Part shown: one piece after another, positions 1 to 32,000 of the stretch
Position numbering within the stretch: the stretch's first letter is position 1
Layout: each line of letters opens with the position of its first letter
Position numbers and translations under genes: made by a program
The notes under the pieces: generated by a model
Databases searched by the model: none
What the model saw: the letters and a program-made list of their open reading frames with translations, nothing else
What the model was told of the DNA's origin: nothing
Source: Candidatus Iainarchaeum sp.
GTDB lineage: Archaea > Iainarchaeota > Iainarchaeia > Iainarchaeales > CSSED10-239
Assembly (NCBI GenBank): GCA_037441475.1
Contig: JBBISB010000001.1
Coordinates: 336,418-368,417, forward strand
Length of the DNA stretch: 32,000 nt
Direction of reading: 5' to 3'

Positions 1-240
1 CCTGTTTTATATGTATTAAATCTACATATATAGTGTAACAAAACATTTAAAAAGGGGTTTTTAAAAGAATATAAAGAAAAGTTGTTTTATACAAAACATC
101 CTTTTAAGAATCTATTTTAAAACATATCTGTTCTATTAATATATATAATTTAACACTATAGATTTTGGTATTTATTAGTATAGACACTAATTTTAGTTAT
201 TTCAAAATCTTTATATAAAATATAAAAAAGGTAATTAAAT

Positions 241-573
241 ATGTCAGGTAAAAAAGCAAAAGGAAAAAGAGCAAAAACAAGAAGTTTAATGAGAAGAAAC
301 GTTAGAGCAAAGACAACAGTTAATGAAATATTAAAACCAGTTGCTGTTGGAGATACTGTTCAAGTAAATATTAATAGTTCAAAACACGGTGGACTTCCTC
401 ATAAAAGAATGCAAGGTAAGACTGGAACTGTTGTAAGATTCCAAGGAAAAGCACCTGTTTTAGAAGTTTATGACGGAAACTTAAAGAAAACAGTTATTAC
501 AGAAAGAGTTCATTTAAAACCAATTAAGAACATACCTAAAACAAAAATACCTGTTAAAAAGGTGAAAAAATGA
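241..573 (+). CDS. rpl21e: 50S ribosomal protein L21e
   Basis: 110-aa basic ORF. 'VGDTVQVNINSSKHGGLPHKRMQGKTGTVV' fits the L21e core pattern (H.G.PH.R..G.TG.V). It is the first gene of the archaeal L21e-Rpo4-DUF655-KsgA string. Its stop overlaps the next start (ATGA at 570-573). Confidence 0.85.
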   Translation: MSGKKAKGKRAKTRSLMRRNVRAKTTVNEILKPVAVGDTVQVNINSSKHGGLPHKRMQGKTGTVVRFQGKAPVLEVYDGNLKKTVITERVHLKPIKNIPKTKIPVKKVKK

Positions 574-893
574 ATTATAAGTATGTTGAAGATGTAACTT
601 TAAATGAAGTTAAAAAAACTTTAACTGAAAGAGCAAAAGAAAAAGAACTTAACTTTGAACAAAAGCATGCTTTAGAACATGCAAAATTGTTTGCAAGCCT
701 TACACCTGCAACTGCAGAGAAACTTAAAAAAAGTTTAATGGACATTGATATTTCAGATGAACTTGCAACTAAGATAGTTGATATTGTTCCTAATGCTCTT
801 GAATTAAATTTAATTTTAGAGAAAGAAAAAGATGTTGATGAAGAAAAGAAACAAGAAATCTTAGACATCTTAAAAAAGTATAATAAAGAGTGA
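570..893 (+). CDS. rpoF: DNA-directed RNA polymerase subunit Rpo4/F (probable)
   Basis: 107-aa acidic, helical ORF in the position Rpo4/RpoF occupies between L21e and DUF655 in archaeal genomes, translationally coupled to rpl21e. The call rests mainly on synteny and general sequence character. Confidence 0.6.
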   Translation: MNYKYVEDVTLNEVKKTLTERAKEKELNFEQKHALEHAKLFASLTPATAEKLKKSLMDIDISDELATKIVDIVPNALELNLILEKEKDVDEEKKQEILDILKKYNKE

Positions 894-903
894 TATTTTT
901 AAT

Positions 904-1428
904 ATGATAAAAAAAGAAGCAATAGTTTTAGACAAACTTAAAAAAGATATTAAGTTTAAGCAAACAGAGGTAATCCACTGTATCGGTATCTCTAACTTCT
1001 CTTTACTTGAGATTGTCACAGACATGCCTTCTAAACATCAAGATAAAATATCAACAGATGATTTAATGGTAAGAAGAATAACTTACAATAGATTATCAAA
1101 CGAAGGAAAAAAAGAACTTGAAAAAGCAGTTGAAACAATTGTTCTTGAAAATCCTTCAAAATTTATTAATTTTTTTAATACAGCAAAACCTATTGGACTT
1201 AGAAGACATCAGTTAGATCTTTTGCCAATGATAGGTGTAAAGCATAGAATGGCAATCATCGAACATTTAAAGAAAAAAGGTAAGTTTACTTCTTTTGAAG
1301 ATATTAGAAACATAGAAATGATGCCTGATCCAGTTAAAGTAGTTGTAAATAGAGTTGTTGATGAGATTATGGGTGGACCAGAAATTAAGTTTAACTTATT
1401 TACAATGCCTTTTTTAATAAAAAAATAA
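904..1428 (+). CDS. DUF655-family predicted RNA-binding protein (helix-hairpin-helix C-terminus)
   Basis: 'RRHQLDLLPMIGVKHRMAIIEHLKKKGKFTSFEDIRNIEMMPDPVKVVVNRVVDEI' matches the DUF655 pattern (H.LELLPGIGKK....I...R....F.SFEDI). The position upstream of ksgA is conserved. Confidence 0.7.
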   Translation: MIKKEAIVLDKLKKDIKFKQTEVIHCIGISNFSLLEIVTDMPSKHQDKISTDDLMVRRITYNRLSNEGKKELEKAVETIVLENPSKFINFFNTAKPIGLRRHQLDLLPMIGVKHRMAIIEHLKKKGKFTSFEDIRNIEMMPDPVKVVVNRVVDEIMGGPEIKFNLFTMPFLIKK

Positions 1429-1444
1429 AGAGTAGACTTTATTT

Positions 1445-2242
1445 ATGCAAAAAGAAATATACAGACTAATGCTTATTTATGGATTTAAACCAAATCACAA
1501 GTATGATCAAAACTTTATTATTGATAAAAACATAATAAATAAAGTGATTGAAACCATAAAACCAGATAAAAAAGAAACTGTTTTAGAGATAGGTCCTGGT
1601 TTAGGGTTTGTTACAAAAGAACTTGTTAATAACTTTAAAAAAGTAATTGTAATTGAAAAAGATCCAATAATGGTTGATATCTTAAGAAAAGAAATTACTA
1701 AAAATAATCTTGAAATTATTAATGATGATTTTTTAAATGTAGATTTAAGTAAACTTAAGTTTGATAAGATTGTAGGGTTTATCCCTTACTCAATATCCTT
1801 AAAGATTATAGAAAAAATAATTGCAACAAAACCAGCATGCTTAGTTGTTCAAAAAGAATTTGCAGAAAAACTCGCAGCTTTTGAAGGTTTTGCAAATTTT
1901 GTATCAATTACTGTTCTTGCACAAACCTATTCTGATATTAAGCTTATTAAAAATATTAAAAAAGGCTCTTTCTTTCCAAAACCAAAAGTTGAATCAGCTA
2001 TAGTATCTATAATTCCTAAAAAGAACAAAGAGATTGATGAATCCTTCAATCAATTTATAAGAAATATTTTTAGATATCCAAATAAAGATGTTACAAATAG
2101 CTTCAAGCATTCAAGTATTGAAAATAAAAATATTATTGATATTTCAAAAATTAAAAATATTTCTGAAAAATTAAGCAGCACTAAGGTAAAACAATTGTCT
2201 GTTTCTGAGCTTGAAAAGATTTACAAAATAATTAAAAAATAA
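1445..2242 (+). CDS. ksgA: 16S rRNA (adenine-N6,N6)-dimethyltransferase KsgA/Dim1
   Basis: 'QNFIIDKNIINKVIE', SAM motif I 'VLEIGPGLGFVTKEL', 'VIVIEKDPIMV' and the 'GFIPYSIS' (N/I-P-Y) catalytic motif. 265 aa is typical for the family. Confidence 0.85.
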   Translation: MQKEIYRLMLIYGFKPNHKYDQNFIIDKNIINKVIETIKPDKKETVLEIGPGLGFVTKELVNNFKKVIVIEKDPIMVDILRKEITKNNLEIINDDFLNVDLSKLKFDKIVGFIPYSISLKIIEKIIATKPACLVVQKEFAEKLAAFEGFANFVSITVLAQTYSDIKLIKNIKKGSFFPKPKVESAIVSIIPKKNKEIDESFNQFIRNIFRYPNKDVTNSFKHSSIENKNIIDISKIKNISEKLSSTKVKQLSVSELEKIYKIIKK

Positions 2243-2397
2243 ATTTAATTATAAGCAACATAAATTGGAAAAATAAATTTCATCGTATATCCTTTTTTAT
2301 TAAGATAAATGAATTTATTTTTAGGACAATTCATTATTAAATCATTAATTTTTTTAATTTCTTTAAAGTTAATAGCATATCTATTAATATGTTCTCT

Positions 2398-3045
2398 TTA
2401 TGTAACAACTAATATTTTAGAACTAGCTATAAGGTTAAGGTCATTAAATTTTGATAAGAAATATAACTTAAAGACATCTTCTCTTGATTGAAAATGCCTT
2501 TTCCCAATTTTCGTATTAGAAGAATAGATGTTATTTGCCAAGTCTCTTAATTTATTAGTAGGCATTGCAGCAACACAGTTAATAAATAAACCTTTTTTAC
2601 AAAGGTGTAAGCGAATATTTTTTAACGCCTTAACTTGTAATTTTTCAGAAGGCAAATAATCAAGGCAACTTCTCATTATTATTAAATCAAACTTTTGATT
2701 TAACTTAAAGGTTAACATATCCCCTAGAATTTTTTTAGTTTTTTTATTTTTATTTAAATCTAAATGTTTTTTAGAAATATCTAAAAGAGTTAAACTTGAT
2801 TTAATGTTGTTTTTAGATAAAAAAGAAACTAATCTCTCACCTAAAAGTCCATTTGCAGATCCTACATACAATATATTTAAATTATTTTTATTTAATTTTT
2901 TAATATATTTAAAAGACTTATTAATAAAAATATCAAGATTGTCTTCATCAGAAAAATAAGAATTATATGTTAGATTCCATTTTTTCCCTAAAACATTTTT
3001 ATCTCTCTTAATATTTTCTTTAGATATATCTGTTATTTTAGGCAT
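2398..3045 (-). CDS. class I SAM-dependent methyltransferase (probable)
   Basis: Glycine-rich motif I-like 'ILYVGSANGLLGERL', then 'LLDIS' and 'FDLIIMRSCLDYL' at the spacing expected for a Rossmann-fold methyltransferase. Motif-level evidence only. Confidence 0.4.
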   Translation of the reverse strand: MPKITDISKENIKRDKNVLGKKWNLTYNSYFSDEDNLDIFINKSFKYIKKLNKNNLNILYVGSANGLLGERLVSFLSKNNIKSSLTLLDISKKHLDLNKNKKTKKILGDMLTFKLNQKFDLIIMRSCLDYLPSEKLQVKALKNIRLHLCKKGLFINCVAAMPTNKLRDLANNIYSSNTKIGKRHFQSREDVFKLYFLSKFNDLNLIASSKILVVT

Positions 3046-3052
3046 GAAAAAA

Positions 3053-3430
3053 TCACTTTATATTTAAAGGAACTTCACGAATGACTATCCCTTTCCGTTT
3101 TAAAAAGGAGAACATATAACCAGCAGAAAACCTATTAAAATGTAATCGGTCTGCCATACTTATTTCATCAATAACATACTCAAAAGGAGTTTCTTTAATC
3201 CAATTAATAGTTTTATCAGTAAATTTTATGAATACTCTTCTATGTTCCTCTGCATTTTTATTTATTAAGGAAATTTCAAAATTTTTAATATTAAAATTTT
3301 TATTTAATTTAGAAAATGCAATTAGATCACTTGGATTAATCAGAAATATTTGAGAATTACTACTGTTAGGATGAGTATGAATCATAGTCGCTTTTGAAAG
3401 ATCATATTTAGAAGATATTTTTGTTAACAA
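3053..3430 (-). CDS. hypothetical protein with a JAMM/MPN-like 'HTHP...PSD' motif; possibly the C-terminal part of a split gene
   Basis: 'MIHTHPNSSNSQIFLINPSDLIAF' resembles the JAMM H.H...S..D metal site, but with an atypically long spacer. The open frame extends upstream to 3475 and meets the stop of ORF 3476-3658 in the same frame. Confidence 0.3.
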   Translation of the reverse strand: MLTKISSKYDLSKATMIHTHPNSSNSQIFLINPSDLIAFSKLNKNFNIKNFEISLINKNAEEHRRVFIKFTDKTINWIKETPFEYVIDEISMADRLHFNRFSAGYMFSFLKRKGIVIREVPLNIK

Positions 3431-3475
3431 TTCAAAATCTAATAAAACAGACTTCTTTTTTCTCGCACCCGAAAT

Positions 3476-3658
3476 TTATATTAATTCTTTTCCAATCTTT
3501 ATAAAAGCAATTTCTTTATCAAGTCTTTCATGAGAATATAGTTTTTTAGAAAAAGACCCTTCAGGTAATCTTGAATGGATAAATTTTCTTTTCTCTTCCA
3601 AGATATTTATTTTATTTAAATTACTTTTTTTAAAATAATTAACTATCTTTTTAAACAT
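3476..3658 (-). CDS. hypothetical small protein; possibly the N-terminal part of the split JAMM-like gene
   Basis: 60-aa ORF ending in TAA at 3476-3478, directly in frame with the downstream ORF. 'ERLDKEIAFIKIGKE' could supply the upstream Glu of a JAMM fold. Weak evidence. Confidence 0.3.
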   Translation of the reverse strand: MFKKIVNYFKKSNLNKINILEEKRKFIHSRLPEGSFSKKLYSHERLDKEIAFIKIGKELI

Positions 3659-3699
3659 ATTTTTATTTCCTAATTTTAAAAAAATAAAAGAAAAAGAGT

Positions 3700-5205
3700 T
3701 TATTCAAACTCTTCTAAAACCATTTTATCAAAGACTATAGGATTATTATCTTTTAAATACTCTATAGCTCTTGAGATCTTTTCTTCTGTGTTTGCATGAA
3801 GCTCAAAGATAACATCATTCTTTAAAACAGAGTCTCCAACTTCGCAAACTAAAACAACACCTGCCTCAATATCTTTAGGACATCCTAAAAGTTTTGCAAG
3901 TTTTGTTATTTTAGAAACATCAAAGTTATTTATATCTCCTGCTTCTTGAGAATATATCTTTTGAACAAACTTAGCTTTAGGAACATCAACTGATCTTAAG
4001 ATACTTCCTCCTTGAACCTTTATTATCTCTTGGAATTTTTCTAAAGCCTTACCAGAAGTTACAATCTCTTTTGAAAGAAGATATCCTTCTCCTTGTTTGC
4101 AGTGACCTACAAGCTCTAAAAGTTCACCTGCTAAAAGACATGCTTTTTCTAAAACAGCGTCTTGATATTTACCTTCAAGAAGTTCTAAAACATTTTTAGC
4201 TTCAAGAGCAGGACCAAAGAAAGCTCCACATGGCTTATCTCCATCAGTTAAAAGAACTTTAGTTTTAATTCCTAAATATTCACTAATGGTTATAAACTTT
4301 TTAGCAAGCCTCTCTCCATCCTCTTTATTTTTAATTTTAACATCTCTACCAACAGGGATATCTAAAACAAGATGAGTTGAGCCTATACTTTTCTTTTTTG
4401 AAAGAATAGATGCAATCATTATTCCTTCAGGGTTAATGCCTAAAGCATGCTCTATATCTATTAGTGTATTATCAACAGGACAAAGATCAAACTTTCCTTC
4501 CCAAGCTACAACTCCACCAGCTTTGTTAATTATTTCTTTAATTTCATCAACATCAAAACTTACAGGGGCTAAAACCTCCATGGCATCAGCTGTTCCTGCA
4601 GCAGAAGTTATTGATCTTGATGCTGTTTTTGGTATTTTATACCCTAAAGAAGCAATTATAGGGGTTAAAAGCATTGAAACTCTTCCGTTAATACCGCCTA
4701 TAGAATGTTTATCTAGTATTATTTTTTCTCCAAAATCTATTCTATCTCCAATATTGACTAAAGCATTACATAAATGTTTAGTTTCCTCTAAGTTTAAGCC
4801 ATTTATAAAAACTGCAGTTACAAAAGCAGAAAGTTCAACTTCTGATAAAGAGTTTCTATCAATTTCTTTTACAATCTCTATTATTTCTTCTTCAGATAAA
4901 GTTTTGTTTTTTACTTTATCCATAATGTACTTGATTGCGGGAGGAGGCGTTAAAAGATTAATTACAACTTCATCTCCATTTTTAAGTTCAAAATCACTTG
5001 CAGTATCTTTATAAACTCCAATTTCTTTTTCAGTAACATATGATTTTGAAGTGTCCATTACAAAGGTAGAATGAAGAACATCTTTTCTAACCTCGATTCT
5101 GTCTAAGTTCTGTGCACCTAGGTTAACTGCAGTGTCTGGATGTAAGATTGCTATTGGATAATTTGCATAAACATCTAAAATCTTTACTTTTAATGTTAAT
5201 TTCAT
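3700..5205 (-). CDS. deoA: AMP phosphorylase (archaeal thymidine-phosphorylase family)
   Basis: 501 aa. It has the ~85-aa N-terminal extension ('KVKILDVYANYPIAILHPDTA...IEV') that distinguishes archaeal AMP phosphorylases. The core motifs are 'DKHSIGGINGRVSMLLTPI', 'TSRSITSAAGTADAME' and 'INPEGIMIASILSKK'. Confidence 0.8.
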   Translation of the reverse strand: MKLTLKVKILDVYANYPIAILHPDTAVNLGAQNLDRIEVRKDVLHSTFVMDTSKSYVTEKEIGVYKDTASDFELKNGDEVVINLLTPPPAIKYIMDKVKNKTLSEEEIIEIVKEIDRNSLSEVELSAFVTAVFINGLNLEETKHLCNALVNIGDRIDFGEKIILDKHSIGGINGRVSMLLTPIIASLGYKIPKTASRSITSAAGTADAMEVLAPVSFDVDEIKEIINKAGGVVAWEGKFDLCPVDNTLIDIEHALGINPEGIMIASILSKKKSIGSTHLVLDIPVGRDVKIKNKEDGERLAKKFITISEYLGIKTKVLLTDGDKPCGAFFGPALEAKNVLELLEGKYQDAVLEKACLLAGELLELVGHCKQGEGYLLSKEIVTSGKALEKFQEIIKVQGGSILRSVDVPKAKFVQKIYSQEAGDINNFDVSKITKLAKLLGCPKDIEAGVVLVCEVGDSVLKNDVIFELHANTEEKISRAIEYLKDNNPIVFDKMVLEEFE

Positions 5206-5240
5206 TTTTGAAAAACTCCTTTTTAATTTTTAAAAATAAT

Positions 5241-5558
5241 TTATAATTCAGTGACTATCTGCTTTATGATGTCTTTTGAAATTACACCGACTTGCTTTTT
5301 AACAACCACTCCATTCTTAATGAAAAGAATTGTTGGAATTGACATCACACCATATTCTTGAGAAACTTTAGGAGAATCATCAACATTAACTTTCACACAA
5401 AAAACATCTTTATTCTCTTTTGCAAAATTATCAAAGATTGATGCAAACATTTGACAAGGCCCACACCAAGCTGCCCAAAAATCAACAACTACAATTTGTT
5501 TACCAGTAATTGTTTCCTTAAAATTAGTATCATTTAATTCTGTTATATGTTCTGACAT
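5241..5558 (-). CDS. trxA: thioredoxin
   Basis: 105 aa with 'VVDFWAAWCGPCQ' (WCGPC active site) and 'SIPTILFIKNG' (cis-Pro loop). Confidence 0.85.
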   Translation of the reverse strand: MSEHITELNDTNFKETITGKQIVVVDFWAAWCGPCQMFASIFDNFAKENKDVFCVKVNVDDSPKVSQEYGVMSIPTILFIKNGVVVKKQVGVISKDIIKQIVTEL

Positions 5559-5641
5559 AAATATATCACTCCTTATATTTCATCTATATAAAATATATTA
5601 TAGAATAGGTTTAAAAGAATATACTTCTAAACATATTATTT

Positions 5642-6034
5642 ATGACTAAAAGAAAGAATTTTACCAATAAAGAAATAAAAATAACAGGACAGATACTTAG
5701 AAGAGTAGAGTCTAAAAGACCAGATCAAATATATGGTCGCGAACTTGCAATAGCAGACATAAATCTTTTTACTCAAGCAATTAAAAGAAATCCAGGTTTA
5801 GATAAAAAAATATTAAGTGCAATTGAAGAAAATAAATTTGATTTATCTAAATTTATAAGCTCACTTAAAACTAAAAAAATAAATTTAGAAAAAAGTAAAA
5901 GAAAAATAATTATTTTTAACAAACAAGAAATAAAAAAAATAGCCACCACCTTTAAAAAAAGGGTTTTAAAAACTATGAAATTATCTATTGTATACAAGCT
6001 TTTTCACAAAAATATAAAAGACCAGAAGTTATAA
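5642..6034 (+). CDS. hypothetical lysine-rich protein
   Basis: 130-aa ORF with no recognisable motif. Coding status is inferred from length and its tight junction with the next ORF. Confidence 0.35.
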   Translation: MTKRKNFTNKEIKITGQILRRVESKRPDQIYGRELAIADINLFTQAIKRNPGLDKKILSAIEENKFDLSKFISSLKTKKINLEKSKRKIIIFNKQEIKKIATTFKKRVLKTMKLSIVYKLFHKNIKDQKL

Positions 6035-6036
6035 GT

Positions 6037-6246
6037 ATGTTAAATAACATTTCAAAAATAATTGATATTATTCCTGAACAAAACAAACCTGATTTTATAG
6101 ATAGAATTATCCTTGAATCTAAACAAATAGAAAAAAATAAAGATAAAAAACCTTTTAATCTTATTTTTGAGAAAATAATACAAGAAGAAAAAAAATCAAG
6201 AAGAGTAATTGCAGTTATTAAAAAATTATTAAGGAAACATCTATAA
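6037..6246 (+). CDS. hypothetical small basic protein
   Basis: 69-aa ORF starting 3 nt after the previous stop. No recognisable motif. Confidence 0.3.
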   Translation: MLNNISKIIDIIPEQNKPDFIDRIILESKQIEKNKDKKPFNLIFEKIIQEEKKSRRVIAVIKKLLRKHL

Positions 6247-7065
6247 AAAATAACTTAAAATATAAAGTAGTCCAAAAAGAAAACAAAAATATGAAAAATT
6301 AATATTCTTTGCAAACCTTATTAAAAGATCAATAGTTAAATAACCCACTATAAAAGAAACAACTATTGAGATTAAGATGTAATGGGAAAAGAAAATACCA
6401 TTAAAGAGTAAAAGAGCAATTTCCCCTATTAAGATGGTTGGTATTGAAAGTAAAAAACTTATTCTAAAGGCCTTCTCTGGGCTAAACCCTCTAAACAACA
6501 ATAGAGAGGTCGTAAGTCCACTTCTACTTAAACCAGGCAAGATTGAAAAACCTTGAAACAAACCTAGAAGGAAAGAATTTTTTATTGAAAGAGTAGAGTT
6601 GTGTGTAAAATACTTTTTTGAAAAGAAGATTAAAAAACCAGTTATTATTAGAAGAACACCTATTATTAAGTTTATTAAAAGGATATTTATGTTTGAAAGA
6701 TTACTTCTCATTAAAAAATAAATAGGCCCTGATACCATTAAAGTAACAATTACTGCGATGAATATAAACCTTAAAAGAAAAAAATCGTTTTCGTCTTCCT
6801 TTAAACTTAAAAGCTTGAAATTATGCTTAAATAAAAGAGAGAGGTTTTTAAAAGAAAGGATAGAGGTGATCTCTTTCCAGAAATAAACAGTTGCTGCAAG
6901 TAAAGTTCCTGTGTGAAGAAGGATAGAATAGTTTAAGCTTAGCTGAGAGGAGATGTTTAAAAAGTTTGATAAATAAATAACAAGACCACCTTGTGAGCTT
7001 ATAGGAAGCCATTCTAAGATGCCTTGGATAACACCTATTATAACATAACTTAGTATTTCATTCAT
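6241..7065 (-). CDS. uppP: undecaprenyl-diphosphatase (UppP/BacA family)
   Basis: 274-aa polytopic membrane protein with 'GILEWLPISSQGG' (E.LP.SS.GH-type motif) and 'GLSRSGLTTSLLLFRG' (PG.SRSG motif). Confidence 0.8.
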   Translation of the reverse strand: MNEILSYVIIGVIQGILEWLPISSQGGLVIYLSNFLNISSQLSLNYSILLHTGTLLAATVYFWKEITSILSFKNLSLLFKHNFKLLSLKEDENDFFLLRFIFIAVIVTLMVSGPIYFLMRSNLSNINILLINLIIGVLLIITGFLIFFSKKYFTHNSTLSIKNSFLLGLFQGFSILPGLSRSGLTTSLLLFRGFSPEKAFRISFLLSIPTILIGEIALLLFNGIFFSHYILISIVVSFIVGYLTIDLLIRFAKNINFSYFCFLFGLLYILSYFL

Positions 7066-7204
7066 GTTTAATCTTTTTTTCTATGTTATAATATATTATA
7101 AAATGGTTTATAAAAAGAAGGTATTTTAAAAGAAAGAAGAATATTTTATAAATAAATCTATTAAATAATATAAGTATACACAAACTATATAAAAAGAAAG
7201 AAAT

Positions 7205-7633
7205 ATGAATAAACTAGGGCATCTTTTATTTGCAACACTTATATTTACTTTTATATATGTATTTCTATCTAACATCATGGAGATAGAGATTGAAAAAGTA
7301 TTAATTGCTTTTTTTATATTTCTAATATACACCCTTCTTCCAGATATTGATAAGAACAACTCATGGATAAGAAAACAATTAGATAAAATAATACTTTTGC
7401 TTTTAGTAGTGTTTGTTGTAATAAGTATTGTTAATACAGATAAAACAGCCTTACTTATAGCAGCAGTTCTTTTAATTGCAGAAATAATATTAACAGTTAT
7501 TAAGCACAGAGGTTTTGTACACTCCTTTGCTTTTGGGCTTATGGCAGCAAGTCCATTACTTTTCCTTGATCCTGTTTATTTTGTGGCTGGTTTTTTAGGT
7601 GTGGTTGTGCATTTAATAGCTGATGGAATGTAA
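7205..7633 (+). CDS. membrane-bound metal-dependent hydrolase, YdjM/DUF457-like (probable)
   Basis: 142-aa multi-TM ORF with 'LLPDIDK', 'HRGFVHS' and a C-terminal 'HLIADG', the His/Asp pattern of the YdjM family. Confidence 0.55.
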   Translation: MNKLGHLLFATLIFTFIYVFLSNIMEIEIEKVLIAFFIFLIYTLLPDIDKNNSWIRKQLDKIILLLLVVFVVISIVNTDKTALLIAAVLLIAEIILTVIKHRGFVHSFAFGLMAASPLLFLDPVYFVAGFLGVVVHLIADGM

Positions 7634-7639
7634 GAATAT

Positions 7640-8500
7640 TTATTTTTTTATTTTTTCAAGAAGGTTATTTAAAAAAACTTTAATTTTGTTTTCTTTTTCA
7701 ACAACAACTTTTTCTTCAGGTAAAGAAGAGGTATTTTGGTCTAAGTAGTTTAAAGTTATTGGCTTAATCTTTTGTTTATCTTCTTTATAAAAAGAATAAC
7801 ACTCAATATCGTAAGAGCCTTCTTTAATCTCGTAGTTACCATCAATAAAGACTTCTAGTGAATATTCATTATTTCCCTTGTACTTTAAGTCAAGAAGTAA
7901 AGCCTCTTCTTTTGCATAGCAGTTTACACCGTAAGCTATAGAGGAAATATGGTTCTTAATAGTTATAGTGTCAGAATCATGTTTATTTAAAATAAACATC
8001 TTATCTCTTGATAAAGAATAACCACTAAACTCTGGAACCTTGTTTTTAGGAGCATCTGAAAACTCATACTCTGAGTTGTTTGAAACTAACTTTAAGAATA
8101 AATAATCAGTATCAACTAGGTTGTTTAAAGAATCATAGATTGAAACCTTTACCCTTAGGTTAATAGTTTGATCTTTAAAATCTAAACTTCTTATGTTAAG
8201 AGAGAAGGAAGAATTAATATTTGAAACAAATCTCTCCTCTTGTTTTGAAAGACTTAACTTTATTTCCTTTAAATCCTCTGAATAGACCTTTAATTCATAC
8301 TCAGCTCTGTAACTGTTTTGGAAAGTAGAAGAAATGTCTGAAGTTAAGGAAAAGTAAATCTCTTTTGAAATATTTTTTGAAATATAAAAAGTATTTTCAT
8401 ACCCATCTGAAATAGAGGTTAAGGATAAAGAGGAGGATGAAAAGATGTTTGGAATAATTAATAACATTAAAATTACTAAGATTAATGGCTTATATTTCAT
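7640..8500 (-). CDS. hypothetical secreted or surface protein
   Basis: 286 aa. The N-terminal hydrophobic segment 'KPLILVILMLLIIPNIFSSSS' looks like a signal or anchor. The remainder is Ser/Asn-rich and beta-like, with no known motif. Confidence 0.45.
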   Translation of the reverse strand: MKYKPLILVILMLLIIPNIFSSSSLSLTSISDGYENTFYISKNISKEIYFSLTSDISSTFQNSYRAEYELKVYSEDLKEIKLSLSKQEERFVSNINSSFSLNIRSLDFKDQTINLRVKVSIYDSLNNLVDTDYLFLKLVSNNSEYEFSDAPKNKVPEFSGYSLSRDKMFILNKHDSDTITIKNHISSIAYGVNCYAKEEALLLDLKYKGNNEYSLEVFIDGNYEIKEGSYDIECYSFYKEDKQKIKPITLNYLDQNTSSLPEEKVVVEKENKIKVFLNNLLEKIKK

Positions 8501-8627
8501 GACTAATCACTATATAATTATAGGTAGTTAATATATTTAAAGGTATTTATTTTTATTAAAAAGAAAGAGTATAATAACCTTTTTAGAAAATATTAATTTT
8601 ATAAACCTAAGCACACATATATAACTT

Positions 8628-9629
8628 ATGAAAAAAGAAATAGCGTTTGATGAAAATAAATATGTAGACCTGCAAACTACAGAGATTAAAAAAAGAATTA
8701 AAAACTTTGATAAAGTATATATTGAGTTTGGGGGTCATCTTTTAAGAGACCATCATGCAAAAAGAATATTGATTGATTATAAGAAAGACACTAAGGTTAA
8801 GATTTTAGAAAAAATTAAAAAAGATGTAGGTATCATCTATTGTGTTTATTCAAAACATCTAGAGAATGGAAAAGATTACAATAGCAATCATGAGTTTAGA
8901 GAACTTGTAAAAGACGAGATTACAAAGCTTTATAAAAAATTTAAAAAAATCGATGTTGTTATTACAAGGTATAAAGATGAAGAATCTGGAAAGGTGTTTG
9001 AAAAAGAGATGAAGAAGAAAAAAATAAAAGTATATTTCTCAAGACCTATAAAAGACTACCCAAATGACCTTAAAGAGATTTTAGGAGAAAGAGGTTTTCT
9101 AAAACAACCATATATAAAAACAGATAAAAAAATAAATGTAGTTATTGGAGCTGTTGCAAACTCAGGAAAAATGGGTGTTTGTTTAGCACAGATATTTTTA
9201 GATTCTAAGAATAATATTAATTCAGGATTTTTTAAATCAGAGACCTTCCCTGTACATGATCTTACTTTAAACCACCCTATAAACCTTGCATACGAAGCAG
9301 CAACTGCAGATATTGGGGATAAAAACATGATAGATCCTTTCCATAAAAAGGCATATGGAAAAATAGCTATTAACTATAATAGAGATATTGAAAACTTCAA
9401 GATTCTTAAAAAAATTATTAATCACATTGTTTCTAAAGAAAACAAAATGCATGATTATAGATCTCCAACAGACATGGGTATTAATACAGTTAAAAAAGCA
9501 ATTGTTAATGAGAAAAAAATAATTATGACCTCTAAAGAAGAGATTATAAAAAGGCATAAGAAATATATTGAAAGAAAAGAAAAAAAAGAAGTTATTGAAA
9601 GAATGGAAAAGATATTAAAGCAGATTTAG
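8628..9629 (+). CDS. DUF1846 (UPF0371) family protein, short form
   Basis: 'VYIEFGGHLLRDHHAKRIL', 'GKMGVCLAQIF', 'ETFPVHDLTLNHPINLAYEAATADIGDKNMIDPFHKKAYGKIAINYNRDIE' and 'YRSPTDMGIN' follow the UPF0371 consensus. At 333 aa it is shorter than the ~500 aa I recall for this family. Confidence 0.65.
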   Translation: MKKEIAFDENKYVDLQTTEIKKRIKNFDKVYIEFGGHLLRDHHAKRILIDYKKDTKVKILEKIKKDVGIIYCVYSKHLENGKDYNSNHEFRELVKDEITKLYKKFKKIDVVITRYKDEESGKVFEKEMKKKKIKVYFSRPIKDYPNDLKEILGERGFLKQPYIKTDKKINVVIGAVANSGKMGVCLAQIFLDSKNNINSGFFKSETFPVHDLTLNHPINLAYEAATADIGDKNMIDPFHKKAYGKIAINYNRDIENFKILKKIINHIVSKENKMHDYRSPTDMGINTVKKAIVNEKKIIMTSKEEIIKRHKKYIERKEKKEVIERMEKILKQI

Positions 9630-9645
9630 TTTTTTTTAAAAAAAA

Positions 9646-9948
9646 CTATTTAACTTCAATAAACTTGTTTACTTGTTTTAAAATATCTCTTAAAATAACA
9701 TTAGCCTCCTCTTCAATAGAGGTGTTCTTAATAATTATTTTTAAAGAAGAGAAGATTGATGCCTCTAAATCCTTTTTTTTAACATGCAAATAAAAAGGAG
9801 AGTTGTCCTTTGAAATATAAAAGTCATTCTCCTTTAAGATTGGTAAAAGCTTAGAAACATTAATCTCTAGAAACTTTTTAGGGTAATATTCAAAACCAGG
9901 TGTTGCCTTGCATGTATCCTGTATGAAATCTTTTTCTGTTAACACCAT
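9646..9948 (-). CDS. hypothetical protein downstream of the HerA-like ATPase
   Basis: 100-aa ORF beginning 6 nt after the ATPase stop, so probably co-transcribed. No recognisable motif. Confidence 0.4.
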   Translation of the reverse strand: MVLTEKDFIQDTCKATPGFEYYPKKFLEINVSKLLPILKENDFYISKDNSPFYLHVKKKDLEASIFSSLKIIIKNTSIEEEANVILRDILKQVNKFIEVK

Positions 9949-9954
9949 AATATA

Positions 9955-12801
9955 TCACATCTCTTTTCCTGTAACTGCATCTATCTTTAATATTCTTGAA
10001 GAAGTTCCTTCTATGTAAGTGATGTGCCAGATAGGCCAGTAAACCTCTTCATAAGAAACAAACTCAATTGCTCCCCATAACTTCTTTAGTCTTTCCTCTG
10101 TGTCCTTTAAAGAAAAGTTAACTGCTTCTAAAAACTCAACATCTTGTTTCTTTAAAGGCAAGACCTCTAAAGAAGAAAGAACCTTTAAAGTTGGGTTGAA
10201 AGGAATATCAAAGTTCTTGCTTATAAGCTTATATACCTCAATACCGTTATTGTTCTTAACTGCTATTAAATTTAAGTCTTTAAAAAGTGAGGTTCTCTCT
10301 GTTAAAAACTTTTCATCCATTTCAGTTTCTTGGTTTAAAGAAAACAAGGTTTGTTGTTTTTGTAAAATGAAAAGTAAATCTAGGTCCTCTTCTTTTAATT
10401 TATCTAAAACTGTTAAACCAGTTGATATCTTAAACTCACCATTTATGAAATGTATAAACTCTCCTGTAAAAGAATCAATGTAACAAATGTTTTTCTTAAA
10501 GTATTCATTCTCATCATAAACATTGAAAGTTATTTTATAGATTGACCTGTATTTTAGAACTGCTTTTTGTACTTCCTCTTTAGATTTAAAAAACAATAAT
10601 GATTTTTTTATATTTGCTTTTGCAAGTTCATCTATCCTTGATTTGTTTATTCTTTCAACAATTGTGTTTCTGGTTTTAACTTTACTTACCATTGGTTTTA
10701 TAGAATCAAGGTTTTCTGAAATTTCATCTAAGGAATCTTCTGGTAAGTCATCTAAGGAGTCCTCTTTTTCAAGAATAACTTCTTTTTCAACATGCTTTTC
10801 ATTTAAGAAAAGTAATGGGTCTTTTAAGATTACTCCTTTTGATAAAAGTTTTTCTAAAAGTTCATCCCAGTAGACATCTGACCTATACTTAATGTTTATA
10901 ACATCTAAAATATCTTTTGCAAAAGAAACTTTAATTTCTTTTGTTTTTTCAAGTTTTGCATAAACCATTTTAAAGGCAATCTCTATAATCTCAGGTTTAT
11001 TTTTTTTAACAACCTCTCTTATTGTCTCTGCATCACGACCTTCATGTTGTGACCTTCTTGGAGCTGCTCTTAAGATAAAGGCTCTTGTTGTTTCTTCTGA
11101 CCTATCTCCTACAAGGGCTGTTGCAAAAGGTAAGGTTTTTATAAAGTTTGGTTCCTTGTACTGCTTTGGTATTATAGCAGGCATTCTTTTCTGAATTGCA
11201 AAAATATCATCATTGAAAACTAATTTGTTTGAAATTAAGATATCTACTTGAGATAAAACCTTTGTATTTATTGCAGAAGGCTGTTGTGTTGCAAAGACTA
11301 AAGAACAACCAGGTCTTCTTCCTTGCTTTACATACTCTACAATACCTGCTGTTGCTGGTGTCTGGGAGTTACCAGAAGGAATTAAGGTATGTGCTTCGTC
11401 TATATACATCCATGTTGGAGGAATCTCAATCTCTAAAAGCTCCTCTGCCTTTTGATTTGAATCTCCAAACTTTTTAACAGCCTCTTGTCTTGCAATAAGT
11501 TTTCTTGCAGATAAAATTCTTCTAGCTAAAATACCAATAACTAAGGCTGTAATGTTTTCATCTAAAAAAGAAGTATCCAAAACAGTTAATTGATTTTCTC
11601 TTGAAAGCTTGGAAAGAGGGGTTCCAGAGTCAGAGAAAATACCCCATGACCTTGCAGCTTCAAATCTTGAAACAAGGGCTCTTATTGAGTCTGGTTTGTA
11701 TCCTTTTTGAGAAGATTGAAACTCTGAGTTGTTTTGAAGACAGTCTATAATCTCCTCTAAAGTATATTGACTTCCTTTAGCTGAGATTTTTTTAATATCA
11801 GGAACCTCTTTTGTTCCACCTGTTATATATCCTTTCTTTACAGACTCTAAGGTTTTTTCTAAAAGAAGACCGGATGGAGAGAACCTTTCAATACCAAAAG
11901 TTAAACACCAATCTTCTGTGGTTAAAAGTGAAGGGAACATTGAGAAGGTATCATCGTAAGTGTCTTTTGAAACTTGTGACTTTACTCCTTCTGGAACAAA
12001 GACTTTTAGGTTTTTAAGACCTTCTGCCTTTAAACCCCATTCCTCTAAAAACTTTAATTCCTTGGTATCTCTGTTTGGAAACTTCATGGACCAGAAAACA
12101 CCAACAGGATCTATAACTATTTGGCCTATGTATGGGTTAGTTCTTGCAAGCTCTTCTGCTATTACCCCTAAAAGATAACTCTTACCTGTTCCTCTTGCAC
12201 CGTCAAGGAAGATAACGTGAGGATTAAGACCGTCTATGTGTACTTGTTTGCCCTCTTGTTGTTTTTCTGCAACTTTTCCTATGTATGCTGTAGCTATTTT
12301 TCCATATTGTTTAAGAACAGATTTTTTTCTTCCTAAGTAAACTACATTAGGATCTTCAAAGTCTTCTAAAAACTTAAGAGGTGGTTTAATTGGTTCTTCT
12401 TTATTTTCTTTTATTGGAAGAGTTTCTTTTTCTTTAAAGTCCTCTATTGTTTTTTCAATATCTTTTTCTACATTTTGTTTTTCTTTTATTTGTTTTTCTT
12501 TTATGGTGTAATCTACTTTTTCTATATCTTTATCTATATCATCGTAAGAGTCTTCTTGATCTTCATAATTTTCTTCATCTTCAAAATTTTCTTCATCTTC
12601 AAAATCTTCTTCAACATCCTCATCTTTATCAGAAAAGTCTTCAACTTCTTCTAAAGGATGTTCTTCTTTTGATTCTTTTATTTTTCTTTCAATCTCATTA
12701 ATAGTGCTTTCATTTACCACTACTCTTTTAGAAGAGGCTAATTCTTCAAAGGAATCTTTTCCTTCTGTATTTTTATATTTTTCAATAGACATAAATATCA
12801 T
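9955..12801 (-). CDS. HerA/FtsK-superfamily (DUF87-type) ATPase with acidic N-terminal tail and large C-terminal extension
   Basis: Walker A 'FLDGARGTGKSYLLG', Walker B 'WMYIDEAHTLIP', and 'GRRPGCSLVFATQQPSAINTKVLSQVDILISNKL' typical of the HerA central domain. The N-terminus carries the low-complexity run 'EDFEDEENFEDEENYEDQEDSYDD'. About 330 aa after the ATPase core are unassigned. Confidence 0.75.
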   Translation of the reverse strand: MIFMSIEKYKNTEGKDSFEELASSKRVVVNESTINEIERKIKESKEEHPLEEVEDFSDKDEDVEEDFEDEENFEDEENYEDQEDSYDDIDKDIEKVDYTIKEKQIKEKQNVEKDIEKTIEDFKEKETLPIKENKEEPIKPPLKFLEDFEDPNVVYLGRKKSVLKQYGKIATAYIGKVAEKQQEGKQVHIDGLNPHVIFLDGARGTGKSYLLGVIAEELARTNPYIGQIVIDPVGVFWSMKFPNRDTKELKFLEEWGLKAEGLKNLKVFVPEGVKSQVSKDTYDDTFSMFPSLLTTEDWCLTFGIERFSPSGLLLEKTLESVKKGYITGGTKEVPDIKKISAKGSQYTLEEIIDCLQNNSEFQSSQKGYKPDSIRALVSRFEAARSWGIFSDSGTPLSKLSRENQLTVLDTSFLDENITALVIGILARRILSARKLIARQEAVKKFGDSNQKAEELLEIEIPPTWMYIDEAHTLIPSGNSQTPATAGIVEYVKQGRRPGCSLVFATQQPSAINTKVLSQVDILISNKLVFNDDIFAIQKRMPAIIPKQYKEPNFIKTLPFATALVGDRSEETTRAFILRAAPRRSQHEGRDAETIREVVKKNKPEIIEIAFKMVYAKLEKTKEIKVSFAKDILDVINIKYRSDVYWDELLEKLLSKGVILKDPLLFLNEKHVEKEVILEKEDSLDDLPEDSLDEISENLDSIKPMVSKVKTRNTIVERINKSRIDELAKANIKKSLLFFKSKEEVQKAVLKYRSIYKITFNVYDENEYFKKNICYIDSFTGEFIHFINGEFKISTGLTVLDKLKEEDLDLLFILQKQQTLFSLNQETEMDEKFLTERTSLFKDLNLIAVKNNNGIEVYKLISKNFDIPFNPTLKVLSSLEVLPLKKQDVEFLEAVNFSLKDTEERLKKLWGAIEFVSYEEVYWPIWHITYIEGTSSRILKIDAVTGKEM

Positions 12802-12909
12802 TCTTTATTGTTAATAACAATATATTATATATATAAAAGATATAAATAGTTATTCTTTTTAAAACTAACCATAATATATTATATACAAAAATAAATAATA
12901 TTATTATAT

Positions 12910-13422
12910 ATGGAAGAAAAAGAAAAATCAAACTTCACACACTCCCTTGTAACCATAAAGAAGCATGCATGGGTATATAGGATATATTACTGGTTAATTT
13001 CTTTTCCTTTAATGTACAGGATGAAGAGATTTTTAAAATATGCTGTTTTAGGTCTTGCAGGCACCTTTGCAGATGTTTTTATGATTTATGTTTTGCATAA
13101 TATCTTAACATATAACTATTTGTGGGTTACTTTTATTTCTGATTTTACAAAAACATTTATTAATTTTAATCTTCATAAAAAATTTGTTTTTAAAAATGAT
13201 GTAAAGGCTTTTTCTAAGAAAAACCTTTTTGCTTTTGGAAGGTATTATGTGATTAACTTTTCTGCTGTAATTATTATTTTTATAATGGTTATTGGTTTAG
13301 TTGAATTTTTAAACTTTCCACCTATCTATGCTAAGTTAACAGCTGACTTGATTATGAATTTAACAAGATTTTCTGCTCATAAATCAATTGTTTTTGAAAG
13401 ACCAGGAAAATTAGGGAAATAA
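12910..13422 (+). CDS. GtrA-family membrane protein
   Basis: Four predicted TM segments. 'FLKYAVLGLAGTFADVFMIYVL' and the two 'F.LHKKFVF' / 'FSAHKSIVF' motifs are characteristic of GtrA. The true start may be an internal Met (M35 or M38). Confidence 0.6.
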   Translation: MEEKEKSNFTHSLVTIKKHAWVYRIYYWLISFPLMYRMKRFLKYAVLGLAGTFADVFMIYVLHNILTYNYLWVTFISDFTKTFINFNLHKKFVFKNDVKAFSKKNLFAFGRYYVINFSAVIIIFIMVIGLVEFLNFPPIYAKLTADLIMNLTRFSAHKSIVFERPGKLGK

Positions 13423-13432
13423 ACTTTCTCTT

Positions 13433-14554
13433 TTAAACCTTTAAAAGATAATCATCTATTTTCTTATGAGCATCTTTTCTTCTCTCTTGGTGAGCTTCTA
13501 AAAAAGAAGTTATTTTTTCAATAACATATTTTTTAATTTCTCCAGTTAACATCTTTCCTGAAGAATAATCTTTTTCTATTTGCTCTAACTTTTTATCATC
13601 TTCTTCAAAAAGATATTTTAAATATTGGAAAGGAATATCAATCTCTGTGTTTCCACCTTTCTCTCTATGCTCCTCTAAGGTTGGTTGTCCACCAGAAAAG
13701 GCATATTTTTTTATTTTATCTTTAATCTCTTTTGGAGAGTCTGACATGAAAATTCCTTTAGCAGCTCCAGTACTGCTCATCTTTCCAAAGGCACCTGTTA
13801 ATGGAGGAAGGAAAGAACATTGTATGCTTGCTGGTTTATAAAAACCTAATTTTGGTAAGATATCTCTTGTTATTCTAAAATGATTATCTTGATCAACTGC
13901 ATGAGGTATTAAACAAGGGATATTTTTCTTTTTTAAAACTGAAGGTAAGAAAGCTAGTACTGCTTGCATAGAGGTGTAAAAGATAGACCCAACATTATTA
14001 CTATCTGTAAAACCAAAAGAAGACTTAACTGTTGAAAAAGTTAACTTCTTTGCAACCTTAATAGCTTCAGGATAAAGAAGACCTGCATGCTTTGTGTTAA
14101 CTATGAAAAAGGTTTTCTTATGGTCAAAGCCTATGGCTATAACATCAAGCATGTTTTCATAAGTCCATTTTTGAATTTCTTCGTATGACTTGTCTTTATA
14201 TAAAAACTTTTCATCATCTGTAAACTGAAAATAAAGTTCAACATCAAAAGCATCTTGTAAGTATTTTGTAAAATACCATACTAAGGCATGCCCTAAGTGA
14301 ATAGGACCAGATGGACCCACACCTGTATAAAGAAAAAACTTATTTCCTCTTAAGTATTCATCTAAAACCCAATTTAGATCTCTATGTGCAAAAAATATTT
14401 TTCTTTTAAGCATTGGGTGCACATCTTTTGTTATAGATTTTATTTTTTCTAAAACCTCAGGAGTGATTTTTTCAAGACCAAACTCTTTTATAAGTCTTTC
14501 ATAATCAACTTCTCCTTGAACTTCATAGGGAGTTACAATCATTTTTTCTGTCAT
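13433..14554 (-). CDS. trpS: tryptophan--tRNA ligase (archaeal/eukaryotic type)
   Basis: 'VTPYEVQGEVDYERLIKEFG', 'FFLYTGVGPSGPIHLGH' (HIGH-type motif) and 'GKMSSTG' (KMSKS-type motif). At 373 aa, the overall pattern matches archaeal TrpRS rather than TyrRS. Confidence 0.85.
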   Translation of the reverse strand: MTEKMIVTPYEVQGEVDYERLIKEFGLEKITPEVLEKIKSITKDVHPMLKRKIFFAHRDLNWVLDEYLRGNKFFLYTGVGPSGPIHLGHALVWYFTKYLQDAFDVELYFQFTDDEKFLYKDKSYEEIQKWTYENMLDVIAIGFDHKKTFFIVNTKHAGLLYPEAIKVAKKLTFSTVKSSFGFTDSNNVGSIFYTSMQAVLAFLPSVLKKKNIPCLIPHAVDQDNHFRITRDILPKLGFYKPASIQCSFLPPLTGAFGKMSSTGAAKGIFMSDSPKEIKDKIKKYAFSGGQPTLEEHREKGGNTEIDIPFQYLKYLFEEDDKKLEQIEKDYSSGKMLTGEIKKYVIEKITSFLEAHQERRKDAHKKIDDYLLKV

Positions 14555-14616
14555 AATTATTTTTAGGATGCAAAAGTATTTTAAATAGATTATAATAATA
14601 TATATTAGGTGAAACT

Positions 14617-14996
14617 ATGACATGGTCTTGGATAATCTTTGCTTTACTTTCTGCTTTTATGGCATCTTTAGTTGCTATCTTTGGTAAGATAGGACTTGAA
14701 GGAATTGATACAAATACAGCAACAGCTATAAGAGCTGTTATTATGGACCTATCTTAGAAAATCATAAAGCCTTTATATTTATTATTTTAAGTGCAATAGC
14801 AGGTGCTCTTTCATGGTTATTTTACTTTATTGCTTTAAAGGGAGCTAAGGTTTCTCAAATAGTGCCTATTGATAGAATGAGTGTTGTCTTTGCTTTATTT
14901 TTAGCATTCTTTATTTTAGGAGAAGGAATAACTTTAAAGACAGGGATTGGTGCTGCTTTAGTTGTTGTTGGTGGAATATTAATTTCTTTAGGATAG
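14617..14996 (+). pseudogene. small EamA/DUF6-type transporter, frameshifted
   Basis: Frame 1 gives 'MTWSWIIFALLSAFMASLVAIFGKIGLEGIDTNTATAIRAVIMDLS*' (stop 14755-14757). A shifted frame starting at 14757 gives 'ENHKAFIFIILSAIAGALSWLFYFIALKGAKVSQIVPIDRMSVVFALFLAFFILGEGITLKTGIGAALVVVGGILISLG*'. Together they resemble one ~130-140-aa EamA-type protein with a frameshift and probably a short internal deletion. Confidence 0.6.
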
Positions 14997-14999
14997 ATG

Positions 15000-15416
15000 T
15001 TATTCTATTTCTAATATTAAATCCTCTACTAATTTTTTTACTTTTTCTCTAGTATATCTAAATCTTTCTAAAGATTCTCCACACATATCATCTACTTTCC
15101 AAAAAATTACTTTTAAAGATTCTTTTAAAAAATCTGGCCAAGTTTCTTTTTCAGCCATAACATAAACTCTATCTGCATCATTAATCATATCTTCAGTTAA
15201 AAGTTTAGAATATTTATTTCTAATATCAAGACCAATTTCATCCATACACAAAAATAAATTTGCATGTTCAGGAAAATCACTTAACTTATGACCTATAACT
15301 CTTCCGTCTTCTGTTCCTGCACTTTTTGCAATATGTTTTTTAGATTTATCATTAAATAAAGCTTCTGCTATTTGGCTTCTACCAAAATTAGATTTACAAA
15401 CAAAAAGTATTTTCAT
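15000..15416 (-). CDS. low-molecular-weight phosphotyrosine phosphatase / ArsC-type arsenate reductase family protein
   Basis: N-terminal 'KILFVCKSNFGRSQIAEALF' is the C.{5}R(S/T) P-loop of the LMW-PTP family. 138 aa. Confidence 0.75.
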   Translation of the reverse strand: MKILFVCKSNFGRSQIAEALFNDKSKKHIAKSAGTEDGRVIGHKLSDFPEHANLFLCMDEIGLDIRNKYSKLLTEDMINDADRVYVMAEKETWPDFLKESLKVIFWKVDDMCGESLERFRYTREKVKKLVEDLILEIE

Positions 15417-15599
15417 TTTTAATCACTAATTATTAGGACATAGGGAATATTTTTTAAATAGTACTTTTATAAAATTAATCATTAAAAAAGTAATTTTTAA
15501 ATTAAAACAATTTTGGGGGAAGTGCTTTTTTAAAAAGAAATATTAGATAAACGTTAACAAACCAAAAACCATTGGGTGCGAGCTGACTGAAACCAGCTA

Positions 15600-15681
15600 C
15601 GCAGAGAATGAGATTCGAACTCATGTAGCACGAGGCTCAAGTTTTCGAGACTTGCGCATTTGACCACTCCGCCATCTCTGC
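15600..15681 (-). tRNA. tRNA-Ser (anticodon CGA)
   Basis: Folded by hand from the minus strand. Acceptor stem is GCAGAGA/TCTCTGC with discriminator G. Anticodon arm is CAAGT-CTCGAAA-ACTTG, giving anticodon CGA. There is a long variable arm (AGCCTCGTGCTAC) and a T arm ATGAG-TTCGAAT-CTCAT. No CCA is encoded. Confidence 0.85.
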
Positions 15682-15710
15682 AAAATATTTTTAATAAAAA
15701 ATAAAAAAAG

Positions 15711-15792
15711 CGCAGAGGACGAGATTCGAACTCGTGTAGCACGAGGCTCAAGCTTTCCAGGCTTGCGCGTTTGACCACTCCGCCACCTCTGC
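15711..15792 (-). tRNA. tRNA-Ser (anticodon GGA)
   Basis: Acceptor stem GCAGAGG/CCTCTGC plus G. Anticodon arm CAAGC-CTGGAAA-GCTTG, long variable arm, T arm ACGAG-TTCGAAT-CTCGT. No CCA is encoded. Confidence 0.85.
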
Positions 15793-15809
15793 ATTTTTTA
15801 AAAAAAAAA

Positions 15810-16142
15810 TTAGTGTACTTGCGAGCCATCTAAAACAGACTCTGATGGTAAAAGTAAAGCATCAAGATCTTTTGAACCTATAGCCAATATCATGCCTTGA
15901 CTTTCAAGACCCATTAATTTTCTAGGCTCTAAATTTACAATAACAGGTATTTGTTTATTAATAACCTCTGATGGTTGATATTTGGTTTTAATACCAGCGA
16001 TTATCTGTCTTTTAAAATCATTGAAGTCAATAATTAATTTCAATAGTTTATCAGAACCTTCAACAATCTCAGCTTCAACAATTGTGCCTATCCTTATATC
16101 AAGCTTTACAAAGTCATTATAAGTTATATTTTCTTTAACCAT
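15810..16142 (-). CDS. stand-alone tRNA-binding domain protein (Trbp111/CsaA-like, MetRS C-terminal-domain homologue)
   Basis: From the internal Met at 16142: 'MVKENITYNDFVKLDIRIGTIVEAEIVEGSDKLLKLIIDFNDFKRQIIAGIKTKYQPSEVINKQIPVIVNLEPRKLMGLESQGMILA', a near-consensus tRNA-binding OB fold. The tracked ORF's upstream 77 codons run across tRNA-Ser(UGA) and are not coding. Confidence 0.85.
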   Translation of the reverse strand: MVKENITYNDFVKLDIRIGTIVEAEIVEGSDKLLKLIIDFNDFKRQIIAGIKTKYQPSEVINKQIPVIVNLEPRKLMGLESQGMILAIGSKDLDALLLPSESVLDGSQVH

Positions 16143-16173
16143 TTTTTTTATCACATTTAAAATAAATAAAATG

Positions 16174-16255
16174 CGCAGAGGACGAGATTCGAACTCGTGT
16201 AGCGCAAGGCTCCAGCTCTCAAGGCTGGCGCGTTTGACCACTCCGCCACCTCTGC
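16174..16255 (-). tRNA. tRNA-Ser (anticodon UGA)
   Basis: Acceptor stem GCAGAGG/CCTCTGC plus G. Anticodon arm CCAGC-CTTGAGA-GCTGG, long variable arm (AGCCTTGCGCTAC), T arm ACGAG-TTCGAAT-CTCGT. No CCA is encoded. Confidence 0.85.
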
Positions 16256-16373
16256 ATATCTTACAAAAGAAGTTACTATATATAATATATATTAGAAAAG
16301 ATATATAAAGCTTATAGAAATTAACAAACATAAAAATAAGAGTTAGAAACAAAAAAATTATTTTTAAAAACAA

Positions 16374-16731
16374 AAGAAAAAGATTTATTTAAGATAGGGA
16401 AGCCTTCAAATCACATCAGTTTACCAATAAAACCTGGTTTGGGTTTGCTTCCCTAACTATCGCGTTTGCTTTTTATCGTCATACTACTTTAACACCACCT
16501 CCTAGATGAAAAAACTCACCTGAAAACATACTTACTAGGATTCTCATGCTCTTGAGGTCTCAAATCCATAAGTATATGGTCTGTAACCCTTATATATCTT
16601 CACCTTAAAAGGATAGGCAAAAAAGTACACTCTTTATTTTTAAAATATACCAGATACCTATTCACTTAGAAGGAAAGTAAAAAAAACAGCTAATTAATAT
16701 TAAAAAATTAATAGATACATAAACAAAAAAA
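16374..16731. ncRNA. ORF-free gap with possible structured RNA (unassigned)
   Basis: 358 nt with no ORF in the track (shortest listed is 60 aa). The central part is visibly more G/C-rich than other spacers. It has a perfect 9-bp stem (16395-16403 tagggaagc / 16447-16455 gcttcccta) and a 6-bp stem (16500-16505 / 16535-16540). I could not fit it to RNase P or SRP RNA architecture by eye. Confidence 0.25.
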
Positions 16732-18102
16732 CTAGATTAAAAACTTCTCTTTAGTTATAAAAAAGTCTGTTAAGAAATCAGCTAAAAAATCATCCTCTAA
16801 AAACAACTCATTTATCTCTGCACCAACATATATTTTATTTTTCAAATCAAAGGATTGTGAAAAATCAGTAATGATTGCTTTTGCAGAAGTCTTATCTCTC
16901 TTTCTAATAACATACCATCTATCATCTTTAATGAAAGGACCTAAGATAGAACGATTGTTTGTTAAATAGTTTTGAGAACTTTTATAATCAGTTACAAGAG
17001 GACCAATTATTTTTTTAAACTTAGGTAGATCTAAGGTGTTTAAAAGCATTATTAAATAACATTTATCTTGCCCCTCTGTATGATAAACATCATACTTTAA
17101 GACATCAAAGTCAGAGAACTCTAAATGAGTAATTAATTTTGTAGTACTGCTTTTAACTTTTGACCAGATAGTCTCCTTAAGCATATCCTTAACTTCAAAG
17201 CTTACAATAGCTACAGAAAAATTTTCAAGCTTACCTACAAGTTGATGATAAGTTACTTGAGGAATATTTCTTTTTTTAAAAAACTCAATAGAAGGATTTT
17301 CTAAGAAAGCACGAGAAGAGGCTATAAACAAACTAAGTTGTTGTAAGCTTACAGCTGATGCTACATTTCTAGAATCATCAATAGGGTCAATTACAACTAA
17401 GCTTTCAGAAAATCTTGCAAGATTAACATGCTGTTCTTTAAGTAAAGTAAACTTTACTGGAGTATGCCAGTTTGAGGCATTTTCAAGAACTGTTCTAAAA
17501 TCACCATAGAACAATATTAAAAGCTCACAAAGGTATCCTGAGAAACCAGAAACTGATGTGTCTGCTCCATAAGCACCAACATGCTTTAAAAAATACTTTA
17601 AAAGTCTTGTTTCATCTTTCTGTGTTTGAGACATGTTCTTTAAAATAAACATTAGATGTAAGACAGTTCTATCTACAGCAGAAATGATTGGCTCGTTTGG
17701 CTCTATCTTATAAGCAGGAACAACCTCTACCTTATGATCATCAATTACTCCTCTTATATATGGATGTTGGGAGTATGCTTTTTCCCAAAAATTACCTTTA
17801 AAGGTTTTTTGACCAATAGCTAAACCCTCTTCTATAAATTTATTTTTTTCAAGAGAAGGAGGGTAAAGAACAAAGATATCAAAGTCCTTTGTATCTTTAA
17901 GGTTTGTGCCTTTTCCAAAAGAACCTGCACATACTGCTGAAAGATGAGAACCAGATGTTTTTTCTATTTTTTTTAAAAGATTGTCAATAAATTTTTTTTT
18001 TTTAATAGTCTGAGAGCTAGTTGGTTTTATTTCATCAAGAAGTTCTTTTCTTGTTCTTTTAAAAAGAGCAAGTTTAGATTTATCAAGACCAATTGCACTC
18101 AT
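16732..18102 (-). CDS. cca: CCA-adding enzyme (archaeal class I tRNA nucleotidyltransferase)
   Basis: 456 aa. 'CAGSFGKGTNLKDTKDFDIFVLY' is the GS....T......D.D class I polymerase-beta motif. 'RLLKYFLKHVGAYGADTSVSGFSGYLCELLILFYG' matches the archaeal CCA enzyme core. Confidence 0.8.
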   Translation of the reverse strand: MSAIGLDKSKLALFKRTRKELLDEIKPTSSQTIKKKKFIDNLLKKIEKTSGSHLSAVCAGSFGKGTNLKDTKDFDIFVLYPPSLEKNKFIEEGLAIGQKTFKGNFWEKAYSQHPYIRGVIDDHKVEVVPAYKIEPNEPIISAVDRTVLHLMFILKNMSQTQKDETRLLKYFLKHVGAYGADTSVSGFSGYLCELLILFYGDFRTVLENASNWHTPVKFTLLKEQHVNLARFSESLVVIDPIDDSRNVASAVSLQQLSLFIASSRAFLENPSIEFFKKRNIPQVTYHQLVGKLENFSVAIVSFEVKDMLKETIWSKVKSSTTKLITHLEFSDFDVLKYDVYHTEGQDKCYLIMLLNTLDLPKFKKIIGPLVTDYKSSQNYLTNNRSILGPFIKDDRWYVIRKRDKTSAKAIITDFSQSFDLKNKIYVGAEINELFLEDDFLADFLTDFFITKEKFLI

Positions 18103-18216
18103 AATTATAATTATAGAACATAAATAATATAAATAGATTCATAGGTGTTTTTTACATGTCCCCTATAATCTAATTATTTAGGTCTATTATGTTTATATCA
18201 TCAAAGGTATTTTAAT

Positions 18217-19014
18217 TTATTGAGAAAGGTTATCATCCGTTGAAAGATTTTCATCAATTATTAAATTTTCATCATCTAAAACATTTTCATCCACTGAAGG
18301 GTTCTCTGTTGGAGTGTTTTGTAAATTATTTATTTTTTCTTGAACATTACCTAAAGACTCTTCAATTAACCTTGCATCTTTAAACATCTGGTTAAAAGAT
18401 ATTACTAAAGAAAGATAAACATCTTCTTTTTTATTAGGAATAACTATAAGTAACTTTTCTTGTAAATTTAAGATAACTTGTGAAGATGTATTACCAGAGG
18501 AAAGATAATTAACCATAATTGTTGAAAAGTTAGAATCAATTAATGATAAACACTCTTCTTTATTAAGTTCATTATTTTCATAAACACTTCCCTGGTTTGA
18601 TTGACAGTAAAGAAGATTATTCTCCTCATCAACAACAGAGATTAAAAGAATTACATTCTTATTTTTAGCAGAAAGCATAGATTGAGTGTATACAATACCA
18701 TCGATTACTGAAGAAAGATAGTTTGTATCCGTGTAATTGTAATTAAAGATAACTAAAAAGTTTTCATCTTGAGAAAATATTTCAAAACCTTCCTTTATGT
18801 GAAAACCCTCTGAAATAAACTTTATTTTACTTTCTCTATCTGTAAAATAGTATCTGTTTTCAATAATTATTTTATTTAAGATTAAAGCAAGTAAGATGAT
18901 TACTACAAATATTAAAAATAACTTAATTATTAATTTTTTTCTTCTTTTCATTAAAGAATTATGTTTTATTTCTTTAACAGTTTGTGTTTTTGCAGAAACT
19001 AATGCTTGAGCCAT
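18217..19014 (-). CDS. hypothetical membrane-anchored protein with acidic C-terminal repeats
   Basis: A single N-terminal TM segment 'LIIKLFLIFVVIILLALILNKII'. The C-terminus has the reiterated motif 'DENVLDDENLIIDENLSTDDNLSQ'. No family recognised. Confidence 0.45.
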   Translation of the reverse strand: MAQALVSAKTQTVKEIKHNSLMKRRKKLIIKLFLIFVVIILLALILNKIIIENRYYFTDRESKIKFISEGFHIKEGFEIFSQDENFLVIFNYNYTDTNYLSSVIDGIVYTQSMLSAKNKNVILLISVVDEENNLLYCQSNQGSVYENNELNKEECLSLIDSNFSTIMVNYLSSGNTSSQVILNLQEKLLIVIPNKKEDVYLSLVISFNQMFKDARLIEESLGNVQEKINNLQNTPTENPSVDENVLDDENLIIDENLSTDDNLSQ

Positions 19015-19022
19015 ATATCATT

Positions 19023-19517
19023 TCACATTTTTAAGTATTTGTTTATTTTTTTTATATTTAACTTAAGGTCTTTTGTAACCTCAATAGGTATAAAATCAAT
19101 TTTTCTTGAAGAAAGCTTGTTTTCAAAGTAATTTGTTTTAGAGCAAAGAATATTTTCTTCAATCTTTAAGACATCATACCCTCTCTCCCTCATTTTATCT
19201 CTTTGAAACTTTTCAGGGGTGTTTAAAATAAAAATAAAATCCATTTTTTTTAAAGTTAATTTAGGTAGTTCACAGAATAAATGTCCTTCAAAGATAATAT
19301 TTTGTTTCTTCTTTAAAAGAAAACTAACTTTTTTAGCAAGTAAAGGAAGGGAAACTTCATACTCCTTTGTTTCTTTATTTTCCTCACCAAGATTGTTCTT
19401 TGTAGAAAACTCCTTATCGTTTATTACAATAAACTTTTGAAAAGGAAATTTCTTTTTAATCTCGTTTGCAATTGTTGATTTTCCTGAGGCTACTGGTCCT
19501 GTAATTACAAAGTACAT
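19023..19517 (-). CDS. Fap7/AK6-like P-loop nucleoside kinase (putative adenylate kinase)
   Basis: P-loop 'ITGPVASGKSTIANEI', 'FEGHLFCELP' and 'RERGYDVLKIEENILCS' follow the Fap7/adenylate kinase isoenzyme 6 pattern. 164 aa. Confidence 0.6.
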   Translation of the reverse strand: MYFVITGPVASGKSTIANEIKKKFPFQKFIVINDKEFSTKNNLGEENKETKEYEVSLPLLAKKVSFLLKKKQNIIFEGHLFCELPKLTLKKMDFIFILNTPEKFQRDKMRERGYDVLKIEENILCSKTNYFENKLSSRKIDFIPIEVTKDLKLNIKKINKYLKM

Positions 19518-19520
19518 AAA

Positions 19521-21413
19521 TTATCTAAGTCTCACACTTTCTAAGTTTTGGATAGCTAAGGTGTTGATATGGAACTTCTTTGAAACAAACTTTGAAAACT
19601 CTTGACAGGAGTCCCCGTGGTTTATTAAAATAGTTTTTGGTTTTGGGTTTAAGCTTGAAATGTAGTTTAGAAGTTCTTGACGGTAAGCGTGTCCTGAGAA
19701 GGCATCTATTGTTTCTATCTTTAAAAGAATATTTAAAGTTTTTGTTTTACCTTGAGAGTCTGTTATTACCATTGACTTTAGACCCTTTTGTACCTTTTGC
19801 CCTAAACTGTTCTTTGCTTGGTAACCTACAAAGACTAAGGAGTTTTTAGGGTTGTCTGCAAGCTCATTAAAGTAAGAGACTGAAGGGCCACCTGTAAGCA
19901 TACCTGAAGAAGCAATGATTATTGCACCAGGTGTGTTTAAAACTGCTTCACGGTTGTTTTCTTCATAATCAACAGCTCTAAAAAGCTTTGAAGAGAATGG
20001 AGAGTTATTTTGTAAAACTCTTGTCTTAATATTCATTTTTAAATATTCAGGGTAGACTGTGTGTATTAAAGAAGCCTCTCTTGTCATACCATCAATAAAT
20101 ACATTTTGTGATTTTAGTTTACCTCTTCTAAAATAATCCTCTAAAACAATCATTACCTCTTGAGCACGACCTACAGAGAAGACAGGGATTAAAGTTGTCC
20201 CTCCTCTATCAAAGGTGTCGTTAAGAGTATCTATTAAATGATCCTCTGATTTATTTCTTGAAGGGTTTAATGGCTTACCACCGTATGTACTCTCTAAGAT
20301 CAAAGTATCAACTCTTGGATAACTTGCATCCATGTTGTTGTAAAGTCTTGTAAAACCGTACTTAATATCAGCAGAGTAAACTAAGTTATGTTTACCATCA
20401 CCTATGTGTAGATGAGCAGAAGCTGAACCTAGGATGTGTGAGGAGTTATAGAAGGTAAGTCTTATTCCAGGAGCAATGTCTGTTACTTCTCTGAAGTTTT
20501 TAGTTATACAGTGTTTTATAACTTGCTTAACATCCTCTTCACCGTAAAGAGCCTCTCTTCCTGATTTTTCAGAAACAGAAATTGCATCTAAAAGTAAAAG
20601 AGCCATGATGTCCTTTGTTGGTTCTGTACAGTAAACAGGGCCTCTATAACCTGCTCTAAAAAGAAAAGGAAGGAAACCAACATGATCGATGTGTGCGTGG
20701 GTTATAACAATTGCATCAAGTTCCTCTAAAGGAAACCTTATAACTCCAAAGAAAGGAGCTTCTTCGTTTTTATCAGCTGGGTTAATACCACAATCTAAAA
20801 GAATTTTTGTATCTGGAGTTTCTAAAAGAATAGCACTTCTTCCAACCTCTCTAAAACCACCTAAAGCTGTCATTCTTACCCAGTCTTTGGTGCTTACTGG
20901 AGGAGAATATATTTTTTGTGCAACATCTTTTAAAAATTGTTTTCTCTCTGTGTTGTTTTTAATTGCATACCCTCTTATTTTTTTCATGATCTCAGATGGC
21001 TCAATTGGTGCTCTTAATATTTTAGGGATCCATTTTGTTTCTTTAATAATAGCTTTTGAAACATCTCCTAATTTACCTATAACTACACCTGGCTTTTCAG
21101 CTTCAATTACAACTTCTGAAAAAACACCATCAAAGGCAATTGATTTTATGCCTGCATCTTCGGGTATTATTTTTTTTATAACATTATAGGCTTCAGCAGA
21201 GTCCATTAAAGCAGACTTGTCTGTTCTAATGTTAATTCTTTTTTTAAATTTTTCTGCAATCTCACCTACAATTGTTTTATTATCAAAAAAAGAATAAGTG
21301 TCTGAGGTATAGATAGCTATCTCTGAGGCTTCAGGTTCAATTTTTGAAAAAATCATTTTCTTCTCTATAAGAAGAGTTGATATTTGTTTTTTAATATTGT
21401 CGAATAAATCCAT
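19521..21413 (-). CDS. aCPSF1 (FttA) beta-CASP ribonuclease with N-terminal KH domains
   Basis: 630 aa. The KH-like N-terminus includes 'VVIGKLGDVSKAI'. Metallo-beta-lactamase motif 'ITHAHIDHVGFLPFL'. The beta-CASP region includes 'LILESTYGG' and 'FSGHA'. Length and order are typical of aCPSF1. Confidence 0.85.
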   Translation of the reverse strand: MDLFDNIKKQISTLLIEKKMIFSKIEPEASEIAIYTSDTYSFFDNKTIVGEIAEKFKKRINIRTDKSALMDSAEAYNVIKKIIPEDAGIKSIAFDGVFSEVVIEAEKPGVVIGKLGDVSKAIIKETKWIPKILRAPIEPSEIMKKIRGYAIKNNTERKQFLKDVAQKIYSPPVSTKDWVRMTALGGFREVGRSAILLETPDTKILLDCGINPADKNEEAPFFGVIRFPLEELDAIVITHAHIDHVGFLPFLFRAGYRGPVYCTEPTKDIMALLLLDAISVSEKSGREALYGEEDVKQVIKHCITKNFREVTDIAPGIRLTFYNSSHILGSASAHLHIGDGKHNLVYSADIKYGFTRLYNNMDASYPRVDTLILESTYGGKPLNPSRNKSEDHLIDTLNDTFDRGGTTLIPVFSVGRAQEVMIVLEDYFRRGKLKSQNVFIDGMTREASLIHTVYPEYLKMNIKTRVLQNNSPFSSKLFRAVDYEENNREAVLNTPGAIIIASSGMLTGGPSVSYFNELADNPKNSLVFVGYQAKNSLGQKVQKGLKSMVITDSQGKTKTLNILLKIETIDAFSGHAYRQELLNYISSLNPKPKTILINHGDSCQEFSKFVSKKFHINTLAIQNLESVRLR

Positions 21414-21596
21414 ATATGTTCACGTATGTGTTTTTTGTAAAAAAGTTTTTTTAAATATAAAGTATAAATATTTACGTTTATTTAAGAAAATAATTGTTTA
21501 AATGTTTTTTTATTAAAAAAATGTAAAAAAATAAATTTACATTTTTATATAATAGAAGTTTTTTTATAAAAGGTAAAAAAATAATTAAAAAAGAAA

Positions 21597-22202
21597 TTAC
21601 TTATATTTTTCAATAGGTAATTCTTCAATACCATCTTTTTTAATTACAACAATCTTTATTCCATCCCCACCTGTAAAAAGATCTCTTTTCTTTGCAGAGG
21701 TAATAGCTTCTTTTGCAATTTCAATTGCATCTTTAACAGTTAAAGAGGATTTGTAGTTTTTATCAAGAACACTTAAAGCAAGTTCTGAACCAGATCCTGA
21801 GAAAGAAAAATTTTCTTCCTTTGAAAAACCACCAAGCATGTCAAGAGAATAAAGGTCTTGATCTGAACCTGCAAGTATTAATTGAGAGTAGTAAGGGATC
21901 ATTTTACTTGAGTTTAAGATGTTTGATAAAAGAGTAACACATGATTTTGTGCTTAAAGCCCTTTTATGTTCAAGCTCATAAAGGTTTGCATGATTTTGTA
22001 AGTATCTAACTAAGACCATGGCATCTCCAACTGAACCTGCAATTGTCATTGCTATTCTGTCGTTTATTTTATATATTTTTGTTGTGTTGTTGTTAACAGC
22101 TAAGTTACCCATAGAAGCTTGCATGTCTGCTGCTAAGATGATACCATCTTTTGCAACAATACCAACTGTTGTTGTGCCTGTCTTTAATGTTTTATCTGTC
22201 AA
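21597..22202 (-). CDS. psmB: proteasome subunit beta
   Basis: A short propeptide followed by 'KTGTTTVGIVAKDGIILAADMQAS', with the catalytic Thr after Gly. 201 aa. The first 21 codons lie inside repeat copy A. Confidence 0.9.
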   Translation of the reverse strand: MTDKTLKTGTTTVGIVAKDGIILAADMQASMGNLAVNNNTTKIYKINDRIAMTIAGSVGDAMVLVRYLQNHANLYELEHKRALSTKSCVTLLSNILNSSKMIPYYSQLILAGSDQDLYSLDMLGGFSKEENFSFSGSGSELALSVLDKNYKSSLTVKDAIEIAKEAITSAKKRDLFTGGDGIKIVVIKKDGIEELPIEKYK

Positions 22203-22272
22203 AATTATTCACCTTTCTTATTACTTAATTTTTGAACGAAATTAACGTTTTCAAAACTTGTAGAATCAAAAA

Positions 22273-22914
22273 CTAACTTTGCAAAAACAATTGTTTAAAA
22301 TAATCTATTTCTTGAGGAACTCCAAAAGGAAGTTCTACTGAAACATCTTTTTCTTTAGAGCTTAACTTTAATTGTCCAGCAGGCATAAAGTAAAAAGACT
22401 TTTCTAAAAGAAGAGGTAATTTGTCTTCATCCTTTGAAATAACTTTATTAATTGTTATTGTGTATTCTAAATCTCTTCCAGCATAGATAGGGTTAAAGTC
22501 AACCTTTACTCTTCCACCAGAAATTGAAATTATCTTACCTGATTTGTTGCCTATGTTTACAAATAAACCAACTTCAGGTCTTACATTTTCTTTTTTAAAT
22601 TCATTTAAAGAAACAAGTTCTACTTTATTTGAATCTCTATCTTTGAAAGCTTGTTCTTTTTTTAAGAGGAAAGTTTTTGTTTTTCCTATATCTAAATCAG
22701 AGATATTATCTTCAATACCTTTTAATAATTCGCCAGTTCCGAAAAGATAGTTTAAAGGTTTATATTCATTCTTTAAGTTTAAGTTATTTTCTTTTGCCAC
22801 TTCTTTTTTAGTTGTGTCAAGTATTTCTTTTGTGTTTGCGTCTTTTAAAATAAGATCAATTTCTACAATGTCTTTTGTTTTTATCATATTAATAAACCTC
22901 TTTTGTGTAATCAT
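22273..22914 (-). CDS. FKBP-type peptidyl-prolyl cis-trans isomerase (archaeal long type with insert-in-flap), copy A
   Basis: 'KPLNYLFGTGELLKGIEDNISDLDIGKTKTFLL', a long insert, then 'GRVKVDFNPIYAGRDLEYTITINKV' (the FNHPLAGK.L.F pattern). The likely true start is the Met at 22887 ('MIKTKD'). Confidence 0.75.
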   Translation of the reverse strand: MITQKRFINMIKTKDIVEIDLILKDANTKEILDTTKKEVAKENNLNLKNEYKPLNYLFGTGELLKGIEDNISDLDIGKTKTFLLKKEQAFKDRDSNKVELVSLNEFKKENVRPEVGLFVNIGNKSGKIISISGGRVKVDFNPIYAGRDLEYTITINKVISKDEDKLPLLLEKSFYFMPAGQLKLSSKEKDVSVELPFGVPQEIDYFKQLFLQS

Positions 22915-23117
22915 AGAATTAATGTTTTCATTTACCTATTTACAACTGTTTTATAAACTTTAAAGCAGTATCAAAAATAGGATTTTTATAAAAGTAGATG
23001 TTTTATATAATATATTAATGAACCGATTTGCTTAAAAAGATTTGTTTTTATGTAGCTTTAAGGGGTAAGCACAAATTATTTATTAAATTTTAAAATATTA
23101 AAGAAATTATAAAAAAA

Positions 23118-23471
23118 TTACTCTAACAACCATTTCCAGACAGGAATTACTTTATTATCTATATTAAACTCATCTTCTTGATAATAAGTTAATATGTACC
23201 CTATTTTTAATTTAAAAAAATCCATAGCGAAAACTAATCCTTTAATTTCCCTATCTTTATTATTATCATTTAACTCAAAACAAACTTGATAAGTTTCAAA
23301 AGATTTATCTTTAGCTATAAAATCACATTCAGAATTATCTTCATTAAAATAAGTAATTTCTTTTCCTTTTCTAATCAATTCTAAAAAAACAATATTTTCA
23401 AGTAAATGTCCTTTATCTTGATATCTTTGGAAAGTTAATATATTTCTTAAACAAGATTGGCACAGAATATG
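23118..23471 (-). pseudogene. 3' remnant of a DUF4143-type AAA ATPase gene, copy A
   Basis: The open frame from 23471 reads '...QRYQDKGHLLENIVFLELIRKGKEITYFNEDNSECDFIAKD...IPVWKWLLE'. This matches only the C-terminal ~110 aa of archaeal ATPases of this type (G.L.EN.V..EL...G....Y......E.DF.). No P-loop region lies upstream. Confidence 0.55.
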
Positions 23472-23551
23472 CTAAAAAAATCTAATTTGTTGGCATTAAC
23501 AGTTCCAATAAAACCAACAATATTTTTAATGTTAAATTAAACATAAATATA

Positions 23552-24562
23552 TTATTTAATATTTAAAGTACTTAAGAGATTATAAGAGTTTGAATGCTTT
23601 GCATAATCTAAAAAAGAAAAAAGAGAAGCCCTGAAGTTAAGTATAGAAATTTTATTTTGTTTTAGTAAATAATTATTTTTATTTTGCCTTTTTAGAAATC
23701 TTTTAACATTTGATTTTTTTAATCTTATGTTTGAAGGAAATACCTTATAACCTAAAAAATCAACACCTTTGCTTACTAAGTTAATATAAATTTTATTCTT
23801 TGGAACATCTAATAATAGTTCTTTACTTAAAAATAATTTAATTTTTCTTCTAAAAACCTTTAAATCTTTTTTAGAGTTTGAAAATATTAAAAAATCATCA
23901 ACATATCTATAATAAAGTTTAATTTTCAAAGTATGCTTAACATATTGATCTAATTGATTTAGATAAATATTTGCAAACAACTGAGAAGTTAAATTACCTA
24001 TAGGAATTCCTTTTTCAGTATTATTTACATTAAAAGAATAACTATCAATTATTTGATATATTAGAGAAAGTAACCTTTCATCCTTAATTCTTTTTTTGAT
24101 TATTCTTTTTAAAGTGGGTTTATGAACAGAAGGAAAGTATTTTTTAACATCTTGGTTTAAATAATATTTTGGAGGATTAGTGGTTTGAATGACATTTTTA
24201 ATTTCAAAAAGGCCTTTATGTGTGCCTTTTCCTTTTCTGCAAGCAAAGGAATTATTTATAAAAGTTTTATCAAAAATAGGTTCTATGATATTAATTATTG
24301 AATGTTGAACAACTACATCTCTAAAAGTTGGAGCACTAATAATTCTTTATTTAGGTTCATAAACTTTAAAACTTCTGTAAGGAGAAAATTGAAAATTTTC
24401 TGAAATTAATTGATCTTGTAATAAAAATAGCTCCTTTTCTAAATTTGTTGTAAATTGCAAGACATATTTTTTATTAGGTGTTGATTTTTTTGCTTTTTTA
24501 TAAGCATTAAAAAGATTTTTAAAAGAAGTAAACTCTTTCCAAAGGTTATTGTATGATTTCAT
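23552..24562 (-). pseudogene. DGR-type reverse transcriptase with one in-frame TAA (24347-24349), copy A
   Basis: I hand-translated 23981-24346 in the same frame as both tracked ORFs. It reads '...FKVYEPK*RIISAPTFRDVVVQHSIINIIEPIFDKTFINNSFACRKGKGTHKGL...KYFPSVHKPTL...GIPIGNLTSQLFANIYLNQLD...YYRYVDDFLIF...GVDFLGYKV'. RT motifs 1-7 are all present and the stop is the only disruption. 'IGNLTSQ' is the DGR-clade signature in motif 4. Confidence 0.85.
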
Positions 24563-24799
24563 TTTTAAAAAAACTTATTTAAAGTTAAAAGTTATTACAG
24601 ATTTCTTTTTACAGACTATAAAAATACTAAATGTAATAACTTATCTTTATATTTGATTTTTTAACATAAAAACAATAAAGTTTTTATGGCATACATCATA
24701 TGCAATCAGGAAACATTTTACAGATGTAGTTTTTTAAAATATTCGCTTTATATGTTTTTTTAAAAAAAACAAAAATATAACATATAAACTCTGATAAAA

Positions 24800-24821
24800 C
24801 CTTATTTCTTTAAAAATAAGG
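24800..24821 (-). terminator. hairpin plus T-run just downstream of the DGR target stop, copy A
   Basis: 8-bp stem ccttattt (24800-24807) / aaataagg (24814-24821) with a 6-nt loop. It starts 5 nt after the TAG on the minus strand and is followed by TTTTA. Confidence 0.35.
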
Positions 24822-24826
24822 AGAAA

Positions 24827-26194
24827 CTACTGAACGCAGCGCAAGCCGAAGAAGTCGGTCCGGCTTGTAGGAATGTTGGTCAAGTTCAGGGACAAGACAC
24901 CGGCACTAGAGTCATTGAGCCAGCGACCACCGCGCAAAAAAGCGTATACAGTCTTACTTGTGTCATTTATATTACTATAAGTATAAAGCCTACCAACACC
25001 ATTATTCGCATTATAACTATTACTTGTAAGTAAAAATAAATCTTTATACTTTAAAGTAGTGTTACCTAAATTATCAGAATAAATATATTGGTTTCCTCCA
25101 CCACCTTTTGAATAATCAAAAAAATTAAAGCCAGAAGTATAATTACTATCATCAGAATTATTAAATCCATCAGGCTGGTCTTTTATTTGGATAGTATCAC
25201 TAGTCCATTGCCAAACATTACCTGCTAAATCCCAAATTACCTCTCCATTAGTTAAAGTTAAAGTTCTTTTTGTAATTCCTGAAAGCTCGTCAAAACCGTC
25301 CATGGCCCTAGAGGATGATGAATTTCCTCTTGGAAGGTATCCTGAACCAACTTCTCCACCAGACCAGTTGGAGGGAACTTGTTCAATATTTCTTACAATT
25401 GTCATCCATTCGTTATTAGTTATTAAATGACCACCGATAGCTTCACAAGCGGCTATTGCTTCGGTTTGGGTAATTCTTACTATTGGAGAGCCTTCTGGAG
25501 TGGACACTAAGGTTCCTGGTGTTGGACATAATTCATAATTATAAGTATTAGATGTTAAAGAACCAGTATTACAATTAGGATAATCAGCTACAAGATTTCC
25601 TTTGCCATCACCATTTACATCCATTTTCATCTGATATTTTGAAACACAAAAACCCCCTCTTTCATTCATTGTACCATAAAGGTGGTTTCCAGGAACAGGA
25701 ATAAATCCTTCTGGACAAGAAGATGGATATTTAATATTTTGACGAAGAGAGGTTTTGGTTATCATTCTATCATTATCAAGGTAAAAAACAATATTTAAGT
25801 TGTCTTCTAAAATACCATGATCAATTACTGCTGTCTGGTTTGCAGTAATTGTTACTGGTGGGTCTAATGGATTAATATTAGTATTTCCGTGCAAGGAATA
25901 ACCAGTTATGGTTAAAGAGGTGAAAGGAGAACCATAAGGAGGATTATACTCTAAAATAGTTCTGCCATTTATGGAATCTTTTACTTGCAAATAAAAAGAA
26001 GTTTCTGATTCTGTGTAAATATCAAGACTTGAGGTTTTACCTAAGGAATCATTGGTAAAACCTTTTCCCCAAGAAACAATTATTGCAATAATAGCAACAG
26101 CAACAACTATTAAAAGAATGGTTGCAATTAATGGAGAAATTCCTTTCCTTTTTTTATTTTCCATTTGAAAAAAAATATTTGTATCTATACTCAT
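24827..26194 (-). CDS. DGR target protein: class III (type IV pilin-like) signal peptide plus C-terminal FGE-sulfatase/C-type-lectin-fold domain, copy A
   Basis: N-terminus 'MENKKRKGISPLIATILLIVVAVAIIAIIVSW' is an archaeal pilin-type signal, so the likely start is the Met at 26164. FGE/SUMF1-type motifs are 'GGHLITNNEWMTIVRN', 'WDLAGNVWQWTSD' and 'AFLRGGRW...FFGLRCVQ*'. Confidence 0.8.
   Translation of the reverse strand: MSIDTNIFFQMENKKRKGISPLIATILLIVVAVAIIAIIVSWGKGFTNDSLGKTSSLDIYTESETSFYLQVKDSINGRTILEYNPPYGSPFTSLTITGYSLHGNTNINPLDPPVTITANQTAVIDHGILEDNLNIVFYLDNDRMITKTSLRQNIKYPSSCPEGFIPVPGNHLYGTMNERGGFCVSKYQMKMDVNGDGKGNLVADYPNCNTGSLTSNTYNYELCPTPGTLVSTPEGSPIVRITQTEAIAACEAIGGHLITNNEWMTIVRNIEQVPSNWSGGEVGSGYLPRGNSSSSRAMDGFDELSGITKRTLTLTNGEVIWDLAGNVWQWTSDTIQIKDQPDGFNNSDDSNYTSGFNFFDYSKGGGGNQYIYSDNLGNTTLKYKDLFLLTSNSYNANNGVGRLYTYSNINDTSKTVYAFLRGGRWLNDSSAGVLSLNLTNIPTSRTDFFGLRCVQ
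24830..24946 (-). other. candidate DGR variable region (VR), copy A
   Basis: The last ~39 codons ('AFLRGGRWLNDSSAGVLSLNLTNIPTSRTDFFGLRCVQ') form a compositional island. By hand count about 61 of 105 nt in 24831-24935 are G+C, against very AT-rich flanks. This is the position where CLec/FGE-fold DGR targets carry their VR. Confidence 0.6.
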
Positions 26195-26203
26195 AAATGA
26201 TCT

Positions 26204-26268
26204 AACATAATATATATAAACATAATATATATAAACATAATATATATAAACAAATTATATATATATAA
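26204..26268. repeat. 15-bp tandem repeat, three perfect copies plus a degenerate fourth
   Basis: 'cataatatatataaa' occurs at 26206-26220, 26221-26235 and 26236-26250, followed by 'caaattatatatata'. It lies directly upstream (minus strand) of the DGR target gene. Each unit reads 'tttatatatattatg' on the coding strand, which is TATA-box-like. Confidence 0.8.
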
Positions 26269-26331
26269 GAAGATAATATTTATAAAGATATCTAAAGTAA
26301 ATAAAACTAATAAGTTAAAAAAAAATAAAAA

Positions 26332-26535
26332 TTACTTAGTAATTTTTACAAAATAATAAATATCTTTTCCGATACTTGAAAAATCAACCTTAACATTATT
26401 TACAGCCATTTTATCTAAAAAATCCTTATATGAAATACCAGCAATGTCTGCTACCTCTGATAAAGAAATACTTCTTATTTGATATGCTTTAAAAACTAAC
26501 TTTAGATTTTTAGAGAATTTATTATTTATATCCAT
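26332..26535 (-). CDS. UPF0175-like small HTH protein (antitoxin-like), probable
   Basis: 67 aa. 'AYQIRSISLSEVADIAGISYKDFLDKMAVNNV' follows the UPF0175 pattern (LY....ISLG.AAE.AG.S...F...L....I). No PIN or DUF3368 partner is adjacent. Confidence 0.45.
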   Translation of the reverse strand: MDINNKFSKNLKLVFKAYQIRSISLSEVADIAGISYKDFLDKMAVNNVKVDFSSIGKDIYYFVKITK

Positions 26536-26645
26536 AAATATATTATTTATAATAATCTTTTTAAAAGTGAGTAATTAATAAAAAGAAGTATTATATTATC
26601 TTCTCTATAATAGTATATAGAAAGAAATAATAAAAAAAGAAAAAC

Positions 26646-28538
26646 ATGTATTCAAAAGAAGAAATTACAAAGAAGATACTTGACATTAACAAATACGAAA
26701 AACTAAACCCTATGCAAAACTTAGCAAAAGAACATATAGGGACAAACACACTTATCACAACACCAACAGCTTCTGGAAAAACAACAGTCTTTGAAATGTA
26801 CATGCTTGACTGTTTATTAAACAAGAAAAAAAAAGCAATTTACATCTCTCCCTTAAAAGCATTAACAACAGAACATTATTTAGAAACTAAAAGAAAGTTT
26901 TCAAAAGAATTTAACCTAAAAATAGGACTTTCAACTGGAGACCTGGATTCAAGTAACAAATATCTTGAAAGTTATGATGTTTTATTTTTAACATATGAAA
27001 AATTTGATTCAATTCTAAGACATAAACCTTCATGGTTAAAAAATATTGGACTTTTAACAATTGATGAAATTCATGAGCTTGGATCAAATAGAGGTTCAAC
27101 CTTAGAAGTTATAATTACACAACTAAAACATAGCTATAGAGAAATTACTCTTCTAGGGTTATCTGCAACCATTAAAAACTCAAAAGAAATATCTGATTGG
27201 CTTTCTGCAAAACTAGTTTTAAGTAACTACCGACCAGTTCCTCTTGAAACTGGAGTTTTTTATAATGATTCTATTTACTTTGAAGATAGAAAAGAAGACT
27301 TAACTTCTCTTACTGTTAAAAACATTAATTTAGGATCAATCATTAAAGACACTTTAAAGAAAGAAAAACAAGCAATTGTTTTTTGTGCATCTAGAAAAAA
27401 TGCAATGTCGTTTGCAAAAAAATATGGAAAAATAATCTCTGGAAGTTTAAAAGATGAAGAATACCAAAAACTTAGAAAAGCCTCTCAAGAGGTTTTAGAA
27501 GCTTTAGAACACCCAACAAAACAATGTGAAAAACTTTCTCTTTCTCTTTTAATGGGTTCAGCATTTCATCATGCAGGACTGGTCTATAAACAAAGAGAAG
27601 TGGTTGAAGAAAATTTTAAGAAAGGAAACATCAAAGTTATTTTTGCAACACCAACTCTTGCAGCTGGAATTAACCTACCAGCCTTTAGGGTGATTATAAA
27701 CAGTGTTTTTAGATTTTCAGAAGGATCAATGGTTCCAATACCAGTTAATGAATTTCAACAAATGGCAGGAAGAGCAGGAAGACCAAGGTATGATAAAAAA
27801 GGAGAGGCAATCTGTGTGGTTAACAAAGAAGGAGATATACCTAAGATATATAACACATATATAATATCTGGACCTTCAAACATAGACTCACAACTATCTA
27901 AAATAAACATCCTAAGAGGACATCTTTTATCAATGATTCTCATAAACAACCTTAGGTCTTTAGAAGAAGTAATCTCTTATATTTCTAAAACATTTTATTA
28001 TTTTGTTTATGGAAACACAAGTGAGATTAGAAAAAACATACAAGAGATTATTTCTGAGTTTATTGGGTATGGTTTTTTAGAAAAGAAAGAAACTGGTTTT
28101 GAGATTACCTCTTTAGGTAAGAAAGTGTGTTATCTTTATATTGATCCTCTTTCAGCAAACAACATCTTAAAAGATTTAGACTTAAAGAAAGAGAAAGATA
28201 CTAAGGTTTATGAAAAAATATTTACAGTTGTTAATACCTCTGAAATGGCGCCTTATCTTGTATACAAGCAAGAGAAAGAAAATGATTTGTTTGTTTTTTT
28301 TGAAGAGATTAGAAAGAACATTTATTTTGAATATGAGGATATTTATCTTTTACAAAAACTATATATGACAAAAATTATTCATGAGTGGATTGAAGAAAGA
28401 GAAGAAAATTCTTTACTTGAAGAATATAACACAACACCTGGACAGATTAGAGATATTATTTCAAGAGCAAAATGGATATGCCACTCTACAGATACCATCT
28501 TTTGCAACAATACCAACTGTTGTTGTGCCTGTCTTTAA
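26646..28538 (+). CDS. Ski2/Hel308-like superfamily 2 helicase, 3'-truncated at the repeat junction
   Basis: Motif I 'TPTASGKTTVFE', motif II 'DEIHELG', motif III 'SAT', then 'FHHAGL', 'ATPTLAAGINLPA' and motif VI 'QMAGRAGRP'. Native sequence ends at codon 615 (28490). The last 15 codons (DTIFCNNTNCCCACL) are antisense to the psmB 5' end. Confidence 0.8.
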   Translation: MYSKEEITKKILDINKYEKLNPMQNLAKEHIGTNTLITTPTASGKTTVFEMYMLDCLLNKKKKAIYISPLKALTTEHYLETKRKFSKEFNLKIGLSTGDLDSSNKYLESYDVLFLTYEKFDSILRHKPSWLKNIGLLTIDEIHELGSNRGSTLEVIITQLKHSYREITLLGLSATIKNSKEISDWLSAKLVLSNYRPVPLETGVFYNDSIYFEDRKEDLTSLTVKNINLGSIIKDTLKKEKQAIVFCASRKNAMSFAKKYGKIISGSLKDEEYQKLRKASQEVLEALEHPTKQCEKLSLSLLMGSAFHHAGLVYKQREVVEENFKKGNIKVIFATPTLAAGINLPAFRVIINSVFRFSEGSMVPIPVNEFQQMAGRAGRPRYDKKGEAICVVNKEGDIPKIYNTYIISGPSNIDSQLSKINILRGHLLSMILINNLRSLEEVISYISKTFYYFVYGNTSEIRKNIQEIISEFIGYGFLEKKETGFEITSLGKKVCYLYIDPLSANNILKDLDLKKEKDTKVYEKIFTVVNTSEMAPYLVYKQEKENDLFVFFEEIRKNIYFEYEDIYLLQKLYMTKIIHEWIEEREENSLLEEYNTTPGQIRDIISRAKWICHSTDTIFCNNTNCCCACL

Positions 28539-28553
28539 TGTTTTATCTGTCAA
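28491..28553 (-). pseudogene. duplicated 5' fragment of psmB (codons 1-21) with its upstream region
   Basis: Identical to 22140-22202 (MTDKTLKTGTTTVGIVAKDGI). Past the junction the frame continues as CRVAYPFCS* through sequence antisense to the helicase. Confidence 0.8.
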
Positions 28554-28623
28554 AATTATTCACCTTTCTTATTACTTAATTTTTGAACGAAATTAACGTT
28601 TTCAAAACTTGTAGAATCAAAAA

Positions 28624-29265
28624 CTAACTTTGCAAAAACAATTGTTTAAAATAATCTATTTCTTGAGGAACTCCAAAAGGAAGTTCTACTGAAACATCTT
28701 TTTCTTTAGAGCTTAACTTTAATTGTCCAGCAGGCATAAAGTAAAAAGACTTTTCTAAAAGAAGAGGTAATTTGTCTTCATCCTTTGAAATAACTTTATT
28801 AATTGTTATTGTGTATTCTAAATCTCTTCCAGCATAGATAGGGTTAAAGTCAACCTTTACTCTTCCACCAGAAATTGAAATTATCTTACCTGATTTGTTG
28901 CCTATGTTTACAAATAAACCAACTTCAGGTCTTACATTTTCTTTTTTAAATTCATTTAAAGAAACAAGTTCTACTTTATTTGAATCTCTATCTTTGAAAG
29001 CTTGTTCTTTTTTTAAGAGGAAAGTTTTTGTTTTTCCTATATCTAAATCAGAGATATTATCTTCAATACCTTTTAATAATTCGCCAGTTCCGAAAAGATA
29101 GTTTAAAGGTTTATATTCATTCTTTAAGTTTAAGTTATTTTCTTTTGCCACTTCTTTTTTAGTTGTGTCAAGTATTTCTTTTGTGTTTGCGTCTTTTAAA
29201 ATAAGATCAATTTCTACAATGTCTTTTGTTTTTATCATATTAATAAACCTCTTTTGTGTAATCAT
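28624..29265 (-). CDS. FKBP-type peptidyl-prolyl isomerase, copy B
   Basis: 213-aa translation identical to 22273-22914. Confidence 0.75.
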   Translation of the reverse strand: MITQKRFINMIKTKDIVEIDLILKDANTKEILDTTKKEVAKENNLNLKNEYKPLNYLFGTGELLKGIEDNISDLDIGKTKTFLLKKEQAFKDRDSNKVELVSLNEFKKENVRPEVGLFVNIGNKSGKIISISGGRVKVDFNPIYAGRDLEYTITINKVISKDEDKLPLLLEKSFYFMPAGQLKLSSKEKDVSVELPFGVPQEIDYFKQLFLQS

Positions 29266-29468
29266 AGAATTAATGTTTTCATTTACCTATTTACAACTGT
29301 TTTATAAACTTTAAAGCAGTATCAAAAATAGGATTTTTATAAAAGTAGATGTTTTATATAATATATTAATGAACCGATTTGCTTAAAAAGATTTGTTTTT
29401 ATGTAGCTTTAAGGGGTAAGCACAAATTATTTATTAAATTTTAAAATATTAAAGAAATTATAAAAAAA

Positions 29469-29822
29469 TTACTCTAACAACCATTTCCAGACAGGAATTA
29501 CTTTATTATCTATATTAAACTCATCTTCTTGATAATAAGTTAATATGTACCCTATTTTTAATTTAAAAAAATCCATAGCGAAAACTAATCCTTTAATTTC
29601 CCTATCTTTATTATTATCATTTAACTCAAAACAAACTTGATAAGTTTCAAAAGATTTATCTTTAGCTATAAAATCACATTCAGAATTATCTTCATTAAAA
29701 TAAGTAATTTCTTTTCCTTTTCTAATCAATTCTAAAAAAACAATATTTTCAAGTAAATGTCCTTTATCTTGATATCTTTGGAAAGTTAATATATTTCTTA
29801 AACAAGATTGGCACAGAATATG
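29469..29822 (-). pseudogene. DUF4143-type ATPase 3' remnant, copy B
   Basis: Identical to 23118-23471. Confidence 0.55.
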
Positions 29823-29902
29823 CTAAAAAAATCTAATTTGTTGGCATTAACAGTTCCAATAAAACCAACAATATTTTTAATGTTAAATTAAACATAAATA
29901 TA

Positions 29903-30913
29903 TTATTTAATATTTAAAGTACTTAAGAGATTATAAGAGTTTGAATGCTTTGCATAATCTAAAAAAGAAAAAAGAGAAGCCCTGAAGTTAAGTATAGAAA
30001 TTTTATTTTGTTTTAGTAAATAATTATTTTTATTTTGCCTTTTTAGAAATCTTTTAACATTTGATTTTTTTAATCTTATGTTTGAAGGAAATACCTTATA
30101 ACCTAAAAAATCAACACCTTTGCTTACTAAGTTAATATAAATTTTATTCTTTGGAACATCTAATAATAGTTCTTTACTTAAAAATAATTTAATTTTTCTT
30201 CTAAAAACCTTTAAATCTTTTTTAGAGTTTGAAAATATTAAAAAATCATCAACATATCTATAATAAAGTTTAATTTTCAAAGTATGCTTAACATATTGAT
30301 CTAATTGATTTAGATAAATATTTGCAAACAACTGAGAAGTTAAATTACCTATAGGAATTCCTTTTTCAGTATTATTTACATTAAAAGAATAACTATCAAT
30401 TATTTGATATATTAGAGAAAGTAACCTTTCATCCTTAATTCTTTTTTTGATTATTCTTTTTAAAGTGGGTTTATGAACAGAAGGAAAGTATTTTTTAACA
30501 TCTTGGTTTAAATAATATTTTGGAGGATTAGTGGTTTGAATGACATTTTTAATTTCAAAAAGGCCTTTATGTGTGCCTTTTCCTTTTCTGCAAGCAAAGG
30601 AATTATTTATAAAAGTTTTATCAAAAATAGGTTCTATGATATTAATTATTGAATGTTGAACAACTACATCTCTAAAAGTTGGAGCACTAATAATTCTTTA
30701 TTTAGGTTCATAAACTTTAAAACTTCTGTAAGGAGAAAATTGAAAATTTTCTGAAATTAATTGATCTTGTAATAAAAATAGCTCCTTTTCTAAATTTGTT
30801 GTAAATTGCAAGACATATTTTTTATTAGGTGTTGATTTTTTTGCTTTTTTATAAGCATTAAAAAGATTTTTAAAAGAAGTAAACTCTTTCCAAAGGTTAT
30901 TGTATGATTTCAT
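29903..30913 (-). pseudogene. DGR-type reverse transcriptase with the same in-frame TAA (30698-30700), copy B
   Basis: Both tracked ORF pieces are identical to copy A and the stop is at the same position. Confidence 0.85.
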
Positions 30914-31177
30914 TTTTAAAAAAACTTATTTAAAGTTAAAAGTTATTACAGATTTCTTTTTACAGACTATAAAAATACTAAATGTAATAACTTATCTTTA
31001 TATTTGATTTTTTAACATAAAAACAATAAAGTTTTTATGGCATACATCATATGCAATCAGGAAACATTTTACAGATGTAGTTTTTTAAAATATTCGCTTT
31101 ATATGTTTTTTTAAAAAAAACAAAAATATAACATATAAACTCTGATAAAACCTTATTTCTTTAAAAATAAGGAGAAA

Positions 31178-32000
31178 CTACTGAACGCAGCGCAAGCCGA
31201 AGAAGTCGGTCCGGCTTGTAGGAATGTTGGTCAAGTTCAGGGACAAGACACCGGCACTAGAGTCATTGAGCCAGCGACCACCGCGCAAAAAAGCGTATAC
31301 AGTCTTACTTGTGTCATTTATATTACTATAAGTATAAAGCCTACCAACACCATTATTCGCATTATAACTATTACTTGTAAGTAAAAATAAATCTTTATAC
31401 TTTAAAGTAGTGTTACCTAAATTATCAGAATAAATATATTGGTTTCCTCCACCACCTTTTGAATAATCAAAAAAATTAAAGCCAGAAGTATAATTACTAT
31501 CATCAGAATTATTAAATCCATCAGGCTGGTCTTTTATTTGGATAGTATCACTAGTCCATTGCCAAACATTACCTGCTAAATCCCAAATTACCTCTCCATT
31601 AGTTAAAGTTAAAGTTCTTTTTGTAATTCCTGAAAGCTCGTCAAAACCGTCCATGGCCCTAGAGGATGATGAATTTCCTCTTGGAAGGTATCCTGAACCA
31701 ACTTCTCCACCAGACCAGTTGGAGGGAACTTGTTCAATATTTCTTACAATTGTCATCCATTCGTTATTAGTTATTAAATGACCACCGATAGCTTCACAAG
31801 CGGCTATTGCTTCGGTTTGGGTAATTCTTACTATTGGAGAGCCTTCTGGAGTGGACACTAAGGTTCCTGGTGTTGGACATAATTCATAATTATAAGTATT
31901 AGATGTTAAAGAACCAGTATTACAATTAGGATAATCAGCTACAAGATTTCCTTTGCCATCACCATTTACATCCATTTTCATCTGATATTTTGAAACACAA
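31178..32000 (-). CDS. DGR target protein, copy B (C-terminal 267 aa visible; 5' part beyond the window)
   Basis: The translation is identical to the C-terminal part of 24827-26194, including the candidate VR (31181-31297). Confidence 0.8.
   Translation of the reverse strand, partial: CVSKYQMKMDVNGDGKGNLVADYPNCNTGSLTSNTYNYELCPTPGTLVSTPEGSPIVRITQTEAIAACEAIGGHLITNNEWMTIVRNIEQVPSNWSGGEVGSGYLPRGNSSSSRAMDGFDELSGITKRTLTLTNGEVIWDLAGNVWQWTSDTIQIKDQPDGFNNSDDSNYTSGFNFFDYSKGGGGNQYIYSDNLGNTTLKYKDLFLLTSNSYNANNGVGRLYTYSNINDTSKTVYAFLRGGRWLNDSSAGVLSLNLTNIPTSRTDFFGLRCVQ

What the first reader, a model, noticed from the sequence alone, without database searches (positions are those of the whole stretch)
22140..32000. 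Apparently perfect direct repeat with a 6,351-nt period carrying the whole DGR cassette
ORF pairs 22273/28624, 23118/29469, 23552/29903, 24347/30698 and 24827/31178 are all offset by 6,351 nt with identical translations. The intergenic stretches I compared (22915-23117 vs 29266-29468, and 24563-24826 vs 30914-31177) show no mismatch. Identity begins at 22140 = 28491, and the preceding bases differ (gctaagat vs cactctaca). Copy B runs off the window, so the repeat is at least 3,510 bp. The simplest model is a head-to-tail tandem duplication of the unit 22140-28490. That unit holds the psmB 5' end, FKBP, the ATPase remnant, the RT, the target, the UPF0175 gene and helicase codons 1-615. I saw no transposase, integrase or terminal inverted repeats. 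Zero divergence means either a very recent event (possibly an amplification of the surface-protein cassette) or an assembly artefact.
Basis: seen in the sequence. Interest (0 to 1): 0.75.

Follow-up and report, generated by a model that had tools for sequence, protein, structure and literature searches.

The report
Read-supported 6.35-kb tandem duplication in DPANN archaeon
A 6,351-base stretch of a tiny archaeal genome is written twice in a row, and an independent assembly of raw reads breaks at exactly the two duplication boundaries, so the join is probably real; it is an ordinary segmental duplication, and the diversity-generating retroelement inside it is a dead relic.

Summary
Window 22140-25649 equals 28491-32000 exactly. 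In the parent contig (GCA_964526055.1, 671,531 bp) the identity runs the full 6,351 nt plus one shared G. Copy B ends inside an intact 704-aa Hel308-type helicase, as the tandem model predicted.

Fourteen syntenic loci from relatives (Diapherotrites near Ca. Forterrea) each show the locus once. None shows the helicase-to-psmB junction.

Four Logan contigs from run SRR11582163 are 100% identical to the window. They end at 22169, 22140, 28491 and 34813. Those are the positions a k=31 de Bruijn graph gives when there are two ways into the unit's first base and two ways out of its last. The junction is therefore read-supported, not a post-assembly concatenation.

This also suggests the MAG is a short-read assembly. 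If so, both copies may be one graph path walked twice, and "zero divergence" and "two copies" carry no information.

The "whole DGR cassette" claim is wrong:
- VR and TR have recombined into one hybrid, deleting Avd and the template.
- The RT has a GAA-to-TAA nonsense codon.

Verdict: a real but ordinary non-homologous tandem duplication (about 0.75). One oddity remains: the reads appear heterogeneous inside the VR.

The parts
22140..28490 (.). Copy A of the 6,351-nt repeat unit (record CAZGHU010000001.1 358,732-365,082)
   Evidence: Exact identity to 28491-34841.
28491..32000 (.). Copy B of the unit. It is cut by the window end and runs to window-equivalent 34841 in the parent contig.
   Evidence: Copy B plus the right flank is collinear with the single-copy relative L003.
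28490..28491 (.). Novel junction joining helicase codon 615 to psmB codon 21 (antisense). There is 1 nt (G) of microhomology and no other homology within +-300 nt of the two native breakpoints.
   Evidence: Alignments to the relative stop at L001 11845 and 11847, flanking the junction.
21597..22202 (-). Intact proteasome beta subunit gene (psmB, 201 aa). Its first 21 codons (22140-22202) lie inside the unit.
   Evidence: Pfam Proteasome, E 5.9e-51.
28491..28553 (-). Orphan psmB 5' fragment in copy B (21 codons), which reads on into antisense helicase to give a 30-aa ORF.
22273..22914 (-). FKBP26-type gene. A 2-nt insertion near 22288-22289 relative to four orthologues truncates the C-terminus. 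Second copy at 28624-29265.
   Evidence: Pfam FKBP26_IF; alignment A3.
23118..23378 (-). Remnant (86 aa) of the C-terminus of an AAA_14/DUF4143 ATPase. Second copy at 29469-29729.
   Evidence: 90% identical to the end of the 419-aa ATPase of L011 and L006.
23552..24562 (-). DGR-type reverse transcriptase pseudogene. It is 336 codons, collinear with intact orthologues, and has one in-frame TAA at 24347-24349 (GAA in relatives). Second copy at 29903-30913.
24825..24942 (-). Single VR/TR hybrid at the 3' end of the target gene. Its upstream flank is VR-type and its downstream flank is TR-type. Second copy at 31176-31293.
   Evidence: Alignments A1 and A2. No other VR/TR-like sequence in window-equivalent 1-45430.
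24827..26194 (-). DGR target gene (455 aa) with an N-terminal pilin-like signal and an FGE-sulfatase/C-type-lectin-fold C-terminus. The second copy starts at 31178 and runs off the window.
   Evidence: Pfam FGE-sulfatase 2.6e-10, Pilin_N weak; homologues.
26204..26286 (.). 15-nt AT-rich tandem array (AACATAATATATATA, 4-5 copies) just upstream of the target gene.
   Evidence: Logan contig L026 ends inside it at 26223.
26332..26535 (-). UPF0175 antitoxin-like fragment (67 aa, against 107 aa in L003). The adjacent 181-aa gene of L003 is absent here.
26646..28538 (+). Truncated Hel308/Hjm-type helicase: codons 1-615 plus 15 junction-encoded residues. It lacks the end of domain 4 and the helix-hairpin-helix domain 5.

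Best explanation
The organism is a Forterrea-like DPANN archaeon (Diapherotrites/Iainarchaeota). In it, a 6,351-bp chromosomal segment has been duplicated head to tail by a non-homologous join with 1 nt of microhomology. The join links helicase codon 615 to psmB codon 21.

The likely route is unequal sister-chromosome exchange or a replication template switch. This step is inferred.

The outer genes stay intact: psmB on the left and the 704-aa helicase on the right. The centre gains a truncated helicase (615 + 15 aa) and an orphan 21-codon psmB start. The segment also carries second copies of a frameshifted FKBP gene, an ATPase remnant, a dead DGR (RT pseudogene plus target gene with a fused VR/TR) and a UPF0175 fragment.

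The junction exists in raw reads. The copy number (2 or more) and the perfect identity of the copies are not measured, because the assembly probably walked one graph path twice. No function need be assumed. The duplication may be a neutral, transient polymorphism or a dosage amplification.
For: Shown:
- Exact 6,351-nt tandem repeat in a 671-kb contig, with copy B running into the native helicase 3' end.
- Both outer flanks are collinear with single-copy relatives, and alignments stop at the junction.
- Fourteen syntenic loci from relatives were examined. None shows a second copy of the unit or a helicase-to-psmB junction, and the seven that span psmB to helicase hold the interval once.
- Four Logan contigs of SRR11582163, each seen in 2 samples, are 100% identical to the window. 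They end at 22169 (left flank + 30 nt), 22140 (unit start), 28491 (unit end including the shared G) and 34813 (right flank - 30 nt).
- That pattern is the k=31 de Bruijn signature of two predecessors at the unit's first base and two successors at its last base. It is the opposite of the pattern a deletion variant would give.
- The other contig ends checked fall on explicable graph features: the tRNA-Ser repeat at 16174, the 15-nt array at 26223, and the VR at 24849. The breaks are therefore not random coverage gaps.
- No mobile-element genes, inverted repeats or breakpoint homology.

Inferred: the alternative partner at both branches is the junction present in the MAG.
Against: No reads, depths or mate pairs were available. 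The approximately 60-nt junction unitig itself could not be retrieved from Logan. The second predecessor and successor are therefore identified with the junction only through the MAG sequence.

The sequencing technology and assembler of GCA_964526055.1 could not be established. It is unknown whether the two Logan samples are independent libraries.

Long perfect tandem repeats are expected to be lost quickly by homologous recombination. A majority-frequency duplication would therefore need recency or selection.
Confidence: 0.75

Rival explanations
1. Library-level or assembler artefact. The junction comes from chimeric molecules (for example amplification chimeras), or from a minor subpopulation, and the assembler's loop traversal turned it into a two-copy consensus that does not represent the dominant genome.
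For: The copies are identical, as expected if one graph path was used twice. Copy number is not measured. All relatives are single copy. The exact breakpoint 24-mer is absent from JGI metagenomes.
Against: The branch survived Logan's contig-level graph cleaning at both boundaries, and the same contigs are recorded in 2 samples. From my knowledge of such pipelines, low-coverage chimeric links are normally removed. A chimera would have to recur at one exact base pair.
Confidence: 0.12
2. The chromosome is single copy and the junction belongs to a 6,351-bp extrachromosomal circle of the unit, for example a pop-out product. This gives the same assembly graph as a tandem duplication.
For: Graph topology cannot separate a circle from a tandem duplication.
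Against: The boundaries have no att-like core (1 nt only), no integrase or recombinase, and no replication gene or orc1/cdc6 in the unit. The boundaries cut two housekeeping genes. A non-replicating circle should not reach assembly-level abundance.
Confidence: 0.06
3. Post-assembly artefact. Either two contigs overlapping by 6,351 bp were concatenated, or a circular contig with an untrimmed terminal overlap was rotated. No read would contain the junction.
For: The boundaries fall at arbitrary places inside genes with about 1 nt of microhomology, and identity is perfect.
Against: Independent k=31 contigs from a single run break at exactly 22140/22169 and 28491/34813. That requires alternative adjacencies in the reads themselves. 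The record is also a WGS contig, not a finished rotated chromosome.
Confidence: 0.03
4. Mobile-element-mediated or dispersed duplication. The unit would be a transposable or integrative element with a second copy inserted next to the first.
For: The FKBP-to-helicase interval is a variable island in the clade. It is empty, ATPase-only, DGR, or DGR+ATPase in different genomes.
Against: The unit's ends lie inside psmB and the helicase, not at the island's borders. There is no transposase or integrase, no terminal repeats and no target-site duplication. Copy B abuts copy A with no spacer.
Confidence: 0.02

Closest known systems
Spontaneous tandem segmental duplication or amplification in prokaryotes by illegitimate recombination (as studied in Salmonella and E. 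coli; Reams & Roth, cited from my own knowledge)
   Same: Head-to-tail copies with no spacer. A novel join point links a distal to a proximal site with 0-few nt of microhomology. The outer genes are intact and the central genes are chimeric or truncated. The copies are identical.
   Different: Seen here in an uncultured, genome-reduced DPANN archaeon from metagenome data. Copy number, population frequency and any selective driver are unknown.
Assembly-graph loop (repeat edge traversed twice) in short-read metagenome assemblies
   Same: Perfect identity of the copies. Single-run k=31 contigs break at the unit's boundaries.
   Different: A loop needs a real junction sequence in the reads. The boundaries share only 1 nt, so the loop cannot be a k-mer coincidence.
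Diversity-generating retroelements of DPANN archaea (Paul et al. 2015 and 2017, cited from my own knowledge). Intact examples here are L003 and Ca. Forterrea multitransposorum L007.
   Same: RT with the IGNLTSQ and YVDD motifs. Target gene with a C-terminal FGE-sulfatase/CLec-fold VR. Same chromosomal site as the intact DGRs of relatives, whose TR/VR pairs differ only at TR adenines.
   Different: No TR and no Avd or 128-aa accessory gene. VR and TR are fused into one hybrid. The RT has a nonsense codon. This is a relic, not a working cassette.
Hel308/Hjm Ski2-type archaeal DNA helicase (PDB 2zj2, 2p6r, 2va8)
   Same: The full-length copy aligns end to end with the solved structures (E 1e-127 to 1e-110).
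   Different: The junction copy stops at residue 615. It lacks the last part of domain 4 and the HhH domain 5, which is described as auto-inhibitory in the Hel308 literature (my knowledge). Expression and activity are untested.

Membership tests
Head-to-tail tandem duplication | Two adjacent copies in the same orientation with no spacer | tested here: met
   6,351-nt period; identity run of 6,352 nt starts at 22140 and copy B starts at 28491.
Head-to-tail tandem duplication | Outer flanks collinear with the unduplicated ancestral arrangement, with only the central join novel | tested here: met
   L003 aligns continuously across both outer boundaries. Alignments stop at L001 11845 and 11847 at the junction. 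The seven relatives' loci that span psmB to helicase hold the interval once.
Head-to-tail tandem duplication | Junction present in sequencing reads | tested here: inconclusive
   Indirect but strong. Four Logan k=31 contigs end at 22169, 22140, 28491 and 34813, exactly as predicted.
Head-to-tail tandem duplication | About 2x read depth over the unit and outward-facing read pairs | not testable with these tools
   No read data.
Functional diversity-generating retroelement | Intact reverse transcriptase ORF with DGR motifs | tested here: not met
   The motifs are present (IGNLTSQ, YVDD), but codon 72 is TAA where the orthologues have GAA.
Functional diversity-generating retroelement | TR/VR pair differing at TR adenines | tested here: not met
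   Only one VR/TR-like segment per copy in 45 kb. Relatives L003 and L007 have the pair.
Functional diversity-generating retroelement | Accessory variability determinant (Avd) | tested here: not met
   bAvd is present in L003 and L007 and absent here. The interval between target and RT is 264 bp.
Functional diversity-generating retroelement | Target gene with a C-terminal CLec/FGE-sulfatase-fold variable region | tested here: met
   Pfam FGE-sulfatase; the VR-like 3' end aligns to the VRs of relatives.
Transposon or integrative element | Transposase/integrase, terminal repeats, and a target-site duplication or att core | tested here: not met
   None in the unit. No inverted repeats of 40 nt or more. 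Breakpoints share 1 nt.
Hel308/Hjm helicase | Full five-domain architecture | tested here: met
   Met for the 704-aa copy B gene, which aligns over residues 32-694 to 2zj2. Not met for the 630-aa junction copy.

The most novel reading that the evidence does not exclude
The two copies may not be identical in the cells. The independent contig L023 stops at 24849, and the next base is the 3'-most TR-adenine-equivalent site of the VR. The reads therefore appear heterogeneous inside the VR even though the local DGR looks dead. If the two tandem copies (or more) carry different VRs, then segmental duplication is preserving or expanding surface-protein variants after the loss of the diversifying machinery. 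Alternatively, the DGR may still be serviced in trans by a TR and RT elsewhere in the genome.
Probability: 0.1. Interest if true: 0.6.

Novelty: new member of a known kind. Interest (0 to 1): 0.3.

Why it matters
The value is mostly practical.

1. It is a worked example of validating a "perfect repeat" in a MAG without reads. Independent k-mer-graph contigs break at predictable offsets (k-1) around real junctions.

2. It warns that in a short-read MAG, zero divergence and copy number of such repeats are assembler output, not biology.

3. DGR surveys would count two "cassettes" here. Both are the same relic, produced by VR x TR recombination, and a relative (L005) shows the same decay route.

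4. Biologically, it documents a non-homologous tandem duplication of about 1% of a roughly 0.67-Mb DPANN genome. It lies at a locus that varies across the Forterrea clade, and it creates a Hel308 copy lacking its C-terminal domain.

Tried and rejected
- **TR search.** I searched for a TR with low-stringency BLAST over the window and up to window-equivalent 45430, using the local VR and a relative's TR. Only the VR-like segments came up.
- **Source of the assembly.** Literature searches for GCA_964526055, CAZGHU01 and SRR11582163 found nothing. The MFD-LR paper holds no supplement text. The idea that the MAG is a Bin Chicken TPA rests only on the WGS prefix lying between two such prefixes, so it stays unproven.
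- **Long reads.** I first argued that a resolved perfect 6.3-kb repeat implied long reads. I dropped this after finding 700-kb short-read contigs for relatives (L012) and the Logan short-read contigs.
- **Rotated or concatenated overlap artefact.** Considered seriously, then rejected on the Logan contig ends.
- **Deletion-variant explanation of the branches.** Rejected. It predicts the opposite overhang pattern, with unit contigs extending into the flanks.
- **JGI metagenomes.** A scan for the 24-mer next to the breakpoint gave no hit.
- **Variant targets or an Avd from SRR11582163.** I looked for partial or variant target proteins and for an Avd gene. There was no near-identical target. The Avd hits I looked up came from other runs. 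P0154 and P0160 were not checked.
- **Rfam and tRNA scans.** Only three tRNA-Ser genes, unrelated to the repeat.
- **In-frame TAA as recoding.** Rejected, because the orthologues have GAA at that codon and other genes here end in TAA.
Full report
**1. Observation**

At an offset of 6,351 nt the window has one uninterrupted identity run: 22140-25649 equals 28491-32000, 3,510 nt, reaching the window end (repeat finder agrees). The bases just upstream differ (GCTAAGAT versus CTCTACA). Pfam confirms the gene content:
- proteasome beta subunit
- FKBP26-type protein
- RVT_1 reverse transcriptase
- an FGE-sulfatase-fold protein with a weak pilin-like N-terminus
- a UPF0175 fragment
- a DEAD/Helicase_C/archaeal-domain-4 helicase

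The 86-aa ORF is 90% identical to the C-terminus of a 419-aa AAA_14/DUF4143 ATPase in relatives.

**2. The parent contig settles the tandem model**

The 630-aa junction helicase is encoded on NCBI GCA_964526055.1, contig CAZGHU010000001.1, 671,531 bp. Window position 1 is record position 336,593.

In the fetched 21.9 kb the identity runs 6,352 nt. That is the 6,351-nt unit plus one ambiguous G. Copy A is window 22140-28490 and copy B is 28491-34841. After copy B, the helicase continues into a 704-aa ORF. This ORF aligns end to end with solved Hel308/Hjm structures.

The two native breakpoints share no homology beyond the single G. Only chance matches of 11 nt or less, out of register, occur within +-300 nt.

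**3. Relatives have the locus once**

A 90%-cluster mate of psmB led to Logan contig L003, which is 77-84% identical at the DNA level. Scans of GTDB genomes and JGI metagenomes with the helicase gave twelve more syntenic loci, alongside three distant ones (37-39% identity) that I did not use. With L003 and L004 that makes fourteen. They include the complete genome of Ca. Forterrea multitransposorum (CP045477.1, L007). The organism is thus a Diapherotrites/Iainarchaeota DPANN archaeon.

None of the fourteen loci shows a second copy of the unit or a helicase-to-psmB junction. The seven that span psmB to helicase each hold the interval once. L003 aligns continuously across both outer boundaries of the duplication. 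Its alignments to the inner copies stop at L001 11845 and 11847, flanking the junction.

The interval between FKBP and the helicase is a variable island in the clade:
- empty: L009, L016
- ATPase only: L011 (L006 shows the ATPase side only; its contig ends before FKBP)
- intact DGR: L003
- DGR plus ATPase: L007, L012
- collapsed DGR: L005

Probst & Banfield (PMC5905446) describe localised variation and homologous recombination in Forterrea.

**4. The DGR is a relic**

In L003 and L007 the locus holds a complete DGR. It comprises a target with a C-terminal VR, a 128-aa gene, bAvd, a TR and a 336-aa RT. TR and VR differences fall at TR adenines.

In the window there is only one VR/TR-like segment per copy. 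Alignments A1 and A2 show that its upstream flank is the target-gene (VR) flank, while its downstream flank is the TR flank (TTTCTCCTTATT...). A VR x TR recombination has therefore deleted about 1.1 kb, carrying the 128-aa gene, Avd and the template. L005 shows the same collapsed form.

The RT is collinear with its orthologues but has TAA instead of GAA at codon 72, window 24347-24349.

Other decay in the unit:
- a 2-nt insertion truncating FKBP
- a UPF0175 fragment of 67 aa against 107 aa
- loss of the neighbouring 181-aa gene
- the ATPase remnant

"Whole DGR cassette" is therefore wrong. This also removes the puzzle of two identical VRs next to an apparently complete DGR.

**5. Real or artefact?**

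I first considered a rotated or concatenated overlap artefact, which fits arbitrary boundaries and perfect identity. Exact-sequence look-ups then showed that many window proteins also occur in Logan.

Four Logan contigs from run SRR11582163, each recorded in two samples, are 100% identical to the window genome:

| Contig | Window-equivalent coordinates |
|---|---|
| L028 | 16174-22169 |
| L023 | 22140-24849 |
| L026 | 26223-28491 |
| L031 | 34813-42756 |

Consider a k=31 de Bruijn graph in which the unit's first base has two predecessors and its last base (plus the shared G) has two successors. The left-flank unitig must run k-1 = 30 nt into the unit, to 22169. The unit's unitigs must start at 22140 and stop at 28491. 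The right-flank unitig must start 30 nt before the first right-flank-specific base, at 34813.

All four predictions are met to the base. A coexisting deletion variant would give the opposite overhangs.

Three further ends fall on other graph features: the tRNA-Ser repeat (16174), the 15-nt tandem array (26223) and the VR (24849). L031's outer end (42756) was not examined. The breaks are therefore not coverage noise.

That Logan uses k=31 and removes weak links is from my own knowledge. The 30-nt overhangs fit it.

So alternative adjacencies at both boundaries exist in raw reads. The only candidate sequence is the junction in the MAG. Post-assembly concatenation is essentially excluded. Library chimeras or a minor subpopulation remain possible, but they must have survived graph cleaning in two samples.

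**6. Consequence for "zero divergence"**

The matching data set appears to be short-read. A short-read assembler can only emit this structure by traversing the unit's path twice. The perfect identity and the number "two" are then by construction. They do not date the event. Real copy number (2 or more) and frequency in the population need read depth.

**7. Mechanism**

The mechanism is inferred. The event is a non-homologous join (1-nt microhomology) between helicase codon 615/616 and psmB codon 21. It could arise by unequal sister exchange or by a template switch.

Its products are as follows:
- An intact psmB with its upstream region.
- An intact helicase.
- A central Hel308 copy of 615 + 15 aa. 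It lacks the end of domain 4 and the HhH domain 5, which is described as auto-inhibitory in the Hel308 literature (my knowledge).
- A 30-aa psmB-start ORF.

Nothing indicates a mobile element.

**8. Unexplained**

L023 ends at 24849. Position 24850 is the 3'-most site that is an adenine in the relatives' TRs: the window has TTC where the TRs have ATC. The exact 455-aa target is absent from Logan, although its neighbours are present. No near-identical partial target appears either.

The reads therefore seem heterogeneous within the VR. Three readings are possible: copy-specific VRs, many VR alleles in the population, or a coexisting intact TR. I found no Avd from this run, but the check was incomplete.

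**9. Verdict**

The tandem model is confirmed in the contig and indirectly in reads. The DGR claim is wrong. The inference from zero divergence is unsafe. This is an ordinary kind of event, a new instance of a known kind, with modest interest apart from the VR heterogeneity.

Noticed in passing
window 24825-24942 (and 31176-31293); L005 7062-7346: The DGR has collapsed by VR x TR recombination. A single hybrid segment has a VR-type upstream flank and a TR-type downstream flank, and Avd and the 128-aa gene are deleted. The same form occurs in the relative L005, whose RT is still intact. I cannot tell whether this is a shared event or a recurrent one.
   Followed up: yes
window 24849/24850: Logan contig L023 stops exactly before the 3'-most TR-adenine-equivalent base of the VR. 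The exact target protein is missing from Logan although its neighbours are present. The reads seem heterogeneous inside the VR of an apparently dead DGR.
   Followed up: partly
window 22288-22289 (FKBP gene 22273-22914; copy at 28624-29265): A 2-nt (TG) insertion relative to four orthologues shifts the frame and removes the last ~28 residues of the FKBP26-type protein. Downstream DNA is still conserved, so the lesion looks recent.
   Followed up: partly
window 22915-26645 compared with L003, L005, L006, L007, L009, L011, L012, L016: The FKBP-to-helicase interval is a hypervariable island in the clade: empty, AAA_14/DUF4143 ATPase only, intact DGR, DGR+ATPase, or collapsed DGR. In Forterrea (L007 3037-3132) a duplicated 32-codon RT 3' fragment flanks the ATPase gene, as if the ATPase had inserted into the RT's end.
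   Followed up: partly
window 26204-26286: A 15-nt AT-rich tandem array (AACATAATATATATA, 4-5 copies, TATA-box-like) lies immediately upstream of the target gene's start codon.
   Followed up: no
window 15599-16255: Cluster of three tRNA-Ser genes (anticodons CGA, GGA, UGA) on the minus strand, 72-86% alike. This is the only other repeat family in the window.
   Followed up: yes
L024 2392-4929 (window-equivalent ~37.9-40.5 kb): The eRF1 gene (845 aa) carries an intein with a LAGLIDADG homing-endonuclease domain, according to precomputed Pfam hits.
   Followed up: no
L001 18818-19459 (window-equivalent 35463-36104): A ParE-toxin-like gene (113 aa) and a 96-aa partner sit between DUF5654 and TruD. 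The relative L003 has nothing there.
   Followed up: no
L005 and L006 (both from MAG JAQVRT01): One published MAG contains two different versions of this locus: collapsed DGR on one contig, ATPase-only on another. Their helicases are 86% and 85% identical to the query. The bin probably mixes strains.
   Followed up: no
L003 7961-8971 vs L005 5916-6923 vs window 23552-24562: The RTs of L003 and L005 are 96% identical (324/337). The window's RT is only 78% identical to either of them. This suggests DGR exchange between lineages, or relaxed constraint on the window's pseudogene.
   Followed up: partly

Follow-up and report, generated by a model that had tools for sequence, protein, structure and literature searches.

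The DGR cassette on the reverse strand of the window analyzed here, a stretch of 32,000 nucleotides from the genome of a Candidatus Iainarchaeum species, comprises a target gene ending in a variable region (VR) and a reverse transcriptase (RT) gene, with neither a template repeat (TR) nor an avd gene. Comparison with related loci indicates that this cassette is probably the remnant of a canonical DGR, ordinary rather than unusual in kind, which has lost the segment between VR and TR by deletion and is now decaying. The deletion most likely arose through recombination between the VR and the TR, and there is good reason to regard the resulting junction, known from the NCBI assembly alone, as a true deletion in the genome and not as a product of assembly.

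The cassette and the search for its missing parts

The window occupies positions 336418-368417 of contig C1. The genome to which it belongs (769 kb in two contigs, 28% GC, 89.5% complete) has Candidatus Forterrea multitransposorum and a Candidatus Iainarchaeum MAG as the closest named relatives of its host. The RT and its FGE-sulfatase target occur at a single locus of this genome, each in two identical copies, and the cassette is surrounded by archaeal genes (FttA/aCPSF1, a proteasome subunit, a Hel308-like helicase and FKBP26). Together with the named relatives, these genes identify the organism as a DPANN archaeon. The target protein, which is 81% identical to the Forterrea target P0029, combines an archaeal type IV pilin-like signal at its N-terminus with a C-terminal domain assigned by Pfam to the FGE-sulfatase/C-type-lectin fold. 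The VR makes up the last ~37 codons (~117 nt) of the gene, and its GC content of 0.56 stands against 0.18 in the spacer that follows (24563-24826) and 0.28 in the genome as a whole. The RT, 87% identical to the Forterrea DGR RT, has the features of the DGR clade (an RVT_1 domain with the I/LGxxxSQ and YxDD motifs, here IGNLTSQ and YVDD), its catalytic motifs being intact apart from the TAA that breaks its frame. The coordinates of these elements are collected in Table 1.

Table 1. Features of the collapsed DGR cassette, in window coordinates
Feature	Position	Strand	Evidence
DGR target gene, 455 aa, frame intact	24827..26194	-	Pfam FGE-sulfatase E 2.6e-10, Pilin_N E 0.0027
Variable region (VR), frozen; target gene body continues on its 5' side	24830..24946	-	GC 0.56
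Invariant 26-nt 3' end common to VR and TR of relatives; putative crossover inside	24824..24849	-	alignments A2, A3
TR-RT spacer (DGR RNA 'Sp' region), 264 nt, retained	24563..24826	-	end-to-end homology to relatives' post-TR spacer, alignment A4
Hairpin, 9-bp stem, beginning 5 nt past the target stop codon	24800..24821	-	kept in 9/9 A4 sequences
Inverted repeat, conserved 10-bp spacer stem (24590-24599 / 24632-24641)	24590..24641	-	A4 columns 213-222 / 264-273
DGR-type RT pseudogene, 336 codons, one in-frame TAA at codon 72 (24347-24349)	23552..24562	-	RVT_1 E 2e-22
Second identical copy of the collapsed cassette (copy B)	28491..32000 in the window, on to 34841	-	100% identity

The original prediction, made from the window by eye, held that no TR lies near the RT and that strings of the VR recur in copy B alone, and it called for an alignment of the VR to the whole genome in which mismatches at adenines are free. 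We ran such a scan with a 149-nt VR probe on both strands of both contigs (769 kb), a mismatch opposite a genomic A carrying no penalty, and the full score of 149/149 was reached only at the VR and at its duplicate, which is 100% identical to it, against a background of 79 +/- 8. The best placement elsewhere in the genome has 28 non-A mismatches and falls in an A-rich tract, and is hence no TR. When local segments were scanned instead, the VR scored 126.6 against itself and the best other site 14.2, the 99.99th percentile being ~10.8. Adenine-tolerant scans thus revealed no TR in 24563-24826, 23379-23551 or 22915-23117, nor on either strand of the rest of the assembly, and no TR/VR pair differing almost only at TR adenines was found in the genome, so that the reading made by eye was correct in both respects.

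The same can be said of the claim that no Avd-sized ORF separates target and RT, since the spacer holds no ORF of at least 40 aa and a tblastn search of the genome with four Avd proteins of relatives returned no avd homologue. A parallel tblastn search with four accessory-ORF proteins of relatives yielded nothing real in the genome. An Avd-like match at C1:394728-395051, with 32% identity across 108 aa, falls within a TP_methylase gene and was dismissed as due to chance, and an 86-aa ORF downstream of the RT, being what is left of the C-terminus of a DUF4143 ATPase, was ruled out as an Avd substitute. Having neither template nor Avd, the element would be unable to diversify.

The ancestral cassette and the VR junction

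Related loci were gathered through the RT (L005, L006, L007 and L008) and through exact-protein look-ups (L017, L018, L020 and L026-L032). At least eight of the related loci display an ancestral-type order that runs from the target with its VR through the VR flank, a 128-aa ORF, bAvd, the TR and a structured spacer of ~260 nt to the RT. This order is complete in L006, L008, L017, L018 and L028, and is followed by L020 and L026 as far as their contigs reach. The canonical accessory ORF measures 128-136 aa, the spacer 260-276 nt and bAvd 109-113 aa, the last (PF22296, E ~1e-21) being carried by L006, L008, L017, L018, L020 and L026-L032, and the VR and TR of the relatives are spaced 1194-1225 nt from start to start. 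The two members of a VR/TR pair extend over 121-123 nt with 83-89% identity, and in L006, L008, L017 and L018 they differ at 14-20 of the 31 TR adenines and at none of the 81 remaining sites; judged by such pairs, the canonical relatives are textbook active DGRs.

A census of the family detected a related RT in 10 of 22 species genomes. Among the loci with enough upstream sequence, nine have an RT that is preceded by the accessory-ORF-avd block, whole or in part, and at a further census locus (L049) the TR lies directly upstream of the RT with no avd nearby. The target itself is directly upstream of the RT only in the window and in L005.

The neighbourhood of L017, L018 and L028 is that of the window (helicase, UPF0175, target ... 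RT, FKBP26, proteasome), and hence the canonical cassette represents the ancestral state of the very same locus. Since the nearest relatives of the window, L020 (89% nucleotide identity) and L028 (88%), are canonical as well, the loss appears to be specific to the lineage of the window. L028 is the DGR of Forterrea multitransposorum (CP045477.1, 22897-31226), in which a Hel308-like helicase, UPF0175 and the target precede the RT, and FKBP26 and the proteasome gene follow it, as in the window. In this locus and in L020, a Logan contig from run SRR14932604, the TR, spacer and RT are 88-89% identical to the window at the nucleotide level, and the spacer structure and the AAC-rich template logic are the same. 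Both loci keep the 128-aa ORF (124 aa in L020, where it is cut at the contig end), bAvd and the TR, whereas the window is without all three, and their RTs (338 aa in Forterrea, truncated in L020 where the contig stops) are free of internal stops, in contrast to the TAA at codon 72 of the window RT. An IS, HicAB and a complete DUF4143 ATPase are further present at the Forterrea locus, whereas the window has only the 86-aa ATPase remnant.

The point at which the window departs from its relatives can be read from alignments A2 and A3. On its 5' side the window VR aligns with the target gene body of the relatives, and it presents non-A bases at TR-adenine sites as far as the last such site (24850), but from 24823 on the window corresponds to the TR flank of the relatives and not to their strongly conserved VR flank. 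The latter is marked by the sequence TAG TTTTTGAAAAAATG... and by a G-rich GACGGCAA repeat, in whose place the window has the TR-type flank; the window offers no recognition sequence (IMH or flank structure) that would set the downstream side of the VR apart from that of the TR. Between these two positions lies the shared 26-nt 3' end, made up of the last codons, the stop codon and TTT. Compared with the canonical order, the VR flank, the 128-aa ORF, avd and the TR (~1.2 kb in all, from the VR 3' end to the TR 3' end) are missing, and loss of the segment between these two ends would explain in one step the absence of both the TR and avd.

The window VR still bears the mark of its former template. 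When it is compared with the TRs of five relatives, mismatches affect 16-17 of 30-32 TR-A sites as opposed to 7-11 of 77-79 non-A sites (Fisher p 2e-6 to 4e-5), and this adenine-biased mismatch to orthologous TRs implies that the VR was once written by DGR adenine mutagenesis. Most of its non-A differences fall where the TRs of the relatives are polymorphic, which bears on any attempt to date the loss by drift of the VR. Four others lie at non-A sites that are invariant among the TRs (24912, 24873, 24868 and 24867); these could be bases of the lost TR itself, and are no proof of drift after its loss.

The spacer had been regarded originally as the slot that a TR ought to fill. This view has to be abandoned, because the spacer is itself the conserved, structured element that separates TR and RT in the relatives. 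Alignment A4, which comprises nine spacers (the window and eight relatives), has a mean column identity of 77%, and RNAalifold predicts 66 pairs on it, 13 of them with compensatory changes; the window spacer alone has an MFE of -50.5 kcal/mol (z = -3.64), which beats 200 of 200 shuffles. The inverted repeat that had been noticed upstream of the RT is real, but it spans 10 bp rather than 9, and its distance to the RT start codon is 27-28 nt instead of 23 nt. Taken by itself it is not significant, 22 of 300 shuffles reaching the longest perfect inverted repeat of the spacer, and its stem pairs are kept by double changes in L020 (A-U to G-C), L021 (C-G to U-A) and L017. The stem of the hairpin at 24800-24821 has undergone a single compensatory change, in L021, and a single G-U change, in L005, and the counterpart of this hairpin in the relatives comes after the TR, not after the VR. 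By likeness to the spacer RNA of phage BPP-1, the spacer may be part of a DGR RNA that works with the RT.

The history that we propose would begin with a small DPANN archaeon of the Forterrea/Iainarchaeum group that originally had a canonical cassette, in which VR and TR would have formed direct repeats ~1.2 kb apart with their last 26 nt identical. Recombination or slippage between these repeats, with the crossover inside the 26 nt, would have removed the VR flank, the accessory ORF, avd and the TR, and the product would be a single hybrid repeat of VR sequence followed by the downstream spacer of the TR and the RT. The RT would have gained its GAA-to-TAA nonsense codon before or after the deletion, and the surface protein would have been left with an intact frame and a frozen variable tip. 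The original prediction had offered three fates for the TR, namely that it was remote, lost from a decaying DGR or organised unconventionally, and it is the second that the evidence favours, over both an unconventional working organisation and a remote TR, the last not having been found in the 89.5%-complete genome.

Decay, duplication and other loci of the same shape

Codon 72 of the RT, TAA in the window, encodes Glu within YEPKERIISAP in L005, L006, L017, L018 and L020, and by this comparison the change would be a GAA to TAA nonsense mutation. Recoding of the TAA was ruled out, because all relatives have an ordinary Glu codon at this position. The dN/dS ratio between the window RT and those of relatives (0.18-0.23) resembles that of intact pairs, which suggests that the stop is recent relative to the split from L020, to which dS is 0.26. 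The same TAA is present in an independent assembly, Logan contig L013 (run SRR11582163), which is 100% identical to window 24849-22140. In the family census, the RT of L050 contains an in-frame TAA just before YMDD, at a different site from that of the window, and the two stops together suggest that nonsense decay of DGR RTs recurs in the AT-rich genomes of this family.

The locus is contained in a perfect tandem duplication of 6351 bp, window 22140-28490 being repeated at 28491-34841, which is an unusual assembly feature. The two copies are 100% identical over 3510 nt in the window and over 6352 nt genome-wide, and the boundaries of the duplication fall inside the proteasome and helicase genes, the first copy of the helicase being truncated (630 aa) and the second full length (704 aa). 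L013 and a further Logan contig, L016, terminate precisely at these limits (22140 and 28491), which identifies the duplication junction as a branch point in independent read graphs. The identical VRs of the two copies fit an inactive DGR, or else copies that the assembler could not tell apart.

The first base of L013 is 24849, precisely one position 3' of the last TR-adenine site. A start at this point suggests a branch of the read graph, where the reads of the run would lead upstream from the TR-type flank into two or more sequences. Four other genes of the locus are on record from SRR11582163, including RT fragments, the 86-aa ORF and UPF0175. In a collection of 15 billion proteins, no avd from this run was among the Avd-homologue contigs traced, the large Forterrea Avd clusters having been traced in part. 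Exact look-ups (including a 423-aa truncation of the target), cluster listings, and homology and Avd-related searches produced no VR variants and no TR or avd contig from SRR11582163, and the run gave neither a full-length target nor a near-identical fragment in the ranges covered (~83-260 aa for the C-terminal 150 aa, ~250 aa upwards for the whole protein).

Two further loci, L005 (JAQVRT010000019.1) and L035 (NPIE01025101.1), have the same type of junction as the window, with a VR followed by TR-type flank and spacer and with no avd and no TR, and represent events independent of that in the window. L005 stems from a SPAdes assembly with a coverage of ~5, and its RT, which is unbroken, has 90% identity or more to the RTs of its nearest relatives, the canonical L017 and L018. 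L035, found by a metagenome pattern scan, is a mosaic contig of 2.4 kb. On both sides of the junction, in VR and TR flank, it agrees with the canonical L018 at 100% identity, its 5' half reaches only ~72%, and it demonstrates that chimeric contigs of the collapsed shape can arise. Either a recombination hot spot or recurrent assembly or population chimeras could account for three independent collapses in so small a clade.

Alternative readings and significance

A chimera is the explanation to which several of these observations would also lend themselves. The canonical cassette would then still be present in the host, or in most of its population, and the contig would jump from the VR to the TR flank by way of their short common 3' end, leaving a loop of ~1.2 kb unbinned. 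The collapsed shape does appear in three assemblies (window, L005 and L035) whose nearest relatives are all canonical, L035 is clearly mosaic and has its exact VR in common with a canonical locus, L013 breaks at the last TR-A site, and a perfect tandem duplication such as the one that contains the locus is normally beyond the resolution of short-read graphs. We consider a chimera rather unlikely nonetheless, because the shared stretch of 26 nt (30 nt in L017 and L018) is shorter than the working k of common assemblers, for which junction reads would be expected. In the window, only 28 nt extend from the VR-specific position 24850 to the TR-flank-specific position 24823, so that a de Bruijn assembly at k of at least 29 should need real reads across the junction. 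The failure to trace a same-run avd among the Avd-homologue contigs followed up points in the same direction, and the nonsense codon of the RT, found in two assemblies, is an independent sign of an element that is no longer maintained.

That the cassette is a working DGR whose TR and avd lie outside the assembly, be it in the missing ~10% of the genome or on a separate replicon, is hardly credible. Completeness stands at 89.5% and remote targets are known for DGRs in general, but a remote TR would not predict that the VR bears the TR's own downstream flank and spacer, the only RT of the genome has a stop codon, and the TR adjoins the RT in all relatives. A self-templated DGR, in which the 3' end of the target mRNA and the spacer would serve after the collapse as template RNA and the VR would rewrite itself, is slightly easier to conceive, the VR now standing, with respect to the conserved spacer and RT, exactly where the TR stands in the relatives. 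In L005 this arrangement is found together with an intact RT, the break in L013 hints at heterogeneity at the last adenine site, and an engineered system that rewrites its own TR as well has been described, in which TR adenines are eroded (bioRxiv 10.64898/2026.07.21.739853). We hold it to be very improbable all the same, since avd, which every canonical relative keeps, is absent, the RT stop is present in both copies and in the Logan contig, the VRs of the two tandem copies are identical, the canonical VR flank, on which homing presumably depends, is lost, and the protein collection contained no VR variants.

Deletion from a decaying DGR is therefore the reading that we retain. It might be carried further by supposing that VR-TR collapse is a recurrent route of loss promoted by the DGR itself, or even a reversible off state, in DGRs whose VR and TR are direct repeats flanking avd; the cDNA of the DGR, which contains TR as well as spacer sequence, could bridge VR and spacer and so drive the deletion. 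We rate this extension as improbable. Relevant to it are the occurrence of an identical junction in three independent lineages (window, L005 and L035) and the break of L013 at the last adenine site, which hints that collapsed and other alleles coexist in the run.

The prototype DGR, that of Bordetella phage BPP-1, is composed of mtd with its VR, avd, the TR and brt, with a structured spacer between TR and RT. The ancestral form of the archaeal element has the same order of target with VR, avd, TR, spacer and RT, and both elements show adenine-specific VR/TR differences and a target of C-type-lectin fold with a C-terminal VR. Unlike BPP-1, the archaeal element is chromosomal and has an extra 128-aa accessory ORF and a target with a pilin signal, and the genome of the window differs further in having no TR, no avd and a broken RT. 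TR-VR recombination has been reported to be rare in a reconstituted BPP-1 system (PMC12875486), and a product of this kind seems to be the only allele of the genome here. Surveys of DGRs have reported many architectures, some of them without avd (Wu et al. 2017, PMC5758913), and DGRs have been classed as active or inactive by VR polymorphism (PMC8144416). A limited search of the literature retrieved no description of a natural VR-TR collapse in DGRs.

If the proposed history is right, the puzzle of the missing template has a simple answer: the TR is not hidden, but would have gone, along with avd, in a deletion between repeats that belong to the element itself, a history that can be tested. 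DGR finders that require a TR miss relics of this type, which are still marked by a GC-rich, frozen VR and a retained spacer, and the type of flank that follows the VR (VR-type or TR-type) provides a quick diagnostic of collapse. Given that chimeric contigs can give the same junction, DGRs without a TR in MAGs need checks at the level of reads. For archaeal DGRs, the family-wide combination of a 128-aa ORF, bAvd and a structured spacer offers a useful reference architecture. Finally, the collapse described here may illustrate one way in which a DPANN archaeon with a reduced genome could lose its diversification system and yet keep the surface protein that this system once served.

Sequence surrounding the cassette

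The DGR cassette, which in the window lacks both a template repeat (TR) and avd, is contained in its entirety within a perfect tandem duplication of 6351 bp that occupies window positions 22140-32000 and continues to 34841 in the contig. The edges of this duplication fall within a proteasome gene and a helicase gene, the first helicase copy being truncated (630 aa) and the second comprising 704 aa, and its boundaries are the exact end points of two independent Logan contigs. Downstream of the RT, a short ORF of 86 aa shows 39.8% identity to the C-terminal part (residues 339-421) of an ATPase, 421 aa in length, whose gene lies downstream of the RT in the syntenic, canonical locus of Candidatus Forterrea multitransposorum. 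The approximately 340 nt around this ORF have no counterpart in L005, a collapsed relative, or in the canonical relatives L017 and L018, and the HicAB pair present in Forterrea is missing from the window.

The remaining features are listed below. The tRNA-Ser genes share 84-89% mutual identity, and the intein of the eRF1 gene carries Intein_splicing and LAGLIDADG domains. The AT-rich repeat immediately precedes the start of the target gene, and L016, a Logan contig matching the locus, terminates at it.

Coordinates of features in and beyond the window
Feature	Location	Strand	Description
86-aa ORF	window 23118-23378	-	C-terminal remnant of DUF4143 ATPase
Three tRNA-Ser genes, clustered	window 15599-16255		anticodons CGA, GGA, UGA
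AT-rich tandem repeat	window 26200-26260		unit of ~15 nt, three copies
eRF1 gene with intein, 845 aa	L009:1-588 (outside window, downstream of copy B)		gene-table entry

Independent contigs and family members

The first base of L013, an independent Logan contig from run SRR11582163, corresponds to window 24849, exactly the nucleotide that follows, on the 3' side, the final TR-adenine site in the variable region (VR). This start point hints that in the reads of that run the spacer is preceded by two or more different sequences. The collapsed relative L035 (NPIE01025101.1, 1-2391) is a 2.4-kb mosaic contig, the 3' 1.1 kb of which is identical to canonical L018 and carries the same VR allele, yet joined to the TR flank, whereas its 5' half is only ~72% identical to L018. 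Another family member, L050 (G002:C79), encodes a DGR-type RT with a single in-frame TAA, located just before the YMDD motif, at a different site from the stop in the window RT.

The VR flank in canonical relatives

Missing from the window is the sequence found downstream of the VR in the canonical relatives L017 (3531-3600), L018, L006 and L008, among which it is strongly conserved and terminates in a G-rich GACGGCAA repeat. This conserved flank, with its repeat, is a candidate homing-recognition element.

What the first reader, a model, noticed from the sequence alone, without database searches (positions are those of the whole stretch)
23552..26194. Archaeal DGR whose target is a pilin-signal protein tipped with an FGE/C-type-lectin domain
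Seen in the sequence: the RT carries the N-terminal 'NLWKEFTSFKNLFNAYKKAKK', 'FKVYEPK', 'IPIGNLTSQLFANIYLNQLD' and 'YYRYVDDFLIF'. The gene immediately upstream on the same strand encodes a class III signal peptide ('KRKGISPLIATILLIVVAVAIIAII') and ends in an FGE-sulfatase/CLec fold ('GNVWQWTSD', 'RGGRW', 'FGLRC'). Its final ~115 nt are a GC-rich island (about 58% by hand count) in otherwise very AT-rich DNA. Established knowledge: DGR RTs have the [ILV]G...SQ motif 4, and DGR targets carry the VR at the C-terminus of CLec/FGE folds. DGRs are abundant in DPANN archaea (Paul et al. 2015, 2017). Inference: the pilin-type N-terminus would place a hypervariable ligand-binding tip on a surface filament or as an anchored adhesin, which would suit an episymbiont attaching to hosts. 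I do not know whether this pilin-plus-DGR-lectin fusion has been examined experimentally.
Basis: partly seen in the sequence, partly recalled or inferred. Interest (0 to 1): 0.8.

Follow-up and report, generated by a model that had tools for sequence, protein, structure and literature searches.

The report
Collapsed, dead archaeal DGR with frozen pilin-lectin
This is the wreck of a targeted-hypermutation cassette (a diversity-generating retroelement, DGR) in a tiny DPANN archaeon: its template, helper gene and enzyme are lost or broken, so the pilin-like surface lectin it once diversified is now fixed in one variant.

Summary
The RT belongs to the DGR clade. The upstream 455-aa gene is an archaeal type IV pilin module fused to a DGR-type C-type-lectin/FGE module. 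Its last ~117 nt (55.6% GC) are the most GC-rich stretch of this length in a 27.7% GC window.

This copy is nevertheless not a working DGR. Syntenic relatives, including Ca. Forterrea multitransposorum, carry target – 128-aa ORF – Avd – TR – 265-nt spacer – RT, and their VR/TR mismatches fall only at TR adenines. In the window the target's stop codon runs directly into that TR-to-RT spacer. The 128-aa ORF, Avd and the template repeat are missing, which is what a ~1.2-kb deletion between the directly repeated VR and TR would leave. The crossover lies in the last ~24 nt. The RT also carries a nonsense codon (GAA to TAA, codon 72).

The whole remnant sits inside a perfect 6,351-bp tandem duplication. 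The target ORF is intact, and its non-VR codons give dN/dS of about 0.16 against Forterrea. The VR is still GC-rich, unlike the AT-rich tails of DGR-less paralogs, so the uncoupling appears recent.

Verdict: a degenerate member of a known system, of moderate interest.

The parts
24827..26194 (-). Target gene, 455 aa. It has a class III (prepilin-type) signal and hydrophobic helix (aa ~11-52), a pilin-like beta-sandwich (aa ~69-151), and a CLec/FGE-type module (aa ~160-455). The ORF is intact.
   Evidence: ORF. Pfam FGE-sulfatase 2.6e-10 and TIGR02537 at 25.4 bits above cutoff. AlphaFold pLDDT 88.9 with helix 21-52 and strands 69-151. Foldseek matches TaqVP, FGE, Mtd and the pilin 8FK7. dN/dS is 0.16 against Forterrea outside the VR.
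24824..24942 (-). Variable repeat (VR), now the only repeat copy of the cassette. It is a VR/TR fusion and is 55-56% GC.
   Evidence: It aligns to the TRs of three relatives at 75-77% identity. About 19-21 differences lie at TR adenines and about 7 at other bases. No second copy exists in the window or in L003/L004 apart from the tandem duplicate.
24824..24847 (-). Inferred crossover interval GGCTTGCGCTGCGTTCAGTAGTTT. This is the 3' end shared by VR and TR, and it includes the target's TAG stop at 24829-24827.
   Evidence: Upstream of it, up to codon TTC at 24850-24848, the repeat is diversified like a VR. Downstream of it, the sequence is the TR flank of relatives.
24563..24826 (-). Conserved TR-to-RT spacer, corresponding by position to the Sp part of the DGR RNA. 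Here it directly follows the target's stop codon.
   Evidence: Column identity is 83% with the spacers of L001, L124 and L128. Conserved hairpins carry 5 compensatory pairs. The folding z-score is -4.4.
23552..24562 (-). DGR-type reverse transcriptase pseudogene, 336 codons in one frame.
   Evidence: Translation. Best PDB match 8ub7_A at 2.9e-52. It is 87% identical to the Forterrea-type RT P0001.
24347..24349 (-). Nonsense codon TAA at RT codon 72.
   Evidence: Four relatives have GAA (Glu) at this position, so a single G-to-T change explains it.
23118..23378 (-). 86-aa ORF that is a C-terminal remnant of an AAA_14/DUF4143 ATPase gene. That gene follows the RT in Forterrea.
   Evidence: BLASTP gives 40% identity to aa 339-421 of the 421-aa ATPase of L124, E=4e-15.
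26204..26263 (-). A 15-nt TATA-like unit (GTTTATATATATTAT on the gene strand) present in three tandem copies just upstream of the target start codon.
   Evidence: the repeat finder family D3. Forterrea has a single copy.
28491..32000 (.). Second, identical copy of 22140-25649, from a 6,351-bp tandem duplication. It contains RT' at 29903-30913, VR' at 31175-31293, and target' from 31178 onward, cut by the window end.
   Evidence: 100% identity at an offset of 6351. Both copies are called on the 671,531-nt contig. The junction at 28490|28491 shows 1-nt microhomology.

Best explanation
The locus is a degenerate, collapsed diversity-generating retroelement in a Forterrea-like DPANN (Iainarchaeota) archaeon.

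The ancestral cassette, which relatives still have, was: pilin-CLec target with a C-terminal VR, a 128-aa ORF, Avd, the TR, a ~265-nt structured spacer, and the RT. VR and TR are ~120-nt direct repeats about 1.2 kb apart, and they share an identical 3' end.

A recombination or replication-slippage event within that shared ~24-nt end deleted one repeat unit. This removed the VR-downstream element, the 128-aa ORF, Avd and the TR. It fused the diversified VR to the TR's downstream spacer.

With no template and no Avd, the RT had no function. It now carries a nonsense mutation (Glu72 to stop).

The target gene remains an intact ORF; most of its divergence from relatives was under purifying selection. 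Its ligand-binding surface is frozen in one variant.

A 6,351-bp segment containing the whole remnant was later duplicated in tandem.

What is shown: the deletion architecture, the nonsense codon, the DGR identity of the RT, the fold of the target, and adenine-specific VR/TR differences in relatives. What is inferred: the recombination mechanism, the order of events, that the protein is displayed on or as a type IV pilus-like filament, and that it binds a host or surface ligand.
For: - Synteny: L001 (NPID01000561.1) has helicase, UPF0175, target, 128-aa ORF, bAvd, RT, FKBP, proteasome and aCPSF1 in the same order as the window, apart from the two missing genes. The same four-gene cassette is found in Forterrea CP045477.1 and in other contigs.
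- All 11 relatives whose RT is at least 60% identical keep Avd and a TR. Only the window lacks both.
- The sequence after the window's target stop aligns to the TR-downstream spacer of relatives, not to their VR-downstream sequence.
- No TR, Avd or accessory homologue is found in the window or in L003/L004, together roughly 42 kb of this genome.
- In relatives, VR/TR core mismatches occur only at TR adenines.
- The RT stop is GAA in four relatives.
- The RT matches 8ub7_A (which I take to be bRT) far better than group II intron RTs.
- The conserved VR-downstream GC-rich repeat of relatives is absent from the window.
- Non-VR dN/dS of the target is 0.16, similar to pairs of intact loci.
- The VR is 55.6% GC, close to DGR-linked VRs (55-59%) and unlike DGR-less paralogs (28-38%).
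- In the Bordetella phage system, bRT has no activity without Avd, and 20 nt of upstream avd sequence plus the spacer are needed for cDNA synthesis (PMC6182149).
Against: - There is only one assembly of this genome, and no reads were available. An assembler jump across the shared 3' end of VR and TR could in principle imitate the deletion. A perfect 6.35-kb tandem duplication nearby also raises the question of assembly quality.
- The rest of the 671-kb contig could not be scanned, so a complete DGR elsewhere that acts in trans is not excluded.
- The RT shows no other sign of decay. It has only 2 private changes at conserved positions and dN/dS of 0.18. The nonsense codon could therefore be very recent, a minority allele, or a base-call error.
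Confidence: 0.8

Rival explanations
1. The locus is an active DGR. The target would still be diversified, either by this RT through readthrough of the stop or by a complete DGR elsewhere in the genome that supplies RT, Avd and a TR in trans. Degenerate DGR loci in Thiohalocapsa PB-PSB1 are grouped with complete loci of the same class (PMC10907252).
For: A Forterrea-like genome carries two paralogous DGRs whose TRs each align at about 93-98% identity to the same reference TR. Degenerate loci sharing a class with a complete locus are documented. The VR is still GC-rich.
Against: - Within the DNA available there is no TR or Avd in cis.
- The window's VR differs from every relative's TR at about 7 non-adenine positions. 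Active VRs in relatives differ from their own TR at none.
- The conserved VR-downstream element is deleted. In the BPP-1 DGR, a 24-bp sequence immediately downstream of the VR is required for efficient retrohoming (PMC3240598).
- Cluster look-ups found no second related RT or target on a 671,531-nt contig. This check was partial.
Confidence: 0.07
2. The collapse is an assembly artefact. In this case the real genome has an intact cassette, and the assembler joined VR to the TR flank through their shared 3' end. The tandem duplication would also be an artefact.
For: VR and TR share an identical stretch of about 24-30 nt at their 3' ends. Only one assembly carries this exact target protein. The Forterrea paper reports that de novo assemblies of such genomes contained local errors that needed curation (PMC5905446).
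Against: - The contig is a single 671,531-nt sequence.
- The duplication junction shares only 1 nt of homology, so there is no shared k-mer that could mislead a graph assembler.
- An independent lesion, the RT nonsense codon, fits true loss of function.
- The neighbouring ATPase gene is also reduced to a remnant.
Confidence: 0.1
3. The RT is not a DGR RT but a group II intron, retron or Abi/DRT-type RT, and it lies next to an FGE-like gene by coincidence.
For: NCBIfam's best hit is the group II intron RT model at 148.6 bits, below its cutoff of 300. Some database sources label homologues as retron-type RT.
Against: The full-length match to 8ub7_A scores 181 bits, against 86 bits for group II intron RTs. 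The IGxxxSQ motif is present. Orthologues lie in canonical Avd/TR/VR cassettes with adenine-specific mismatches. No intron RNA or retron ncRNA family was detected by Rfam.
Confidence: 0.01

Closest known systems
Intact orthologous DGR of Candidatus Forterrea multitransposorum (CP045477.1, locus L124) and of NPID01000561.1 (L001)
   Same: The flanking genes are the same (Hel308-like helicase, UPF0175, FKBP, proteasome beta, aCPSF1). The target is 75-81% identical, the RT 78-87% identical, and the TR-to-RT spacer is conserved.
   Different: Those loci keep the 128-aa ORF, Avd, the TR and an uninterrupted RT, and their VRs differ from their TRs only at adenines. The window has lost all of these and carries a nonsense codon in the RT.
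Bordetella phage BPP-1 DGR (Mtd, Avd, TR, bRT)
   Same: The RT family matches (8ub7_A at 2.9e-52, taken to be bRT; IGxxxSQ motif). The target has a C-terminal CLec-fold VR, and Foldseek matches Mtd at E about 1e-4. A structured spacer lies between TR and RT.
   Different: The host is an archaeal cell and the target is a pilin-like protein, not a phage tail fibre. The gene order includes an extra 128-aa ORF. This copy lacks Avd and the TR, both of which are essential in BPP-1 (PMC6182149).
Degenerate DGR loci of Thiohalocapsa PB-PSB1 (Dore et al. 2024, PMC10907252)
   Same: These are DGR loci in which key machinery is missing or pseudogenised.
   Different: In that genome the degradation is attributed to transposons and MITE-like repeats, and complete loci of the same class exist in the genome. 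Here the lesion is a clean VR/TR fusion deletion, and no partner locus was found in a limited search.
TaqVP (PDB 5VF4) and other FGE-type CLec variable proteins of DGRs
   Same: TaqVP is the best structural match (E=1.8e-9) and also a profile match (E=0.0026). The RGG...W...G...L...GLRC scaffold carries interleaved variable positions.
   Different: The window protein has an N-terminal archaeal type IV pilin module, and its VR is no longer coupled to a template.
DGR-diversified adhesive subunits of Bacteroides type V pili (Macadangdang et al., bioRxiv 10.1101/2024.11.15.621889)
   Same: In both, a DGR-variable ligand-binding domain is mounted on a pilus-type subunit.
   Different: Those are bacterial type V pili, a different assembly system. 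They have been tested experimentally, whereas the archaeal class III-signal version has only been predicted.
Archaeal type IV pilins, e.g. the Pyrobaculum calidifontis flagellar-like type IV pilus subunit (PDB 8FK7)
   Same: Both have an N-terminal [KR]-G/A | hydrophobic helix followed by a beta-sandwich. The profile match is E=4.2e-6 and the Foldseek match E=2.5e-4 over 143 columns.
   Different: The window protein carries an extra C-terminal lectin module of about 300 aa. Whether it can polymerise or caps a filament is unknown.

Membership tests
Diversity-generating retroelement (functional cassette) | Reverse transcriptase of the DGR clade, with the [ILV]GxxxSQ motif 4 and closest similarity to bRT | tested here: met
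   The motif IPIGNLTSQ is present. The best PDB match is 8ub7_A at 181 bits, against 86 bits for group II intron RTs. Orthologues lie in Avd/TR/VR cassettes. No formal phylogeny was run.
Diversity-generating retroelement (functional cassette) | Uninterrupted RT reading frame | tested here: not met
   An in-frame TAA occupies codon 72 (24349-24347). Four relatives have GAA there.
Diversity-generating retroelement (functional cassette) | A template repeat (TR) paired with the VR, with mismatches at TR adenines | tested here: not met
   blastn with word size 7 found no second copy in the window or in L003/L004 other than the tandem duplicate. Relatives do have such pairs with adenine-only core mismatches. 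The rest of the genome was not searched.
Diversity-generating retroelement (functional cassette) | Accessory variability determinant (Avd) | tested here: not met
   tblastn with three Avd proteins and three 128-aa ORF proteins gave no hit better than E=0.085. All 11 close relatives have Avd.
Diversity-generating retroelement (functional cassette) | Target gene with the VR at the C-terminus of a CLec/FGE fold | tested here: met
   Pfam FGE-sulfatase scores 2.6e-10. The AlphaFold model has pLDDT 88.9. Foldseek matches TaqVP at 1.8e-9, FGEs and Mtd. Family entropy peaks at interleaved positions 424-449.
Diversity-generating retroelement (functional cassette) | Ongoing diversification, seen as read-level variation confined to TR-adenine positions | not testable with these tools
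   No reads were available. The two tandem copies have identical VRs.
Archaeal type IV pilin / class III signal peptide protein | N-terminal short basic leader, G/A cleavage site and hydrophobic helix | tested here: met
   The sequence reads KKRKG|ISPLIATILLIVVAVAIIAII. TIGR02537 scores 25.4 bits, above its cutoff of 20. Pfam Pilin_N scores 19 bits, below its cutoff of 25.2. The hydrophobic N-terminal segment is conserved in the alignment of 66 homologues (near-invariant columns), and 39 of 66 match a strict cleavage-site pattern.
Archaeal type IV pilin / class III signal peptide protein | Pilin-like globular beta-sandwich following the helix | tested here: met
   The model has helix 21-52 and strands 69-151. 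Foldseek matches the pilin 8FK7 at E=2.5e-4 over 143 columns.
Archaeal type IV pilin / class III signal peptide protein | Cleavage by a prepilin peptidase and assembly into, or onto, a filament | not testable with these tools
   No pilus assembly genes appear among the called genes of L003/L004. The remainder of the window was not annotated, and no experiment was possible.
Formylglycine-generating enzyme (catalytic FGE) | Catalytic cysteine pair in the C-terminal region | tested here: not met
   The C-terminal 37 aa, LRGGRWLNDSSAGVLSLNLTNIPTSRTDFFGLRCVQ, contain a single Cys. The best sequence match is SUMF2, described in PDB as the paralogue of the human FGE. The position of the catalytic pair is taken from my own knowledge of FGE.

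The most novel reading that the evidence does not exclude
A VR/TR crossover may act as a one-step, irreversible off switch for a DGR. By deleting the template, Avd and the accessory ORF, it would lock a pilin-lectin adhesin into a single successful variant. The immediate tandem duplication of the locked gene and the triplicated TATA-like promoter unit would then reflect selection for higher dosage of that variant in an episymbiont committed to one host.

A more radical variant is that the fused repeat, now sitting in the TR position in front of the spacer and RT, once served as its own template. I consider this very unlikely, at under 3%.
Probability: 0.15. Interest if true: 0.55.

Novelty: new member of a known kind. 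Interest (0 to 1): 0.38.

Why it matters
The locus is a clean natural example of how a DGR dies. A single deletion between its own two repeats removes the template and the helper genes in one event. The dead locus still shows recognisable marks:
- a VR that abuts the TR-to-RT spacer;
- a GC-rich VR in an AT-rich genome;
- differences from related TRs at non-adenine positions.

DGR scanners that key on the RT plus a CLec target would miscall such loci as active.

Three states of one protein family can be compared here: active relatives, this collapsed copy, and AT-equilibrated paralogs with no DGR. That series suggests VR base composition could serve as a rough clock for time since uncoupling.

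The work also documents that a pilin-module-plus-variable-lectin architecture is a large, conserved family in DPANN archaea. This bears on how these episymbionts attach to hosts. The idea of DGR-varied pilus adhesins already has a bacterial precedent.

Tried and rejected
- I searched for a TR with blastn (word size 7) using the VR and three relatives' TRs against the window and L003/L004. Only the VR and its duplicate were found.
- I made one genome contigs pattern scan with TGCGCGGTGGNNNCTGGNNCNNTG, hoping to count VR/TR copies in the source genome. It did reveal the Forterrea VR/TR pair.
- Cluster-member look-ups for a second RT or target on the same contig found none, but covered only 6 clusters.
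- An Rfam search of 23000-26600 returned only two sub-threshold chance hits.
- I considered recoding or readthrough of TAA and rejected it. Neighbouring genes have normal full-length ORFs, for example a 630-aa aCPSF1 identical in length to the orthologue in L001, and relatives have GAA at the site.
- I considered aberrant retrohoming as the origin of the fusion and rejected it. Retrohoming would place TR-derived sequence in front of the VR flank, which is the opposite of what is seen (inference and PMC6182149).
- I tested whether the 128-aa ORF is an Avd paralog. No similarity was found.
- Paul et al. 2017 (PMC5436926) is not held in the library, so I could not check whether it already describes pilin-type DPANN targets. 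PMC6642488 mentions 'putative pilin structures' among DUF1566 targets, citing earlier work.
Full report
**1. The observation.**
On the minus strand, 26194..24827 is a 455-aa ORF. Frame 24562..23552 reads as one 336-codon reverse transcriptase interrupted by a single TAA at 24349-24347.

The last ~117 nt of the upstream gene (24830-24946) are 55.6% GC. The window as a whole is 27.7% GC, the RT 21.9% and the intergenic spacer 17.8%. Only 0.056% of 117-nt windows reach 55% GC, and every one of them lies in this element or in its duplicate.

**2. Source and context.**
The exact target protein occurs twice on one 671,531-nt contig, CAZGHU010000001.1 of GCA_964526055.1. The neighbouring genes are archaeal: aCPSF1, proteasome beta subunit, a Hel308-like helicase, FKBP, and eRF1 with an intein.

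The closest named relative is Candidatus Forterrea multitransposorum (CP045477.1). It belongs to Iainarchaeota, within the DPANN archaea.

**3. The RT is a DGR RT.**
- Its best solved-structure match is the 328-aa RT 8ub7_A (E=2.9e-52, 181 bits, full length). I take this entry to be the Bordetella phage bRT; that identification is from memory and not from a tool result. Group II intron RTs score at most 86 bits.
- The alignment shares GIPIG(N/S)LTSQLFAN(I/V)Y.
- NCBIfam gives only a sub-threshold group II intron hit, 148.6 bits against a cutoff of 300.
- Homologues that are 60-87% identical lie next to bAvd genes and TR/VR pairs.

**4. The target is a pilin module plus a DGR-type lectin module.**
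- TIGR02537 (archaellin/type IV pilin N-terminal domain) scores 25.4 bits, above its cutoff of 20. Pfam FGE-sulfatase scores E=2.6e-10.
- A 66-sequence family alignment has near-invariant hydrophobic N-terminal columns. A strict cleavage-site pattern is matched in 39 of the 66. FGE-sulfatase is detected in 51 of the 66.
- The AlphaFold model has mean pLDDT 88.9 and pTM 0.83. It shows a long N-terminal helix (residues 21-52), a beta-sandwich (69-151) and a large C-terminal domain.
- The best Foldseek PDB matches are: the Thermus aquaticus DGR variable protein TaqVP (E=1.8e-9), formylglycine-generating enzymes, the BPP-1 variable protein Mtd, and the Pyrobaculum calidifontis flagellar-like type IV pilus subunit 8FK7 (E=2.5e-4). 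A profile of the family also hits 8FK7 and TaqVP by sequence.
- Family entropy in the last 35 residues alternates. Conserved scaffold positions (R421, G422, G423, W425, G432, L434, L436, P442, G450, R452, C453) are interleaved with highly variable positions.
- The C-terminal tail has a single cysteine, so it is not a catalytic FGE. This last point relies on my own knowledge of where FGE's cysteine pair lies.

**5. What relatives show.**
In L001 (NPID01000561.1) the gene order is helicase, UPF0175, target (464 aa), 128-aa ORF, bAvd (113 aa), RT (336 aa), FKBP, proteasome, aCPSF1. This is the same neighbourhood as the window.

The same cassette is present in Forterrea (L124), two other large contigs (L128, L131), a short contig (L002), and twice in one Forterrea-like genome (L129 and L130).

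Each of these has a VR at the target's 3' end and a TR about 1.2 kb downstream, between Avd and the RT. Within the repeat core, every VR/TR mismatch falls on a TR adenine, mostly in AAC codons. These are canonical DGRs.

**6. What the window lacks.**
Between the target's stop (24827) and the RT's start (24562) there are only 264 nt. That stretch aligns end to end with the TR-to-RT spacer of relatives at 83% column identity. It includes conserved hairpins with compensatory changes. It does not align with what follows the VR in relatives.

The conserved GC-rich element downstream of relatives' VRs (GACGGGTGAGACGGCAAGACGG...) is absent from the window.

No Avd or 128-aa ORF homologue and no second TR-like sequence was found in the window or in the two 21-kb loci from the same contig. 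Of the 12 loci whose RT is at least 60% identical, the window is the only one without Avd and a TR.

**7. Mechanism of the collapse (inference).**
The target's 5' context continues into a repeat that is diversified like a VR up to codon TTC at 24850-24848. The final 24 nt follow, GGCTTGCGCTGCGTTCAGTAGTTT at 24847-24824, which VR and TR share. After that comes the TR flank.

This is the product expected from a crossover or replication slippage between the direct repeats within their shared 3' end. Such an event deletes exactly one repeat spacing, 1,202-1,267 nt in relatives.

Retrohoming cannot produce this arrangement, because it would put TR-derived sequence in front of the VR's own flank.

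**8. Second lesion.**
RT codon 72 is TAA. Four relatives have GAA at that codon within an identical context, TATGAACCTAAA-GAA-AGA.

Otherwise the RT looks healthy. It has only 2 private substitutions at conserved positions, within the range of intact homologues, and its dN/dS against Forterrea is 0.18. Inactivation therefore appears recent.

In the Bordetella system, bRT alone has no activity. Avd, 20 nt of upstream avd sequence and nearly the whole spacer are all needed for cDNA synthesis (PMC6182149). A 24-bp sequence immediately downstream of the VR is needed for efficient retrohoming (PMC3240598). By those standards this locus fails on several independent counts.

**9. State of the VR.**
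Compared with relatives' TRs, the window's VR differs at 19-21 adenine positions. It also differs at about 7 non-adenine positions, most of them G/C to A/T changes. There are two possible explanations:
- the lost TR of this lineage had diverged from those of relatives; or
- the VR has begun to drift now that it is no longer overwritten.

Paralogs of the family with no DGR nearby (L144 and L145) encode the same scaffold with AT-rich codons, 28% and 38% GC in the last 120 nt. DGR-linked VRs are 55-59% GC. The window's 55.6% fits recent uncoupling.

The target itself remains an intact ORF. Its non-VR dN/dS is 0.16-0.24, the same range as between intact loci, so most of its divergence from relatives was under purifying selection.

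**10. The tandem duplication.**
Positions 22140-25649 are identical to 28491-32000. On the contig there are exactly two copies of a 6,351-bp unit. The outer helicase copy is intact at 704 aa. The inner copy is truncated at 630 aa and fused to a 21-codon fragment of the proteasome gene.

The junction shares only 1 nt of homology. This argues against a k-mer graph artefact and for illegitimate recombination. Both copies carry the collapsed cassette and the nonsense codon.

**11. Rival explanations.**
- *Diversification in trans by another DGR.* Degenerate loci that share a class with a complete locus are known in Thiohalocapsa (PMC10907252), and a Forterrea-like genome has two DGRs. This remains possible. 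The non-adenine mismatches, the lost VR-downstream element, and the failure to find a second related RT or target on this contig (partial) argue against it.
- *Assembly artefact.* This cannot be excluded without reads. The shared 3' end of the repeats is a plausible trap for an assembler, and Forterrea assemblies are known to need curation. The independent nonsense mutation and the neighbouring ATPase remnant fit genuine decay better.

**12. Comparison and novelty.**
DGRs in DPANN archaea, CLec/FGE variable proteins and degenerate DGR loci are all known. DGR-varied pilus adhesins are known for Bacteroides type V pili (bioRxiv 10.1101/2024.11.15.621889). 'Putative pilin structures' among DGR targets are mentioned in PMC6642488.

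In the searchable library I found no description of a DGR inactivated by a VR/TR fusion deletion, and none of the archaeal class III-signal pilin-lectin family as such. The key 2017 DPANN survey is not held, so this gap should be read cautiously.

I classify the locus as a degenerate new member of a known kind. It is of moderate interest as a clear example of DGR death and as a caution for RT-plus-target DGR calling.

Noticed in passing
window 22140-28490 and 28491-32000 (continues beyond the window): A perfect 6,351-bp tandem duplication spans FKBP, the ATPase remnant, the RT pseudogene, the target, UPF0175 and most of the helicase. The junction at 28490|28491 has 1-nt microhomology. It truncates one helicase copy (630 aa against 704 aa) and leaves a 21-codon proteasome fragment.
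   Followed up: yes
window 26204-26263: A 15-nt TATA-like unit (GTTTATATATATTAT on the gene strand) is present three times in tandem directly upstream of the target start codon. Forterrea has one copy. This may be a promoter-dosage change.
   Followed up: partly
window 23118-23378 (-): An 86-aa ORF is the C-terminal remnant (40% identity to aa 339-421) of the AAA_14/DUF4143 ATPase gene that follows the RT in Forterrea. This is a second decayed gene next to the dead DGR.
   Followed up: yes
L001 4806-5192; L124 7681-8067; L128 7627-8022: A conserved 128-131-aa ORF lies between the target and Avd in every intact cassette of this DGR lineage. It has no Pfam hit and no detectable similarity to Avd. 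It is an uncharacterised second accessory gene.
   Followed up: partly
L001 4555-4590; L124, L128, L131, L002 equivalents (alignment A4): An invariant GC-rich triple repeat, GACGGGTGAGACGGCAAGACGGCAAGACGG, lies about 40 nt downstream of the VR in all relatives. It is a candidate target-recognition or regulatory element, and it is deleted in the window.
   Followed up: partly
L144 5001-6338 and L145 5001-6371: Paralogs of the pilin-lectin family with no RT or Avd within 5 kb encode the same C-terminal scaffold, but with AT-rich codons (28-38% GC). This suggests long-uncoupled or never-coupled copies. Some genomes carry four paralogs (P0147, P0163, P0176 and P0231 on one 977,747-nt contig).
   Followed up: partly
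L129 and L130 (contig Ga0210034_1000002, 698,539 nt): One Forterrea-like genome carries two paralogous complete DGRs with 77%-identical RTs. Each of their TRs aligns at about 93-98% identity to the same reference TR, which raises the possibility of cross-talk between cassettes.
   Followed up: no
P0230, P0233, P0234, P0236: Homologues carry the bacterial prepilin N-methylation motif (PF07963) fused to FGE-sulfatase. The pilin-plus-variable-lectin design therefore seems to exist with bacterial-type pilin N-termini too, probably in CPR bacteria.
   Followed up: no
window 15599-16255 (-): Three tRNA-Ser genes (anticodons CGA, GGA, UGA) are clustered within 660 nt. They form the only other GC-rich islands in the window.
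   Followed up: no
L003 2051-4588: The eRF1 gene of this genome contains an intein with a LAGLIDADG homing-endonuclease domain. The same is seen in Forterrea (L124).
   Followed up: no
window 26332-26535 (-) and L003 6742-7083: A UPF0175 antitoxin-like ORF lies immediately upstream of the target in the window and in the syntenic relatives L001 and L124. A ParE-like toxin gene lies beyond the helicase.
   Followed up: no
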